The notes under the pieces were generated by a model. It ran no database searches, was not told where the DNA came from, and saw only the letters and a program-made list of their open reading frames with translations. A DNA stretch of 64,000 nt from NCBI GenBank assembly GCA_902785705.1, contig CACZZN010000011.1:605-64604 (forward strand), in the 5' to 3' direction. The translations under genes and the position numbers were made by a program. Positions 1 to 64,000 of the stretch are shown here, piece after piece (position 1 is the stretch's first letter; the number at the start of each line of letters is the position of its first letter). This stretch comes from an uncultured Veillonellaceae bacterium. Lineage in GTDB: Bacteria; Bacillota; Negativicutes; Selenomonadales; Selenomonadaceae.

Positions 1-226
1 TAAAGGGCGGTTTTTATTTTTTTCGTGCCGCCTGTTTGGCTATTTTGCGTTCAATGTCGATTTTCTCGTTCATCGTCTGCACCCAAGCATAGAAATCGCC
101 GATTGACAGCTCTAAAAAGTAGTCAATCGGCGATTTGCTGTACTTGGCAAGGCGGAGCGCGGATGTCCGTATTTTACGGATTACTCCGCACCGTAAAAAA
201 ACGTGATACCTTGAGTGCAGCCGCCA

Positions 227-436
227 TTAGCTGTACTCGCTTTCGCCCTGCGGTTCCGGAATCTCGATACCTTCTTCCAATGCCGCCTCTAACCAGCAAG
301 CCTTGGCATCCTCCAGCATATCCAGTATGCCCGCCTTTGTTTCCGATTGCGTGATACATCCCTTCAACTCGGGGATATAACCCACATAGCCGCCCTCCGT
401 GGCTGCCACAATGACCTCTTGATAGGGTAGAGCCAT
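227..436 (-). CDS. hicB: HicB-like antitoxin (UPF0150 fold); no intact HicA partner visible
   Basis: 69-aa ORF. GGYVGYIPELKGC motif followed by a helical acidic C-terminus, as in HicB-family antitoxins. Assigned from family memory only. Confidence 0.55.
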   Translation of the reverse strand: MALPYQEVIVAATEGGYVGYIPELKGCITQSETKAGILDMLEDAKACWLEAALEEGIEIPEPQGESEYS

Positions 437-610
437 ATAATACTATCGTCTTTTTTTCCACCACAAGTACGCCCCCTTCATTTATTTTATGCGTTTGGTT
501 GCGGTTTCCCGCCACCTTCTGCTTAGTCCTCATCCATAACCTCGATGACCTGTTTCACATATTCCTCTTTGACATATGGCTCGTGCTTAGGTACTGTGAT
601 ACTGCAGACG

Positions 611-2379
611 TTTCTAAACCGCCTATGCGGCGGATAACTGTGTCCCCTTCTTTTGGTATCACGACCTGCATTTCTAAACCGCCTATGCGGCGGATAACAT
701 CCTCCTATTGGCTGGGCTGCCTCAGACTTATTTCTAAACCGCCTATGCGGCGGATAACCAATCAAATCAATGCGGCGAATATGCCGTACTTTTCTAAACC
801 ACCTATGCGGCGGATAACGGCAGCATATTTATTGGCGTTCGCCTGTGCTTTTTCTAAACCGCCTATGCGGCGGATAACCTGGGCGTATGCACGATATGCG
901 GAAAAGCCATTTTCTAAACCGCCTATGCGGCGGATAACATCGCGCCTTACGCCGTTTCGGTCAACGATGTTTTCTAAACCGCCTATGCGGCGGATAACAA
1001 GCATCGCTTTCCCATCGGCGATGGCAGACTTTTCTAAACCGCCTATGCGGCGGATAACAGGGGTAGGAGATTGCCGGGTAATTCCAAGGTTTTCTAAACC
1101 GCCTATGCGGCGGATAACATTGGCCTGCTTGAGGCCGTCGATCTCCAGCTTTTCTAAACCGCCTATGCGGCGGATAACCGTATCTTCACGGGCAGCCAAT
1201 CCGCCTGACATTTCTAAACCGCCTATGCGGCGGATAACCAGCTGTCCCATTGACCTTCGCATAGGTCTTATTTCTAAACCGCCTATGCGGCGGATAACTT
1301 GCGCCGCTGCTCCTGATTGCTCTCCCATGCTTTTCTAAACCGCCTATGCGGCGGATAACACCATTACTATCTCTGGGCTATGGAAGTAACATTTCTAAAC
1401 CGCCTATGCGGCGGATAACGGCTGATGCCGATGTCGTTCGGTCCTGCATATTTTCTAAACCGCCTATGCGGCGGATAACTTTTTCAGGCGCACGTTGCGG
1501 CTGCCGCCGTATTTCTAAACCGCCTATGCGGCGGATAACAACCATAGGATAGAGAATGGACAACACCGTATTTTCTAAACCGCCTATGCGGCGGATAACT
1601 CCGTCCTTTTTCTTTTCTCCCCTGCACGGCATTTCTAAACCGCCTATGCGGCGGATAACAAAGAGATGCTCGTTCTCACGGAATGCCCGAATTTCTAAAC
1701 CGCCTATGCGGCGGATAACGGATGCAATCAGCCTTTCCTGCCTTCGCGGTATTTCTAAACCGCCTATGCGGCGGATAACCTTCGGCAGGGCGGGAACGGA
1801 AGCAAGGAAATTTTCTAAACCGCCTATGCGGCGGATAACTTATGATTGCAGACGGAAACGGCGGCGCATATTTTCTAAACCGCCTATGCGGCGGATAACC
1901 TGTGTCTTTATCTGCTCATTGATACCGCCAATTTCTAAACCGCCTATGCGGCGGATAACGAGATGCTGCCGGGGACACGAGCGGCGGCTATTTTCTAAAC
2001 CGCCTATGCGGCGGATAACTACTTCGACAACGGTACGGTATGGCACACCACTTTCTAAACCGCCTATGCGGCGGATAACCTTCGCAGGCGTGAGATAACC
2101 GCCATGTTTGCTTTCTAAACCGCCTATGCGGCGGATAACCGTCATTTTACGCTTCTCCCTTATTTTACGAATTTCTAAACCGCCTATGCGGCGGATAACA
2201 GGCGGCGGCTCCTGCACCTGCGACGAAGGGATTTCTAAACCGCCTATGCGGCGGATAACCAGCCGCAGGATTCACGCGCATGATAGAAGTTTTTCTAAAC
2301 CGCCTATGCGGCGGATAACATTTGAAAGGAGTAATGACAAATGTCTCTTATTTTCTAAACCGCCTATGCGGCGGATAAC
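611..2379 (-). CRISPR. Type I-F CRISPR array, 30 repeats / 29 spacers
   Basis: 28-nt repeat TTTCTAAACCGCCTATGCGGCGGATAAC on the + strand, which is GTTATCCGCCGCATAGGCGGTTTAGAAA on the - strand. This fits the I-F consensus: CCGCC/GGCGG stem and TTAGAAA 3' handle. Repeat starts are 611, 671 ... 1271, then 1332 ... 2352. Spacers are 32 nt except one of 33 nt (1299-1331). One variant repeat at 791-818. Confidence 0.97.
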
Positions 2380-2508
2380 TGTGATGGAAACAGCACTTCT
2401 TCATAGGGAGAAGCTTGCCCCAAGCTTTTGATTGTTTTTACCCAAAAATTTCGATGATCATGGGAGAGCTTGATTTTTCTGCATGGAAAGAGTCGGTTGG
2501 TTTTTTGG
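2380..2508 (-). promoter_or_regulatory. CRISPR leader (cas6f stop to first repeat)
   Basis: 129-bp non-coding stretch upstream of the array in the repeat-defined transcription direction. Contains the perfect palindrome AAGCTTGCCCCAAGCTT (2411-2427). Promoter not pinpointed. Confidence 0.5.
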
Positions 2509-3144
2509 TCAAAATTCTGGTACCGTGGAGATATCGCTTAAGCCGTAGGATCCGAAAGCGTTCTCTATATTTTTCTCTCGGAAGTCCTTTTTTATAAATA
2601 AGCGAAATGGATTTTTGTTGGTTAAGCTTTTCAACTGGATGTAAGGAACATTTTTATCAAATTCTCGCGCGGGAAACAGGGCAAGCGCTTCTTCATAGGA
2701 TATGTTGTGGCGCTTGGCATATCTTCTGGCCTTTTGTTCCGCACTACTCTTTTGATGAAATCGTCTGTAATTGGCATATCCCTTGAGTACGGAGGGGATT
2801 GGGCGGATCGATGTGATATGGACGTAATCCGCCAGTCGAGCGAGACGATCCCTGACAGCAAATTCTTGTAGTGAGGATTCTTCCATTGCGAATAAGCGAA
2901 GTCGATAACCAAATGCACAGGTGGGCAAGCCTTTGGACTTCTCTGCTGACAACGGTTTACGGCAATTGTTTTTTCCGGCGGAGAGTTCTTGATAGTCGGG
3001 AAAAGAAATCCCGATAGGGACATGTCCATGTTCGTCCTGATGGGATGCAAAGCCAAGATGAAGTTGCTGGTATACCTTCGACCAGATGAAATAAGCCGGT
3101 ACTTCTGCGCAGGGGAGGATGGTCAGTTCCTGATAGTATTTCAT
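2509..3144 (-). CDS. cas6f: Cas6f (Csy4) crRNA endoribonuclease
   Basis: 211 aa from ATG 3144, with an AAGGAGT SD just upstream. The 265-aa ORF-track version overlaps cas7f and is too long. MKYYQELTILP...IGISFPDY...FRLFIKK...GSYGLS..VPEF is collinear with remembered Csy4 features. Confidence 0.85.
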   Translation of the reverse strand: MKYYQELTILPCAEVPAYFIWSKVYQQLHLGFASHQDEHGHVPIGISFPDYQELSAGKNNCRKPLSAEKSKGLPTCAFGYRLRLFAMEESSLQEFAVRDRLARLADYVHITSIRPIPSVLKGYANYRRFHQKSSAEQKARRYAKRHNISYEEALALFPAREFDKNVPYIQLKSLTNKNPFRLFIKKDFREKNIENAFGSYGLSDISTVPEF

Positions 3145-3148
3145 AACA

Positions 3149-4180
3149 TTACTCCTTGCTGCTCTGGCCGAAAACGCCGCCGCGAACCAGAACCGCCATG
3201 ACATAATGTTCCTCATTCTCGTTTGCAAGAGATTCTCCCAATGCATAGCGGTCAAACAGGGAATAAAAATCCACTTTGTCTTTTGGATTGCGGAACGCTT
3301 TGCCAAGGTTAGTCACAGCTCCGTAGGGTTCAATGGCAATTGGGCCGATGCCGCTGGCTGTCTCGTACTCTGGGTACCAGGTATCAATAGTGCGGATGGC
3401 ATTGTTCAATTTCTGGGAGTGCATGGCGGCAATTTCATTGACTTGATACAGCACCTTGCTCTTGTCCCCACGCCCTTTGTCGAAGACCAGTTCCTCACTG
3501 GGATAGACCTCCTGCCCTTCACCCAATAAGGCATAGGTTTCGATATCTAATAACAGATAACGTTTTCGTCCACTAAGGGCGGATGCGATTCGACTGGCCA
3601 GTTCTTCTGTTTTTTCATTTTTTTCAAAGTCTTTCAAGGAAAATTCATAAGCATTAAAAACCCATGATTTTTTTTCCTGTTCATTGCTGACATCTGTGAT
3701 TCTGACCTCAATTTTTTCCGCACCCAGTCGATTTCGCCATAGATATCTGGCATTGGCAAGGTTTATCGCATAGCGCCGCCCCAATTCGTGGAACTGTGTT
3801 CTTTCTATATATCGTTTAGCGATTTCCGTATACTTCTGGCTGAATCCGGCATGATTGCAAGCAGAAGGAGTTTCGACACCACTCAATACTTTGAGGGAGA
3901 ATTTCAGTTTCAGGGTGTTGTGGTTCATGGATAGGGCACAAGCGTCAACAAGTTGTAGATTCGGTTTTTCAACTTCGGCATTCAATTTGGCGGGATCGTT
4001 TTTTACCGTATCTTTCAGGCGATTGGAAATCGTGCCACGTACAGACTTTTCCACTAATTTCAGTGGTTCTGCCGGTTCATCTCTGTTCTCCCATGTAGTT
4101 CCATACATATAGCCGTCGGATGCAACTAATTTTTTTTCGAATGCCAATACAGATGCTATGCCAGTTTCTTTCTTTGCCAT
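3149..4180 (-). CDS. cas7f: Cas7f (Csy3) Cascade backbone subunit
   Basis: 343 aa. SVLAFEKKL, EKSVRGTISNRLK, NLANARYLWRNRLGAE, HSQKLNNAIRTIDTWYP, GPIAIEPYGAVT and VRGGVFG blocks are near-collinear with P. aeruginosa Csy3 as remembered. Confidence 0.9.
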   Translation of the reverse strand: MAKKETGIASVLAFEKKLVASDGYMYGTTWENRDEPAEPLKLVEKSVRGTISNRLKDTVKNDPAKLNAEVEKPNLQLVDACALSMNHNTLKLKFSLKVLSGVETPSACNHAGFSQKYTEIAKRYIERTQFHELGRRYAINLANARYLWRNRLGAEKIEVRITDVSNEQEKKSWVFNAYEFSLKDFEKNEKTEELASRIASALSGRKRYLLLDIETYALLGEGQEVYPSEELVFDKGRGDKSKVLYQVNEIAAMHSQKLNNAIRTIDTWYPEYETASGIGPIAIEPYGAVTNLGKAFRNPKDKVDFYSLFDRYALGESLANENEEHYVMAVLVRGGVFGQSSKE

Positions 4181-4192
4181 AATAAAACCTCC

Positions 4193-5104
4193 TCAATGCT
4201 GTTTGGTATTCCATTGATTGCTGTTTTTGCACAGATAGAGTCCAAGTTGGGGAATTGTCTGATAGTTCCACATGATCTCTTCCAAGTCACGGAAGTGGAA
4301 GGGCATTTTAAATTCGCATATCGTGACCACGGATTCCGCAAAATGATGTTCGTAGTCGTAGGAGCGTTGGTGTCGTACCCGCATCGGCCCTGAGATGTCT
4401 TTGAACCCCACGGCCAGCGGAATGAGCCAACCCGGTTGCTGTTTCTGCGGACTCCATTGGGGGATAGCATCTGCCCCTGTGTGTTCTTTCGGGGTAAATC
4501 TGACGGAAAGTACGTCCAACAACTGATCCAAGGTATCTTTTCCCTCCGGCAAAGGCTCTTTCAGAAGGTCGCTGCGGTCAATAATGACGTATCCGGGCAT
4601 CAGACGGCGGACTGCATGGGCAATAGTCTGCGGTTCGTCTTCGTCTACGTACAATATCTGTAAGGTACTTATTTTTTCAATGTCGCCACCGGCAACTTTT
4701 AATTGGGGAAGAATTTCCCGGACCGCACCTAAAAACATATTATCGTTTTCTACGGCAAGATTGTTGAGTTCTATGAGCAGGGAAACGACCAGATGGCAGC
4801 GGGGTTCTTCAATAAAAGGGGGGCGTTCAAATTCTTTTCCCTTTTTTTTCAGAGGATTTGAGGTTCCGATGATCGAATACCTATAGTCATACACCCCTTT
4901 GTACACTTGAACATTGCAGTCATGACAAGAGACTGCAACCTTGCAGAGGTCGATTTCGGGGAAACCGTCGGCCTGGAGTTTTCGCTGCAAGGCGTGAACA
5001 AAGCCAAGCCAGGCCGTCATAGCAGGAAATCCGATGATATAGGAACCGGACAGGGCGTTGGCATTATGAACATGAAGTTTTGGTATCAGCAAGAAAGGCC
5101 TCAT
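4193..5104 (-). CDS. cas5f: Cas5f (Csy2)
   Basis: 303 aa. The N-terminus LLIPKLHVHNANALS...GFPAMTAWLGFVHALQRKL resembles Csy2. ATGA start/stop overlap with cas8f. Confidence 0.85.
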   Translation of the reverse strand: MRPFLLIPKLHVHNANALSGSYIIGFPAMTAWLGFVHALQRKLQADGFPEIDLCKVAVSCHDCNVQVYKGVYDYRYSIIGTSNPLKKKGKEFERPPFIEEPRCHLVVSLLIELNNLAVENDNMFLGAVREILPQLKVAGGDIEKISTLQILYVDEDEPQTIAHAVRRLMPGYVIIDRSDLLKEPLPEGKDTLDQLLDVLSVRFTPKEHTGADAIPQWSPQKQQPGWLIPLAVGFKDISGPMRVRHQRSYDYEHHFAESVVTICEFKMPFHFRDLEEIMWNYQTIPQLGLYLCKNSNQWNTKQH

Positions 5105-6267
5105 AATTGCACCTCCTTGGTGTCCAGCAGGATATCGTGGATTCTGTGGCGTAGGGCATTGAATTCCGCGTCGCCCAGGTCAAAGGCATCCTTTTTCAGG
5201 AGTTCCTGATAGGTGTGAAGCATCCATTCGGCAAACTCTCTTGAAATTTCTTTGCTCCATGTGTCATCGGATTGGCGCTCTTCCTCATAGAGACTGTCCA
5301 GCCAGATTTTTTGATGACGGGATATGCGGCAGGTTTCCGCATCGGACCATCCACTTTCCAAACTTCGGAGCCGAAATACGCGCATAAGGATCCGGTCGAT
5401 GATGGCATCCTCGGCATCTCTTGTATCCCGGCGGATGTCCTTGTTATTCCGCTGTACGCCATAAAGATAATGCAGGTTATAGAACAGGGAGGAATAGCGT
5501 TTGGTTCGCAGCGATTGGAAGAAATTCCGTTTGGGCGGAAGGATTTCCCGCCGGGGAAGGTGCGGAGGAAAGGCGGGGATTAGGTAGGCTCTGCCGCCAT
5601 TCATGTTATTGAGTGTAGATATATTCTGCGGCTTGGTCCCACCAAAACTGCTCTCACTCAGATCAAAAACCTTCCTGTAGGTCGTGAGATATTGATCGCT
5701 TTTTTTATCCTGGGATGCCCTTGCTTGCGCTTCCATGTTACGAAGCCGCTTCCTCAGCTCCAACATCAGGGAAGAAGCGGGAAGAACGGAGAGAAGATGG
5801 TATTGATTCTCTCCGATGGGGAAAAAGACTTGCCGGATTCGCTCATCCGTCGCATCCGGAATATAATCTTCCTTTACATTCAAAATATTATTACGAACCA
5901 CTGTATAGTCGATTTGCAACGAAGAGAGATCCTGACGAAGTTTTTCCGTATTTTCCTTGAAGTGGGAAAGAACCGTTTTTTTATCTTCCAGCTCCAGCAA
6001 AAGGAATCGGGAGATAGCGAGAAACGCAGCCGATGATACGGTGATATCTTTGGTGCAGGCAACCGCATCCGTGGTGATATATCCGTCGAGGGTGTCGTTC
6101 TTTACGCTATGGGATATCTTTACGTCTGCGGACGGATGGGAAAAGCGGCCAACATAGAAAGACGTCGTGCATTTTGAAGCATTCAGGGATGTTGCCATGA
6201 GCCATTCTTCTACATTTTTTCCTTTTTTGGCCGCCTCTTCGGTCATATAGGACATTATGATATTCAA
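5101..6267 (-). CDS. cas8f: Cas8f (Csy1) large subunit
   Basis: About 390-aa ORF in the canonical slot between cas2-3 and cas5f. No diagnostic motif recognised. Start chosen as TTG 6267, 7 nt after GGAGG (6279-6275). Alternatives: ATG 6256 or the ORF-track start 6291. Confidence 0.75.
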   Translation of the reverse strand: MNIIMSYMTEEAAKKGKNVEEWLMATSLNASKCTTSFYVGRFSHPSADVKISHSVKNDTLDGYITTDAVACTKDITVSSAAFLAISRFLLLELEDKKTVLSHFKENTEKLRQDLSSLQIDYTVVRNNILNVKEDYIPDATDERIRQVFFPIGENQYHLLSVLPASSLMLELRKRLRNMEAQARASQDKKSDQYLTTYRKVFDLSESSFGGTKPQNISTLNNMNGGRAYLIPAFPPHLPRREILPPKRNFFQSLRTKRYSSLFYNLHYLYGVQRNNKDIRRDTRDAEDAIIDRILMRVFRLRSLESGWSDAETCRISRHQKIWLDSLYEEERQSDDTWSKEISREFAEWMLHTYQELLKKDAFDLGDAEFNALRHRIHDILLDTKEVQL

Positions 6268-6301
6268 GGTTCTCCCTCCTTGAGACTGCAATCATATTTG
6301 C

Positions 6302-6485
6302 ACCTGAATCCGTGAAACTGGATGGATGTATGATGTACTTGCTATGTCCGCCCCCTTGGGGGCGGGGAACCATCGAAGATGGTGGTGGGGGTGACGATTT
6401 TGACACATTGCCCCCCACCACCGCCGATGGCGATCCCCCGCCCCCAAAGGGGGACGGACAGTGTTCGAGTTTCACGGATTCAGGT
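6302..6485. repeat. ~185-bp imperfect palindrome rich in G and C runs (predicted cas8f leader hairpin)
   Basis: Perfect 17-bp terminal arms: ACCTGAATCCGTGAAAC (6302-6318) and GTTTCACGGATTCAGGT (6469-6485). Inner arms: GTCCGCCCCCTTGGGGGCGGGGA vs TCCCCCGCCCCCAAAGGGGGACGGAC, and GGTGGTGGGGG (6381-6391) vs CCCCCCACCACC (6411-6422). Confidence 0.85.
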
Positions 6486-6492
6486 TGTATAT

Positions 6493-6521
6493 AAGATACC
6501 ACGATAGCAGAAAATAGTCAA
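6493..6521 (-). promoter_or_regulatory. Putative sigma70 promoter TTGACT-N14-TGG-TATCTT (extended -10) pointing into the palindrome and cas8f
   Basis: - strand TTGACT at 6521-6516, TGG at 6501-6499, TATCTT at 6498-6493. The predicted transcription start (~6486) coincides with the 5' base of the palindrome. Confidence 0.45.
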
Positions 6522-6523
6522 TA

Positions 6524-6544
6524 ATAATTTTTTTAATATCAAGG
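6524..6544 (-). promoter_or_regulatory. Predicted self-target of the mini-CRISPR guide (protospacer 6542->6524 plus CC PAM 6544-6543)
   Basis: - strand CC|TTGATATTAAAAAAATTAT is 17/19 identical to the psi-spacer. Mismatches are only at positions 12 and 18. The site lies 2 bp from the -35 TTGACT. Confidence 0.5.
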
Positions 6545-6546
6545 AT

Positions 6547-6621
6547 ATAATATGCCGCCTGTCCGGCGGCTAAAAAAATTTCTTTAATATCAATTTCTAA
6601 GCCGCCTGTTCGGCGGAGGTA
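6547..6621 (-). CRISPR. Degenerate single-spacer mini-CRISPR (psiR1 - 19-nt psi-spacer - psiR2), CreA/CreR-like
   Basis: psiR1 (6621->6594) TACCTCCGCCGAACAGGCGGCTTAGAAA is 21/28 identical to the array repeat. psiR2 (6574->6547) TTTAGCCGCCGGACAGGCGGCATATTAT is 19/28 identical. Both keep the CCGCC/GGCGG stem. The spacer is TTGATATTAAAGAAATTTT. Confidence 0.65.
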
Positions 6622-6627
6622 TTCTGC

Positions 6628-6656
6628 TTGCGACAAAAGAATTTTTGATGTATACT
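6628..6656 (+). promoter_or_regulatory. Putative promoter TTGCGA-17-TATACT for the + strand small RNA
   Basis: TTGCGA 6628-6633, 17-nt spacer, TATACT 6651-6656. Confidence 0.45.
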
Positions 6657-6662
6657 GATAGC

Positions 6663-6759
6663 AAAGAGGGGTGCCGCCTAGCGGTTTCGCCCTCAGATGG
6701 GATATCCTTAGATTACCCGCCTTCTAAGCTAGCAACTAGGAAAGGCGGGTTACTTTTTT
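6663..6759 (+). ncRNA. Candidate ~95-nt small RNA convergent with, and overlapping the 3' end of, the peptide gene
   Basis: Bounded by the promoter above and an intrinsic terminator: ACCCGCCTT (6715-6723) / AAGGCGGGT (6742-6750) followed by TACTTTTTT. Has an internal GAGGG...CCCUC hairpin. No plausible SD plus start codon. Confidence 0.4.
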
Positions 6760-6815
6760 ATCGTCATGAGGATCAACAAAATCAACAGCAAAGCCATGAT
6801 CAGGTTATCATCCAT
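6750..6815 (-). CDS. 21-aa hydrophobic peptide MDDNLIMALLLILLILMTIKK (type I toxin-like)
   Basis: ATG 6815 lies 7 nt after the strong SD AAAGGAGGG. Stop TAA 6752-6750. Single predicted TM helix with a KK tail. The SD can pair in a GCCCUC/GAGGGC hairpin (6843-6822). Too short for the ORF track. Confidence 0.45.
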   Translation of the reverse strand: MDDNLIMALLLILLILMTIKK

Positions 6816-6869
6816 AGGCGAGCCCTCCTTTCGCAGTGAGGGCAAGCTCCGCCGAACGGCACCATGGAT

Positions 6870-6899
6870 ATTATAACGTGTTTATTTACATATTGACAA
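6870..6899 (-). promoter_or_regulatory. Putative promoter TTGTCA-18-TATAAT for the peptide gene; -35 lies inside the last codons of cas2-3
   Basis: - strand TTGTCA 6899-6894, TATAAT 6875-6870. The cas2-3 stop is at 6888-6886. Confidence 0.5.
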
Positions 6900-9800
6900 G
6901 AGAAGAATCTGTGAAATTGTGTTTTTGCTTATTCGGGTCATTCTTTTTCCATAAGCCTAACTGATCAGAATAAAGCAGGGTATATCGCGAACCCGCGCCA
7001 TAATACGGTATTGTAATCCTGCCGAATTTTTCGCTGAGAGATTCCATTCTTGCCTCTTCTGCTTCGGGAGGGCAGTCGGGATGCAGAGCCTGTTCCCGAA
7101 GGGACGCTATATAGTCCCGCTCCAGCCAAAGTCGTTTCTTTGCAGTAGTATCTATCATATCCGTAGCAAATTCAATATGGTAGCTATCTTCCTTAGCGAT
7201 ATACTCTCCCGTCCTTGCCCGTTCATAGAATTTGGGTTTTCGATTTCTATAGCAGAGGCATAGCGGGATTTGCGGAGTTCCATCCCGGAATGGATGGAGC
7301 ATCTGCGGGAGTCCCGTCATCCACCAATATTCCCTGAGATATCCGTGCAATGTGTCGGGGCCGACGGCAGATATATCACAGAAGTCCTGCATGACTTGAT
7401 GTTCCAAATGAATCAGGTGCTTTCCCGGTTCCAGAGGGAATGGCTTGCGGATTCTCGGAACGGCATCTACTTTCGTCAGCAGATCAGACGCGTTTACCAA
7501 GTCGTTCATATCGTGGCTATCCAACGGATACCGTTCGGATGTTTCATAGCCGGGATGACAAAAAGCCGGACTTTTGCCATCCAGTCCTTTGAGATTGTAT
7601 TGCAGGATGGCAATATTGGGAGTGGAGATATCTTCCTTGAGGTTCCGATGGCGGAGAACCCTTCCCGCCAGCTGGATGATGGAGCGGTAGGAGGATGGCT
7701 CCACCACAGCCCAGTCAAAATCATGATCCCGGCCGATTTCTTCCACGGGTGTCGAGATGACAAGAAAAAGAAGATTTTCCTCAGAGACGCTATTGATATG
7801 TGAACGGAGAACAGGATCGTCCGAAAGGATGGAAGAGGCGGCTCCTTTGCGTTTTAATACCCGGTCCAGGTAAGTTTCCTGCTCATGGCGCAGCAGCAGC
7901 GTCTGACGACTGTGATAGGTCATCAGACGTACGGCATAGCCTGCCCAATCCGCATGCAGGAGAAACAGGCTCAGGTATACGCAGGGATCGATGTTTGCCA
8001 TGCGGATCAGACCAAAGGATATTTTCTTCCCGGATACGGTGTCGATGAAACAGTGGGCGTTATGCAGGGAAATGGCGGTTTTCTGTATTTGTGCGAAATA
8101 CAGAAGCCTCTGCTGCGATTCCTCCACATTTTCTTCTTTAAGGATCGGTACAAGACATGCTTTTCGCTTGACCATTTGCCGGTCAAGTTTCATGATTCGC
8201 TTATCTACGAACTCCCGGTGAAGTTTTTTGTATTCTTGTCCGAAAGTTTCTGAGTTTCCCGAAATCGGACAAACTGCCGTTCTGAATTCATCGCACCAAG
8301 CACAGAGGATTTGCGCATGCTGTTGAGTGAATCCGTTGTAGAGAACACGACCTTCCCAATAGGCGCAAAACAGTCCTTCTGCCAGGTCAGGCGGGATGGT
8401 AGCAGACGAAATTGCTACATTTCTTCCCAACATACCGGCTAAATGGACAAGATGGGCGATGGGAATCAGGTCGTTTGCATTGAAATCGTCCACTTCGTCG
8501 ATTACAAGGTCGGATGACATCAACCGCAGGAAAGGCAGCATGTATTTGCCTCCCCGAGTGCTTTCCGTCGCGCGGATGAGATGGTCAATGGTTGCAACGA
8601 GTACCGGTTTATAGAGAAAGGCCCGATTTTTCTTTGTGAAGCCGGGCTTGTTGTTGTCAAAGAAAATGTCGAGAAAGCTGTCCGAACTATCCAGTGCATA
8701 GTGAATGCCACTATCCAGCAAATCCTCCTGCCCTTCTTCCCCAAAAACGGAATCCTCCTGTGTCTGTTGGTACAGTTCTTGTACCGCGGAATCGCCAATC
8801 AGGACGGCCAGTTCGTCCTCGTCCAGGCCGATGCGCTGACGATATTCGGTTCCTGTCTGCAGAGTCAGGGAACGTAACCCCAAGGCAAGGACGTAGCGAA
8901 GGGATTTTCCGTCTTTTGATACAGCTTGCATGATTTTGGCATTAGCGATGGTTTTCCCGCAACCCGTACTTGCCATGTTCACGATGAACCAGCCATTTTC
9001 CGCGTCCGTGTCCTGTGCCTCACGGAAATAGCGGATGGTCTCCACTGCGGTATCCTGCCAAAGGAAGGGTTTGGGACTTTTCTTCCTCAAAGAACGGATG
9101 TCTCTGGCGAACTCCATCCGTTCGGCCAGTTGAGGCAGACGATGCGCGATTTTCAAAGCCTGTGCCGTCACACGTACCAGATGTTCATCCAGTTTCTGCC
9201 CGCCACCGGATTTGGCGTACAGATCGCAGTCCGTTTTCCAATTCGGGTCGGCAGGATTGGAAGAGGAAGAGACGTAATAATCCGCCATCATCATGCTCAG
9301 ACGCGCGTAATGCAGAACAGGACGCAGGGACGGAGTATCAAGAAGCCGCAGGATGTGTTCCCGTTCCTCCGATAGCCTTTGTGCCCACTTCTTCACCTGC
9401 TTGCTCCAAGGGTCGGATTTCTTCAGGAGCCCACGGGCGAATTTGACCGGGACGGAGGTGTCCTTCTGATATCCCCAATTGCTTTCTATGACTGACAGTA
9501 CGGAGGAAAGGGAGTTCTTTGCGTTCCCCTTGTACTTCGTGGCAATCTCCTTGTCTAAGACAGGCATACGGTGGTGGGTGAGGATGAGCCAGCAGATGAG
9601 ACTTGCAATAGGAGGGAAATGGGAGAAGGGTTCATCCATCACATCGGGAAGTTTCTTCAGGATCTGCTTCTCATCGAAGGATTGATTTTGCAAACTTTCC
9701 ATCCATATCCTGTCATCCTCTCCGGATTCCGTGGCTGCAATCAGAGCAGAAATCAATTTGCAGGAGATCCATTCGTGTCGGAAAGGGTCCTTCCCTTTGG

Positions 9801-10218
9801 ACGGTGCTGTCAGCATTTTCTGAAAGGCATGATTCGCTTTCCCCCAGTCATGCAGCAAAGAAGCCATGGCCGTCAATGCCTTGATGGCTGGTAGATATAC
9901 CCAGTGGTTTTCCCACTCGCCATGACGAATGTTTTTCTTTGTGGAGTGGACGGGTACGGTTCCCTGCTCGTTGAACTTGTCCCGATTTCCCACGATCCAC
10001 AAAAGTTCGCTCCGATTCCTGGAGCGAATCCAGTGGCAAGCGACCGCCGTATTTTTTGTGGCGGATTTTCGTAAGAGCATTTTCACGGTTTGCAGACCAT
10101 CTTCCGTAATGATGGTTTTCCATGTATCGTTACCGATGCGATCGGCGAAGGTATCCAGAATTTTTCTGGTAGACTGGAGAGATTTCTTTTCGCTGCGGCT
10201 CGTAAACAGGACCATCAT
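6886..10218 (-). CDS. cas3: Cas2-Cas3 fusion (type I-F Cas2/3 nuclease-helicase)
   Basis: 1110 aa. N-terminal ~95-aa Cas2-like module, HD region (LLHDWGKANHAFQ), Walker A (NMASTGCGKT) and a DEVDD helicase box. ATGA overlap with cas1. Confidence 0.9.
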   Translation of the reverse strand: MMVLFTSRSEKKSLQSTRKILDTFADRIGNDTWKTIITEDGLQTVKMLLRKSATKNTAVACHWIRSRNRSELLWIVGNRDKFNEQGTVPVHSTKKNIRHGEWENHWVYLPAIKALTAMASLLHDWGKANHAFQKMLTAPSKGKDPFRHEWISCKLISALIAATESGEDDRIWMESLQNQSFDEKQILKKLPDVMDEPFSHFPPIASLICWLILTHHRMPVLDKEIATKYKGNAKNSLSSVLSVIESNWGYQKDTSVPVKFARGLLKKSDPWSKQVKKWAQRLSEEREHILRLLDTPSLRPVLHYARLSMMMADYYVSSSSNPADPNWKTDCDLYAKSGGGQKLDEHLVRVTAQALKIAHRLPQLAERMEFARDIRSLRKKSPKPFLWQDTAVETIRYFREAQDTDAENGWFIVNMASTGCGKTIANAKIMQAVSKDGKSLRYVLALGLRSLTLQTGTEYRQRIGLDEDELAVLIGDSAVQELYQQTQEDSVFGEEGQEDLLDSGIHYALDSSDSFLDIFFDNNKPGFTKKNRAFLYKPVLVATIDHLIRATESTRGGKYMLPFLRLMSSDLVIDEVDDFNANDLIPIAHLVHLAGMLGRNVAISSATIPPDLAEGLFCAYWEGRVLYNGFTQQHAQILCAWCDEFRTAVCPISGNSETFGQEYKKLHREFVDKRIMKLDRQMVKRKACLVPILKEENVEESQQRLLYFAQIQKTAISLHNAHCFIDTVSGKKISFGLIRMANIDPCVYLSLFLLHADWAGYAVRLMTYHSRQTLLLRHEQETYLDRVLKRKGAASSILSDDPVLRSHINSVSEENLLFLVISTPVEEIGRDHDFDWAVVEPSSYRSIIQLAGRVLRHRNLKEDISTPNIAILQYNLKGLDGKSPAFCHPGYETSERYPLDSHDMNDLVNASDLLTKVDAVPRIRKPFPLEPGKHLIHLEHQVMQDFCDISAVGPDTLHGYLREYWWMTGLPQMLHPFRDGTPQIPLCLCYRNRKPKFYERARTGEYIAKEDSYHIEFATDMIDTTAKKRLWLERDYIASLREQALHPDCPPEAEEARMESLSEKFGRITIPYYGAGSRYTLLYSDQLGLWKKNDPNKQKHNFTDSSLVNM

Positions 10219-11186
10219 ATCTCTTCACGCTCCTTGGGCATGGAAAGACTTTGTTCCTTGATTTTTTCGAAAATAAAATCAAGCGCTTTGTGATCTGTGA
10301 ATTTTTGTAGACATATCTGTCGAAATTCCTGGCTCGTTCGGCCATATCGGGCAGAGATAAAAGCCCATGGCAAAACAATAGCATCTTTGATTAGGTCTGC
10401 GGCATCAAACACAAGTGCTCCACGTCTGGTTTTTCCGTGCATCAGAGCAAATCCATGTGGAATGCCCAATACCCAAAGCGCCGTTGCTCCCAATCCGTAG
10501 GCCAGATAATTCCCATGGTTCAAGAAACGATTTGCATCATCATGCGCATTCGGGTTTCTTTTGAAGTCTGGAGTGTCTGTTCTGCCAGCGGTGTAATGGT
10601 AAAGACTTTTGGTGAATTGGGCTTCGTCGCTTAGCAGTTCGGTGACATGACGTGCTTGTTCGATGCGGTTTCGGAATCGTTGGATGGCCTGCTCGATTTC
10701 CTGATCGTCCGGATAGAGACCTTCCTGTTGGAGTTCTCTGTCTTTGCCCCAGGTCTGAAGAAAATAGTCGCAACGGGCACGCTGTAATTGCTTTGCGGCG
10801 AAAAGCCGCTTTTGCTCATCGAACCAAAAAGAAAGCCAGCCTTGGACGTATTCTGTGGGCCTGTATTCGCTTTGTGGGGTAATCCACTCAACTTCTGTAC
10901 CGGAAAAGAGCGGCGTGCCGCCACCGCCACAGAATCCGACCAAGACGCCGGCGGCTGCCAGCATACGCATGGCAGCCTGCGTGACGGAAGTCCCTGTTCC
11001 GAGGAGTATGACCGTCGTATTTCCAATGGGAATGTTCCAATAGAGATTTTCTTTTTTTGCTTCTGTCAGATATAGGATTCGTCCATCTTTTTGCATGACA
11101 CGGCATTTTTCCAAGTAGTAGATATTGGCACGTTTAGAATGCAGGATAGTTTTCAAATCAGATGGCGTTATGGTTGTTTTTTTCAT
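10215..11186 (-). CDS. cas1: Cas1 integrase (I-F subtype)
   Basis: 323 aa. Size, position and blocks such as TVILLGTGTSVTQAAMRMLA and NRFLNHGNYLAYG fit Cas1. AAGGTG SD upstream. Confidence 0.9.
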   Translation of the reverse strand: MKKTTITPSDLKTILHSKRANIYYLEKCRVMQKDGRILYLTEAKKENLYWNIPIGNTTVILLGTGTSVTQAAMRMLAAAGVLVGFCGGGGTPLFSGTEVEWITPQSEYRPTEYVQGWLSFWFDEQKRLFAAKQLQRARCDYFLQTWGKDRELQQEGLYPDDQEIEQAIQRFRNRIEQARHVTELLSDEAQFTKSLYHYTAGRTDTPDFKRNPNAHDDANRFLNHGNYLAYGLGATALWVLGIPHGFALMHGKTRRGALVFDAADLIKDAIVLPWAFISARYGRTSQEFRQICLQKFTDHKALDFIFEKIKEQSLSMPKEREEI

Positions 11187-11517
11187 TCGCTACACCTTAC
11201 TCAGTCACCCGGATTTCCTGGTAAACTTACCGGACACCTTCGGTGTCCACACGTCCTTACTCCCAAGTCAATCCTCCATAAACCTTGCAGTATGCTAATT
11301 CCATTATAGCATTTCCATTGGTGCAAGGACAGTTCTTTTCAAGAAAGTCATCTTGAAATGATACTTCACTATGCCCGAATGACAAAAATTACGTAAACAA
11401 ATCCCGGAATCGTTCGGCGAATGCCATCCCCATGCTTTGGATGCCGAAAACAAATAAGCGGTATCCCTCAGAGAACTTTTCTAAATCAAAAATTGCAGCA
11501 TCCTCCATTCCCATGTT

Positions 11518-12618
11518 ATGATAGGAAAACACAAGGAGGTTTTTGGGGATGGAACAACAAACGATCGGTCATGCGGAACTTTTGGAGCAGGTGCCCGCGC
11601 CTTCTGGCGTGAACAGCCCACCCCCTACCGCGTCTGGCTGTCGGAGATCATGCTGCAGCAAACGCGCGTGGCTGCGGTCATGCCCTATTTTGAACGGTTC
11701 CTGGAAACGCTTCCCTCAATCTCCGCACTTGCGGAAGCCGACGAGGAAACGCTCATGAAGCTCTGGCAGGGGCTCGGCTACTACAACCGCGCAAGAAATC
11801 TGCAAAAAACCGCCCGAATCGTCATGGAAAAACATCGTGGCATGCTGCCCGAGAAATTCGAGGATCTGCTCGCCCTGCCCGGCATCGGGAGATACACTGC
11901 CGCCGCCATCAGCTCCATTGCGTACGGGCATTGCCATCCTGCCGTGGACGGCAATGTGCTGCGGGTCATCACAAGACTCCTGTGCTATGGCGAGGATATT
12001 TTGAAAGACCGTACCAAGCGCACGATGGAAGATGCGCTGCGGAAGATGTATCCCCGAGACAAGGCAGGTACACTGAACCAAGCCCTGATGGAACTCGGCG
12101 CAACGGTCTGCGTCCCCCATGGGGCGCCGCTCTGCGGGGAGTGCCCGCTGCAGTCCCTCTGCCTTGCCAAAAAAGAACACCGCATCGAGGATTATCCTCA
12201 TAAGGCGCAGGCAAAAAAACGCCGTGTCGAATACCTCACGATCCTGCGCTTGGAGCAAAACGGCTGTTTCGCCATCCATAAGCGGCCTTCCAAGGGACTG
12301 CTCGCAGGTCTCTGGGAGCTTCCGCATCTGGAGGGCTGGCCGGAAAAGCAGGAGCTCCGGCATACGCTTCAACAATTTGGGCTTGCCCCTCTCTCCATGA
12401 AAGCCCTGCCGGACGCGGTCCACATTTTTTCCCATGTGGAATGGCACATGAAGGGCTGGCATGTACGCCTCGCGGATGCGTCTTATGTCGCGGAGCACGC
12501 TGCCCCACTCTCCCCCATGCCCGATGAGCTCATTTGGGAAACGCCCGCCGTGCTCGCTCAAAATTACAGCATCCCTGCAGCGTTCCAGTATTTTTTGCCC
12601 GACACATGCAGGATTTGA
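11518..12618 (+). CDS. mutY: A/G-specific adenine DNA glycosylase MutY (start uncertain; see findings)
   Basis: PYRVWLSEIMLQQTRV, GLGYYNRARNL, HhH GIGRYTAAAI, a Cys cluster (CVPHGAPLCGECPLQSLC) and a C-terminal NUDIX-like domain. Confidence 0.85.
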   Translation: MIGKHKEVFGDGTTNDRSCGTFGAGARAFWREQPTPYRVWLSEIMLQQTRVAAVMPYFERFLETLPSISALAEADEETLMKLWQGLGYYNRARNLQKTARIVMEKHRGMLPEKFEDLLALPGIGRYTAAAISSIAYGHCHPAVDGNVLRVITRLLCYGEDILKDRTKRTMEDALRKMYPRDKAGTLNQALMELGATVCVPHGAPLCGECPLQSLCLAKKEHRIEDYPHKAQAKKRRVEYLTILRLEQNGCFAIHKRPSKGLLAGLWELPHLEGWPEKQELRHTLQQFGLAPLSMKALPDAVHIFSHVEWHMKGWHVRLADASYVAEHAAPLSPMPDELIWETPAVLAQNYSIPAAFQYFLPDTCRI

Positions 12619-12686
12619 GCATAACGTGCCGAATTATACATTGTATCGGAGTTGTTATCAGCATCTAAAGAGGTGTTTCATTCATT

Positions 12687-14750
12687 ATGTTTAGCATTTT
12701 TTCATCCGACGAGAAAAAGGGCTCCCAAAAGCCCCTGTCCCCCATTGCACAGCGCATTGTCCCAACGACTGCCGCAGTGTCCCAGCAGGATATCCGTGTC
12801 TCTTACCTGAACGAGAACGAACTGGACAAAGCTCACCTGAAGACGCTTTGCGATGTGTCCGAAGGGGCGGCGCTGATTCTTGGCTTCATCTCCCCCGATC
12901 TGGACATGGACAAGGTGGCCAGTGCCATCAAGCAGGAGATCCCGAGCAGCGCCAAGCTGATCCTCATGACGACCTCCGGCGAACTCTGCCGCACGGAACA
13001 AAGCTCCACGCTTTACTGCCCCGCGCCCGAGGGACGCGCGAAGATACTGCTGCAGGCATTCTCCCATCGCATGATCGAGAGCACCTATGTCATGAGCATC
13101 CCTCTCCCCGATGACGACCTGCGCGCAGGCAATGTGGACATGACGGTCAATGAGCGCGTGGCTGCCATCAGAAAGGAAATCGAGCGCTACAATCCGCCCT
13201 TCCGCATCAGTGTGAACCATACCTTCGCTCTCGTCTATGTGGACGGTGTTTCAAGCTGTGAGACCTTCGTGCTGCAGGCGCTCTATGAGTCCGGCAAATT
13301 CAGCTGTCCCTTCATGGGGGGAAGCGCAGCGGGAAATCTGGATTTTGCCCATACCTACATTTACAATGGCGAACGCACACTGGAAAACCACGCAGTCATC
13401 ACGCTGGTGCGCCTTGCAAAGCCCTATCGCTACGGTATCCTGAAATCCCAGGCCGTCGAGCGCACGGGAGATGTGTTCACCGTGAGCGGGGCAAATACCG
13501 CGCTCCGCTATATCGAGTCCGTGGATGACAACGGCCATGCGGTGTCCTTTATCGAAAAACTCAAGGAGCATTTCGGCGTTTCCACCGCAAAGGAGCTGGA
13601 GACCGCCATGCAGGGCTATACCTTCGCCACCGACATCAACGGCGAGGACTTTATCCGCACCATTGCGAGCATTGATGAGCCGAACAACCGCATCCACTTC
13701 TTCTGCGATGTGGTCACGGGCGAAAAGCTCTACCTTTTGAAGCGTCTTTCCCTGAATCAGACGCTGGAGAAAGATGTGCGCGCCTATCAGCAGACCAAGC
13801 CGGAGCCCATCGGCGGCATCCTCAACGACTGCATCCTGCGCCGTCTGGGCTATCCGCAGGAAATCACCCATATCGACCAGTTCAAAAATATCCCCGTCGC
13901 GGGTTTCTCCAGCTTCGGCGAAATCAGCGGACTGCATGTGAATGAGACCCTGACGGCCATCTTCTTCTACCATGTCCCCGCAGGCACATCCTTCCAGGAT
14001 GCTTATGTGGACAATTTCGCCCGCAGCTACGCGGACTGCAACGCCTTCTTCTTCCAGCGCACCATCGACCGGCAGAAGCATACCGAGACGCTGAAGGATC
14101 ATCTCATCCAGATGTTCCAGGACTATCAGGCGAAGATGCCGGGCATCGTGAAGACCATTATGCGCATGTCCAGCGATGTGGAGATGATACAGACCTCGAT
14201 CCAGGATCTCTCCGGCGGCATCGAGCAGCAAAACAAGCTCTTCAACCAGCTCATGCAGCGCAGCGGCGAGATCACGCCAAAATTGGACATGCTGAACCAG
14301 AGCACCCAAAAAATCAACGATGTCATGAAGATGATTCAGGATATTTCCGCGCAGATCAACCTGCTTGCGCTCAACGCGGCAATCGAGGCCGCCCGCGCAG
14401 GCGAAGCGGGACGCGGATTCTCGGTCGTCGCGCAGGAGGTCCGCAAGCTCTCGGAAAACACACAGGAGAGCCTGCACACCTCGGACGACGCCATCAAAGT
14501 GCTGCTCAACGATGTGAAGGAGATCGACGAAATCCTTGCGGAAAACCAGAACTTTGAGGAAAAAATCAATGAATTCGATTCTGATTTCACCGTCCGGATG
14601 AAGGATCTCCGCAAAAATCTGGAAGAAGGCTTCCAGCACATCCAAAGCTCCACCCGCTCCATCAAGGAACTGGAACGCATCAATGAAGCCACACAGTTGG
14701 AAATGGACAAGCTCACCACGATCATACACAATATCGAGATGGGGATTTGA
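12687..14750 (+). CDS. Cytoplasmic methyl-accepting chemotaxis protein with N-terminal FIST-like sensor
   Basis: 687 aa with no obvious TM segment. The N-terminal ~400 aa resemble FIST_N/FIST_C (GFISPDLD...ILMTTSGEL). The C-terminus carries the MCP signalling hairpin [33 protein letters not shown]. Confidence 0.75.
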
Positions 14751-14768
14751 CCATATAGCTGCATAACG

Positions 14769-14810
14769 AAAAAATCAGCGATATCCGTGCAAAGATATCG
14801 CTGATTTTTT
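14769..14810. terminator. Bidirectional intrinsic terminator
   Basis: ATCAGCGATATC / GATATCGCTGAT 12-bp stem flanked by an A-run and a T-run. Confidence 0.8.
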
Positions 14811-14947
14811 AATCTTTATCTCTCTGCTCACTTGACAGCTGTCATTTCGCCGTTCTGTACGACAAAATGAATAGTTGAGGATTGCTTTTTTGCACCATTT
14901 ATAAAACAAACTCCTCAATACACCGTCCCTTACGCCTGTTTTTTACC

Positions 14948-15244
14948 TTACTCTTTGATCACTACAGTGGCGATATACTCCGTGTCTTCATTGACAACAA
15001 TATTCGGATTTTCCATTATCAGGTTTCCGTCCGTCACGCTCATAAAATGGCAAAGAGCGATTCCCATATCGATTTTCTGCACGTCCCAGGCATAAGCGTT
15101 TCGATATCCTTCTTTGTGCTGCTCGTAGAAATGATATTTGTTTCCGTCCTTGACGATGCGGCAGGGCTGCATATTGGCAGCCGACGGATACCACCTCACG
15201 GATTCCAATATAGCCAGTGTCCCGCTGTCAATTTGAACCATCAA
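14948..15244 (-). pseudogene. Nitroreductase-family fragment (C-terminal part only)
   Basis: 98-aa ORF with ESVRWYPSAANMQPCRIV (APSxxNxQPW-type motif) and IDMGIALCHF. The N-terminal half expected for this fold is missing, and only 54 nt separate it from the next gene. Confidence 0.4.
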
Positions 15245-15298
15245 GTCTTCTCCGGATCAAACAGAAGTCTTGCCAAATGAAGCCTTCCGCTTCCCTAT

Positions 15299-16891
15299 TC
15301 ACTTGGGAAAAACAATATCGCATTCAAACATCCTGAGCCATGGGAGTTTGACGGTGAAATCGGTGGGAATCCATGGCATGTGCGCCTTGGCAAATTCCCG
15401 CATGAGCTCTGTGCTGCGCTTTTCCGCAAAGTCGAGCTTGTCATCCAGCTTGTAATAATACTTGTAGCTGCCGAAATTTCTCACCAGCTCCGTGCCCACC
15501 CACGAGCGCACATTGGCCTGATAGGCCCAGTCGTCCAGATAGCGCACTGCCAGCAGATGGTCCTTTCTGGCTGCGTCCATCTTTCTTGTGAGCAACCCCA
15601 TGCCCAGGGCGAAACCAGTGGAATTGGTGGGGGTATTCCAGCCGGAATAGGACTGCAGACGGCGGAGCAGATTCTTTTTCTCAAAGAGATTCAGCAGTGC
15701 ATTGTCCGCGCCGTTTGCATATTTAATATCCGCCACACCCACGGGATAGCCCGCCGCTATGGCCTCCTCTGTCATGTTGACGAAGGCCTTGGTGTCCTTT
15801 CCCGCCTTGAGGTCCGGTATGAAATCCGCCTCCGTGGGACAGGTGTTCAACGTGTCGATGGTTCTGCCCTTCAGCTCCGTATTCACCAGCAGCAGGAGAT
15901 CTGCCCGCTTGGGGGTGTTGACCCGAAGGCCCCCTGCAATTTTCAATGCTGCCTCCACGGAGTCGGAGATCTTCTCATCGGAAAACTCCGGGATGGTATC
16001 TCCCCCCTTGCCTATGCCGTAGCGGACGCAGACAAAGGGAATATCCCCCGTCATATCGTTGATGGCCCGATTCAGCAGCAGGATGTTGAATTCGTCTATG
16101 CCCGGCAGGGACTGGAATTTGCTCTTGGGCAGGTTCTTTTCCTCCGCATAGGCCAGAATCTGCCTGTTTTCCCTATGGGTCTGGCAAAGGGGCGCGTTGT
16201 CGTCCCGCCCCAAGATCAGATAGTCTATGACCCCCTCTTTGATCATATCCATCAACCGTTTGGTGGCGGAAAGGTTCTTCTGCCGCCTGTCAAACCAATC
16301 CTTCCTGCATTCCTCCGGAATGGCTTTTTCGTGTGCCTGCAGTTCACGGCGCTCGGAGGCGCTGAGCTTCCCCGTCTCTCCCTTGTCCAGCAGTCGGGTG
16401 TACTGGAAAATGTGCGCCCCGTACGTTTCGTAGTAGGCCGGCTCCTCAATATTACCCACCCATCCCTCAAAGGGAGTCCGCATGAGAGAATCAAAGACGT
16501 AGATGTGCAGACCGGGATTTTCCCTGCGGAGCTTTACAAAATTATCCAGCCGCTCGGCCAGCTCCTCCTGACTCACCTCATGTTTTCGTGAAGGAATCAA
16601 TCCCCCATAAAGCAGGGAATCGGATGAAATGACAACAGATTTTGCCGCCGGGGCATTCTCCCTCAGCCATTGCCAAAGCTCCTCCGGATGCCCCATGTTC
16701 GTGGCGTTGCTGAGCATCTCCTTGGGGGGCAGAAGCATCTCATAGCCTGCGCCCTCCACCACCTCTACCGTCTGATGATAGGAAATGGGCCTGTCATCGT
16801 GCGGCAGGAAAAGTATCTTGCGCCCTGCTCCCTGTGCAGAAGTCCAAGGCAGCAGCATAGCAATCAAAACCATAAGCATTAATTTCTTCAA
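15299..16891 (-). CDS. DUF4127-like exported protein
   Basis: Start set at TTG 16891, 9 nt after GGAGG, which gives the signal-peptide-like MKKLMLMVLIAMLLPWTSAQG. KILFLPHDDRP near the N-terminus matches my memory of DUF4127. Confidence 0.5.
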   Translation of the reverse strand: MKKLMLMVLIAMLLPWTSAQGAGRKILFLPHDDRPISYHQTVEVVEGAGYEMLLPPKEMLSNATNMGHPEELWQWLRENAPAAKSVVISSDSLLYGGLIPSRKHEVSQEELAERLDNFVKLRRENPGLHIYVFDSLMRTPFEGWVGNIEEPAYYETYGAHIFQYTRLLDKGETGKLSASERRELQAHEKAIPEECRKDWFDRRQKNLSATKRLMDMIKEGVIDYLILGRDDNAPLCQTHRENRQILAYAEEKNLPKSKFQSLPGIDEFNILLLNRAINDMTGDIPFVCVRYGIGKGGDTIPEFSDEKISDSVEAALKIAGGLRVNTPKRADLLLLVNTELKGRTIDTLNTCPTEADFIPDLKAGKDTKAFVNMTEEAIAAGYPVGVADIKYANGADNALLNLFEKKNLLRRLQSYSGWNTPTNSTGFALGMGLLTRKMDAARKDHLLAVRYLDDWAYQANVRSWVGTELVRNFGSYKYYYKLDDKLDFAEKRSTELMREFAKAHMPWIPTDFTVKLPWLRMFECDIVFPK

Positions 16892-17184
16892 AGTGAAACA
16901 CCTCCACGGTAGAATTTCGCCGTTCCGCGGAGAAATCCTGCCGGCGAAAGAAAGTCCTTGCCCGAATGCCAGCAGCGGCGGAAGCTGCGCAAATGAAGTC
17001 ATCCATATTTCTATACTTCGAGAGACAGCGATGATTCACCTTCTGCAACGGGAATTTGTCTCACAGAGCATCCGAAACGGCACATTCAGGGATTTTACCA
17101 ATCTTGCAGGACTTTTGAGTCAAATGTCGAAAAAGAGAAGGATAAGATCATCGGACACGAAAAGCAAGAAGGAGATGCGTCAAG

Positions 17185-18909
17185 ATGAGTTGGATGAACA
17201 ACATTAAAGTAGCGTACAAGATACTGATTTTGGTCATCATTGCCGCGATCGGCATGATCCTGATCGGCTACCGCGGGTACGCCACCATGGAAGATTCCCG
17301 GCAGGGATTGGAGACCATGTACCAGCAGAACATGCAGCAGATTTATCACATCGGCGAGGCTAAATACATGATGCGGGACATGCAGTCCAGAGCTGCGCTC
17401 GCGCTCGCCGCGACGCCGGGAGATGCGGATAGATTCAAAGACTTGAAGAATGACGCGGCAAAGATTCAGGCATCGTTTGATGAAAACTGGGCGAAATACG
17501 AGGCGGCTTCCCAAAACATGCCGGATGCCCAGGCCAAGAGCGCAAATGTCAAAAACGCATGGAAGAGTTTTTTTGATATCATGACCAACGTCATGGACCT
17601 TTGCGCGCAGAACCGCCGTGACGAGGCCTCCGCGCTCTACAGCAGCAAGGGCGGACAGGCGACGACAGATGTGAGAAAGCCCTTGGAAGCCCTGCAGGAA
17701 GAAGCGCAGACCACAGGCGAAAGCATCTATCAGGAAATTGACAATGCCGCCAAGACCGCCGCTATTTCCATGATCGTCATGTGTCTCATCGCATTGGTGC
17801 TGCTCTGTGCCGGAAGCATGTGGATCTCCAAGGAGATCACGCATCCGATCGCCGCGATGATGGCGGCATGCGCCCGCCTGCGGGACGGGGACTTCCGCCA
17901 GACGCCCCAGCAGATCGTGCGGGGGGATGAATTCGGCGATATGGCAAACGTCATTTTTGCCATGCGCATCAACCTCAACAAGCTCATGAAGCAGACGAAT
18001 ACCTCCACACAGCAGCTGGCGGCCGCTTCTGAAGAGCTGACCGCCAGTGCAGGACAATCGGCGGACGCCTCGAATCAGGTAGCGCAGTCCGTGACAGATG
18101 CCGCAGGGGCAGTCGTGGAGCAGCAGTCCGCGGTTGACAGCAGCATGACCGCCATCAAGCGCGCCGCAGATTCCGTGGAATCCATACGCCAGCGCGCCGG
18201 GAACGTAGCAGAACAGTCCACCACGGCCTTCCACTACGCAGAAGCTGGCGGAAAAACCATTGAGTCGACCGTCCAGCAGATCCAAAGCGCAGAGAGCACC
18301 GTTCAGGATTCTGCGGCGATCGTGGATAAGCTCGGCGCACGCTCCCAAGAGATTGGCCAGATCGTAGAAGCCATCTCAAATATCGCGGAACAGACGAATT
18401 TGCTTGCGCTGAACGCAGCCATCGAGGCGGCGCGGGCAGGCGAGCATGGGCGCGGGTTTGCCGTCGTGGCGGAAGAAGTGAGGAAGCTTGCCGAGCAGTC
18501 CGCAGAGGCGGCAAACAAAATATCGGCCCTCATCTCCAGCATTCAGAGCGACACGCAGGACGCGGTCGATTCCATGCAGGCGGGACGCAAGGCCGTGGCC
18601 GAAGGCGCTCAGTCCGTTGCTTCCCTGCAGGAAGCCTTCCGTCAGATCCAACATCTGGTGGAAGCCGTCACACAGGAAGCGAACAGCATGGCGGATGCTG
18701 TTCAGGTAGTCGCCAAGGATACCGAACATATTTCCAATGAAGTGGACACCATTGCGCACCAAGGAAACAGAGTCTCCGATGAGATGCAGACCGTTTCCGC
18801 CGCAACGGAGCAGCAATCCGCTTCCGCCTCGGAAATCGCAACCGCCAGCAGCGCACTCTCGAAACTTGCAACGGAGCTGCAGGTATCCCTTGGAAAGTTC
18901 AAGTTCTGA
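17185..18909 (+). CDS. Methyl-accepting chemotaxis protein (transmembrane, HAMP)
   Basis: 574 aa. Two TM segments flank a periplasmic helical sensor. Signalling domain [33 protein letters not shown]. Confidence 0.88.
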
Positions 18910-18969
18910 GTCCCATAAAAAGCGAGGACGCACGCGCATCCCCGCTTTTTTCATGCAAATCTCCCAAAC

Positions 18970-20877
18970 TCAGCCGGCTTCCTGCAACGCTCGTGCAAGC
19001 TCCCCATAGAACAGCGAAGGCTCGATGGGTTTCAGCAGATGGCCGTTCATGCCTGCCTCCATGCTGAGCTCGATGTCTTTTTCCTCCCCGTCTCCCGAAA
19101 GCGCAAAAATCGGAACGAATTTCGCATCGACACGCGACATATCCCGAATAGCTTTCGTTACCTCATAGCCATCCATGATCGGCATATGCACATCCATCAG
19201 AATGATATGGATCGAGCCAATCTCCGAATCGGAAAAAACAGAGACCGCCTCGCTCCCATCCGAAGCATAAAGCACCTTCATCCCCTGATGCTCCAACAGG
19301 GTTCCCGCAATCTCGCGGTTCAGATCGTCATCGTCGCAGACCAGTACCGTATGCCCCTGCAAGGCAGCGCTGAAATCCTGCCCCGCATGGTTCCGATCCG
19401 CAGGGATTCCGGCAGCTGCACCCTCCTGCCATGTCATCCAGATATCGAATCGCGTCCCCTTCCCCGGCTCGCTCTGCACCTCGATGCGCCCGCTCATGAG
19501 CGTTACAAGCTGCTTGACGATTGCCATGCCGAGTCCCGTTCCCTTGATTTTTTTCGTCTTCGCATTTCGCTCCTGAGAGAAAGGCGTAAATATCTTCGGC
19601 AGGAATTCCGGCTCCATGCCGATGCCCGTGTCGCTGACGACAATATGGCAGTTATTGCCGTCCCCGAACTCCCTCGGCCCCTCGATGGAAAGCGTAACGG
19701 TTCCATCCTTCGGCGTGAATTTCACCGCGTTGGACAACAGATTTAGGATAATTTTCTGCATCTTGAGCCCGTCCAGAAAAACATGCTCAAATCCCATATC
19801 CTCCAGTTCCAAACGGAACTGCACCCCGTTCAGTTCTGCATTGGAACGAATAGGCGTCAGCACGCTTTCCAGCATTTCCTTGACATCCGTATCCTCCGGC
19901 TCCAGTTCCAGCTTTCCGTCCGAAATCTTGCTGAAATCCAAGGTATCATTGATGAGCGACAGCATGAACTTCCCCGTGCTCTGTATCTTCGCGAGATATT
20001 CGGACTTCTTCTGCTCGCCCGGCGAATGGATCGCCATATCCGTAAAGCCCAGAATGCCATTGAGCGGCGTGCGCATATCGTGGCTCACATTCGTCACGAA
20101 GGCCGCCCGTGCGGAGCTTTCCCGCTCCGCCGCAAGGAGCTTTTCATTCTGTTTCTTCGCAGTCACATCCGTGATAAAATGCGCGCAGGCAAGGCGCCCG
20201 TACCAGGAAATCCCCTTCTTCTCGATATTGAGGTAGCTGTCGTTCTCCTTCACATGTCGCACCAGTTCCTGACGGCTCCCAACCTTCAGGCTTTTCAGCT
20301 GGCAGTCCGCACAGACGTCGCAGTGCCCAAACATGTAGCCGTGGCAAGTTTTCCCCGCATAGTCTCCCTTTGTCAGGCTGCTCTGCACCGCCGCTCGGTT
20401 TGCATACAGGAGTTCCTCCGTCTCCGCATCGCAGACAAAGACCAGCGTATCCATTTCCTCCAAAAGCTCCAGCTGGGCATCCATCTGCTCCGACGCATCC
20501 GCAAAGGAAACGACCACGACGGGCATGTCCTGCATCACCCCCGCATGTCTTATGAGCATGCGCACCCAATGCGTTTCCCCCTGCTTATCCGCCACACGGC
20601 AGATGCACTCCGACTGGCGATGCGTTGGCAGACTGCAATCCGCAAGCGCTTTCTCCACACGGGCACGATCCCCCGGCATGACGCCCGCCAGAGGCCCCTG
20701 CTCCGCAAATGACCGAAAATTTCCTTCCTCCAGACCGCCAACGGGCTCCAGCGTCCTGACAGCAGCCAAAAACTGCATGTCCTGCTCCCGAACAAGATAG
20801 GCCACGCAATTTCCCGGCAGCAGTTCCATCATATCCCGCAACTTTTCATCCGTGAATTCCATCGCCATCCCCCCCAA
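18970..20877 (-). CDS. Hybrid sensor histidine kinase / response regulator with PAS region
   Basis: H-box FVTNVSHDMRTPLN, an HATPase region (VVSDTGIGM, GTGLGMAIV) and a C-terminal receiver (VLVCDDDDLN...ILMDVHMPIMDG). Confidence 0.88.
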   Translation of the reverse strand: MGGMAMEFTDEKLRDMMELLPGNCVAYLVREQDMQFLAAVRTLEPVGGLEEGNFRSFAEQGPLAGVMPGDRARVEKALADCSLPTHRQSECICRVADKQGETHWVRMLIRHAGVMQDMPVVVVSFADASEQMDAQLELLEEMDTLVFVCDAETEELLYANRAAVQSSLTKGDYAGKTCHGYMFGHCDVCADCQLKSLKVGSRQELVRHVKENDSYLNIEKKGISWYGRLACAHFITDVTAKKQNEKLLAAERESSARAAFVTNVSHDMRTPLNGILGFTDMAIHSPGEQKKSEYLAKIQSTGKFMLSLINDTLDFSKISDGKLELEPEDTDVKEMLESVLTPIRSNAELNGVQFRLELEDMGFEHVFLDGLKMQKIILNLLSNAVKFTPKDGTVTLSIEGPREFGDGNNCHIVVSDTGIGMEPEFLPKIFTPFSQERNAKTKKIKGTGLGMAIVKQLVTLMSGRIEVQSEPGKGTRFDIWMTWQEGAAAGIPADRNHAGQDFSAALQGHTVLVCDDDDLNREIAGTLLEHQGMKVLYASDGSEAVSVFSDSEIGSIHIILMDVHMPIMDGYEVTKAIRDMSRVDAKFVPIFALSGDGEEKDIELSMEAGMNGHLLKPIEPSLFYGELARALQEAG

Positions 20878-21042
20878 GGTCTTGCACCATATCTTCGATA
20901 CCTTTTATATTCTATCCATCTCCAAAACATTCCTGCTAAGAACCTGTGCTTAAAATCAAAAAGCAGCATCCCATGTCCCATTGCCACCATGGAATACTGC
21001 TTAAACAAAGTATTGCAGGAGAATGACATACCACCTGCAACA

Positions 21043-21390
21043 TCAACCCGGCGGCCACTGCATGGAGCGCCCGCCCAAAAGATGGAAATGCAGATGCTTG
21101 ACCGTCTGCTGCCCGTCTTTTCCCGTATTCACCACAAGGCGGAAACCGCTTGCATCGACGCCGAGCTGCTTCGCGATTTCCGGCAGCACATCCACAAGGA
21201 TATGCGCTGCCAAATCCTTATCCTCCTGCTGCAGGCCCAGCACGCTCTCCACATGTTTCTTCGGAATCACCAGCACATGCTCCGGCGCCTGCGGCTGCAG
21301 ATCCCGGAACGCCACCACCTGCTCATCCTCATAAACAACGGTAGAAGGGATCTCCTTCTGTGCAATCTTGCAAAAAATACAATCTGACAT
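21043..21390 (-). CDS. HIT-family (histidine triad) protein
   Basis: 115 aa. CIFCKI N-terminus and the HLHFHLLGG triad. Confidence 0.88.
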   Translation of the reverse strand: MSDCIFCKIAQKEIPSTVVYEDEQVVAFRDLQPQAPEHVLVIPKKHVESVLGLQQEDKDLAAHILVDVLPEIAKQLGVDASGFRLVVNTGKDGQQTVKHLHFHLLGGRSMQWPPG

Positions 21391-21414
21391 TCCGAACCAC
21401 TCCTTCGCTCAATC

Positions 21415-22410
21415 TTACTCTCCCCGCCTTCCATGATAAAGGCACCACGGCTCTTCCGCCATATAGTCCCCTTCATGGTAATAGGCCGCCCTTGCCCTGC
21501 ACCCTCCGCAGATGCGGTGGTACTCGCAGGTTCCGCAGCCGCCGCCATATTCCAAGGTGCGCAGCTTCGCCAAGACCTCATTCTGTTTCCATATCTCATC
21601 GAAGGGCGTCTCCCGCACATCCCCCAGCTCCATATTGAGATAAGCGCAGGGCTGCACCTTTCCGCGCGGACTGATGATGCAGTAGGAAAGCCCCGCAAGG
21701 CAGCCCCGTCGGAACCTTGTCTTGACTCCCATCTGCGCCGCAATGCGCAAAAACTGAGGCGCACAGGTCGGCTTGAGCTCAATCTCCACTTCCTGCTGCT
21801 TCTTCATGATCCGCGTGAGCACATCCTCGTAGGCCTCCGCGCGAAGGGACTCCTCCTCGATGGTTTTGGCACGCCCTGTCGGCACCAGAAAAAAGAAATG
21901 ATGGGCCTTGGCGCCGATCTCCACCGCAAAATCCGTCATGGCCTCCAGCTCGTGGCTGTTCCAGTCCATAACCGTCGTATGGATCTGGAAGGGCAAGCCT
22001 GCCTCCCGACAGTTTTTCATGCCCTCCACCGCACCCTCCCATGCTTTGGGGAATGCGCGGAACTTATTGTGCTTCTCCTTGTCCAGGGAATCCAGGGAGA
22101 TTCCCATGCCCTTCGCGCCTGCAGCCTTTAAATCCCTTGCCATCTGCGGCGTGATGAGCGTGCCGTTCGTGCCGAAAACCGGAATCAGATGCAGACTCGC
22201 CGCATGGGCAACCAGCTCCAGAATATCGGGGCGCATCAAGGGCTCACCCCCCGAAAAAATCATGATTTTAAAGCCTGCCCGCGCGATCTGCTCCAAAAGC
22301 GTCTTCGCCTCCGAGGTCGAAAGCTCCTCCTCCGCCTTGCAGCCCGCATCACGATAGCAGTGGGCACAGTACATATTGCAGGCATTGGTCGTATTCCAGG
22401 AAACAATCAT
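21415..22410 (-). CDS. Radical SAM protein, NirJ2/AhbD-like
   Basis: 331 aa. CNMYCAHCY cluster motif, SGGEPL, and C-terminal extra Cys motifs (SPASM-like). 4-nt overlap with the upstream paralog. Confidence 0.55.
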   Translation of the reverse strand: MIVSWNTTNACNMYCAHCYRDAGCKAEEELSTSEAKTLLEQIARAGFKIMIFSGGEPLMRPDILELVAHAASLHLIPVFGTNGTLITPQMARDLKAAGAKGMGISLDSLDKEKHNKFRAFPKAWEGAVEGMKNCREAGLPFQIHTTVMDWNSHELEAMTDFAVEIGAKAHHFFFLVPTGRAKTIEEESLRAEAYEDVLTRIMKKQQEVEIELKPTCAPQFLRIAAQMGVKTRFRRGCLAGLSYCIISPRGKVQPCAYLNMELGDVRETPFDEIWKQNEVLAKLRTLEYGGGCGTCEYHRICGGCRARAAYYHEGDYMAEEPWCLYHGRRGE

Positions 22411-23609
22411 ACCGCCGCCTCCCTTGCATCATCTGCAAGACCGATTTCTTCATCCGTCAGGTAGCAGGAGGGATCCGACTCCCAGAAATCCCCCGTGCGA
22501 GCTTCCGCACGCGTACGGAAATTGCCGTTGCAGAAATCCAGATACTTGCAGGCCGCGCAGCGCCCCTTCAACAGCCCCTTGCGGTCCTTGAGCCCTCGCA
22601 TGATGGGATGCGTCGTGTCCATCCAGATATCCCCGAATTTCCGCTCCCGCACATTCCCGAACGTATGGTGCTGCGTGAACTGGTCGGGGTGCACATAGCC
22701 CATCGGATCCACCTCGCCGAAGGCGATGCCCGAGCGATTCCCGCCGTTCATGGAAATATACTTCCTGACCTGCTTCGCCGTTTCCTCCTTTCCCTCCGCC
22801 AAGGCCCGCAAATACATGTAGACGCCATCGCAGTGATTGTCGACGGTCAAGATCTCCTTCTCCAGCCCCCGTTCCTCGAAATCCTTCGTGCGGCGGATGA
22901 TGATATCCATCGCGCGGCGCGATTCCTCCGGCGTCACATCCTCGTCCATCATTTGATTGCCGCGCCCCGAATAGACCAGATGGTAGAAGCATACGCGGTT
23001 GATCCCCTTTTCTTCGATGAAATCAAAGATATGCTCCAGTTCCTGCAGATTATGATGATTGATCGTAAAGCGAAGCCCCACGCGCTGCCCTACGGCAACG
23101 CAGTTCTCAATGCCCTGCATCGCCTTTTCATAGGCGCCTTCCACACCGCGGAATTTGTCATTGACCTCCCGCAGTCCGTCAAGGGAGATTCCCACATAGC
23201 CGATGCCCAGATCCTTGATGCGCCGCGCCACCTCTCGCGTGATCAGCGTACCGTTCGTGGAAAGCGTCGGCCGCAGGCCTTTCTCTGCCGCGTATTCCGC
23301 CAGCTCAAAGAAATCCGGGCGGATCAGCGGTTCGCCGCCTGAAAAGAGCAGCACTGGCACATGGAACTCCGCCAAATCATCAATAAATTTCTTTGCTTCT
23401 GCCGTCGTCAGTTCATCCTGATATTTTTTCGCATCTGAATTCATGTAGCAATGGCGGCATTTCAAATTGCAGGTGCGCGTGGAGTTCCAGACCACCACGG
23501 GGCCCATGCCATCCGCCGCGCCATTTTTCTGATGATGCGCGTTCTTGGTATATCTGAGCGTATCGCCAAAGTAGTCCCTTGCAAATAAAAGCTTCGTTAC
23601 ACTGATCAT
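22407..23609 (-). CDS. Radical SAM protein, NirJ1/AhbC-like
   Basis: 400 aa. GDTLRYTK...PVVVWNSTRTCNLKCRHCY, SGGEPL, and a C-terminal Cys-rich region. Confidence 0.55.
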   Translation of the reverse strand: MISVTKLLFARDYFGDTLRYTKNAHHQKNGAADGMGPVVVWNSTRTCNLKCRHCYMNSDAKKYQDELTTAEAKKFIDDLAEFHVPVLLFSGGEPLIRPDFFELAEYAAEKGLRPTLSTNGTLITREVARRIKDLGIGYVGISLDGLREVNDKFRGVEGAYEKAMQGIENCVAVGQRVGLRFTINHHNLQELEHIFDFIEEKGINRVCFYHLVYSGRGNQMMDEDVTPEESRRAMDIIIRRTKDFEERGLEKEILTVDNHCDGVYMYLRALAEGKEETAKQVRKYISMNGGNRSGIAFGEVDPMGYVHPDQFTQHHTFGNVRERKFGDIWMDTTHPIMRGLKDRKGLLKGRCAACKYLDFCNGNFRTRAEARTGDFWESDPSCYLTDEEIGLADDAREAAV

Positions 23610-23646
23610 TCGTTCTTTCTCTCTCCTAAAATCTTATTTGGAGGAA

Positions 23647-24258
23647 TCATGTCGCTTGCTCCACCCGGATCCCATCCAACAGCAGCAGCGTCTTCAGACG
23701 CACATTCTCCCTGAAGGAAATCTGGAGCTTGCTGAAGGAAGCCGCCTGATAAATGGAATGGAACATCTCCGCAATCAACTCCGCAGGCACATCCTTCCGG
23801 ATCTCGCCATTTTCCTGCCCTTGCCGCAGAATCGACTCAAAAAGAGGCTTGAAGCCGGGCGTAATCTTCCGCATGGAGCGCTCCCCGCCCTCCGGCAATG
23901 CGGCGCGCTCGGACCCGCTCAGAAAAAGCGGCAAGACAAAGCGATTCTCATCCAGAAATTCCGCCGTCACCATGCATCCCGTCTGCAGGAGTTCACGCGC
24001 GCTGTAATTTTCCGCCCGTCCCTGGTCCAGCGCACGATCCACGTTATGTACCAGCCGCTCCAGCAGACAGACGAGAATCTCCTCCTTTGACTCAAAATAA
24101 TTATAGAATGTACCGATGCCCAAATCAGCGGCATTCATAATATTGGCAATCGAGGTCTCCCGGAAACCCCGACTGCCAAACTCTTGTACGGCTGCATCCA
24201 AAATGGCCTGCCGCGACTGAATCTTCTTGCGTTCCCGTCGCCCAAGCTGTTTCTCCAT
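23647..24258 (-). CDS. TetR/AcrR-family transcriptional regulator
   Basis: Start ATG 24258 after AAGGGGGA. N-terminal HTH RKKIQSRQAILDAAVQEFGSRGFRETSIANIMNAADLGIGTFYNYF. Confidence 0.85.
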   Translation of the reverse strand: MEKQLGRRERKKIQSRQAILDAAVQEFGSRGFRETSIANIMNAADLGIGTFYNYFESKEEILVCLLERLVHNVDRALDQGRAENYSARELLQTGCMVTAEFLDENRFVLPLFLSGSERAALPEGGERSMRKITPGFKPLFESILRQGQENGEIRKDVPAELIAEMFHSIYQAASFSKLQISFRENVRLKTLLLLDGIRVEQAT

Positions 24259-24317
24259 AAAAGGTCCCCCTTTGGAACATAAACCCAATCCACTCCTAAA
24301 CTTGCATACATTTCTAT

Positions 24318-24599
24318 ACTCGCGTTCAAGGAAATTTACCAAAACGAAATTACTTCCTGTTTCCGAACGCTGTATATGCAGAATCCGTAAACATTTACCT
24401 TCGCTTCGCTTGGTAAATATCAACGGCTTCTAGTGTAGCAGGTTTCAAATAACTTGCTGTTTGAACGCAGGATAAATTTTCGTGGACACAGGCAGAGGAG
24501 CGCAGTCGTAGCAGAGCTACGTCAAGCAACGATAACGAAGTCCACGGAAATTTAGACAAGTGATTCAGCAAGTTATTTGGAATTTGCTGCACTAGTATA
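24318..24599. repeat. Repeated intergenic element, copy A (conserved ~110-bp arm plus ~165-nt long hairpin 24430-24595)
   Basis: Collinear with 54142-54392. Hairpin arms are CTAGTGTAGCAGGTTTCAAATAACTTGCTG and CAGCAAGTTATTTGGAATTTGCTGCACTAG. Conserved TGGTAAATA (24411-24419) sits just upstream of the hairpin. Confidence 0.8.
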
Positions 24600-24721
24600 T
24601 TATAACGCGAAAAACGCCGCAAAGCTAGTCCCCTTGGAAACCGGATTTCGTGTAAGGGTGTCTGGTAAGTTTGCCAAGAAACGTCCGTGCGAAACGATGT
24701 GCCGCAAGGAACGGTGCGCAA

Positions 24722-24748
24722 ATAAAAAAGCGCCGCTCAAGCGACGCT
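24722..24748 (-). terminator. Intrinsic terminator after the tRNA operon
   Basis: - strand AGCGTCGC/GCGGCGCT stem followed by a U-run. Confidence 0.65.
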
Positions 24749-24758
24749 CTGATCTCAG

Positions 24759-24844
24759 TGGTGGGCAGGGATGGATTCGAACCATCGTAGCCGTAAGGCG
24801 ACGGATTTACAGTCCGTTCCCTTTAACCACTCGGGCACCTACCC
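24759..24844 (-). tRNA. tRNA-Tyr (GTA)
   Basis: 86 nt. GGGTAGG/CCTGCCC acceptor stem, anticodon loop CTGTAAA, long variable arm, GGTTCGAATCC T-loop, encoded CCA. Confidence 0.93.
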
Positions 24845-24850
24845 ACATCA

Positions 24851-24928
24851 TGGTGACCCAGGAGGGACTCGAACCCCCGACCCTTTGATTCGTAGTCAAA
24901 TACTCTAATCCAGCTGAGCTACTGGGCC
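24851..24928 (-). tRNA. tRNA-Arg (ACG)
   Basis: 78 nt. Anticodon loop CTACGAA, GGTTCGAGTCC T-loop, CCA. Confidence 0.93.
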
Positions 24929-24953
24929 ATGATATGAAAACTTTATGCAATTG

Positions 24954-25030
24954 TGGTGGGCCCACTTGGACTCGAACCAAGGACCGACCGGTTATGAGCC
25001 GGTTGCTCTAACCAACTGAGCTATAGGCCC
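24954..25030 (-). tRNA. tRNA with CAT anticodon (Met, or lysidine-modified Ile2)
   Basis: 77 nt. Anticodon loop CTCATAA, GGTTCGAGTCC T-loop, CCA. The body resembles ileX-type tRNAs, but this cannot be decided from sequence alone. Confidence 0.9.
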
Positions 25031-25068
25031 ATAAATATCAATCCGGCTGACCGGATGCATAAACAGAA

Positions 25069-25143
25069 TGGAGCGGAAAACGAGGCTCGAACTCGCGACC
25101 CCCACCTTGGCAAGGTGGTGCTCTACCACTGAGCTATTTCCGC
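25069..25143 (-). tRNA. tRNA-Gly (GCC), copy 1
   Basis: 75 nt. Anticodon loop TTGCCAA, AGTTCGAGCCT T-loop, CCA. Confidence 0.93.
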
Positions 25144-25147
25144 GACA

Positions 25148-25222
25148 TGGAGCGGAAAACGAGGCTCGAACTCGCGACCCCCACCTTGGCAAGGTGGTGC
25201 TCTACCACTGAGCTATTTCCGC
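25148..25222 (-). tRNA. tRNA-Gly (GCC), copy 2 (identical tandem copy)
   Basis: Sequence identical to copy 1, 79 nt upstream of it. Confidence 0.93.
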
Positions 25223-25292
25223 GTCCTCCTGCCAAGCACTCCCACAGGATCAACAAACAATCCCCCGTGCCAGTGGCTGACTGACAAAGACT

Positions 25293-25321
25293 ATTTTACG
25301 CAGTACAGAATGAAAAGTCAA
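25293..25321 (-). promoter_or_regulatory. tRNA operon promoter TTGACT-17-TAAAAT
   Basis: - strand TTGACT 25321-25316, TAAAAT 25298-25293, with an A/T-rich UP-like tract upstream. Confidence 0.6.
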
Positions 25322-25348
25322 GCTTTTTTTCAAAAAATTTTCCAGGCA

Positions 25349-26212
25349 TCAGAAATTGCTTCCCGCGAGCTCCATTCCCTCCAGCCGCGCTTTTCCGTAG
25401 AGCTCCTGCAATGCTTTCGGATGCACCATGACCTCTCTTGCAAAATCTCCCAAATAATCCTCGAAGATCATTTTCTCCCGACAAAGCAGCCATAGATCTT
25501 CATAGCTTTTCTCCGCTTCCACCCCGTACTCGATGCGATGCAGCAGCCGCGAAAGCCTTTTCCGCGTCGCAAAGTCGAACATGCCTTTCAGGGATGCCAC
25601 CTCTGCCGTGGAACGGCCTGCCTTCAGCATCCACTTTTCCGTCCGCAAATCGTCGCTGAAATTCTCAAAGCCCATCTCTACCCATTCCCTGACTCCATCT
25701 CCCGCATCCTGCTTCAGCGGCGCAAAGGAAATCTCCTTGAAGATCGCGTCATTCAGAAGCGGAACGATTTCCGACTTCGCATAGAACCTGCGCTGACGCT
25801 CCGGATAACAGCCCTGTCGAAGTCCCTCCAGCACGCGCCAGTAACGTATATTGAAGAACTCCGTCACCAGGCTGCCCGTATCCTTCAGCAGCCGCCCCAG
25901 CTGCGTCAAAAGCTCATAGGGCTCCAGCGCATCCGTAAGGCACGGCTCCGCGAGCATAAGGTCGAAAGCTCCCTTTTCATAAGGAAGCCTTTCCTTCCGA
26001 AAATCCAAAAAAGTCCATTTCACGGGCAGGGCGCGATAGGATGCCAATTCCAATACCTCTTCATAAATCGTCACCACAGAAATCTCCGCATTCGGCAGCA
26101 TACGGCAAAGCTCTCTCAAGTAAAACAGGCTTTCCACCACCAGCACCTTCCATGGGGCAGGCCCCGGCGCGATCAGCTGAAGCAGCCCTTCCCGACCTTC
26201 AATTTCCCGCAT
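25349..26212 (-). CDS. Hypothetical protein translationally coupled to the GT41/TPR gene
   Basis: Start taken at MREIEG (26212), overlapping the upstream stop. The longer ORF-track N-terminus would overlap the upstream gene. No family recognised. Confidence 0.5.
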   Translation of the reverse strand: MREIEGREGLLQLIAPGPAPWKVLVVESLFYLRELCRMLPNAEISVVTIYEEVLELASYRALPVKWTFLDFRKERLPYEKGAFDLMLAEPCLTDALEPYELLTQLGRLLKDTGSLVTEFFNIRYWRVLEGLRQGCYPERQRRFYAKSEIVPLLNDAIFKEISFAPLKQDAGDGVREWVEMGFENFSDDLRTEKWMLKAGRSTAEVASLKGMFDFATRKRLSRLLHRIEYGVEAEKSYEDLWLLCREKMIFEDYLGDFAREVMVHPKALQELYGKARLEGMELAGSNF

Positions 26213-27671
26213 ACTGCTCCTTCTCCCTCCAAAGCCGCAGATATTCCCGTTCCAGCTCCCGCATCCATCCCTTGGCATCCAGCAGGCGTGACTCCTCCAG
26301 CCGCCTGCGCAAGGAGCCTTGCAAATCTTCCAAGTCACGCATCTTTGCGGCAAGGCTGCATACTCTGTAAACATAGTCCTGCCGGGACTCCGCGATCAGC
26401 TGCGGCATCCCCGCTGCCGTCAGAAGGCTCATGCCGAATCTGCTTCCGTGCCGGTCCCCTGCCATCGTCACGACGGGAACCCCCATGTAAAGCGCTGTCG
26501 CGGTCATAGCACCCCCCGGATAGGGCCAGGGATCGAGCATGATATCGATTTCCCGGTATTCCTCCAGATAATCGTCAGAACCAAGCCGAAGCTCCACCCG
26601 CTCCATCGGAACCCCCAGCGCTTCCATGCGCTCCGACAGGCACTCCAGCCGCAGGGGAATGCGCGTTGTATCCTGCAGGATGAGCCTTGCTTCAGGCATA
26701 GCTCGCAAAATCTCCCCAAAGCAGCCAAGTACCTCCCGATTGAGTTTCATGAAGTTATTGAAGCAGCCCAGTGTCAGAGGTTTTCCCTTTTCCCTCGGCA
26801 AACGCTCCACCTTTCGCATCGCGTCGGAAGGGACAAAGGCAAATGCAGAGGAAAGCCGCAGCAGCCCTTCGGCGAAATCCCGCTCTGCCCCGGCGGGAGC
26901 CAGGATCCCATCCGTCAGAAAGGCATCGATCTCCGAAAGCCCTGTCGTATCAAAATATCCGATGCCGGAAAGCTGCACAGGCGCGGCGCAGCAGTTCATG
27001 ACAGGAAGCGTCGCTCCCCCTGCACTGTGCCCGCCGAGGTCGAACAGGATATCGATTTCGTCCTGCCGAATGAATTCTGCGACTTCCCCTGCGGAAATCT
27101 CCGGCACCTCCCGATAGGCTGTCACAGCCTCCCGCACGCGTTCCGTGAACGCGTCCGAGCGCCCGGACAGGCTGTAGCAGAACACCTCGAATGCCGACCT
27201 GTCCCAAAGCGTCAACATGGGCTCATAGAAGCGCGCTGCTGCCTGCTCCAGAACATCGGGCGCCAGATAGCCGACACGGAGCTTCCGATGCCGCCTCGGC
27301 CCGCAAGGCGGCAACGGCTCCGCATCACGATAGAGCGAATGGTACACCAAATGCTGCTCCATCAGAACCTCATGGGAAATCTCCGGCAGATAGTGCAGGA
27401 TAAAAAGATAATTGGAAAAATGCTCCCGCTGGCTCCGAAGGTAGCGATCGCTTTGCGCCGCGCGGAAATAGGCCTGTGCCGCGCCCTCCGCGTCCGCCAT
27501 GTCATGGAAGCATGCCCCGATCAGCTCATGCACGCGCCAGCTTTCCCTTGCCAAAAACTCCTGATCTGCCCCGTGCAGCAGCTCCTTCAGAGACTCGAAC
27601 GCCTCCCGCGCCCTTCCCCGCAGGAGCATCTGCCTCGCTGCCCGCAGCGCCGTCTCATCCTCTCCCCGCAT
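26199..27671 (-). CDS. TPR plus GT41 (SPINDLY/O-GlcNAc-transferase-like) glycosyltransferase
   Basis: 490 aa. N-terminal TPR-like helices. The C-terminal blocks RVGYLAPD, IRQDEIDILFDLGGHS, SGIGYFDTTGL and DPWPYPGG are shared with the paralog at 61798-63366. Confidence 0.6.
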   Translation of the reverse strand: MRGEDETALRAARQMLLRGRAREAFESLKELLHGADQEFLARESWRVHELIGACFHDMADAEGAAQAYFRAAQSDRYLRSQREHFSNYLFILHYLPEISHEVLMEQHLVYHSLYRDAEPLPPCGPRRHRKLRVGYLAPDVLEQAAARFYEPMLTLWDRSAFEVFCYSLSGRSDAFTERVREAVTAYREVPEISAGEVAEFIRQDEIDILFDLGGHSAGGATLPVMNCCAAPVQLSGIGYFDTTGLSEIDAFLTDGILAPAGAERDFAEGLLRLSSAFAFVPSDAMRKVERLPREKGKPLTLGCFNNFMKLNREVLGCFGEILRAMPEARLILQDTTRIPLRLECLSERMEALGVPMERVELRLGSDDYLEEYREIDIMLDPWPYPGGAMTATALYMGVPVVTMAGDRHGSRFGMSLLTAAGMPQLIAESRQDYVYRVCSLAAKMRDLEDLQGSLRRRLEESRLLDAKGWMRELEREYLRLWREKEQYAGN

Positions 27672-27672
27672 C

Positions 27673-28824
27673 TCAGACCGCCTTGCCCTTCAGCGTGAAC
27701 AGAGCGATTTCCGGCGGGCAGCCAAAGCGGTAGGGGAACCAGCTCCCGTTTCCCACATGCACATACCCGTAGCAGCCGTCTTTTTGCACCATGCCTCTGG
27801 TATATTTGAAGATTGGAAAAAGGGGCACGCCAAAAATCCCGAACTGGCTGCCGTGGGTGTGCCCGGTCAGCGTCAGGGGTATCCCGTATTCCCGCGCGTC
27901 GTCGATGAATTCCGGATGATGCGCCAGAAGCACGCAGACAGCATCCTCGGGCACTGCCTGCATCGCCGTCTTCAGGTACGCTGCCTTTTCCTGCTGAAAA
28001 ACCTCCTCCTGACGGTGCATCGGATAATCCGCGCCCACGATATACAGCTTCTGCCCGTCCACGACAGGCTCCGCCGCATTGACCAGCACATGCAGCCTTG
28101 TCTCGCGGAGCATTTCCTCGATCGGCCCAATGCCCCGACGATGCTCATGATTGCCATGACAGTACCAGATTCCCCGCGGAAAGGCATCCACAAAGCGATC
28201 CACCAGACGGATCGCTTCGGGATTCATTTTCACATGGTCAAAGATGTCCCCCGTGATGACCAGCGCATCCGGCTTCAGTTCTGCCGCTTGCCGCAAAAGC
28301 GCCTGCAGCATCTCCAAAGAATAGAACATGCCTATATGCACATCGCTGATCTGCGCAAGCGTGAAGCCCGACAAATTTCCCGGCACTCCCGCAGGTATCT
28401 CATAGCGGTTCACCACCGTCTGGTTCCTCTCCCAGAGATTCCCGTAGAGCCCCATGCCAAAGGCAGCCGCCGGATAGACAGCCGCATGCTGCAAGAGTTT
28501 CCGTCTGCCTCCGTCAAAGGGAACATCCTCAACGACCAGTTTCCTCGCGCGCCGCAAAAGCAATGCCAGACCAACCAGCACGCAAAAGATGAACTGAACG
28601 ACAATCAGGACGGCAAAAAACATGACGACCTCAACCGCAAAGGAGATATCCCGCAGGTATTTCGGCCCAATGAAAATAGCCGCAATCATCCCCCCGTCAA
28701 AAAGGAGCAGCAGTCCGCGCACCAGCCGCAAGACTTTGCCCTCCGCGACGAAGCCTGTCAGCCAATAGCTCATTCCCAAAGCCAGAGCGATCAGCAATGC
28801 GGTCAAAACAAAAAACAAAAACAT
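27673..28824 (-). CDS. Membrane-anchored metallophosphoesterase
   Basis: Start ATG 28824 after AAGGTGGGAG. N-terminal TM helices. Motifs DVHIG, GDIFDH, GNHEH and GHTHG. Confidence 0.8.
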   Translation of the reverse strand: MFLFFVLTALLIALALGMSYWLTGFVAEGKVLRLVRGLLLLFDGGMIAAIFIGPKYLRDISFAVEVVMFFAVLIVVQFIFCVLVGLALLLRRARKLVVEDVPFDGGRRKLLQHAAVYPAAAFGMGLYGNLWERNQTVVNRYEIPAGVPGNLSGFTLAQISDVHIGMFYSLEMLQALLRQAAELKPDALVITGDIFDHVKMNPEAIRLVDRFVDAFPRGIWYCHGNHEHRRGIGPIEEMLRETRLHVLVNAAEPVVDGQKLYIVGADYPMHRQEEVFQQEKAAYLKTAMQAVPEDAVCVLLAHHPEFIDDAREYGIPLTLTGHTHGSQFGIFGVPLFPIFKYTRGMVQKDGCYGYVHVGNGSWFPYRFGCPPEIALFTLKGKAV

Positions 28825-28979
28825 GACTCCCACCTTCAAAACTGTAGCATGATACTCGCATTGTAGCAGATTCCGCGCGAAAGAGCAATGAACGATTGAA
28901 CAATCATTCATCTCAAAATTTTTAGAAGTTTCCTCACAAAACCCTTGCAAAAATTTGACGCCTATGCTATACTATGAGC

Positions 28980-29429
28980 ATAAGGAAGGGAAGACTAGCA
29001 AACCATCCGGAAACGGAGTCCTAGAGGGCAAAGGGAACGGAAAGGTGCGGTCGTGCCGAAACAGGCTCTCTTCGGTAGTATCAGGAAAGGATGTGAAGCC
29101 TATTGAGTTTTGTATCTTTGGTTTCCATGTTCCGGTCTGACTAGCAAGTGCAGCGTATGAAGAGAAAATAATTCCACGGAGACGGAGCAGGACGTAATGC
29201 AGTCGGGTGGCTGCAGCGTACCTTGTCATGTGGCGTAGAGGAGCACAGCGTTAGAAATCCGGAAGAGCGTTCTCTGGTCTACAACAATTGTTTGGCTGAG
29301 CAATGGAATACACAGCGTGCTTTCGCGAGGCATGCAGGGGAAAACAAAAAAGAGAATAGGGGTTTTTCAATTTATGGTATCCAAGAAATAGAACCGGCGT
29401 GCAGGTATGCAGGCCGGTTCTATGTTTTT
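28980..29429 (+). ncRNA. Unassigned ~450-nt promoter-to-terminator non-coding transcript candidate
   Basis: Promoter TTGCAA (28945-28950)-17-TATACT (28968-28973). Intrinsic terminator GAACCGGC...GCCGGTTC plus TATGTTTTT (29391-29429). No credible ORF. Several local hairpins, including a CCG-GAAA-CGG tetraloop. Confidence 0.4.
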
Positions 29430-29473
29430 GTGCTTCAGCCTCGGTAACCGAAGCGATTTTTCTGCATAATTCC

Positions 29474-30139
29474 TCAATGATCCTCATAGGGACGCACACG
29501 CAGGGCAAGTCCCCTACTCTCGCAGATGTTTCGGCACTTCTCGATTTCCTCCGGAGGATTCACATGATCCACGATGGTCAATACCACATGCGGCACATAC
29601 TTTTTACTGTGCTCAGCAAAACGCAGCATTCCCTCATAGGATGCCATGCCGTATTTCGCCCGGGTCAGCGCAAGATATTTTTCCGCGCTCGAAGCATTGA
29701 GGCTGATGGAAATGGTATCCAGAATTCCCTCGAAATCCGCCGATATCTCGCGCCCATAGGCCAGTTCGCCCAGACCGTTCGTATTGAGCCGCGTCGGATG
29801 CCCCGGATAATCCGCCTTCACGTGGCGCAAAAGCTCCGTCAGCACATCCAGCCTCGATGTCGGCTCCCCGAAGCCGCAGAACACCACCTCGGCAATGAAC
29901 TCCCAAGGCACCTCCGACAGTTCCCGCTTGACCTCTGCCGCAGTCGGTTCCCGCTTGAGCCAGAGGGACGATTCCTCCGCCATTTTTTTCATCTGCCGCA
30001 GGCAAAAGGTACATGCGCAGTCACAGCGATTCGTGAGATTGATATAGAGATTCCGTTTTCCCTCCGGCTGGATCCGAAGGCTTTCCTGTATCGGAAGATA
30101 CTTCCCGCCCTTGTGGGTCGCATAGACGATCATTGGCAT
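29474..30139 (-). CDS. Small radical SAM protein (TatD-associated type?)
   Basis: 221 aa. CDCACTFC cluster motif (Cx3Cx2C) and FCGFGEP. Confidence 0.6.
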   Translation of the reverse strand: MPMIVYATHKGGKYLPIQESLRIQPEGKRNLYINLTNRCDCACTFCLRQMKKMAEESSLWLKREPTAAEVKRELSEVPWEFIAEVVFCGFGEPTSRLDVLTELLRHVKADYPGHPTRLNTNGLGELAYGREISADFEGILDTISISLNASSAEKYLALTRAKYGMASYEGMLRFAEHSKKYVPHVVLTIVDHVNPPEEIEKCRNICESRGLALRVRPYEDH

Positions 30140-30154
30140 TCTCCTGTACTCACA

Positions 30155-30985
30155 CTATTCCAACTCTGTCAAATATTCCTCAAACGGCAGCCCGTAATTC
30201 CAAGGAAGATCCAATTCTTCCGCATAGGAAAGCGCCTTGCTGATAAAATCCGCCGCCTTTTTGACCGCATCCCGCAGGCTTTCCCCGTTCAAAAGACTTG
30301 CCGCCACGATGGCCGCGAAGGCATCTCCCGTGCCGGAACGGTCTCCCCCGATCTTGGCTGCTTCCAGCACTTGTACGGGACATCCGCGTTCATAGATAAA
30401 ATTCTGCACGGAATTCCCGCGATGAAGGCCGGTAATGACCACTTGCGAGGGTCCCCGTTCCGAAAGCCGCTCCGCCATTTCCTTCAATTCACCGTCGGAT
30501 GCCTGTCCCTCTTCGGGGTATGCCATATCCAGAAGCTCACAGGCCTCGGTGAGATTCGGCGTCACCAGATCCGCATAAACCAGCATATCCCGCATCCTCA
30601 CGCACATTTCCTTCGTATAGGAGGAATAAAGCCTCCCATGATCCCCCATCACGGGATCCATCATAACGACCGTGTCCTGCCCCCGGAACTGCCGGATAAA
30701 ATCAATCACGATATCGATCTGCTCCACGGAGCCAAGGAAGCCTGTCGCAATGCCATCGAAAGCAATTCCGTTTTCCTTCCAGTTCGCCATGTAGGGGCGC
30801 ATGCGATCCGTATAGTCATCGATGTAATGGGACGGAAACCCCGTATGCACGGAAAGAAGCGCCGTCGGCAGCGGACACGCCTGCACCTTCAGCGCTGAGA
30901 TAAGCGGCAGCTCCACCGTCATGGAGCATCGGCCAAACCCCGTGATATCATTGATCAAAGCAATTCGTTTCTGTCGTTTCTTCAA
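30155..30985 (-). CDS. pdxK: Pyridoxal/pyridoxamine kinase (ribokinase fold)
   Basis: 276 aa. IALINDITGFGRCS, DPVMGD, and a GTGDAFAA anion-hole motif near the C-terminus. Confidence 0.8.
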   Translation of the reverse strand: MKKRQKRIALINDITGFGRCSMTVELPLISALKVQACPLPTALLSVHTGFPSHYIDDYTDRMRPYMANWKENGIAFDGIATGFLGSVEQIDIVIDFIRQFRGQDTVVMMDPVMGDHGRLYSSYTKEMCVRMRDMLVYADLVTPNLTEACELLDMAYPEEGQASDGELKEMAERLSERGPSQVVITGLHRGNSVQNFIYERGCPVQVLEAAKIGGDRSGTGDAFAAIVAASLLNGESLRDAVKKAADFISKALSYAEELDLPWNYGLPFEEYLTELE

Positions 30986-30999
30986 AATGCATTCCTCGA

Positions 31000-31494
31000 C
31001 TATCTATTATCGACCTTATCCATGCCTGCCATATCATGCTCCGCGAATCGTTTCCATGCCAATTCCTCGAACTTCGTGCCGGGCTTTCCGTAATTCGTGA
31101 ACGGATCAATGGAAATACCGCCCCTGGGCAGAAACTTCCCCCACACCTCGATATAGCGCGGTTCCATGAGCCGGATCAAATCCTTCATGATGATATTCAC
31201 CACGTCTTCGTGGAAGTCCCCATGATTGCGAAAGCTTACGAGGTAGAGCTTCAAGGATTTGCTCTCCACCATTTTCCTGTCCGGCACATAGGAAATATAG
31301 ATTGTCGCAAAATCCGGCTGCCCCGTAATCGGGCAGAGCGCCGTGAACTCCGGGCAGTTGAACTTCACCCAGTAGTCGCGGTCCGGATGCCGATTCTCAA
31401 AGGTCTCCAAAAGCTCGGGCGCATAGTCATACGCATAGGGAACATGTTTCTCCCCCAAAAGCGTGATTTTTTCTTGCTGCTTCTCACGAGGCAT
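31000..31494 (-). CDS. queF: NADPH-dependent 7-cyano-7-deazaguanine reductase QueF (type I)
   Basis: Start ATG 31494 after [31 protein letters not shown] and ESKSLKLYL motifs. Confidence 0.9.
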
Positions 31495-31543
31495 AACGCA
31501 TCCTCCAAACCTCAATTTAGAAACTGTAAAAAAACAACTTATT

Positions 31544-33235
31544 TCATGCCTGCAGAAATTTCAATTCAAAATTCTCGATGGACTCGGGGTGCCCGAACAG
31601 ATAGCCCTGTATCGTATCCGCCTCGCATTCCTGCGTCAGCACCCGGTACTCCTCCTCCGCCTCCACACCTTCGATGCAGGTGCGGATGCCGATGCTGTGA
31701 CAAAGATCCACCGTGTACTTCACCAGACGGCGGTCAAAATCATTGTCCAAAATTTTCTTCACGAATTCCCTGTCGATCTTCACGATATCACAGGACAGAT
31801 TCTTCAGGGAGGACAAGGAGGAATACCCCGTGCCAAAATCGTCCATCGCAATGGCAATGCCCTGATCGCGGAAGGAATCGAACTGGCGGTTCACAAAATT
31901 CCAGTCCGCAACGATCTTGCTTTCGGTCAGTTCCAGAACGATAGCCTCCGGCTCGATTTCATACCGCTGAATGCATGCATTCACAAATTCCTTGAAGGAC
32001 GAGTCCTTCACCTGCTCATAGGACATATTGATGCTCACGCGAAAATCGGGCACTATCTTGCGCCACTTCTTGCAAACACGCACAGCCTCCTCGAAAATCC
32101 ACTTTCCCACAGGAAGGATGAGCTTGGTTTCCTCCAAAATCGGGACGAACTCCATGGGCGAAACCATCCTGCCCTTCGGATTCTTCCAGCGCAGCAGAGC
32201 CTCCGCCCCGATCAGCCTCTGATCCCTTGCGTTGACCTGGGGCTGGAAAAAGAGACTGAAACCTTCGCAGCCGCTCTCCACGCTCGCCCAAAGGCTGTCC
32301 CGCATGGAAATCGAACGCACCCAGCGATTGTACTGTTCCTTGCTGAAAATCACATTGCGGTTCTTTCCCTCACGCTTCGCAAGGTCCATTGCCGCTTCCG
32401 CGTGCTTATGCAGCACCAGATAATCCTTGCCCCCCTGCGGATAGAATACCGTCCCCGCAGATGCCGTACAAAAATAGGTATGCCCATCGATTTCCTTGGG
32501 ATGCGACAACCCCTTCTGGATGCTGGCAAAAAGGTCCTGCACTTCCTCTTCGCCTGCCTGGGGATAAATAATCGCAAACTCATCTCCGTCCAGCTTGAAC
32601 AGCGTCAGCATCGGAGGCAGCAAATTCGTCACCAGATTGGATACATGCTTGAGCACCTGATCGCCCATGACACGGTTATAGGTCTCATTCACGATCTTGA
32701 AATTATCCAGCCCAAAGATGAGGATTGCTCCGCCAACACCTGTCGCGCGATACTCTGCCAATGCCATCTTGACGCTGTGCTCGAACTGGTATTTGTTCAG
32801 CAGGCCGGTGACTTCGTCCGCCTGATTGCGCTGGGCCATGCGCGTCATCATGCAGACCAGGAGGCCCGGCTTCCGGTCACGGTCAAGCCCGACACGCATG
32901 CGGCTCATGAGCCAGAGATACTCCCCTTTCCGGCTCTTCACGCGATATTCCATCGCATTCTCATAGGCCGTCTGCGATTCCATGACATCGCGCATCATGG
33001 CCAGATATTGGCCTCGCTCCTCCTGATGCACCAGCGATGACCAGCCTGTGGCAAAATCCTGCACAATCTCTCCGGGCATCTCAAAATCCTGCACCAGATT
33101 CGCCGAGAGCATCGCCGTATCCGACTCGAGATCAATGACCGCCATGTAGGCATCCGTTGTCCGCTTGACCAAGTCAAAGAAAAATTTATGCCGCCGCAAT
33201 GTCTGGCTCAGGGAAACACGACCCATCTTTTTCAT
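31544..33235 (-). CDS. PAS-GGDEF-EAL signalling protein
   Basis: 563 aa. KLDGDEFAI (degenerate GGDEF-type site) and an EAL-domain region ([26 protein letters not shown]). Confidence 0.85.
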
Positions 33236-33323
33236 GCGCTTACCATCCTTGCTCTGTAATCGTCTCCCCCTATCATACCGAAAATATCAGCTTTTTTCAA
33301 GTATTCCGCCATATCCATAGTCT

Positions 33324-33359
33324 CAAAAAAATGCCCATTTCCCGAAGGAAATGGGCATT
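33324..33359 (-). terminator. Intrinsic terminator after sdhB/frdB
   Basis: - strand AATGCCCATTTCC-TTCG-GGAAATGGGCATT followed by a U-run. Confidence 0.85.
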
Positions 33360-33371
33360 GAAGCAACCAAA

Positions 33372-34121
33372 TCAATTGTTGAAGATATTCCGCAGCGCTT
33401 GCTTGTTCACATCGCGATTGAGCTGTGCGAGATAAGTCGTGAGCTTGATGTTCTTCGGACAGACCTCTACGCAGTTCTGGCTGTTGCCGCAGCTGGTGAT
33501 GCCGCCCTTCTCCATCAACGCATTGAGACGCTTCGGCGCATCGAATTTGCCCAGCGGATGCAGATTGAAGAGATACGCCTGCACCGTCGGAGCAGGTCCG
33601 ATGAAGTCGGACTGCGGTCCCACATTCGGGCACGCCTCAAGGCAGCAGCCGCAGGTCATGCAGTGGGATATCTCATAGGCCGTCTGCGCCGTATACGGAT
33701 TCTGGATCGGCGCATCCTTGACATCCCAGGAACCATCCAGCTCCACCCAGCCCTGGATGCGCTTCAGGCTCTCGAACATCACGGAACGGTCGATCAGGAG
33801 ATCGCGGATGACCGGGAATGTGCGTGCCGGCTGCAGATGAATCGGCTGCTTAATCTCATCGACCAGTGCGCAGCAGGCCTGACGGGCCATACCGTTGATG
33901 ACCATCATGCACGCGCCGCAGACTTTCTCCAGACAGTTGCACTCCCAAACCACAGGAGCCACACGCTTGCCATCGACTGTCACAGGGTTCTTCTGTATCT
34001 CCATGAGCGCCGCGACCACATTGAGTCCCGGACGATAGTCCACATCGAATTCCTGAGTATAGGGCTTCTCGTTCGGGCCGTCCTGGCGCTCGATAATAAA
34101 TCTAACTTTCTTCTCTGCCAT
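33372..34121 (-). CDS. sdhB: Succinate dehydrogenase/fumarate reductase iron-sulfur subunit
   Basis: 249 aa. Cys clusters CNCLEKVCGAC, CMTCGCCLEACP and CGNSQNCVEVCP. Confidence 0.9.
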   Translation of the reverse strand: MAEKKVRFIIERQDGPNEKPYTQEFDVDYRPGLNVVAALMEIQKNPVTVDGKRVAPVVWECNCLEKVCGACMMVINGMARQACCALVDEIKQPIHLQPARTFPVIRDLLIDRSVMFESLKRIQGWVELDGSWDVKDAPIQNPYTAQTAYEISHCMTCGCCLEACPNVGPQSDFIGPAPTVQAYLFNLHPLGKFDAPKRLNALMEKGGITSCGNSQNCVEVCPKNIKLTTYLAQLNRDVNKQALRNIFNN

Positions 34122-34141
34122 TTCTCATGATCCTCCTTTAT

Positions 34142-35983
34142 TTATTTGTAACTGCGAAGACGCGGCTTGATGAGCGAATGATCGAACTCGCGGTAGGTCA
34201 CCTGCGGCTCTTCCGTCTTCGGATCATAGGAAACAACCGTAATTCTCATGAAATTCTCATCATCGCGGCCCATGAACACAAGATCATTGTTCTCGTCCAC
34301 TACGCGCTCGCCCTTCTCGTCCAGGACGATCTTGGCGTGTGCGCCGCGGGATTCGTCACGCATACGCGCGCCCTTCGTGATGACCATCGCATAGAGGATC
34401 ATATTGCGGAGCTGACGCACGAACATTGCTTCCTGATTGGCCGTCTTGGACTGGTCGGTAATGCCGATATCCTCCCAGCGCTTCAGAATCTTCTTGAGTT
34501 CCACCAGACATGCATCCAAGCCCTTGTTATCGCGCTCGATGGCAACATACTTGTACATGAGATCGCCCAGTTCATGATGGAGCCTGTGGGCGTTCTCCGA
34601 ACCTCTCATCTGGAGGATCTTGTCATACTCATCCTGCACTTCCTTGCGTGCCGCTTCCAGTTCCGCATCGGTAAGCTCAGGCCCCTTGTTGCCGGTCCTT
34701 GCCCAGTTCATGGCCTCCGGGCCGGAAATCGTGCCGGAATAAGCCGCGGAGAGCAGGGAATTCGCGCCCAAGCGGTTCGCGCCATGGTACTGGTAATCGC
34801 ACTCGCCGGACGCCATGAGGCCCGGAATGTTGGTATAATGCTTGCGGTCTACCCAGATGCCGCCCATGGAATAGTGGACGGACGGGAAAATCTCCATCGG
34901 CACCTCTCGCGGATCCTTTCCGACAAACTCAGAGTACATCTCAAGGATGCCCCCCAGCTTGCGCTCCAGATAATCCGGGGCGATATGGGAAAGATCAAGA
35001 TAAACGCGGTGCTCGCCGTTGATGCCGAGCTTCATGTGCTCGCAGACCTTGTAAATGGCACGGGACGCCACATCACGCGGAACAAGATTTCCGTATGCCG
35101 GATACATATCCTCCAGGAAGTACCAGCGCTCCTTTTCTCCCGTTTCGGGATTCTTGCGCCATACCCAGACGCGCCCGCCCTCGCCGCGGCACGCCTCGGA
35201 CATCAGGCGGTTCTTGTCAGAACCCGGGATCGCTGTCGGATGGATCTGGATGAACTCCGGATTCGCGATCTCAGCGCCCTGCTGGTACACCGCCGAAACT
35301 GCGGAGCCGTTGCAGATCGTGGAAGCCGTGCAGCGTCCGAACACCTGCCCGGGACCGCCCGTCGCAAGAATGACGGTATCCGCGCGGAACGCCTTGATCT
35401 CCATGGTGTTCATGTTCTGCGCCACAATACCGCGGCAGACGCCATCCTTGTTCTTGATAATCTTGACGAATTCCCAGAACTCATATTTCTTGACTGCAAA
35501 ACGCTCCGCGTCCTTGTCCAGCTTCTTTGTCTCCCAGCGGCGAACCTGCTCGTCCAGCGCATAGAGGATCTGCTGGCCTGTCGTGGAGCCTGCGAAGCAG
35601 GTACGTTTATGCTTCTGTCCGCCGAAGTTCCGAAGATCCAGAACGCCCTCCGGCGTACGGGTAAAGGGAACGCCCATGCGATCCAACATCTTGATGATCT
35701 TCGGGGCTGCCTCCACCATGCCCTTGACCGCCACCTGATCGGCAAGGAAATCGCCGCCATAGACCGTATCATCGAAATGCTCGTAAATGCTGTCGTGCTC
35801 GCCCTTCGTATCCATGCAGGCATTGATGCCGCCCTGTGCGCACAGGGAATGGGAACGCTTCACCGGGCAGTAGGAAAACAGATCCACCTCGCCGCCGGCC
35901 TCGCAGACTTTGATGGTCGCCAAAAGTCCGGAAATTCCGCCGCCGACAATGATAATTCTCTTTGCCGTTTTATCTTTAGCCAT
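34142..35983 (-). CDS. sdhA: Succinate dehydrogenase/fumarate reductase flavoprotein subunit
   Basis: 613 aa. IIIVGGGISG FAD fold, SHSLCAQGG, HPTA, and RGEGG active-site blocks. Confidence 0.92.
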   Translation of the reverse strand: MAKDKTAKRIIIVGGGISGLLATIKVCEAGGEVDLFSYCPVKRSHSLCAQGGINACMDTKGEHDSIYEHFDDTVYGGDFLADQVAVKGMVEAAPKIIKMLDRMGVPFTRTPEGVLDLRNFGGQKHKRTCFAGSTTGQQILYALDEQVRRWETKKLDKDAERFAVKKYEFWEFVKIIKNKDGVCRGIVAQNMNTMEIKAFRADTVILATGGPGQVFGRCTASTICNGSAVSAVYQQGAEIANPEFIQIHPTAIPGSDKNRLMSEACRGEGGRVWVWRKNPETGEKERWYFLEDMYPAYGNLVPRDVASRAIYKVCEHMKLGINGEHRVYLDLSHIAPDYLERKLGGILEMYSEFVGKDPREVPMEIFPSVHYSMGGIWVDRKHYTNIPGLMASGECDYQYHGANRLGANSLLSAAYSGTISGPEAMNWARTGNKGPELTDAELEAARKEVQDEYDKILQMRGSENAHRLHHELGDLMYKYVAIERDNKGLDACLVELKKILKRWEDIGITDQSKTANQEAMFVRQLRNMILYAMVITKGARMRDESRGAHAKIVLDEKGERVVDENNDLVFMGRDDENFMRITVVSYDPKTEEPQVTYREFDHSLIKPRLRSYK

Positions 35984-36025
35984 TGCTTTCTCTCCTTAAA
36001 CTGTACTACAAACCACAACACCGCA

Positions 36026-36661
36026 TCAAATGAGATAGCTGCCCATGAAGGTCAGCGTGATGAGGCAGAGCAGCGCGCAAAGGCACATGCTCAGATAGCT
36101 CACAACCGTCTGCGCGCGGGGGCCTTTCGTGATGCCCCACGTCATGCAGAAGGTGGTGATGCCGTTGCAGAAGTGGAAAATAGCGGCAAACATGCCAAGC
36201 ACATAGAGCAAGACAACAATCGGACTCTGGAAATAGTTCTGCAGCAGCTCATAGGAAATCGGCGTGCCCGTCACGCCCTTCGTGTAAAGGCGCAGATAAC
36301 CAACATGCCAGATGAGGAACACGACAAGATACCAAGCCGTCCAGCGCTGGAGCGTGAAGTTCCAGTTGCGGACATAGCCGAAACGTCCCGGATTGTTCTT
36401 TGCCTGCAAAGCGATATAGATACCATAAATGCCATGGAACAGCAAAGGAATCGCGATGCCGCCCACCTCAAGCCCCAGGAAAATCGGTTTCGGAATCAGC
36501 TCCATCATAGCCAGTGCGCCATTGAGAGCCTGGGGGCCGAAGATGGCCATGGAGTTCGTGAAGATATGCTCAAAGAGCACCATACCCAGAACAAGCAGAC
36601 CACACAGCGAATGCAGCCGGCGCAGATAAAAAGTTGCGTTAAACATTCTATACCTCCTCAT
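36026..36661 (-). CDS. sdhC: Succinate dehydrogenase/fumarate reductase cytochrome b subunit
   Basis: 211 aa, five hydrophobic helices, first gene of the CAB operon. Confidence 0.75.
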   Translation of the reverse strand: MRRYRMFNATFYLRRLHSLCGLLVLGMVLFEHIFTNSMAIFGPQALNGALAMMELIPKPIFLGLEVGGIAIPLLFHGIYGIYIALQAKNNPGRFGYVRNWNFTLQRWTAWYLVVFLIWHVGYLRLYTKGVTGTPISYELLQNYFQSPIVVLLYVLGMFAAIFHFCNGITTFCMTWGITKGPRAQTVVSYLSMCLCALLCLITLTFMGSYLI

Positions 36662-36723
36662 AATTTCTTACGACAGCCAAGGCACGCAGATATGGAAACC
36701 TGCCGCCCCGGCCAGTCGAAAAC

Positions 36724-37293
36724 TCATTCATAGCCCTGCAGGGTACGATATTTCTTCTGATTCGTCTCATACAGGCTGTTCCCCTCGCAGTCAATGACCA
36801 CGATAGCGGGGAAATCCTCCACGGTGAGGCGGGCCACTGCCTCAGGCCCGAGCTCCGGGTAGGCAAGTACTTCGTATTTCTTGACGGACTTCGCGATGAG
36901 CGCCGCTGCGCCGCCGACTGCCGCAAAATAGGTCACGCCGTTCTTCTTCATGGACTCGATGACTTCCTTGGAACGGGAGCCTTTGCCGATCATGCCCTTG
37001 ATGCCCTGATCCAGCATGGTCGGCGTATATGCGTCCATACGGCCGGATGTCGTCGGGCCGCAGGAGCCGATCGGATCGCCCGGTTTTGCGGGGGTCGGCC
37101 CAAGGTAGTAGACCATCTGGTTGTTCCAATCTACCGGAAGCTTCTCGCCGCGCGCGAGCGCCTCTGTCATAGCCTTATGCGCCGCATCGCGTGCGGCGAT
37201 GATCTCGCCGGAAATGAGCACCGCATCCCCTGCTTTGAGCTTGCGGGACATCTCCTCCGTAAAAGGTGTCTGGATTCTAATCTGTTCAGCCAT
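36724..37293 (-). CDS. Class I fumarate hydratase, beta (C-terminal domain) subunit
   Basis: 189 aa. GxIxxARDAAHK and GPTTSxRMD-type blocks. Follows the alpha subunit. Confidence 0.85.
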   Translation of the reverse strand: MAEQIRIQTPFTEEMSRKLKAGDAVLISGEIIAARDAAHKAMTEALARGEKLPVDWNNQMVYYLGPTPAKPGDPIGSCGPTTSGRMDAYTPTMLDQGIKGMIGKGSRSKEVIESMKKNGVTYFAAVGGAAALIAKSVKKYEVLAYPELGPEAVARLTVEDFPAIVVIDCEGNSLYETNQKKYRTLQGYE

Positions 37294-37311
37294 ATCTCTT
37301 CCTCCTGATCC

Positions 37312-38169
37312 TCAAAGCACACGATGTGAATGGCGCATAGCATGGCAGCAAATCGTGACTGCTACCGGAAGCCCGGCAATATGGGTCGGTCCCCATTCGA
37401 TATTCACAGCGAGCGCCGAGGTCGTTCCCCCAAGCTGCGGCCCGATTCCCGTCTGATTGATGAGCTCAAGGAGTTCCTCTTCCAGCTTTGCGTATTCCGG
37501 CATCGGATTGCGCTCGTCAATGGAGCGCGTGAGCGCTTTTTTGGAGAGGAGCGCCGCCCGGTCCATCGTGCCGCCGATGCCGACGCCGACAACCATGGGC
37601 GGGCAGGGATTCATGCTCGCATGGAGGATGATCTCCATGACGGCCTTCTTCACACCCTCTACCCCATCGGCAGGAACCAGCATCTTGACGCCCGACTTGT
37701 TCTCGCTGCCGAACCCCTTCGGCGCAATCGTGATGTCCAGCTTGTCTCCCGGAACGATTTCCGTATAGATGACGCCCGGCGTATTGTTCTTCGTATTCAC
37801 GCGGTTGAACAGCGGCTCAGACACGACGGACTTGCGAAGGTATCCCTCCGTATAGCCCTTCGCGATGCCTTCATTGACAGCATCCTCCAGATACCCACCC
37901 GTGATATGAAGATCCTGCCCGATCTTCAAGAACACGATGGTCATGCCCGTATCCTGGCAATACGGGCGATCCTCTGCACGGGCGATCTCCGCATTCCGGA
38001 TGATCTGGTCGAGCACGTTCTGCCCGACCGGCGATTTTTCTGTCTCACGCCCCCGTTTCAACCCTTCATAGACATCCTTTGGCAGATAATATGCCGCTTC
38101 CTTGCACATCTCTGCCACGGCTTCCGTGATCTGTTTCGCGTCGAGTTCTCGCAAAGTAATCCCTCCCAT
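37312..38169 (-). CDS. Class I fumarate hydratase, alpha (N-terminal domain) subunit
   Basis: 285 aa. PYCQDTGM, GFGSENKS and CCHAMRH blocks of Fe-S hydro-lyases. Confidence 0.85.
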   Translation of the reverse strand: MGGITLRELDAKQITEAVAEMCKEAAYYLPKDVYEGLKRGRETEKSPVGQNVLDQIIRNAEIARAEDRPYCQDTGMTIVFLKIGQDLHITGGYLEDAVNEGIAKGYTEGYLRKSVVSEPLFNRVNTKNNTPGVIYTEIVPGDKLDITIAPKGFGSENKSGVKMLVPADGVEGVKKAVMEIILHASMNPCPPMVVGVGIGGTMDRAALLSKKALTRSIDERNPMPEYAKLEEELLELINQTGIGPQLGGTTSALAVNIEWGPTHIAGLPVAVTICCHAMRHSHRVL

Positions 38170-38304
38170 AAAAATATAAACCGCAATGGGTTTTCTGGCA
38201 AATCATGCATCCGAGACATTCCTTACATCAACTTTATATATTAGTCACAAAATCTAAAAATCCTGCATGGGAATCCAACTTTACCAAACAAAATTTTCGG
38301 CAGC

Positions 38305-38345
38305 AAAAAGCGGACAAGGCATCAAAACATCAATGCCTTGTCCGC
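38305..38345 (-). terminator. Intrinsic terminator after the rph-rdgB-yfcE operon
   Basis: 13-bp stem GCGGACAAGGCAT/ATGCCTTGTCCGC followed by a U-run on the - strand. Confidence 0.85.
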
Positions 38346-38358
38346 CCCCTCTCATGTT

Positions 38359-38841
38359 CTATGGATGCATGCGGATAAGCTCCACGCTGGGCACCTGCCC
38401 CGGTTCCAGCTCGGCAATCATGAAGGACGGCCGCATCTCGTCCCTCGGACGGGCAGCGCTGCCCGGGTTCAGCACAAAGATCTCGCCGGGCGTGATATCC
38501 GCGATATGCGTGTGCCCGTAGACCGCAATATCCGCGCCCTTGCTCGCCGCCGCCTGCTTCAGAAGATCCGTTTCATAGCGTACCCCGTAAAGGTGCCCAT
38601 GAACCAGAATGATACGGTGCCCGCCTGCCTCCACCATGCGCTCGTCCGGCACATCAGCGTTCGGCCAGTCACAGTTTCCCGCCACGGCAAACACGGGAGC
38701 ATCTGTCATGCTGCTCAAATAGCCCGCATCCGGCGTGCAGTCTCCCGCATGGAGCCACATCTCGACCCCCTGCGCAGCGCCCAAGGCCTTTTCGACAGCT
38801 TCCATGCTGCCGTGCGTATCGCTGATGATTCCGATCCTCAT
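38359..38841 (-). CDS. YfcE/MJ0936-family metallophosphoesterase
   Basis: 160 aa. [20 protein letters not shown] and GHTH motifs. Confidence 0.85.
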   Translation of the reverse strand: MRIGIISDTHGSMEAVEKALGAAQGVEMWLHAGDCTPDAGYLSSMTDAPVFAVAGNCDWPNADVPDERMVEAGGHRIILVHGHLYGVRYETDLLKQAAASKGADIAVYGHTHIADITPGEIFVLNPGSAARPRDEMRPSFMIAELEPGQVPSVELIRMHP

Positions 38842-39431
38842 TTTAGATACTCCCCCAAAAGCTGTACCATTCGCCGAAGCGCCGCCCCCCGATGGCTGAT
38901 CCGGTCCTTCTCCTCCAAGCTCAGCTCTGCCATGGTTCTGTCCTTGGCCACATAAAAATAGGGATCATAGCCAAATCCGTTGCTTCCCTTTGCCGTCATG
39001 CGAATCACGCCGTCGCAGCGGCCATCCGCATGAAGTTCCTGTCCGTCCGTATCCATGAATACCAGTGCGCATCGATAATCCGCATCGGACTCCGTCACGC
39101 CTGCATTTCTGAGTTCCGCAAGCAGTTTCTCATTGTTCGTGCCATCATCCGCATGAAAGCCCGCAAAACGCGCGGAATGCACGCCCGGCGCTCCGCCCAG
39201 CGCAGCAACTTCCAGCCCCGAGTCATCCGCGATACAGGCACAGCCGGTCTGTTCCATGAAGAATCTTGCCTTGATGCGCGCATTTTCCAAAAAGGTATCC
39301 GCATCTTCCACCGCATCCGGCAGAGCGCCGAAATCCGCCAGGGACACAATCTCCACAGGCAGATGTCCCAAAGCCTGCTTCATTTCCCGAAGCTTGCCCT
39401 CGTTCTTGGTCGCTATGACAACTTTCTTCAT
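38838..39431 (-). CDS. rdgB: Non-canonical purine NTP pyrophosphatase RdgB/HAM1
   Basis: Start ATG 39431 (ATGA overlap with the rph stop). [20 protein letters not shown] and FGYDP motifs. Confidence 0.88.
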
Positions 39432-40174
39432 CCGACACGCCCTACTTTCCACACGAGCTGCCCGCCCAACACATCCTTCTGATAGGAGATCAGCTCATCA
39501 ATCCCCTGCTCCGCAAGCTCCAGCAAGGCATCCAGCTCTTTCCTCGAAAAAGGGCGCCCTTCCCCGGTTCCCTGCAGTTCCACGAACTGCCCCTCGCCTG
39601 TCATCACCGCATTCATATCCACGATGGCCTGCGAATCCTCATCATAGCAAAGATCCAAAACAGGCTCCCCTTCCTGCGAGATGCCCACGGAAACGGCTGC
39701 CAAAAAATCCTTGACGGGAAAGACACCGCCCGGCTCGTAAAAGCTCGCACACGCTTCCACCAAAGCGATAAAAGCTCCCGTAATCGAAGCGGTTCTCGTG
39801 CCTCCGTCCGCCTGAATCACATCGCAGTCCAACGTGATCGTGCGTTCCCCTAAAGCCTTGAGATCCACTACAGAGCGCAGCGACCTTCCGATGAGCCGCT
39901 GGATTTCCTGCGTACGCCCGCTGATCTTCCCCCTGGCCGAATCCCTCTGCGTACGGACCGATGTCGCGCTGGGCAGCAGCGAATACTCCGCCGTCACCCA
40001 GCCCTCGCCCGTACCCTTGCAAAAAAACGGCACGCGATCCTCCACGGATGCCGCGCAAATCACTTTGGTATTTCCCATTTCGATCAGAACAGAGCCTGCA
40101 GGATATCGCTGGAACTTTCTCCGCATCTTCACCGGTCTCATCTGATCGGCCAATCTCCGGTCCGGTCTTGCCAT
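39428..40174 (-). CDS. rph: Ribonuclease PH
   Basis: Start taken at [15 protein letters not shown] (40174). [17 protein letters not shown] and [18 protein letters not shown] blocks. Confidence 0.9.
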
Positions 40175-40209
40175 CCTGCCGCCCCCTGCTTCATATGCGG
40201 AACTGTTCA

Positions 40210-40403
40210 TAAATAAATTTTAGATTTGACTTGTCTAAATCTTCATAGGCGTTGTTGTCGGTCGGACAATTCTTCGCCGTTGGCTCAGAATTCTCGCTGA
40301 CGTGCCACCGGCACATCAGCCAGTCGACATAGCCCCGCTATGCCTCCTCCCTCCGCCTAGCCTATGAAGATTTACCCTGCGTCCTATCTTAAAATTTATT
40401 TAT
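40210..40403. repeat. MITE-like palindromic intergenic element (~195 bp)
   Basis: Terminal inverted repeats ATAAATAAATTTTA... (40210) and ...TAAAATTTATTTAT (40403). Sub-terminal TAAATCTTCATAGGC / GCCTATGAAGATTTA. Internal hairpin GCTGACGTGCC/GGCACATCAGC. Shares TTAGACAAGTCAAA (reverse-complemented) with copy B at 54345-54358. Confidence 0.7.
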
Positions 40404-40467
40404 TACCAGTTCCTACGCAAAAGAAAGCCCTCTCTGGTTTGGGAAGGCTCCTGCTGCAACTTGCCAA

Positions 40468-41127
40468 TCAATGCTGCTCCTGATACTGCCTGAAATTCTT
40501 CAGAATACAAATCGGCGTTTTCTGGGAGGCATTGCCGAACGGATTGTCGATCAGAAGATTCGCCGCCAACTGCCCATTCATGCCATCCGTTACGCCTACA
40601 ATGCGCGAACGCTTCAGGTCATTGACATCCGCAATGATCGCCCCAAAGCAGCCCAGACGCTCCTTCAGCCGCTTCACGACGTTCTGCGGATCCTTTGGAC
40701 CGTAGACAATACTCTTGTCATAAGGCGGCATCGTGCCCGTCACATCATCAATGAGCGCCGTTTGCTCGCCGCCCCACTTGTAAAAGAGTCCTCCCTGTCC
40801 GATGAGCTTTCCGAAAAAACCTGCCAGAAGAGCGAACGCCACGCGCCAGGTTCCCTCCACATCCATCAGGGACTGCATCCCGTGCGGACTGGCAAGGCTG
40901 CCGTAGTCTGGTATGAACCTGCAGCAAAGCTGCGCAACGGGGCTGATGGTCAAATCCTCCGGACGCACGACACGCCCCTGCGTGATTGCCACAACGCTTT
41001 CCGCTACGGAAATCACATCGTTTTCCCCAATCTTGTCCTTCGTATATTTCTCCACCTGGTCGATGATATCATCCCGCTCGGTCAGGATGCGTGTCGGCAC
41101 AGGAATGATCTCTACATCTGCCATCAA
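40468..41127 (-). CDS. CofE-like (F420-0:gamma-glutamyl ligase fold) protein
   Basis: 219 aa. Resemblance to the PF01996-type fold is from memory ([14 protein letters not shown]...). Function in this organism is unknown. Confidence 0.4.
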
Positions 41128-41136
41128 GCTTCCTCC

Positions 41137-41676
41137 TCAGTCCTCCGCCAGATCCACGCCCGCAAGACGCGCGATCTCATCCGCAGTCAACAAGAACCTC
41201 ACCTTTTCATAGCGCCACGGCTTGCGGTCGACAGTCATATAGATGAGTTCCACCGGGAGATCCACCATATGGGAGAGAGCCTCCCTCAGCTTCATGCCCT
41301 TGCGCGCAGTGAGCGTCACCTTTGCATGGATGAAGATGCTCTCGCTCTTTTGGATCAAAACCGCTTCGAAGTAGTCATCTTCACGCGGCGCGCCCTCCAT
41401 TTCGGCCTTGCCACGCACCTCGATGCCATCGTACTGCTCATAGGGAAGCTGCGGGCGGACTATCGCATCCATGATCGTCGCACACTGCTTCCCGACATTC
41501 GCGAACTCCAGTTTTGTCGAAAGCACCACACTGGTATCCGTCTGCTGTTCCACGATCCAAGGCGTACGATTCTCCGTCCGGACCTCAACCTTTGCATTCC
41601 CCTCAATCGAAAGAAAAATATTCACGATAACGATCAGGGCAATTACAATGCCCAGAATCACGTAAAATGCTGTCAC
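41137..41676 (-). CDS. Hypothetical membrane-anchored protein
   Basis: Start GTG 41676, 8 nt after GAGGAGG. The N-terminal TM segment is TAFYVILGIVIALIVIVNIFL. The ORF-track N-terminal extension overlaps the upstream gene. Confidence 0.5.
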   Translation of the reverse strand: MTAFYVILGIVIALIVIVNIFLSIEGNAKVEVRTENRTPWIVEQQTDTSVVLSTKLEFANVGKQCATIMDAIVRPQLPYEQYDGIEVRGKAEMEGAPREDDYFEAVLIQKSESIFIHAKVTLTARKGMKLREALSHMVDLPVELIYMTVDRKPWRYEKVRFLLTADEIARLAGVDLAED

Positions 41677-41689
41677 GCAGCACGCCTCC

Positions 41690-42127
41690 TCATTGCTCCT
41701 GCTTCTTCTCGGCCCGCTCCTGCTCCATGGCCTTCTGCAGCCGCTCATGATATTTCGCGGGCAAGCGGACGATCTGCCCGCTCTCCCGGCTGGTAAACAC
41801 ATTCTGTGTATGGCCTGTTACAAGGGTCGTGCCATCCGACTTGCGATAGACGCGATAGTCGAACGCCATCTTCACCTTCGTGAGCGCCGTCGCCCGCGTC
41901 TCAATGCAAAGCACATCGTCGAAATATCCCGGCGAGACGTATTTCGCCTTGACCTCCGTAATGGGGAACACAAAGCCGTCCGCCATCATGTCATCCAGCG
42001 TAATCCCCAAGTTCCTCAGGTATTCCACGCGTCCGATCTCGAACCATCGGATATAATTCGCATGGTGTACCACTTTCATCGCATCCGTATCAAAAAAGTT
42101 CACACGATACTCTGCAACAATCGACAA
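41690..42127 (-). CDS. YbgC/4HBT-family acyl-CoA thioesterase
   Basis: Start TTG 42127 after GGGAGGG. YRVNFFDTDAMKVVHHANYIRWFE hotdog-fold motif. Confidence 0.8.
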   Translation of the reverse strand: MSIVAEYRVNFFDTDAMKVVHHANYIRWFEIGRVEYLRNLGITLDDMMADGFVFPITEVKAKYVSPGYFDDVLCIETRATALTKVKMAFDYRVYRKSDGTTLVTGHTQNVFTSRESGQIVRLPAKYHERLQKAMEQERAEKKQEQ

Positions 42128-42241
42128 AACAATGCCCTCCCTGTACAATAGCGATATGGCATAGAATCCATACGCAAAACACATTGTATAGCCTAGAACA
42201 AATCGCTCGCAATGTCAAGGTTTTCTTGTTGCTGAGAGCAC

Positions 42242-43039
42242 CTATCCGATTGTATACATTTCTTCCAAACGCCCCATATACGCTTGGAGGCGCGAAAGCT
42301 CCGCCGCATCCCGCACTTCCCTGCCGGAATAGAAACAAGTGACGGTCTGCGGCAGATGTTCCAGTGCGTCACGCTCCTTCAGTCTGCGGATCAATTCATG
42401 GACGGTGCCCGCATTCCCGTCCACGAAGCGCACATGCTCCGGCAAAAGCTCGCGCATGCTGTCCTTGAAGTAGTTGAAATGCGTGCAGCCCAGTACGACA
42501 GACGAGAATTGCGAGAAATCATAAGGCGAAAAAGCCTGTTCCAGATAGGACTTCACCTCAGGAGACCGAAATTCCTGATGCTCGGCAAAGTCCACCAAAC
42601 GCGGAAGCGGCAGCCGGTCAATGAGCCTTTCCCGGTTCAGCTGCTCCATCAGCATGCGCATCTTCTCGCCACGCAGCGTAATCGGCGTCGCCGTGACCAG
42701 CACCCGCCGGTTTCCGTAAAGGTCCATCGCCTGTTTCACCGCCGGCTCCATGCCGATGATCGGGATCTCATATTTTCTTCGCATCTCAGCAGCCGCCACG
42801 CTGGTTGCCGTGTTGCATGCCACAACGATTGCTTTCACGTCCTGCGTCATCAGAAACCGGAATGCCTCATCCACATATTGGAGCACCTGTTCCTTTTCCT
42901 TCACGCCGTAAGGGACATGATCTTCGTCCGCAAAAAAGACGAACTGCTCCTCCGGCAGCGCCTTCATTGCATGATGAAGCACCGAGAGACCGCCGACACC
43001 CGAATCAAAAAAAGCAATCTTCACAGCCGCATCCTCCAA
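42242..43039 (-). CDS. murI: Glutamate racemase
   Basis: 265 aa. IAFFDSGVGGLSV, VVACNTAT and LGCTHF catalytic Cys blocks. Confidence 0.92.
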   Translation of the reverse strand: MEDAAVKIAFFDSGVGGLSVLHHAMKALPEEQFVFFADEDHVPYGVKEKEQVLQYVDEAFRFLMTQDVKAIVVACNTATSVAAAEMRRKYEIPIIGMEPAVKQAMDLYGNRRVLVTATPITLRGEKMRMLMEQLNRERLIDRLPLPRLVDFAEHQEFRSPEVKSYLEQAFSPYDFSQFSSVVLGCTHFNYFKDSMRELLPEHVRFVDGNAGTVHELIRRLKERDALEHLPQTVTCFYSGREVRDAAELSRLQAYMGRLEEMYTIG

Positions 43040-43132
43040 AATAACTTTCTACATTACATTATACTAGCTTCAGAAAAAAGAAGCAATCAAATTTGACAAG
43101 CAACCTGCCGACCTGCTATAATGTTGCCCTAC

Positions 43133-43221
<89 letters not shown>

Positions 43222-43222
43222 C

Positions 43223-43311
43223 GGAGTGGTACTCAAGAGGCTGAAGAGGACGGTTTGCTAAATCGTTAGAGTCGCAAGGCTGCGAGAGTTCGAATCTCTC
43301 CCACTCCGCCA
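43223..43311 (+). tRNA. tRNA-Ser (GCT)
   Basis: 89 nt. Anticodon loop TTGCTAA, long variable arm, AGTTCGAATCT T-loop, CCA. Followed by a terminator hairpin at 43325-43361. Confidence 0.93.
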
Positions 43312-43368
43312 TTTTGCAATGGTTCCGGGCATCGGATGATTTCGATGCCCGGTTATTCTTTACCGTAA

Positions 43369-43398
43369 TGTCAACCGCTATTTTGTAACAAGTTGACA
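43369..43398 (+). promoter_or_regulatory. BirA-type bio operator TGTCAAC-N16-GTTGACA overlapping the bioA -35
   Basis: Perfect 7-bp inverted repeat with 16-nt spacing, directly upstream of bioA-bioY. Matches the TGTnAAC-N14-16-GTTnACA pattern known for BirA sites. Confidence 0.6.
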
Positions 43399-43480
43399 AA
43401 ATGGTGCCAACGGAGTATCGTATTAAGCGTAGAATTCAGGAATTGTGCAACGATAGGACAGATTTAATGGAGGGCATTCG

Positions 43481-44683
43481 ATGATTTGGTATCCTTATGA
43501 ACAAATGAAAACGATGAAGAAACCTTACGAGATCATTGCTGCCGAAGGGGCGTATCTTTACACACAGGACACGAAGCTCTTGGATTCCATTTCATCCTGG
43601 TGGAGTGTGATCTACGGCTATCACCAGCCGGAAATCACGGAGGCCATCTGCAAACAGGCTGCCAAATTCTCACATGTGATGCTCGGCGGCCTTACCCATA
43701 AGCCTGTGGAAGAATTGTCCGGGAAACTGGCATCCTGGCTGCCGGGGGATCTGGATTACTGCTTCTTCTCCGATTCCGGCAGCGTCGCCGTGGAAGTGGC
43801 CTTGAAGATGGCGCTGCAGTATTATGTGAATCGCGGCGAGAACCATCGCAAAACGGTGCTGGCATTGCATCATGCCTATCATGGCGACACGTTCAAGGCC
43901 ATGGCTGTCGGCGATGACGAGGACTACCATTTCGTCCTGCAGGTCTACGGCGACAACCCCTATGTCGTGCATATCCCCACGGATATTGCATCTCTTGAGG
44001 CGGCCTTTGACCGTTATCATGATGAGTTGAACTGTTTTATCGTCGAACCGCTTTTGCAGGGTGCAGGCGGAATGCGCATGTATGACATTGCCTTTCTCAA
44101 GCGAGCGAGGGAGCTGTGTGATACCTATGGCGTACTGCTGATCTTCGACGAAGTAGCCACGGGGTTTGGACGGACCGGCCATCGTTTTGTCGCCGATGTG
44201 GTCCTGCCGGATATTTTGGTGCTGGGCAAGGGGTTGACCGGCGGACATATCGGCCATGCCGTCACGGTAGCCAACCAGAAGGTCTTTGCCGCGTTTTACG
44301 ATGATGCGCCGGAGAAAGCTTTGATGCACGGCCCGACCTTCATGGGCAATGCTTTGGCCTGTGCCGCAGCCAAGGCTGCTGTCGACCTCTTTGACCGACT
44401 CGATGTTCCATCCAGGGTTGCCCATATCGAGGAACTCACCCAGCGAGAGCTTGCGGGCTTTACCGACCCACGCATCCGCGAGGTCCGCATCATGGGCGGA
44501 TGTGCCTGCATAGAAGTCTATGATGCCGAGACATTGGCCGGATATCAGCAGTTTGCCTATGAACACGGTGTCTTTGCACGGCCTTTCCTGAAGTATCTGT
44601 ATTCGATGGTGCCTTACATCCTTACGGACGACGAACTCGTTCATATCTTCTCTGTGATGAAGGAATGGTTCCGGCAGGGTTAA
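43481..44683 (+). CDS. bioA: Adenosylmethionine-8-amino-7-oxononanoate aminotransferase
   Basis: 400 aa. SSWWSVIYGYHQPEI, FFSDSGSVAVEVALKMA and FDEVATGFGRTG (class III aminotransferase) blocks. Next to bioY. Confidence 0.88.
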   Translation: MIWYPYEQMKTMKKPYEIIAAEGAYLYTQDTKLLDSISSWWSVIYGYHQPEITEAICKQAAKFSHVMLGGLTHKPVEELSGKLASWLPGDLDYCFFSDSGSVAVEVALKMALQYYVNRGENHRKTVLALHHAYHGDTFKAMAVGDDEDYHFVLQVYGDNPYVVHIPTDIASLEAAFDRYHDELNCFIVEPLLQGAGGMRMYDIAFLKRARELCDTYGVLLIFDEVATGFGRTGHRFVADVVLPDILVLGKGLTGGHIGHAVTVANQKVFAAFYDDAPEKALMHGPTFMGNALACAAAKAAVDLFDRLDVPSRVAHIEELTQRELAGFTDPRIREVRIMGGCACIEVYDAETLAGYQQFAYEHGVFARPFLKYLYSMVPYILTDDELVHIFSVMKEWFRQG

Positions 44684-44755
44684 AGAACGGTCGAAAGCAT
44701 ATCCGTTTGCGGCCAAGTAAATATTTATAAAAAGTTAGTTACAAAGGGGACGAAA

Positions 44756-45346
44756 ATGAATCATCTTTCTGTTCGCGAAATCGTTCTGTGCGGCTTGTTT
44801 ATCGCCCTGATCACGGCAGGGACCTTTATCCGCATCCCTGTCGGCACGGATGTTTATACCCTGCAATTCATGTTCACTCTGCTGGCCGGGCTGGTCCTTG
44901 GTGCCCGCTTGGGTGCCATTGCCGTCGGCGCCTATGTATTGCTGGGCTTGCTTGGTGTCCCGGTGTTTGCCTCGGGCGGCGGCCCCGCCTATGTCCTGCA
45001 GCCAACGTTCGGCTATCTGCTGGCTTTCATCCTGCAGGCCTGGTTTTGCGGGTTCTGCGTGCGCCGTTTCTCGGCGGTATCTTATTCTGCTTTGCTGGCG
45101 GCCAATTTAGGCGGCATGGTCATTGTTTATGTGATCGGCATCGCCTGGTTTTATCTCGTCTCGAATTATGTGATCGCTGCCCCCATCCCCTTGTGGACTG
45201 CCATATTGTACTGCGGCGTTTTGCAGGCCCTGCCCGATTTCCTGCTCTGTCTGACAGCGGCAGCCATCGGTCTGCGCTGCTATAAAAGCGGAGTCTGGAT
45301 AACCGAAGAAAAATCTGCCGTCCTGCATGAGGATGCGTGTGCATGA
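44756..45346 (+). CDS. bioY: Biotin transporter BioY
   Basis: 196 aa, six hydrophobic helices. PVGTDVYTLQ and GGPAYVLQPTFGYLL blocks. Confidence 0.85.
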   Translation: MNHLSVREIVLCGLFIALITAGTFIRIPVGTDVYTLQFMFTLLAGLVLGARLGAIAVGAYVLLGLLGVPVFASGGGPAYVLQPTFGYLLAFILQAWFCGFCVRRFSAVSYSALLAANLGGMVIVYVIGIAWFYLVSNYVIAAPIPLWTAILYCGVLQALPDFLLCLTAAAIGLRCYKSGVWITEEKSAVLHEDACA

Positions 45347-45401
45347 ACCACCTGCCGATACGCATTCGTTTGTTGATCTCTCCCATTCCATTTTGATATA
45401 A

Positions 45402-45540
45402 CAGGACATGCCTGACAAACGCCATAGGGTATATTTTGCCTATGGCAAAATTTGAACAATTGCGTTATGTCAGGACAAGCCTGACGAAACGCCATAGGGT
45501 ATATTTTGCCTATGGCAAAATTTGAACAATTGCGTTATAA
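45402..45540 (+). repeat. Tandem 69/70-bp duplication carrying palindromic operator-like sites and the glgB promoter
   Basis: Unit CAGGACA[T/A]GCCTGAC(G)AAACGCCATAGGGTATATTTTGCCTATGGCAAAATTTGAACAATTGCGTTAT occurs twice (45402-45470 and 45471-45540). Only the second unit ends in TATAAT. Confidence 0.9.
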
Positions 45541-45632
45541 TGAGTTCAGCGTGTTTCACGAAAAAATTCATTTGGGATGGGAGGGAGCAGATAGGATCTC
45601 CGCTCATGGGGATTTTATCAAGGCGAAAATGT

Positions 45633-47651
45633 ATGGCAAATGAACACATCGGTCTGGTGGCACATGACGGGTGGCTGGAGCCCTATGAGGATGCGATTCG
45701 GGGGCGCCATGACCATGCAGTATGGAAACTGAACCAGCTCACGCAGAACGGAAAGCGTTCTCTTTCCGATTTTGCCACGGGGCATCTGTATTTTGGCCTG
45801 CACAGAACCGACAAGGGGTGGGTCTTCCGCGAATGGGCGCCCAATGCCACGGATATCTATCTCATCGGGGACTTCAACGGCTGGAAGGAAGATGACGCCT
45901 ATCGCTGCAAGCGCGTGTCCGACAGCGGCAACTGGGAAATCGAACTTCCCGCGGACAAGCTCAAGCACGGCGACCTCTACAAGATGAAGGTGCACTGGAA
46001 CGGCGGCGAGGGCGAGCGCATTCCCGCATGGTGCCAGCGCGTCGTACAGGACGACCAGACCAAGATTTTCTCCGCACAGGTGTGGGATCCCAAGAAAAAA
46101 CACACCTGGCATGACAAGGGCTTCAAGATCAAGACCGATCCGCTGCTCATCTATGAGTGCCACGTCGGCATGAGCCAGGATGCGGAAAAGGTCGGGACCT
46201 ATACGGAATTCAAGGAGAATGTGCTCCCCCGCGTCATCAAGGACGGCTATAACTGCATCCAGATCATGGCAATCCAGGAGCATCCCTATTACGGCAGCTT
46301 CGGCTATCATGTGAGCTCCTTCTTTGCAGCCAGCAGCCGCTGCGGCACGCCGGAAGAGCTCAAGGATCTCGTCGACACGGCACATCAGCAGGGCATCGCA
46401 GTCATCATGGACATCGTGCACAGCCACGCGGTCAAGAACGAGGTCGAGGGGCTCGGCAATCTCTGCGGCGATCCGAACCAGTTCTTCTATCCGGGCGACC
46501 GTCACGAGCATCCCGCCTGGGACAGCCTGTGCTTTGACTATGGCAAGGACGATGTGCTCCACTTCCTGCTTTCCAACTGCAAATACTGGCTGGAGGAATA
46601 CCACTTCGACGGATTCCGCTTCGACGGCATCACCTCCATGCTTTACTACAGCCATGGGCTCGGCGAAGCCTTCGGCGGCTACGGTGACTACTTCAACGGG
46701 CATCAGGATGACAATGCTATCTGCTATCTGACCCTTGCCAATAAGCTCATCCATGAGGTGAAGCCGGAAGCCATCACCATAGCTGAGGACGTGAGTGGTA
46801 TGCCCGGCCTCGCAGCGAAATTCGAGGACGGCGGCTATGGCTTCAACTACCGCCTCGCCATGAACATCCCCGACTATTGGATCAAGACCATCAAGGAGCA
46901 GAAGGACGAGGACTGGAAGCCCTCCAGCATCTTCTGGGAGGTCACGAACCGCCGCTCGGATGAAATGACCGTTTCCTATGCGGAAAGCCACGATCAGGCG
47001 CTGGTGGGCGACAAGACCATCATCTTCCGTCTCATCGACGCGGACATGTACTGGCACTTCCGCATCGACAACCGCAACGGCATGGTGGATCGCGGCATCG
47101 CGCTGCACAAGATGATCCGCCTCGTGACAGCCTCCACCATCAACGGCGGCTATCTCAACTTCATGGGCAACGAGTTCGGACATCCCGAATGGATCGACTT
47201 CCCGCGCGAAGGCAACGGATGGAGCTATAAATACGCGCGCAGGCAGTGGAGCCTGGTTGATGACCCCGAGCTCTGCTATCATTACCTTGGGGACTTCGAT
47301 CGGGAAATGCTCTCCATCATGAAGAGTGTCAAGGATTTCCAGAAGCTGCCCGTCATTGAGATCTGGCACAACGATGGCGATCAGATCCTCGCCTACATGC
47401 GCGGCGATCTCGTCTTCGTGTTCAACTTCTCGCCCACCCAGTCCTTCCCGGACTACGGCTTCCTCGTGCCAAAGGGAGAATACCATGTGGTGCTGAACAG
47501 CGATGCGACGAAATTCGGCGGCAACGGTCTGGCGGATGACAGCGTCCCGCATTTCACGAATCTTGACCCGCTTTATGAAAAGGACAAGAAGGAATGGCTG
47601 AAGATTTACATCCCGGCCCGCAGTGCAGTTGTCCTGCGTAAAGTAAAATAA
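45633..47651 (+). CDS. glgB: 1,4-alpha-glucan branching enzyme (GH13)
   Basis: Start taken at MANEHIG (45633). GH13 blocks DIVHSH, GFRFDGITSM, AEDVSG and ESHDQ. Confidence 0.88.
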   Translation: MANEHIGLVAHDGWLEPYEDAIRGRHDHAVWKLNQLTQNGKRSLSDFATGHLYFGLHRTDKGWVFREWAPNATDIYLIGDFNGWKEDDAYRCKRVSDSGNWEIELPADKLKHGDLYKMKVHWNGGEGERIPAWCQRVVQDDQTKIFSAQVWDPKKKHTWHDKGFKIKTDPLLIYECHVGMSQDAEKVGTYTEFKENVLPRVIKDGYNCIQIMAIQEHPYYGSFGYHVSSFFAASSRCGTPEELKDLVDTAHQQGIAVIMDIVHSHAVKNEVEGLGNLCGDPNQFFYPGDRHEHPAWDSLCFDYGKDDVLHFLLSNCKYWLEEYHFDGFRFDGITSMLYYSHGLGEAFGGYGDYFNGHQDDNAICYLTLANKLIHEVKPEAITIAEDVSGMPGLAAKFEDGGYGFNYRLAMNIPDYWIKTIKEQKDEDWKPSSIFWEVTNRRSDEMTVSYAESHDQALVGDKTIIFRLIDADMYWHFRIDNRNGMVDRGIALHKMIRLVTASTINGGYLNFMGNEFGHPEWIDFPREGNGWSYKYARRQWSLVDDPELCYHYLGDFDREMLSIMKSVKDFQKLPVIEIWHNDGDQILAYMRGDLVFVFNFSPTQSFPDYGFLVPKGEYHVVLNSDATKFGGNGLADDSVPHFTNLDPLYEKDKKEWLKIYIPARSAVVLRKVK

Positions 47652-47732
47652 ATCACTGCCGGTATCAGGCACAGGAAAAGCGCAGCCTTGCAAGCTGCGC
47701 TTTTCCTGTGTCTAAAACTTCCCCATCAATCG

Positions 47733-48539
47733 TTACGATGCTTCAATGCTGTCCCAATCAATGCCCAAGATCTTCTCCATGAGCTCTTCTTCCGTATCCG
47801 CCTCTACCATGGCTTTCTTGACGGGCATATACTCCCATTCGTCCTCATCTTCCGGCTTTTCGGCTTTGTCTTTTTCCGCCTGCTTCGCAGCCTCCTCGGC
47901 TTCCTCAGCACGCTTTTCCTTCAGCTTCTCCAGACGTTCCTGCTGATCGGCGGACAGCTTCTCCAGCTGTGCGAAGAGCTTCATATTGCCGTCGTTGTCA
48001 AAGGAAATGCCGATATGCGCGAACTGCACGCCTTCGCCCAGCCCGCCTTTTTCCGCGATCCCTTTCAGCTTGTCAATCGCAGTCTCCACATTGCCCATGA
48101 CCTTGTCGGCATATTCCTCGTCATCTGCCATCTTCTCCAGCTCGTCGTTGGTGAGGATGACGGAATACTGCTTGGTCCCTTGCTCCATCAGGCCCTGTGT
48201 GTCATCCATATTTTCTGTGATGATGAAGTCATAGTCTCCATATTTTTCGCGCAGCTTCGCCAGAAAATCCTGCGCCTTCGCGGAAAGCTTCTGTTCCGCG
48301 CCGACCGCGTTCCCGCCGCTACTTTCCTCGTTGTTCACCGCTTCCTTCCGCTGATTGGCCAGTGCTGCCAGCCCGTCACCGGAAAGCTCCACGGAAACAT
48401 CCTTCCCGAACATCGCGGACAGATCCTTCGCTGCCTCCGAAGCCTTTGCGGATGCCCCTTTCACTGCATTCGCGCCTTTGCCGAGCTGGCTCGTGCTCTT
48501 GTAGAGCTGGGCATAGTTTGCATTGATCATATTCGCCAT
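47733..48539 (-). CDS. Hypothetical acidic coiled-coil protein
   Basis: Start ATG 48539 after AGGGAGGAAAAAG. 268 aa with a very acidic, Lys/Glu-rich C-terminal half. No family recognised. Confidence 0.5.
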   Translation of the reverse strand: MANMINANYAQLYKSTSQLGKGANAVKGASAKASEAAKDLSAMFGKDVSVELSGDGLAALANQRKEAVNNEESSGGNAVGAEQKLSAKAQDFLAKLREKYGDYDFIITENMDDTQGLMEQGTKQYSVILTNDELEKMADDEEYADKVMGNVETAIDKLKGIAEKGGLGEGVQFAHIGISFDNDGNMKLFAQLEKLSADQQERLEKLKEKRAEEAEEAAKQAEKDKAEKPEDEDEWEYMPVKKAMVEADTEEELMEKILGIDWDSIEAS

Positions 48540-48691
48540 GACTTTTTCCTCCCTTGAACAATCACGAAATCCTTTTCCTATGGAAACGCTGAATGAATCA
48601 GTGTTTCCGTGTATTGCCGCGTCAGCGCTGCGACAATACTCCACTATGTATATCGAAGGATATCCCCGAAAAGTTAAGTGGAAATTTTCAC

Positions 48692-50503
48692 CTAATCCAC
48701 CTTGTTTTTCTTGCTTTCCTTTTGCTTTTTCCACCGTGTCAGCCGTTCTTCTTCCTGCTGCGCCTGCGCTTTCTCCAGTTGTTCGGCTTGCTTGGCATCG
48801 ATTTCTTTCAAGTATGCCATGGGAACAATCTCCGGATTCTTCGTGAGCTCATAGCAGGAACGATAGCTTTCCAGCGCTCCATCATGATCCGCAAGCTCAT
48901 CTCGGAGCATGCCCTGCATGAAATAGGCTGCTGCATTTTCCCCGTCCAGTGCCAGAGCAGACGCGACATCCTGAAGCGCAAGCGCATAATCCCCCTGCAT
49001 GTGATAGATATCCGCGCGATTCAGGAAATTATAGGGATTCGTGGCATCCATCTCCAGAGCCTGCGCCGCGTCCCGCAGACCTCCCTCGAAGTCCCCGCAG
49101 ATCGCCTTGGCACGCCCACGGATTCCATAGGCCTCCGGCAGATTCTCCTGCTGCTGGCTCGCGAAATATCTGGATATCTCCATCAGCGCATAATCGCCCA
49201 TCCCATAATCGCTGTAAGTATCCGCGTTCAGGTAAAGCTTCCTGGCCGCATTCACCTTCGCAGCCAAAGCTGCCTGACGACGCTTTTCCCATTCCGCCCT
49301 GCGCGCTGCCTCCTGCTCCCGCTGACGGATCCGCGCTCCGCTCGCCGCCTCGCCCGCATAGGCCGCAGCGACGATCCCATAGAGTTTTTCCATGCCCGAA
49401 GTACGCCGGATATATTCCCTCAGAACCGCATAGCTATGGTCCTCAGTCAGCAGATCGTCCCGTCCATCCGCCCCCTTGCGGAAATTCCATTCCTCCGCCG
49501 AATCATAATCATGAAAAGCCTTTGCCAGAGCGCCTGCCACATAATAGGCATTTTCCGTACGGTTGTCGTAATCATCGCTCGTCATGGCCGACGTATAGAC
49601 CAGATTCCCGTCAATCAGCACATTCCTGCGATTTTCCACGGTCACATGCCCGCAGCCGTACTCGGTCATCATGGCGGCGAACCTCTGCTCCCGCTTGTCC
49701 GTCTCCGGATGGTCGCTGAAATTCTCCTCGTTCGGCTTCGTATCCTGCGCATCGTATTCCCAAATGTCCGTCGTCTCATATTTCACGTAATGGCTCATGC
49801 GCGCCATTGCCGCCGCCGACCCGCCGGGATTGAAGCCCGCGCTCGTCATGAGATAGAAGCCCCCTGCATCCGCTTCATATTCCGTGGGAAGCGTTACATT
49901 CTTCGCAATGGAGTAATTGACGATGCCGTTCAGCCGGTTCCAATCCGTCGCCCCCGTTTCCATGTTCAGGAGGCTCAAACCCACGTACTGCGCCATTGCC
50001 TTCGCATAGTTCTTTGCGCTGTGCTGCTCAATGCCGTGGGTCATCTCATGCGCCAGCACCGCCGCCAATTCATCCTCGTCACAGTTCATTCCACGCACCA
50101 GTCCGCGGTTGATACTGATATAGTTCGTCGGATAGCACGCCGCATTGAACATCGGATCATCGTTCACAAAATAGGTAAATGGCAAGGAGTTTACCTGCAG
50201 CTCATATTCCCCTTGATTGATCAGCTTTGTCATGACGCGGCGCACCACGGCCTGATCGTGTTCGTTCGGATCCATCCCATTCTGCTGCTCATCCTGCACA
50301 CGCCCCGAGACCTGTGCGTTCACATCGTTCCCGATGGAAAGCATGGAAGCCAAACTGGACTGATATGCCGCCAGCACGCCCAAAGCCTCAGCCGCGACCG
50401 TCCACGCATCCGCTGCCTTCGCTCCCCCTGCGGGAAACAAAACGGCAAGCATCACCAGCAATCCCGCAATCCATCGATATAATTTCATCCGATACCGTTT
50501 CAT
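48692..50503 (-). CDS. Exported M48-family metallopeptidase with C-terminal TPR repeats
   Basis: Signal peptide MKRYRMKLYRWIAGLLVMLAVLFPAGGAKA, an HEMTH zinc motif, and TPR-like helices in the C-terminal third. Confidence 0.75.
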   Translation of the reverse strand: MKRYRMKLYRWIAGLLVMLAVLFPAGGAKAADAWTVAAEALGVLAAYQSSLASMLSIGNDVNAQVSGRVQDEQQNGMDPNEHDQAVVRRVMTKLINQGEYELQVNSLPFTYFVNDDPMFNAACYPTNYISINRGLVRGMNCDEDELAAVLAHEMTHGIEQHSAKNYAKAMAQYVGLSLLNMETGATDWNRLNGIVNYSIAKNVTLPTEYEADAGGFYLMTSAGFNPGGSAAAMARMSHYVKYETTDIWEYDAQDTKPNEENFSDHPETDKREQRFAAMMTEYGCGHVTVENRRNVLIDGNLVYTSAMTSDDYDNRTENAYYVAGALAKAFHDYDSAEEWNFRKGADGRDDLLTEDHSYAVLREYIRRTSGMEKLYGIVAAAYAGEAASGARIRQREQEAARRAEWEKRRQAALAAKVNAARKLYLNADTYSDYGMGDYALMEISRYFASQQQENLPEAYGIRGRAKAICGDFEGGLRDAAQALEMDATNPYNFLNRADIYHMQGDYALALQDVASALALDGENAAAYFMQGMLRDELADHDGALESYRSCYELTKNPEIVPMAYLKEIDAKQAEQLEKAQAQQEEERLTRWKKQKESKKNKVD

Positions 50504-50647
50504 AAAGCTGTAATCCTTTCTCTCAGGAACTGTCCCTCATACAACATTGTACCATAGCTTTTGAAAAAAGAGGAACACTTTCGTGTTTATAAACTCTTCC
50601 ATTTCTGCTATACTGAAGGCACGTTCCCAAGAAAGAAGGTATTTCTT

Positions 50648-51079
50648 ATGCCAGACGAACAGACTTCATCGAAAACGGTCGATATCACGAAGCCGCATGG
50701 GAAGCAGCAAATCATGAAAATGGATCTTCTGGACATGATCCATCGTGCGGAAAACCCCTTTGACATCATCTACCATCTCGCTCGCCAACTGGAGCAGGAG
50801 TCCAGCGAGCCGGGCTATGCCGCCTATGTGAAGGAGCAGCTTCTTGCTGTCTACGGCTTTGCGCTGCAGGACAAGAAACTCATCACCGACGAACTCCACG
50901 AGGTCGAGGCACGGCTCAAGCGCATCGAGGAGGCGCAGCAAAAGCCCGAGTTCACAGAAGAAGAGCATGTCCGCATCGGTTTTGCGATTGAGCGCCACAA
51001 AAAGAACATCGAACGTCTGAAGCTCCTGATTCAGCGCGCAAAGGACGATCCCGCACAGCTCTACCTCAAGAAAAACTGA
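50648..51079 (+). CDS. Hypothetical protein
   Basis: Start ATG 50648 after AGAAAGAAGG. 143 aa, helical and charged. No family recognised. Confidence 0.45.
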   Translation: MPDEQTSSKTVDITKPHGKQQIMKMDLLDMIHRAENPFDIIYHLARQLEQESSEPGYAAYVKEQLLAVYGFALQDKKLITDELHEVEARLKRIEEAQQKPEFTEEEHVRIGFAIERHKKNIERLKLLIQRAKDDPAQLYLKKN

Positions 51080-51176
51080 CAAAGAACTTCGTGCGAAACG
51101 GTGTTTCGCCCTACGCCCTTACACGAAATCCAAGCTCATACTGCGCCTTTGGCTTGTATTTGCTAAGATTTCATAG

Positions 51177-51221
51177 CAAAGAACCGGAAAGGCGGTGCCG
51201 CCCTCTCCGGTTCTTTTGTTT
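51177..51221. terminator. Bidirectional intrinsic terminator
   Basis: GAACCGGA...TCCGGTTC stem with an inner GGCGG/CCGCC, an A-run on the left and TTTTGTTT on the right. Confidence 0.75.
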
Positions 51222-51229
51222 GACGATAT

Positions 51230-54124
51230 CTACTGTGTGATTTCGTGGATGAACGCATAGCAGAGATGACTATCCCCGTCCTTCCCGATGCTGCAGAAGG
51301 TGGCCTTGAGCCAGATATTCCGCTGGTCTGCCGTCTTGAACGGATACTCCATGGTGACCAGCCGCCCGGTGCGGCCGGCCTCCTTGATGGCTCTCCGTAT
51401 ATTCCCGCAGACACTTGCCGGGACAGCCGTTTTCAGGTACTCCTTATCAATGCGTCCATCTGCGTCCATCAGCTGCTGCCCATTGATGTCCGTGAGCCAT
51501 TTGCTCAGGAAATGGCAATAGATATCCTCGCCCTTCAGCTCATAGACGCCAAAGCCTCCCGTCATGCTGTCCGACATGTTCTTGATCTGCATGCGGTCCT
51601 GCTCGGCCGTCGTAGCTTCCTCCATCACGAGATACAGCAGCTTCCGCATCTGTTCCACGAAAATGATGCTTGCGCGCACCCTCAGCCAGAGCATCCGCCC
51701 ATCCACGCAGTAGCGGCGGACCACACACTCCGCAGGCTTTTTGGTTTTCTCCGACTTCTCGATGGCCGCCCAAAGCGTATCCCGATCCTTCGGGTGCACA
51801 TCATTGATCACTGACCGGTTCGCATCGTAGACCGTATCCCTGTCATCCCCGAACAAGTTGAAATAGCCGTCATTCGCGCGCAACAGCTCCAAATGGTCGC
51901 CCATGATCTCATACAGCCCGATGCCCTCCGACGTGCTGTTGAAAAGCACTGTAAGCTGGGCGCTGAGGCTCATCATATCCACGGTATCGCTGTATCCCAG
52001 ATGCACCTCCGGCACCTTCTCGAAGCTGTTCTTCTCAATGAGCTTCTCATAGACATCCACAGGCACAGGCTTCGAGTAGTAGTACCCCTGCACGCACTCG
52101 CAGCCGATCGTGCGCAGGAAGTCCACCTGCTGCCGCGTCTCCACGCCCTCTGCAATCACCGGGATATGCAGCCATTTCGCCATCCGCACGATGGAGTTCA
52201 GGATATTTCCGGCGCGCCCGTTGTCTTCCCCTTCGTCGTAGCTCAGGAATTTCAAATCGATCTTCAAAATGTCCACCGGCATGTCCTTGAGCATATTCAG
52301 CGAAGAATAGCCGCTGCCGAAATCATCCATGAGAATCGGGAATCCCAGCTTCTGCAACTGTTTCGTGATCTCGATGATATGCTTCGGATTCTCCACATAG
52401 GCGCTCTCCGTCAGCTCCAGCTCCAGCAAACGCGGCGGCAGCCGATAGCGTTCCAGAAGATCCGTGAAATCCTGTATGATGGTCGGGCTGTAGAGATCCA
52501 CACGCGAAACATTGACGGAAATCGGCATGACAGGCGTTCCCCGGTCCAAATCCTGCCGCAGGAGCTGGCAAGCCTTTTCCCAGATGTACTTGTCCATGCG
52601 GTAGATGAATCCCGTGTGCTCAAAGATGGGAATGAACCGATCCGGCGGGATATTTCCCAGCTTCGGATGGATCCAGCGCACCAACGCCTCCGCGCCCACG
52701 ATTTTCTCCGCCATGAGTTCGTACTTCGGCTGCAGATAGAGCAGAAAATCCCCGTTCTCCAAGGAATCCGCCATATTGTTCACGATGACCTGCTCATTCA
52801 CGATACCGTCGCGCATCTTCTCATCGAACACCGTGCAGGTCACGAACCCGTTATTGTTGCTCTTGGCCAGCGCCATGCTGGCGCGGTCGCACATCGCGCT
52901 CACCGACAGGCTGCGATCCGCCACCACATAGACGCCGAAGTAGAAATCCACGCGGTAGTCCAGCGCGAAACTGGCAGCAAGCATCTGCAGGGAATGAACC
53001 AAGCGATTGCGGTTATCCGTTCCCGACGGATAGCAAATCACGAAATTGTCCGAGTGCAGCCGTCCATAGGTACAGTTCTCCATCTTCATGTTTTTCAGGA
53101 AGCGTGCCACATAGGTCAGAAGCCGGTCTCCCGTCTCCTCCCCGAAAAGATCGTTGATGATCTTGAAGCGAGCGATATCCATGCACATGATCTCGAACCC
53201 TGTGTCCGGATTCCTTGTGAGGATTTCCTCTGTTTCCGCAAAAAAAGCGTTTTTGTTGAAAATTCCCGTCAATGCGTCATGGCGGAGCGTAAACAGGTAA
53301 GTATCATGGGACTGCTTGAGCGGCGTAACATCCGTGACAATGCCGTTGAGCGTCCCGATGCCTGCCTGCTTGTCCAGCACATAGCGCCCGCATTCCATGA
53401 TGCTGAGCAGTTTTCCCGACTTCTGGACCAGATGATACTCGATCTGATAGTCCTCTTTTTTCAGCAGCTGCTTCCGGAGAGATTCCCGTATGTCCTCGCG
53501 CTCGTTCTTTAGGATGGCATCCATGTACCCGTTCGGGCAGGCCGCCTCGAATTCCTGCGCATCGGCATAGCCCATCATGCGCCACAGCTCGTCGCTGTAA
53601 TAGCTCATGCTGTGCATCTCGTCCGAGCGATAGACCACATAGGCGCAATTCACATAAGAGGACACCATGTCCATGATATCCTCCGCCGTGTTCTCGGCGC
53701 CCTCGTTCATGATGCGGGTGCTGATGAGCCGATAGGTGGCCTCGTGCCGCACATCACGCACGAAATGCAGCCCGCGAATGGAATACACGCCCTCACCGCT
53801 CCGGCGGTACATCACGCGCACGCGGTGCATGTTCGCCAGACGGTCCTTCCGGCGGAAAATCAGGTTCACATAAACCGTGCAGCCGCCGTCATCCGACGCT
53901 TTCTCGGTGCATCCCATCTTCGTGATCGTGCACGGCGCTACCAGAAGATGCTCTTTCTCCAACAGTTCGCGAACCGCCTTCGGCCCTACATGGTAGTCAT
54001 CCGAACGGATTCCAAAGGCAATGGCATCCTCATCCAGGATATCCATGATATTTTTGATGCTGCCATACTCATAGTATTCCCGCAGCAATGATTTCGTCAA
54101 AACAATCGCCCTGCTCCGTTCCAT
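51230..54124 (-). CDS. Multi-domain PAS-GGDEF-EAL signalling protein
   Basis: 964 aa. A GGDEF-like region (RLHSDNFVI, degenerate) and an EAL-domain region (ELTES, DDFGSGYSSL, LKIDLKF, EGVET). Confidence 0.85.
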   Translation of the reverse strand: MERSRAIVLTKSLLREYYEYGSIKNIMDILDEDAIAFGIRSDDYHVGPKAVRELLEKEHLLVAPCTITKMGCTEKASDDGGCTVYVNLIFRRKDRLANMHRVRVMYRRSGEGVYSIRGLHFVRDVRHEATYRLISTRIMNEGAENTAEDIMDMVSSYVNCAYVVYRSDEMHSMSYYSDELWRMMGYADAQEFEAACPNGYMDAILKNEREDIRESLRKQLLKKEDYQIEYHLVQKSGKLLSIMECGRYVLDKQAGIGTLNGIVTDVTPLKQSHDTYLFTLRHDALTGIFNKNAFFAETEEILTRNPDTGFEIMCMDIARFKIINDLFGEETGDRLLTYVARFLKNMKMENCTYGRLHSDNFVICYPSGTDNRNRLVHSLQMLAASFALDYRVDFYFGVYVVADRSLSVSAMCDRASMALAKSNNNGFVTCTVFDEKMRDGIVNEQVIVNNMADSLENGDFLLYLQPKYELMAEKIVGAEALVRWIHPKLGNIPPDRFIPIFEHTGFIYRMDKYIWEKACQLLRQDLDRGTPVMPISVNVSRVDLYSPTIIQDFTDLLERYRLPPRLLELELTESAYVENPKHIIEITKQLQKLGFPILMDDFGSGYSSLNMLKDMPVDILKIDLKFLSYDEGEDNGRAGNILNSIVRMAKWLHIPVIAEGVETRQQVDFLRTIGCECVQGYYYSKPVPVDVYEKLIEKNSFEKVPEVHLGYSDTVDMMSLSAQLTVLFNSTSEGIGLYEIMGDHLELLRANDGYFNLFGDDRDTVYDANRSVINDVHPKDRDTLWAAIEKSEKTKKPAECVVRRYCVDGRMLWLRVRASIIFVEQMRKLLYLVMEEATTAEQDRMQIKNMSDSMTGGFGVYELKGEDIYCHFLSKWLTDINGQQLMDADGRIDKEYLKTAVPASVCGNIRRAIKEAGRTGRLVTMEYPFKTADQRNIWLKATFCSIGKDGDSHLCYAFIHEITQ

Positions 54125-54141
54125 GCCCTTCTCCCCTTTTA

Positions 54142-54392
54142 TGCTCGCGTTCAGAGAAATTTACTAAAACGAGACTATTTCCGGACGCTCGATATGCAGA
54201 ATCCGTAAATATTTACCTTCGCTTCACTTGGTAAATATCAACGGCTTCTAGTATAACACGTTTTAAATAGCTTGCTGTTTCACGCAGGATAAATTTTCAT
54301 GAACAAGGATGAGGAGCGCAGTCGTAGCAGAGCTACGTCAAGCGTTAGACAAGTCAAACAGCAAGTTATTTGGAATGGGTTATACTAGTATA
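54142..54392. repeat. Repeated intergenic element, copy B
   Basis: Collinear with copy A (24318-24599). Outer hairpin arms at 54248-54277 and 54359-54388. Lacks about 20 nt that form the 3' strand of copy A's inner stem. Confidence 0.8.
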
Positions 54393-54562
54393 GGACTTAA
54401 GAACTTGCTTCCATAAAGTTTTTCATCTGAGAATCAATATTCCCCTGTTTTTATTCTTCATCATCCGCTAAAATCCTGCACCCTTCTCTTGAATTTCCCC
54501 CATTCCCGTCCTTCTTTTTCAAAAAAGGCAGCCATTGCAAAATGCAATAGCTGCCAATTTGT

Positions 54563-55375
54563 TTACTGAAGCACATACACCGTAACGGGACGGCGTCCAA
54601 ACTGCATGGCCTCGCCGTAGCTTTCCATGCAGAGGTCGATCATATGGCCGTTGATAGCTCCGCCCGTGTCCGCCGCAATGGCATCGCCATAGCCCGGAAT
54701 ATACAGGCGCGTCCCAAGGGGAATCACCCGCGGGTCGACCGCCACGACACCGCGCTGTGCGCGCATGCCGGATGCCGTCACCCCGCTTCCGCCGCCATCC
54801 GTCGGCAGGTAAGCGCTGGCCTCCATGGTCATGGCATGCGTATAGCGCACTGCCCCTCTGGAGGTTTCGATGATCTGATTGCGGAGACGCTCCTCCTCCG
54901 CCTTTCTTGCGGCCGCAGCCGCCTTGACAGCTGCGCTGTCTTCGAGCTTTATATTGATATTTTCCTGAACTTTCGTATCCAACCCCGGAACGACCTGATA
55001 GTCGTTCACGTTATAGCCGAGGTCGCTCAGCGCCTCGCCTACCGTCGCTCTGCTTGTCAAAACCTGTTCTTTTGTGCCGTTGTACTCGATGACGGCCGGC
55101 ACAGCCCTTTGTACGATAATCTCTGTTCCATTTCCTGTTTTCTTCGCATAATACTCGTCTTTTTCGTTCAATTGAATCCCTGCACGGTCCAGGATGCCCT
55201 CAGGGTTCGTAGCTGTTGTGTGCGTTTCAATCGTCTGTCCATCCACAAGGATGCGTACGTTCTGAAGATTGTTCGGTGTAAAGCCGGTGGTCAGTGCCAT
55301 CATAGAACCAAGCATGAGGCAAAGCATCGCTTTCTTTTCCTTTCGGTTGAATAATCTCAGCTTCTTGAAACTCAT
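54563..55375 (-). CDS. YabE-like cell-wall protein (DUF348 plus 3D domain)
   Basis: 270 aa. N-terminal anchor, a DUF348-like repeat, and a C-terminal 3D domain (VAVDPRVIPLGTRLYIPGYG...ADTGGAI.G..IDL). metG-tatD-yabE order as in Bacillus. Confidence 0.75.
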   Translation of the reverse strand: MSFKKLRLFNRKEKKAMLCLMLGSMMALTTGFTPNNLQNVRILVDGQTIETHTTATNPEGILDRAGIQLNEKDEYYAKKTGNGTEIIVQRAVPAVIEYNGTKEQVLTSRATVGEALSDLGYNVNDYQVVPGLDTKVQENINIKLEDSAAVKAAAAARKAEEERLRNQIIETSRGAVRYTHAMTMEASAYLPTDGGGSGVTASGMRAQRGVVAVDPRVIPLGTRLYIPGYGDAIAADTGGAINGHMIDLCMESYGEAMQFGRRPVTVYVLQ

Positions 55376-55573
55376 TGAATACCCCCTTTGCTCCTAATTT
55401 GTCGATCCATTACTGATACAAAAGCACAGAACTTTAGGTTTCTGTGCTTTGCATGATGCTATTCTCCCACTTTTATCTGAAAACCACATGGAAAAATGGG
55501 AAAAATTAAGTGGCGAGCCGTTCTTTTTTGAACCTGCCCACCACTTTCACAAAAAACCAACAATTTATTCTTC

Positions 55574-56350
55574 TTATTTGATGCGATACAGTCGCATTGC
55601 ATTCTGGGTTGTTGCGGCAGCAATTTCCCCCAAGGGGACATTTCGGAGCTCTGCCACCTTTTCCGCCACGTGGACGACATAGGCCGGTTCGTTGCGCTTC
55701 CCGCGCTTCGGAACAGGCGCGAGATAGGGGGCATCCGTTTCCAGCAGAAGACGGTCCAGGGGTATCTTCTGCACGATTTCGGGCAGCTTCGCCGCGTTCT
55801 TGTAGGTCAGCGGCCCGTCCACGCCGAGATACCAGCCCATGCGCAGAACTTCCTGCGCCATTTCCCAGCTCCCGGAAAAACAGTGCAGCACGCCGGTCAT
55901 GCCCCGCGCTTCCTTTTTCAAGATAGCAAGTGTGTCCCCGTGCGCCTCACGGTCATGGATGCAGACGGGAAGATGCAGCTGCCGCGCAAGATCCAGCTGG
56001 CGGACGAACACGCGCTGCTGCAAAAGCCGCTTCTCCGCATCCTTTTCCCAGTAGTAGTCCAGACCGATCTCCCCGATGGCCACGACCTGCGGCTTTGCCG
56101 CCCATGCCGCAAGCCTTGCGTCATCCTCCGCCGTCATCTCACAGGCCTCTTCGGGATGGATGCCGACACCCGCGAACAGCCCCGCATATTCCTCCGCCAG
56201 CCTCACGACCGCCTCAGAAGACTGCATCGTATCCCCGAAATTGATGATGCGGGATACGCCCGCAGCCTTCGCGCGCGCCACCGCCTCCGCACGATCCTCA
56301 TCGAACTTCCCATCGTTCAGGTGGGTATGCGTATCGACAAACTCCATCAT
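55574..56350 (-). CDS. tatD: TatD-family metal-dependent hydrolase
   Basis: 258 aa. DTHTHL, IGEIGLDY, IHDREAH, LHCFSG and ETDAPY motifs. Confidence 0.92.
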   Translation of the reverse strand: MMEFVDTHTHLNDGKFDEDRAEAVARAKAAGVSRIINFGDTMQSSEAVVRLAEEYAGLFAGVGIHPEEACEMTAEDDARLAAWAAKPQVVAIGEIGLDYYWEKDAEKRLLQQRVFVRQLDLARQLHLPVCIHDREAHGDTLAILKKEARGMTGVLHCFSGSWEMAQEVLRMGWYLGVDGPLTYKNAAKLPEIVQKIPLDRLLLETDAPYLAPVPKRGKRNEPAYVVHVAEKVAELRNVPLGEIAAATTQNAMRLYRIK

Positions 56351-58290
56351 CGCACCGTTGCCCCGATGGGCATATCCACGGAAAGCACCTTCAGTTCATC
56401 GCCCGCGGATGCCGCCAAAACCATGCCATGGGACACGATGCCGCGGATTTTCGCAGGCTTCAGGTTGATGACCATGACCACATTCTTGCCGATCAGTTCT
56501 TCCGGCTCATAGTGCTTTGCGATGCCGGACACGATTTCCCGCTTCTCATTGCCCAAATCCACCGTCAGCTTCAAGAGCTTGTCCGTCTCCGGCACTTTTT
56601 CCGCCGCCAGGACTTTCACCACACGCAGGTGGATCTTGGAAAAATCCTCCATGCTGATCTCCGCTGCCGGTTCCTCCCGCTTCTCCGCCTTTTTCTGCTG
56701 CTTTCCCTGCTTTTGTGTCTGCTGCGGCTTTGCAGGCTGCGCCTCTTTCTCCACCTCAATGCGCGGGAAAAGCTGTTCGGGCGCACCGACCCGATGGCCG
56801 CCCGCGATGCCGCCCCATGTCTCGATATCCGAGAGCTGCACCTCGTCAAAGGGCTGCGGCAGCGCCAGCTGCTCCCAGATGCGTTTTGCCGTGAAGGGCA
56901 TATAGGGCGAGATGAGCACGCTGATGAAGCGCAGGGATTCCGCAAGATGGTACATGGTATTTGCCAGCACCTGCTTCTTCTCAGGATCCTTCGCAAGCGC
57001 CCAAGGCGCCGTTTCGTCGATGTACTTGTTCGCGCGGCTGACGAACGCCCATACCTTCTTGATGCTCTCGCTGAGCTTCATCTGCTCCATGCCCTCACGG
57101 AACGCCCTCACGGTCGCCATCGCGTCCGCCTTGAGGGACGCGTCGATCTCGCTCTCACCCTCCGGGGCCAGCACGATGCCGTCCTGGAATTTCCCGATCA
57201 TGTTGAGGGTTCGGTGCAGAAGATTCCCAAGGTCATTCGCCAGATCCGCATTGATGCGCGTGATCAGCGCATCACGGGAGAAATTGCCGTCCTGCCCCAG
57301 ATTGATTTCCCTCAGCAGGAAATAGCGGATCGCATCTGCGCTGAACTCGTCGATGAGCAGCAGGGGGTCCACCACATTCCCCTTGGACTTCGACATCTTG
57401 TCGCCGTCTACCACGAGCCAGCCGTGCCCGTAGACCATCTTCGGCAGCGGCAGATCGAGGGCCATGAGGATGCAGGGCCAGATGATCGAGTGGAACCGCA
57501 CGATCTCCTTGCCCACCAGATGCAGATCCGCGGGCCAGTATTTCCCGAACTTTTCCGCGTCATCCAAAAAGCCGATGGGCGTCAGGTAATTCGTCAGCGC
57601 ATCGAACCATACATAAATCACATGCTTCTCATCCATCGGCACGGGAATCCCCCAGTCGAAGGACGTGCGGGAGATGCAGAGATCCTCCAGCCCCTGTTTG
57701 ATGAAATTGATCATCTCATTGCGGCGGGAGACCGGCTGGATGAACTCCGGGTTTTCCTCAATGTATTGCAACACGCGGTCCGCATATTTCGACATTTTGA
57801 AGAAATATGCCTCCTCCGACACCTGTTCCACCGGACGGTGGCAGTCCGGGCAGCAGCCGTTCTCGTCCAGCTGATGCTCCGTCCAGTAGCTCTCGCATGG
57901 CGTGCAGTAAAGCCCCGTGTAGGAGCCTTTGTAAATATCCCCCTTCTCGTAAATACGGCGGAAGATCTCCTGCACCACCCGATGATGGCGCGCCTCGCTC
58001 GTGCGGATGAAATCATCGTTGGAAATGCCGAGCCTCACCCAGAGCTTCTGGAACTCCGCCACAATCCCGTCCACGTACTCCAGCGGCGATACTCCCTGCT
58101 CCTCCGCCGTGCGCTGGATTTTCTGCCCATGCTCGTCCGAGCCTGTCAGGAAAAACACATCGTAGCCCGCCAGCCGCTTGAACCGCGCAATCGCATCCGC
58201 AATCGTCGTACAGTACGCGTGCCCGATGTGCAGCTTCGCGCTCGGATAATAAATCGGCGTCGTAATATAAAAGGGCTTCTTCTCACTCAC
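56347..58290 (-). CDS. metG: Methionine--tRNA ligase with C-terminal tRNA-binding domain
   Basis: Start GTG 58290 after GGGAGGA. HIGH (AKLHIGHAY), KMSKS, a zinc knuckle (CTPCESYW...CPDC) and a C-terminal EMAP-like domain. Confidence 0.92.
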   Translation of the reverse strand: MSEKKPFYITTPIYYPSAKLHIGHAYCTTIADAIARFKRLAGYDVFFLTGSDEHGQKIQRTAEEQGVSPLEYVDGIVAEFQKLWVRLGISNDDFIRTSEARHHRVVQEIFRRIYEKGDIYKGSYTGLYCTPCESYWTEHQLDENGCCPDCHRPVEQVSEEAYFFKMSKYADRVLQYIEENPEFIQPVSRRNEMINFIKQGLEDLCISRTSFDWGIPVPMDEKHVIYVWFDALTNYLTPIGFLDDAEKFGKYWPADLHLVGKEIVRFHSIIWPCILMALDLPLPKMVYGHGWLVVDGDKMSKSKGNVVDPLLLIDEFSADAIRYFLLREINLGQDGNFSRDALITRINADLANDLGNLLHRTLNMIGKFQDGIVLAPEGESEIDASLKADAMATVRAFREGMEQMKLSESIKKVWAFVSRANKYIDETAPWALAKDPEKKQVLANTMYHLAESLRFISVLISPYMPFTAKRIWEQLALPQPFDEVQLSDIETWGGIAGGHRVGAPEQLFPRIEVEKEAQPAKPQQTQKQGKQQKKAEKREEPAAEISMEDFSKIHLRVVKVLAAEKVPETDKLLKLTVDLGNEKREIVSGIAKHYEPEELIGKNVVMVINLKPAKIRGIVSHGMVLAASAGDELKVLSVDMPIGATVR

Positions 58291-58594
58291 AAAAATTCCT
58301 CCCATCGCATGCAGTACCGATGCACACGCTCCGTTTTGCTTATCATCACAGAAAAATCCGCTACCATTTTATCAAAAAAAAGCTGTTTCTTCAACCTGGC
58401 AAAGTATATTGTTTTTATAAGATAGACAAATGTTTGTTCTGCATCAACATTTCTCTTCCATTTCTCCAAATTCATGATATAATATTTGTAAGAGAGTTGT
58501 ACATAGAGGAACACAGAATGGATACTAACGAATTTCAGGAATTGGTGCTGAAGGGACTCAAGTCCAATAGTGCGTATCCAAAGGAGTGAGTGAA

Positions 58595-58825
58595 ATGGCA
58601 GGGGGAACGCGCATGCAGGAGCATGTGAATTGGGCAGAGAAGTATGTCGAGAGACTTGCCATTGACATGGACAGCATCAAGCAGGACATGAGAGAGTTGC
58701 GCGGCATGGAGGCACGTCTGGCAGAACGAATCGAAGCGAACAATAAGCAGGTACAGAACCTTGTCCTTGCTACGATCATCGGCATTGGGGCAATGACGAT
58801 AGCCATAGCGATAGCACTGAGATAG
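58595..58825 (+). CDS. Small coiled-coil protein with C-terminal TM helix (XhlA-like architecture)
   Basis: 76 aa from ATG 58595 after AAGGAG. Heptad-rich middle and a C-terminal LVLATIIGIGAMTIAIAIAL. Family assignment is tentative. Confidence 0.45.
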   Translation: MAGGTRMQEHVNWAEKYVERLAIDMDSIKQDMRELRGMEARLAERIEANNKQVQNLVLATIIGIGAMTIAIAIALR

Positions 58826-58835
58826 GAGAGTGCAG

Positions 58836-58872
58836 AAAAAAACAAGCCGTCCGTGATGGGCGGCTTGTTTGC
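58836..58872. terminator. Bidirectional terminator between the small gene and flagellin
   Basis: AACAAGCCG/CGGCTTGTT stem with an A-run on the left and TTTG on the right. Confidence 0.7.
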
Positions 58873-58900
58873 GTTGTGTTTCGCTGTAGGATTCTATCCC

Positions 58901-60874
58901 TCACTGCAAAAGCGTCATGACATCCATGCTGTTCTGGTTGGCCTGAGAGAGCATGGATTGGGATGCCGAGAGGAGGACGTTGTTCTTGGTGTACTCGGTC
59001 ATTTCTTTTGCCATGTCTGCGTCGCGGATGGTGGATTCGGATGCCTGCACGTTGTCGCTGGCGACGCGCAAATTCGCCGCCGTGTATTCCAGACGATTGC
59101 TGATGTTGCCGATGGTTACCTGCTGGTTGAGCGCTTTTTGGATAGCATTGTCCAGCACATTGATCGCCGCATTCGCCTTGCTCTGGGTGGAGATATCGAG
59201 TTTCGTGCCATCCGACCCCTTGAGTCCCAAAGCCTCGGCACGCATATCCGACAGGCCGATCTTGATGGCGACTCCCGGATCCGCACCCACATGGAGCACC
59301 AATGCATTGTCCTCCGACTCATCCTCCGCGCGGATGCTTTCACTGAATGCATCCAGATAGGCATTCACGGATTTCTTGACATTTCCATCCTTGTCCGAAA
59401 CACTGATGGAGAAGCCGGAAATCTGGTTCGTGACTCCCGATTTCATGGCTGTGATGGTCAGCGCCTTTTGTCCATCCACCGTCGTAAGCAGGAAACCCGA
59501 TTTCTCCAAACCGATATTCGAACTGGAAACAATCGCGGGACCCGCCAGACTGTCCACATAGGCCTTAGCACTATTATAAACGCTTGTCGCACTGGAAGCA
59601 TAATCTGCATACGAACCAGTATTGTACGTTGGTGCCGTATACTCTGAGGACACCTCAGTGGGAACTGATGAACCATTGGGAGGTTGCGTTGTATCCATCG
59701 CACTTAAATCGTGGTTATTTTGCCAAGTTACAGAGTTGTTATATGCTGCTACATAGCTGTTATAAGTAGTATAAAGTTGTGCAAGACCGGCTTTTTCGCC
59801 ATCACTGACCGAAGGCGGAAGCGATTGACCATTTGCAGCTCGCGTGGCATAACTGAAAACTGTAGCGAAATCACCAGAACCCGTTGTCGGCAACCCTGAG
59901 GGATTTAAATCCCCCGTCAACCACGCTTGAAATTCAGTATTCGCATCTGAATACAGATATGAAATCGCTCCACCACTATAATTACTCACCAATGTCGACA
60001 TCGCGCCAATCAATCCATCTAAAGCCGCATTCGCCGCACTGGTCACGGAATTATATCCCGTTAACCATGTCGCTGCAGTCTCTTTCGCAGTCCTCGTATC
60101 CTCCAAATAGGATCTCGCTGCGGCAACCTTCGCCTGTAACGTGGCAATATTGGTTTCTCCGTTGGCTTTCGCTACACTTTCATTGTACCGATCTGCAAAG
60201 ACGTAGCTATCCCCATCAATATCCTCCGCCTTTTGGAGAATCGTCGCAAGCGAAGAAGACCCCGTCACATCAAAGGTCGTCGCATAGGTTTTTCCGCCTT
60301 GTACATAGGACACGGTAACCTTATCCGTGGTCAGGATGCCAAGATCACTGCCCGTACGGCTCTTCAAGGATGTCAGCAGTGTCGCTGCCGATGTGTCCGT
60401 GGAAAGGCTCTGGTTGGTCAGCGCTGTATAGGTGGCGTTGCCAATCGTATTCTTCGTGCCATCCACAAGGTATTTTCCGTTGAAGGTCACATTCGCATTG
60501 TCATCGATCTGATCAATGGACTGGTTCAGTTCCTTCTGGATGGTCTGGCGATCCGCATCTGTATTGGAATCATTCGCAGCATTGACAGCCTTCTCTTTCA
60601 GCGTCTTCAGAATATCCACGGTGGACTGCACCGCACCCTCCGCGACCTTGAGCATACTCCGCCCGTTCTGCGTGTTCTGATCCGCCTGGTCAAGCCCCCG
60701 TACCCGCACCCGCATGCGCTCGGAAATCGCCCATGCGGAGTTGTCATCCGCTGCACTGTTGATTTTCACGCCTGTCGAGACTTTTTGCAGGCTTTTCGAC
60801 ACCGCAGTCGAATTCCGGTTCAATGTTCCCAGCCCGTACACCGCGGGAATATTGTTTTTCACCACCATTGACAT
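58901..60874 (-). CDS. fliC: Flagellin with large central variable domain
   Basis: 657 aa. Conserved N-terminus (SLQKVSTGVKINSAADDNSAWAISERM...QNGRSMLKVAEGA) and C-terminus (RLEYTAANL...DADMAKEMTEYTKNNVL). Ser/Thr/Asn-rich middle. Confidence 0.92.
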   Translation of the reverse strand: MSMVVKNNIPAVYGLGTLNRNSTAVSKSLQKVSTGVKINSAADDNSAWAISERMRVRVRGLDQADQNTQNGRSMLKVAEGAVQSTVDILKTLKEKAVNAANDSNTDADRQTIQKELNQSIDQIDDNANVTFNGKYLVDGTKNTIGNATYTALTNQSLSTDTSAATLLTSLKSRTGSDLGILTTDKVTVSYVQGGKTYATTFDVTGSSSLATILQKAEDIDGDSYVFADRYNESVAKANGETNIATLQAKVAAARSYLEDTRTAKETAATWLTGYNSVTSAANAALDGLIGAMSTLVSNYSGGAISYLYSDANTEFQAWLTGDLNPSGLPTTGSGDFATVFSYATRAANGQSLPPSVSDGEKAGLAQLYTTYNSYVAAYNNSVTWQNNHDLSAMDTTQPPNGSSVPTEVSSEYTAPTYNTGSYADYASSATSVYNSAKAYVDSLAGPAIVSSSNIGLEKSGFLLTTVDGQKALTITAMKSGVTNQISGFSISVSDKDGNVKKSVNAYLDAFSESIRAEDESEDNALVLHVGADPGVAIKIGLSDMRAEALGLKGSDGTKLDISTQSKANAAINVLDNAIQKALNQQVTIGNISNRLEYTAANLRVASDNVQASESTIRDADMAKEMTEYTKNNVLLSASQSMLSQANQNSMDVMTLLQ

Positions 60875-61056
60875 ATCGACTCATCCTCTCCCTGGTAATA
60901 GAGACTCCAAAAAGCGCCCTACCGGCAATCCTTCAAAGCCCCCTGCTAACTCCCTGCATCATGGCATCTTCACGCATCCGCCTTCCGGGACGCATCCTGC
61001 GCCCCCTTGGCCGCCCTCCATGGCGCACGTATTCCTTGACACCACGTTCTAATCTG

Positions 61057-61085
61057 TATATCGAAAGAAAAGGGGATTTCCTTAA
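61057..61085 (-). promoter_or_regulatory. Sigma-28 (FliA/SigD)-type promoter TAAG-N15-TCGATATA for flagellin
   Basis: - strand CTTAAGGAAATCCCCTTTTCTTTCGATATA, compared with the consensus TAAA-N15-GCCGATAA. Leaves a ~180-nt leader. Confidence 0.6.
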
Positions 61086-61171
61086 GCGATTTTCAAAAAA
61101 TTCATGCCCCCTAAAAACCAACGCATCTCATCGGCGCTTCCCCGCATCCCTCCGTTTGGATTCCCCTGCAT

Positions 61172-61771
61172 TCACAATCCTTCCAGCAGTCGGCACAAGG
61201 CATCTCCATCCTGCACGAAATAGTCCGCCATGGAAATCGCCGCATCCACGGGCGGATGCACTCCGCCATAGGCAATCGACACATCCGCCTCCCTGAACAT
61301 GGGAATGTCATTGAAGCCCTCGCCGATGGCAATGACAAAAAAACCCTGCCGTTTCATTTCGCGAACCGTCTCGCCCTTGTCCAGTACCCGATCCAGCTGC
61401 AGGAGCCCTCCGTCATCCCATCGGCTTGTCGAAGCATACCATTGGCAGCCCAGCCGTTCCGTCAAGGGCTGCACCCACGCATCCAGATTTCCCGTCACAA
61501 TGGCACATTCTTCCGCACGCTCCCGGATAAATGCCTCAATCCGCGCATCAATACGTACCTCCGCCATAATCCGCCGGATATCCTGCAATGGGATCTTTCT
61601 CAGAATATGAACACGCATCCGCAGAGACTTGTCAAAGGCAACCCGCCCCTCCATCGCAAGCCGCGTCAGCAGCCCCATTTCCTCCATCAGCCCCAGTTCC
61701 CGCGCCAAAAGCGGCAATGTCTCCTCCAGCGTGACCGTTCCATCCAGATCAAAGGCAAACATCTTCTGCAT
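61172..61771 (-). CDS. HAD-IB family hydrolase (phosphoserine-phosphatase-like)
   Basis: Start ATG 61771 after AAGGA. FAFDLDGTVT motif I and GEGFNDIPM motif IV. Confidence 0.75.
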   Translation of the reverse strand: MQKMFAFDLDGTVTLEETLPLLARELGLMEEMGLLTRLAMEGRVAFDKSLRMRVHILRKIPLQDIRRIMAEVRIDARIEAFIRERAEECAIVTGNLDAWVQPLTERLGCQWYASTSRWDDGGLLQLDRVLDKGETVREMKRQGFFVIAIGEGFNDIPMFREADVSIAYGGVHPPVDAAISMADYFVQDGDALCRLLEGL

Positions 61772-61797
61772 CTGCTCATCCTTCCATGCCTTACGCT

Positions 61798-63366
61798 CTA
61801 CCGCTCGACGAAACACACACGTTCATAAAGCTGCTCCATTTCCCTTGCATACAGCGCTCCGTCCATCAGCGGCGACTGCTCCATCCGTGCGCGGAGCGTC
61901 CGATGCAGTGCATCGAGCAGTTCCCAATCCTTCGCAAGCATAACAGCCGTTTCTGCATAGGCCTCTGTCGTGGGAACGGCCAACTCCCCCAATCCGATAT
62001 TCTGCAAAAGACTGTAGCCGAATCGTGTGCCATGCCTCCTGCCATAAAGGGACACTAAAGGAACCCCCATATAAAGTGCCTCGATACTGGTCATGCCTCC
62101 CACATAGGGGTAAGTATCCAGTGCAATGTCAATTTCCCTATACTCCTGCAAATACTCTGCAGAGAACCCACGCAGCTCCACCCGATCGATGGAAAATCCC
62201 AACCGTTCCAGTTTTTCAATGGCAAACTCGCGTCCTTCCTCACTGTCGAAGAGCTGATGCTTCAAAATCAACCGGCTGTCAGGAACGGTCTGCAAAATGC
62301 AGTTCCAGAGAGAAAGCATTTCATCCGTCACTTTGCCGAAATGATTGAAACAGCCAAACGTGATCCGCCCCTGCCTGACGCATGGCGCGGACTCATTCGG
62401 CTTTGGCATGGGCTTCAGCGGCGCATAGCAAAAATGGCTGTGGGGCAGGCAGAGCGGCTGCTCCGTGAAATACGCCTCCATCGCCTCCGCATCCTCCGCG
62501 CAATAGCGGTCTGTCAAGAAATAATCCACCATGGGCAGTCCGGTGCTGTTCACATCACCAATGCCTGAAATCTGCACACCGGCAGGCCGATAGGCGAGCA
62601 CCGAAAGACGGGTATCACTCGTATGCACGGACAAATCGAACAGGATATCGATCTCATCCTGCCGGATCTGCTCCGCTGCCTCCGCATCCGAAGTCTCAGC
62701 GATACAGCGCCAAACATCCGCTTCCGCCCGAAGCATCTCCGTCACCCTGTCTTCTTTGGCGTTGGCCGCATAGCAATAAATCTCAAACTTCCTCTTGTCA
62801 TGATGTTTCAGCAGCGGATAAAGCAGACTGGCCACCGGGTGACTTCGGAAGTCAGGAGAGATATAGCCGACGCGCAGCCGCTGATGCCGATACCCCACAG
62901 ATTCATAGGGAGTGACATGCTGAAACTGTCTTTGATAGAAATCATACAGATAGCGGAAGTCCGCAGCTCGATAGTCCCAAATGCCGCTTGCGGAAAACAA
63001 GGCGTTGCAGCACTCGGTTCTCGCATTCTCCGGATTCCGTTCCAGATCTGCCGACCGCAGAAATGCTTCCACCGCCTCCCGCTGCTTTCCTATCGTCCGA
63101 TATGCCGCCCCCAAAAGGCTCCATGCCGTCGCGGCCTGAGCCCGCTCATCCTCCTGCGAAAGCTCCAACTGCCCCAGACACTCCCTCAGCACAGCGATCT
63201 CCGACAAAGGCCGTTTCGTCTCCCGATAAACATACGCCTCCAGCAGCAGCATCCGAGGCCACTTCCGCACAGCAGCCTTCAAATCCGTCAAAATCCGGAG
63301 CGTTTCCTCGTATTTCCCTGCCCTGTAACATGTCAGCGCATGCTGATAAACATTTGCAATATCCAT
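61798..63366 (-). CDS. TPR plus GT41 (SPINDLY-like) glycosyltransferase, flagellin-linked paralog
   Basis: Blocks RVGYISPDF, IRQDEIDILFDLSVHT, SGIGDVNSTGL and DTYPYVGG are shared with 26199-27671. Start uncertain: MDIANVYQ at 63366 is preferred, and the ORF is open up to 63621. Confidence 0.6.
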   Translation of the reverse strand: MDIANVYQHALTCYRAGKYEETLRILTDLKAAVRKWPRMLLLEAYVYRETKRPLSEIAVLRECLGQLELSQEDERAQAATAWSLLGAAYRTIGKQREAVEAFLRSADLERNPENARTECCNALFSASGIWDYRAADFRYLYDFYQRQFQHVTPYESVGYRHQRLRVGYISPDFRSHPVASLLYPLLKHHDKRKFEIYCYAANAKEDRVTEMLRAEADVWRCIAETSDAEAAEQIRQDEIDILFDLSVHTSDTRLSVLAYRPAGVQISGIGDVNSTGLPMVDYFLTDRYCAEDAEAMEAYFTEQPLCLPHSHFCYAPLKPMPKPNESAPCVRQGRITFGCFNHFGKVTDEMLSLWNCILQTVPDSRLILKHQLFDSEEGREFAIEKLERLGFSIDRVELRGFSAEYLQEYREIDIALDTYPYVGGMTSIEALYMGVPLVSLYGRRHGTRFGYSLLQNIGLGELAVPTTEAYAETAVMLAKDWELLDALHRTLRARMEQSPLMDGALYAREMEQLYERVCFVER

Positions 63367-63505
63367 TTCTGCTACGACCCCATTCTGACAAAATAATGCA
63401 ACGCGAATCTTTCCGGATCCTAAAAACTCAGAGACAATACTTGCAGGATTTCTTGGAACGTGCAACGAATTAGAAAACATAGAGTTTAGCAAAGGAGTGT
63501 ATGTC

Positions 63506-64000
63506 ATGGAGGAAGAACGTATTTGCCTGCAGCCGGAGTATGTGAGCCGATTCCAATGCGACGGCACTGCCTGCGATGCAAAATGCTGCAAGTTGGGCTG
63601 GAGAATCAGCATCGATCCCAAGACCTATCAGAAATACTGCAATCTGGAACCGATGAGCTTTCGGAAGCGTGTCATATCGAAACTAAAATACGAAAAAGGG
63701 AAGAATCATTTTACCATCCGATTGGACAAGAAAGGGCGCTGCCCGTTGTTAGGGAAAGATTTGCTGTGCGAAATCCAAAAAAATTACGGAGCAGAATACC
63801 TGTCCAGAACCTGCCAAGTCTACCCGCGCGTCATCAACGATTTTGGGGATATGATAGAAAAGAGCCTGACCCTGACCTGTCCTGTCGCCGCGAAACTGGT
63901 GCTGCTGCAAGAGGAGCCGATCGCCTTCGAGCAAGTCAAGACAACGCCGGAAGGCATCTGGCGAGAATTGCCGGAGGATGTCCGCGACTATGCCTTTGAT
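63506..64000 (+). CDS. fliB: FliB-like flagellin lysine-N-methylase (5' partial; runs off the window)
   Basis: ATG 63506 lies 8 nt after AAAGGAG, and the frame is open to the window end, so it is absent from the ORF track. MEEERICLQPEYVSRFQCDGTACDAKCCKLGWRISIDPKTYQKY matches the Cys-rich N-terminus of flagellin lysine-N-methylases as remembered. Confidence 0.6.
   Translation, partial: MEEERICLQPEYVSRFQCDGTACDAKCCKLGWRISIDPKTYQKYCNLEPMSFRKRVISKLKYEKGKNHFTIRLDKKGRCPLLGKDLLCEIQKNYGAEYLSRTCQVYPRVINDFGDMIEKSLTLTCPVAAKLVLLQEEPIAFEQVKTTPEGIWRELPEDVRDYAFD

Follow-up and report, generated by a model that had tools for sequence, protein, structure and literature searches.

A candidate type I toxin-antitoxin-like cassette beside a CreR-type mini-CRISPR in the cas2-3/cas8f gap of a type I-F locus

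Between cas2-3 and cas8f in the type I-F locus of a rumen Selenomonadaceae lies a 21-codon open reading frame (ORF), and this raises the question of whether it is a gene at all and, if so, whether it encodes a type I toxin under antisense control or belongs to the CRISPR-linked elements for which this gap is known. We analysed it within a 64,000-nt stretch of DNA, referred to as the window. According to the initial annotation nothing of the kind had been seen between these two genes, a claim that has to be qualified, as the gap is already the published home of CreTA/CrePA toxins and mini-arrays. The cas3-csy1 gap of I-F loci is the site of CreTA in Acinetobacter WCHA45 (PMC10097628), of CrePA in A. 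baylyi ADP1 (bioRxiv 10.1101/2024.01.05.574328) and of CreTA1/2 in P. aeruginosa (bioRxiv 10.64898/2026.06.02.729485), and it also hosts autoregulatory mini-arrays (bioRxiv 10.1101/2023.03.03.530964). The features around the ORF are the following.

6886..10218, minus strand: cas2-3, 1110-aa allele, stop codon TAA at 6888-6886
6870..6899, minus strand: P_pep, promoter of the peptide mRNA; -35 TTGTCA (6899-6894), 18-nt spacer, -10 TATAAT (6875-6870)
6816..6863, minus strand: 5′ leader of 48 nt, containing the anti-SD, the SD AAAGGAGGG (6830-6822) and the 5′ end GGUGCCGUUCGGCGG
6750..6815, minus strand: 21-codon ORF and stop; ATG at 6815, TAA at 6752-6750, product MDDNLIMALLLILLILMTIKK
6715..6750, no strand assigned: GC-rich hairpin common to both transcripts, ACCCGCCTT ... 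AAGGCGGGT
6670..6700, minus strand: 3′ fold-back segment of the read-through mRNA, pairing with the 5′ end and the AUG region
6663..6759, plus strand: predicted antisense sRNA of ~97 nt; 5′ stem-loop, terminator hairpin and U6
6628..6656, plus strand: promoter of the antisense RNA; TTGCGA, 17-nt spacer, TATACT

A check of the minus strand recovered the promoter, leader, ORF and hairpin at the positions given in the initial annotation. The product, MDDNLIMALLLILLILMTIKK, has an acidic N-terminus, a hydrophobic core of 15 residues and a KK tail. Its GRAVY is 1.58 for the whole peptide and 3.3 for core residues 5-19, and for hydropathy it ranks within the top 7 of 1592 short frames in the window (top 0.4%). 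The single transmembrane-like helix with an acidic head and KK tail that had been proposed is borne out by this hydropathy and by three conserved alleles, which among the window and 14 metagenome contigs vary as L5/S5/T5 and I12/M12. As is typical of type I toxins, the peptide is shorter than 60 aa and hydrophobic, with a predicted transmembrane segment and charged C-terminal residues. Its SD is 9 nt long and lies 7 nt from the ATG. An in-frame upstream TTG at 6845, which would give a 31-aa ORF, was rejected as the start since it falls within the anti-SD and no SD precedes it; ATG 6815 is preferred. No known toxin family in Pfam, NCBIfam or PADLOC matched the peptide at E<=10, and neither cassette RNA (peptide mRNA or antisense) had a match in Rfam.

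Leader, ORF and hairpin were found together in the 14 contigs, which represent three clades with no more than 54-93% Cas8f identity to the window. Identity is 86-94% for the cassette and 92-94% for the leader, compared with 56-71% for the flanking cas coding DNA, and the leader RNA is better conserved than the ORF. Frame, length, start and stop are preserved in 15/15 copies (window plus contigs). The ORFs of the window and L003 differ at 9 nt, and six of the seven changed codons are synonymous (Monte Carlo P=2e-5). The last ~5-6 codons (17-21), which overlap the antisense terminator, are invariant in all alleles even at synonymous sites. Conservation of frame and hydrophobicity in homologous gaps, the check that had been proposed for the ORF, was thus found across the three clades with synonymous-biased changes. 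Because three divergent clades have kept the ORF, its leader and the hairpin, with substitutions biased toward synonymous ones, the ORF stands above chance; its pattern of change, read over a small phylogenetic depth of three clades and few independent substitutions, marks it as a real small-protein gene under purifying selection.

Gene order indicates that the cassette is an add-on to the locus, since L012 and L021 have the neighbouring mini-array (described below) without the cassette, and Pectinatus L020 has no cas2-3/cas8f gap at all. New alleles were obtained from cluster members of Cas8f and Cas2-3. Searches elsewhere were empty: exact peptide words of Cas8f found no relatives in 185,579 genomes, a codon-degenerate pattern of the peptide gave 0 matches in genome contigs and 0 in viral contigs, the fold-back motif gave 0 matches in viral contigs, and blastn of the cassette against plasmids and phages returned nothing. 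A homology search with the Cas2-3 C-terminus returned only fragments at <=50% identity and no new alleles, and the exact leader pattern retrieved only two contigs from JGI metagenomes, both already in our set. Consequently, all known copies of the cassette lie in the cas2-3/cas8f gap. Many type I toxin-antitoxins (TAs) are multicopy or carried on mobile elements. This cassette is single-copy and in one position, never on plasmids, phages, viral contigs or elsewhere in the 185,579 genomes.

P_pep agrees with 11/12 consensus positions and is the best promoter-like site within 6200-7000; as a class, promoter-like sites are not enriched (4 found versus 1.6 +/- 1.5 expected). Its -10 TATAAT is invariant and lies 6 nt upstream of GGTGCC/AGTGCC in all clades. 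The -35 differs by clade, being TCGACA in L013 and TTGTGG in L003, where it falls below the scan threshold. The location of the promoter in the last codons of cas2-3, as first described, is true of the window allele but is a frameshift artefact peculiar to it. One base of an A-run has been lost there, and this 1-nt deletion, from which the final 17 codons stem, extended Cas2-3 over the -35; the protein is 1110 aa in the window versus 1093 aa, ending in LWKKE-stop, in L019 and L007. L013 and L019 have the promoter entirely between the genes.

Translation of the mRNA is predicted to be blocked at the SD. The anti-SD GCCCUC (6843-6838) pairs with GAGGGC (6827-6822) within the SD AAAGGAGGG, and this hairpin is present in both MFE and centroid folds. 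The SD is buried in every allele and at every transcript length folded, with P(unpaired) of 0.007-0.14 (window 0.007). The SD-sequestering 5′ structure of the initial annotation accordingly recurs in all folds, in a leader that is conserved between clades. The 5′ end of the leader, GGUGCCGUUCGGCGG (6863-6849), is also the 5′ arm of a long-range helix. In the read-through mRNA, CCGCUAGGCGGCACC (6684-6670) pairs with it over 15 bp, GGGCGA (6692-6687) pairs with UCGCCU immediately ahead of the AUG, and CCAU (6700-6697) pairs with AUGG. The 204-nt read-through fold has a free energy of -80.5 kcal/mol (z -4.05, 0/200 shuffles equally stable), with z about -4.7 in three alleles (window, L003 and L010). 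One compensatory pair, G-C/A-U, occurs in the 15-bp helix and would break an sRNA pair; it is the only such event for this helix and involves a terminal pair near the presumed TSS.

The hairpin reported right after the stop is present and in fact starts within the stop codon, but the minus strand of the window has no U-run behind it, reading GGCGGGTAATCT. The U-run is on the plus strand (GGGT-TAC-TTTTTT, 6751-6759), as the complement of the KK codons, and for this reason the hairpin of the window allele appears to be primarily a terminator of the convergent RNA. L013 likewise has no U-run in the mRNA direction, which leaves the mRNA of these two alleles without a marked 3′ end; in the L003 clade U-runs are found on both sides. 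The hairpin carries one compensatory pair, U-A/C-G.

The convergent RNA that had been postulated has a predicted gene, with promoter and terminator, in all three clades. The promoter reads TTGCAG-17-TATACT in L013, where the -35 is weak and below the scan threshold, and TTGCAA-17-TATAAT in L003/L010. Its hexamers and 17-nt spacing are kept while the spacer sequence is only ~47% identical. The predicted architecture of the RNA is alike in the three clades, each with the hairpin and U6 terminator, and its fold in the window has a free energy of -35.2 kcal/mol (z -1.9). Complementarity to the mRNA is perfect from codon 19 to the end of the hairpin, a predicted overlap of at least 43 nt, and also holds for the 3′ fold-back segment of the read-through mRNA. 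A coding role of the plus-strand RNA was rejected, as its GTG frame abuts an SD-like run without spacing and diverges after 8 codons between clades.

We believe, with moderate confidence, that the ORF is a genuine small-protein gene that forms, together with the ~97-nt convergent antisense RNA, a compact (~250 bp) type I TA-like cassette between cas2-3 and a CreR-type mini-CRISPR. This type I reading is well supported in silico. Weighing against it are the small phylogenetic depth, the want of a matching toxin family for a peptide that at 21 aa is among the very shortest, the restriction to one position, the -35 elements below the scan threshold in L013 (antisense) and L003 (P_pep), and the missing mRNA-direction U-run in the window and L013. 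The type I architecture claimed in the initial annotation corresponds to the convergent, 3′-overlapping class, given a selected ORF, a conserved leader predicted to sequester the SD and a conserved predicted gene for the convergent RNA. We infer from this arrangement the synthesis of both RNAs, the translation and toxicity of the peptide, the relative stabilities of the RNAs and the biological role. A strong sigma-70 promoter would produce an mRNA held untranslated by the local hairpin that hides the SD, and in read-through transcripts the 5′ end would also fold onto the 3′ segment that pairs with bases around the AUG. The antisense RNA would pair with the end of the ORF including its stop, with the shared hairpin and with the 3′ fold-back segment, leading to decay or silencing of the mRNA. 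On loss of the locus or a stop in transcription, the short-lived antisense RNA would decay first and the peptide would be made. Being one short transmembrane helix, it could insert into the membrane and arrest growth, either as a penalty for losing the CRISPR-Cas locus or as abortive infection.

Several known systems share parts of this design. Very short enterobacterial toxins such as those of the Ibs/Sib family have 18-21 aa, are almost wholly hydrophobic and are controlled by cis-antisense Sib RNAs that cover the entire ibs ORF. The present cassette likewise combines a very short hydrophobic peptide with a predicted cis-antisense RNA, but this RNA overlaps only the last codons and 3′ region, the host belongs to another phylum and there is no homology. 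In hok/sok and aapA1/IsoA1, 5′-3′ pairing and SD sequestration render the toxin transcript inert, and the antisense targets the 5′ leader of the 3′-processed mRNA. Pairing of the 5′ end with a 3′ segment and SD sequestration are predicted here too, whereas the predicted antisense covers the mRNA 3′ end. Convergent, 3′-overlapping transcripts are known from the type I TAs par (Fst/RNAII) of E. faecalis and txpA/RatA and bsrG/SR4 of B. subtilis. A par-like 5′ interaction was rejected: there are no 5′ complementary repeats, and trans pairing of the sRNA with the SD/leader was no better than for shuffled sRNAs. The form of type I TA described for Firmicutes is convergent and 3′-overlapping with a sequestered RBS, and in C. 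difficile type I TAs adjoin CRISPR arrays (CD2517.1/RCd8 and relatives; PMC5961336). The cassette resembles these in its small hydrophobic peptide with a positively charged C-terminus, in the sequestered RBS of its toxin mRNA, in a convergent (here predicted) antisense RNA that overlaps the 3′ end and shares a terminator hairpin, and, as in C. difficile, in its physical association with CRISPR-Cas. It differs in that its peptide has 21 aa rather than 50-53 aa (C. difficile) or ~30 aa (Fst, Bsr) and no sequence similarity to theirs, that it lies within the cas operon (cas2-3/cas8f) and not beside an array as in C. difficile, and that it is single-copy and lineage-restricted. The host is a member of the Negativicutes (Selenomonas/Selenomonadaceae), and the description of such TAs for Firmicutes (PMC5961336) was counted in favour.

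Beyond the cassette, toward cas8f, the window contains the following.

6547..6621, minus strand: degenerate mini-CRISPR, psiR1-psiS-psiR2
6621-6594, minus strand: psiR1, 21/28 identical to the array repeat, handle CTTAGAAA kept
6593-6575, minus strand: psiS, TTGATATTAAAGAAATTTT, 19 nt
6574-6547, minus strand: psiR2, 19/28 identical to the array repeat, hairpin kept
6524..6544, minus strand: psiS target, PAM CC (6544-6543) and partial protospacer TTGATATTAAAAAAATTAT (6542-6524)
6493..6521, minus strand: probable csy-operon promoter; TTGACT, 17-nt spacer, TG-n-TATCTT

The finding of the initial annotation leaves out this mini-CRISPR, which lies 130 nt downstream. The repeat hairpin is preserved in both psiR1 and psiR2 and the handle in psiR1, which matches Rfam CRISPR-DR4 (28.1 bits, E 5e-4). 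Homologous mini-arrays occur in L013, L003, L010, L012 and L021. The psiS target is unique in the 64-kb window (0.06 expected by chance) and has mismatches only at positions 12 and 18; the -35 of the csy-operon promoter begins 2 nt past the protospacer. Across clades the guide/target match spans 16-20 nt with mismatches at positions 6, 12 or 18, and at 10 of the 11 variable guide positions the target carries the matching change (5 clades), with L021 following the same pattern. Equivalent csy promoters in the other clades score 9-12 of 12 and always lie beside the target. Next to the cas8f -35 lies a CC-flanked site that the 19-nt guide matches and with which it co-varies in six clades. On this complementarity the mini-CRISPR is probably a CreR-type autoregulator, predicted to direct the Csy complex to the cas8f promoter. 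As in CreR, partial PAM-proximal complementarity of the guide adjoins the promoter of the effector operon. We see no substantive difference from CreR and autoregulatory mini-arrays (bioRxiv 10.1101/2023.03.10.532045; 10.1101/2023.03.03.530964) apart from the new lineage (rumen Selenomonadaceae) and the short 19-nt psiS. For the P. aeruginosa YL84 mini-array, promoter repression has been assayed with a reporter (bioRxiv 10.1101/2023.03.03.530964). No convincing dedicated promoter for the mini-array was found at any locus examined. A divergent plus-strand promoter at the target (TATAAT 6546-6551) was rejected because a -35 is missing and neither L013 nor L003 conserves the site.

The mini-array bears on a first alternative, which we consider unlikely but worth weighing: that the peptide is a small, non-toxic membrane protein, or that the ORF serves as a translated leader controlling read-through. 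The first base of the hairpin belongs to the stop codon, so a ribosome terminating there would mask the 5′ arm, no hairpin would form and transcription would read through into the mini-CRISPR and csy operon, with the antisense RNA as a modulator or a mere terminator partner. A stop codon embedded in the hairpin would suit such a role. So would a mini-array that may rely on read-through from P_pep or cas2-3 for want of a convincing promoter of its own, a hairpin that, in the L003 clade, forms a true terminator for the mRNA as well, and a leader RNA more conserved than the ORF. However, an attenuation leader would have no need to keep its amino acids while synonymous sites change freely, or to encode a transmembrane-like core ending in KK, and L012 and L021 run the mini-array without the cassette. 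A tightly sequestered strong SD and a dedicated conserved antisense gene are typical of toxin control.

We regard as improbable a second alternative, in which the cassette is the CreT- or CreP-type toxin partner of the mini-CRISPR (a type VIII TA), silenced by Csy and freed when Cas is lost or blocked by an anti-CRISPR. The genomic niche is that of I-F CreTA/CrePA (PMC10097628; bioRxiv 10.1101/2024.01.05.574328; 10.64898/2026.06.02.729485), the order of SD, mini-ORF and GC hairpin is superficially CreT-like, and a bona fide CreA/CreR-like guide within a neighbouring psiR1-psiS-psiR2 lies 130 nt away. The authors who coined CreR also mean the name to hold only as long as no partner toxin has been identified (bioRxiv 10.1101/2023.03.10.532045). 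The PAM-proximal guide match of 19-20 nt that tolerates mismatches at every sixth position is also shared with CreTA/CrePA, as is a small toxin candidate with a strong SD and hairpin. Against this, a degenerate mini-CRISPR with a crRNA-like guide was found, but not the PAM-flanked target at the toxin promoter that CreTA/CrePA possess. The sole PAM-flanked psiS match in 64 kb is the cas8f promoter, >320 nt downstream of P_pep and beyond the guide gene, and no clade (L013 and L003 included) has a co-varying guide match at P_pep. A candidate second target near P_pep, a GATATTA/GGTATT resemblance to the -10 complement, was discarded for its seed mismatches and absence of a CC PAM. The cassette is therefore probably not a CreT, as its own promoter carries no guide target. 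CreTA/CrePA toxins are RNAs acting via specific codons, or a 103-aa KilAC protein, whereas the candidate here is a membrane peptide upstream of the guide with its own predicted antisense regulator; known CreT toxicity depends on codon identity, and here codons drift while amino acids stay. The mini-array also occurs without the cassette in L012 and L021, and in our folds psiR1 or Cas6f cleavage had no effect on SD/AUG access.

It is distinctly improbable, in our estimate, that cassette and mini-CRISPR form a single functional hybrid, combining type I with CRISPR-linked (type VIII-like) addiction. P_pep would then be the main promoter of a single precursor comprising the CreR guide and the silent toxin mRNA, the latter with its 3′ end set by Cas6f cleavage at psiR1. 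Loss or inhibition of the Cas machinery would change the fate of that mRNA, either through the 11-nt perfect complementarity of the leader (6857-6847) with psiR1 (6618-6608) or through a change in the convergent transcription that runs against the antisense promoter adjoining psiR1. Folding for Cas6f- or read-through-dependent refolding left SD and AUG accessibility and the 5′-3′ helix unchanged, so the coupling is unsupported. If true, the hybrid would be the first antisense-controlled peptide toxin also wired to a crRNA-like regulator. That the ORF arose by chance in a conserved non-coding RNA, with conservation reflecting only RNA structure or antisense and no peptide being made, would fit the RNA-level conservation of leader and 3′ region and the strongly sequestered SD, but is scarcely credible given the overwhelmingly synonymous substitutions (6/7 codons, P=2e-5), a frame, length, start and stop shared by all 15 copies, the 9-nt SD 7 nt from the ATG and the extreme hydrophobicity.

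If confirmed, the type I cassette would represent a new and unusually small (21 aa) family of peptide toxins among the elements riding in CRISPR-Cas loci, and the I-F cas3-csy1 gap would be seen to recruit classical antisense-controlled toxins besides Cascade-repressed CreT and CreP. It bears on whether standalone CreR guides really have no toxin partner, and on how CRISPR-Cas loci get stabilised or backed up by abortive-infection modules. The comparison makes an order of acquisition explicit, from a contiguous operon (Pectinatus) to the mini-array alone and then the mini-array with the cassette. The six co-varying guide/target pairs are a natural data set on I-F regulatory complementarity, of 16-20 nt with every sixth position free.

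Two features of the cas8f side complete the picture.

6303..6484, no strand assigned: MITE-like insertion of 182 nt, a near-perfect palindrome in the cas8f 5′ UTR with 17-nt terminal inverted repeats CCTGAATCCGTGAAACT
5101..6267, minus strand: cas8f/csy1, start TTG at 6267, 388 aa, SD AAGGAGGG upstream

The true start of cas8f is most likely TTG 6267, judging from the 388 aa that it shares with all homologs. The 182-nt insertion, whose fold has a free energy of -119.9 kcal/mol (z -11.2), is missing from L007, L001 and L019.

Checking the sequence placed the elements of the peptide gene proposed in the initial annotation exactly where it had located them, on the - strand of the window:

6899-6870, - strand: P_pep, promoter of the peptide mRNA (TTGTCA 6899-6894, 18-nt spacer, TATAAT 6875-6870), 11 of 12 consensus positions, the region's best site
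6888-6886, - strand: cas2-3 stop codon TAA
6843-6838, - strand: anti-SD GCCCTC, pairing with GAGGGC (6827-6822) inside the ribosome-binding site (SD) AAAGGAGGG
6815-6750, - strand: ORF, ATG at 6815, TAA at 6752-6750, product MDDNLIMALLLILLILMTIKK
6750-6715, - strand: hairpin, starting within the ORF stop codon

The gap holds no excess of promoter-like sites (4 versus 1.6 +/- 1.5 expected), so the case for the cassette (48-nt leader, 21-codon ORF, hairpin and a predicted convergent RNA gene, between cas2-3 and a mini-CRISPR) rests on conservation. The peptide has a GRAVY of 1.58 (core 3.3), which is equalled or surpassed by only 7 of the 1592 short frames of the window. Its promoter had been described as sitting in the last codons of cas2-3. 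This is true of the window, where a 17-codon extension crosses the -35, but not as a general feature, since on contig L013 the promoter is fully intergenic. In the window, a 1-nt deletion in an A-run of cas2-3 (6886-6945, - strand) replaces the LWKKE* C-terminus with the 17-residue extension over the cassette promoter; in most alleles cas2-3 stops ~50 nt earlier, at LWKKE* (1093 aa). Consequently, the overlap of P_pep and cas2-3 in the window is incidental.

Relatives of the window Cas8f (Csy1) were found in metagenome assemblies at 93, 89, 70, 59 and 54% identity. The leader, ORF and hairpin recur on 14 contigs encoding such relatives, in three clades; five cassette variants can be distinguished, and the peptide has three alleles:

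Window clade: MDDNLIMALLLILLILMTIKK
70% clade (contigs L013-15): MDDNSIMALLLMLLILMTIKK
54% clade (contigs L003-6 and L010): MDDNTIMALLLILLILMTIKK

Frame, length, start and stop of the ORF are unchanged in all copies. Between the window and L003 the ORF differs at 9 of 66 nt, and six of the seven changed codons are synonymous; when nine substitutions were placed at random 200,000 times, one residue or fewer was changed in 2e-5 of the placements. Identity between clades is 92-94% in the leader and 86-91% in the ORF, and is lower in the flanks (56-66% over the last 600 nt of cas2-3, 61-71% over the first 600 nt of cas8f). Codon 5 (6801-6803), where the hydrophobic core begins, forms a local hot spot between invariant neighbouring codons: it reads CTG (Leu), TCA (Ser) or ACC (Thr), all three nucleotides differing from clade to clade.

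Burial of the SD by GCCCUC/GAGGGC pairing, as initially proposed, was seen in every fold, with an SD P(unpaired) of 0.007-0.14 across all alleles and transcript lengths. For a transcript ending at the hairpin, the fold is no more stable than expected by chance (z -1.1), whereas one reading through to ~6660 reaches -80.5 kcal/mol (z -4.05; 0 of 200 shuffles as stable). Separate shuffles gave z of about -4.7 in the window, L003 and L010 alleles. In the read-through fold the 5' end, GGUGCCGUUYGGCGG, pairs with CCGCUAGGCGGCACC (6684-6670), UCGCCU directly 5' of the AUG pairs with GGGCGA, and AUGG pairs with CCAU. All of these helices were retained by RNAalifold over the five variants. The 15-bp helix shows a single compensatory change, from G-C to A-U at its end, and the terminator hairpin also has one compensatory pair. 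Since the G-C to A-U change is compensated in the mRNA helix and would disrupt a pair within the stem of the antisense RNA itself, fold-back of the mRNA is favoured. The long-range 5'-3' helix is likely to be real; we grade it below proven because its covariation amounts to one event, in a terminal base pair.

For the convergent RNA of the initial annotation, a promoter that faces the ORF is predicted:

6628-6656, + strand: antisense RNA promoter, TTGCGA-17-TATACT

The hexamers and their 17-nt spacing recur in L013 (TTGCAG/TATACT) and in L003 and L010 (TTGCAA/TATAAT), while the spacer sequence diverges. On the + strand the hairpin at 6715-6750 is followed by TAC-TTTTTT; in the mRNA direction it has no U-run in the window allele, and the L003 clade has U-runs on both sides. 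The predicted RNA, ~97 nt long, consists of a 5' stem-loop and the terminator. It is fully complementary to the mRNA over codons 19-21 and the stop codon, over the hairpin and over the entire 3' fold-back segment. The terminator and U-tract overlap codons 17-21 and the stop, which are invariant even synonymously, while codons 12-16 drift freely, a pattern that matches the prediction of a dual constraint. The leader has no special complementarity to the predicted sRNA (shuffled sRNAs were equal or better in 55-86% of trials), so any action of the sRNA would go via the 3' overlap, as in convergent type I toxin-antitoxin systems of Firmicutes.

The type I-F gene set of the window is canonical (cas1f, cas2-3, csy1-4). 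Directly downstream of the cassette, on the - strand, lies a degenerate mini-CRISPR that was absent from the initial annotation:

611-2379: CRISPR array, ~30 repeats, repeat GTTATCCGCCGCATAGGCGGTTTAGAAA
6621-6594, - strand: psiR1, 21/28 identical to the array repeat, hairpin and CTTAGAAA handle retained
between psiR1 and psiR2, - strand: psiS, the 19-nt guide TTGATATTAAAGAAATTTT
6574-6547, - strand: psiR2, hairpin retained, handle degenerate
6544-6524, - strand: guide target, CC then TTGATATTAAAAAAATTAT, 3 bases after psiR2
mini-array loci: window 6524-6621 (- strand), L013 3824-3925, L003 3815-3925, L010, L012 3812-3915, L021 1313-1412

The Rfam family CRISPR-DR4 matches psiR1 (28.1 bits, E 5e-4). 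No other such site occurs in the 64 kb (chance expectation 0.06). The target mismatches the guide at positions 12 and 18 only and ends 2 nt ahead of the -35 of TTGACT-17-TGnTATCTT, likely the csy promoter. The mini-arrays of L013, L003, L010 and L012 have differing guides whose targets changed in step, 10 of 11 variable guide positions being mirrored; the mismatched positions are 6, 12 and 18, and in every case the match ends at 16-20 nt. L021 has the same pattern by inspection, and the targeted promoters score 9-12 of 12. Judged by sequence, the mini-CRISPR bears the signature of the CreR-type autoregulatory guides that have been described for type I-F, with validation in P. aeruginosa (bioRxiv 10.1101/2023.03.03.530964; 10.1101/2023.03.10.532045).

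The best-supported explanation of the cassette, on sequence evidence from three clades, is a type I toxin-antitoxin-like locus, a reading that we hold to be modestly probable. It is unlikely that the peptide is instead a non-toxic small membrane protein, or the ORF a translated leader controlling read-through. Quite improbable is a Cascade-repressed toxin. The initial annotation knew of no type I toxin-antitoxin locus described between cas2-3 and cas8f, but this gap is already the published home of CreTA in Acinetobacter (PMC10097628), of the protein toxin CreP in A. baylyi (bioRxiv 10.1101/2024.01.05.574328) and of the proline-codon CreT of P. aeruginosa (bioRxiv 10.64898/2026.06.02.729485). 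In those modules the guide target lies at the toxin promoter with the toxin downstream, whereas the window has its only target next to cas8f, at that gene's promoter. P_pep itself is located upstream of the gene for the guide, and no PAM-flanked guide match was found at P_pep in any clade. Known CreT toxicity depends on particular codons, while in the cassette codons drift and amino acids are kept. Unlike the CreT/CreP modules, the cassette also has its own predicted antisense gene. Furthermore, L012, whose Cas8f is 44% identical, and the Selenomonadaceae MAG L021 have the mini-array but no cassette. For these reasons the ORF is not classed as a CreT or CreP. Finally, a chance ORF is effectively excluded by the synonymous bias, kept frame and rare hydropathy.

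In Pectinatus frisingensis only 10 nt separate cas2-3 from cas8f. The likely order of gain would be a contiguous operon, then the mini-array, then insertion of the cassette between cas2-3 and psiR1. No convincing mini-array promoter was found at any locus scanned, so the mini-array may be supplied by read-through from P_pep. The leader segment GTTCGGCGGAG (6847-6857) is perfectly complementary over 11 nt to the psiR1 5' arm CTCCGCCGAAC (6608-6618), both on the - strand; the match is 10/11 in L013, with one G-U pair, and is poorer in L003. Folds ending at the hairpin, at the fold-back, at the psiR1 Cas6f cut or past psiR2 left the 5'-3' helix and SD/AUG accessibility unchanged. Coupling of cassette and mini-array, which these folds do not support, is a low-probability speculation.

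The cassette was absent from 185,579 representative genomes, viral contigs, plasmids and phages, and in JGI metagenomes occurred only on two contigs of the set already compared. Neither the peptide nor the RNAs matched a Pfam, NCBIfam, PADLOC or Rfam family. BioA of the window clusters at >=90% identity with Selenomonas ruminantium proteins, its Cas2-3 cluster includes a Selenomonadaceae MAG, and by sample names the source metagenomes look like rumen studies. Type I toxin-antitoxin systems adjoin CRISPR arrays in C. difficile (PMC5961336); with the CRISPR-linked toxins of the same gap, this kind of element is already known. New are the peptide family, its location within a I-F operon next to a CreR guide, and the lineage of the host.

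Several minor observations were made. In the region 6265-6291, translation of cas8f most likely begins at TTG 6267, yielding a 388-aa protein like every homolog, rather than at the mechanical ORF start TTG 6291, which takes in the gene's own SD. The cas8f 5'UTR carries a 182-nt near-perfect palindromic, MITE-like insertion (6303-6484) with 17-nt terminal inverted repeats, single copy in the window and folding at -119.9 kcal/mol (z -11). Sister alleles L007, L001 and L019 do not contain it, and gap lengths suggest its presence in L016 and L017. On L007 (2861-3379) cas8f is cut to 251 aa and followed by a sigma-70 family gene in place of csy2; this locus is rearranged or degraded, yet its cassette and mini-array are intact. 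GC content is ~48-50% in the CRISPR-Cas region (1-12000) versus 52-56% in the rest of the window, as would fit a horizontally acquired locus. Elsewhere, tRNA genes cluster at 24762-25222 (- strand) and 43133-43308 (+ strand), and a perfect 79-nt tandem duplication (25068-25223) in one cluster yields two identical tRNAs. At 45402-45538 a 70-nt unit occurs twice (97% identity), just upstream of a 709-aa ORF (45522-47651).
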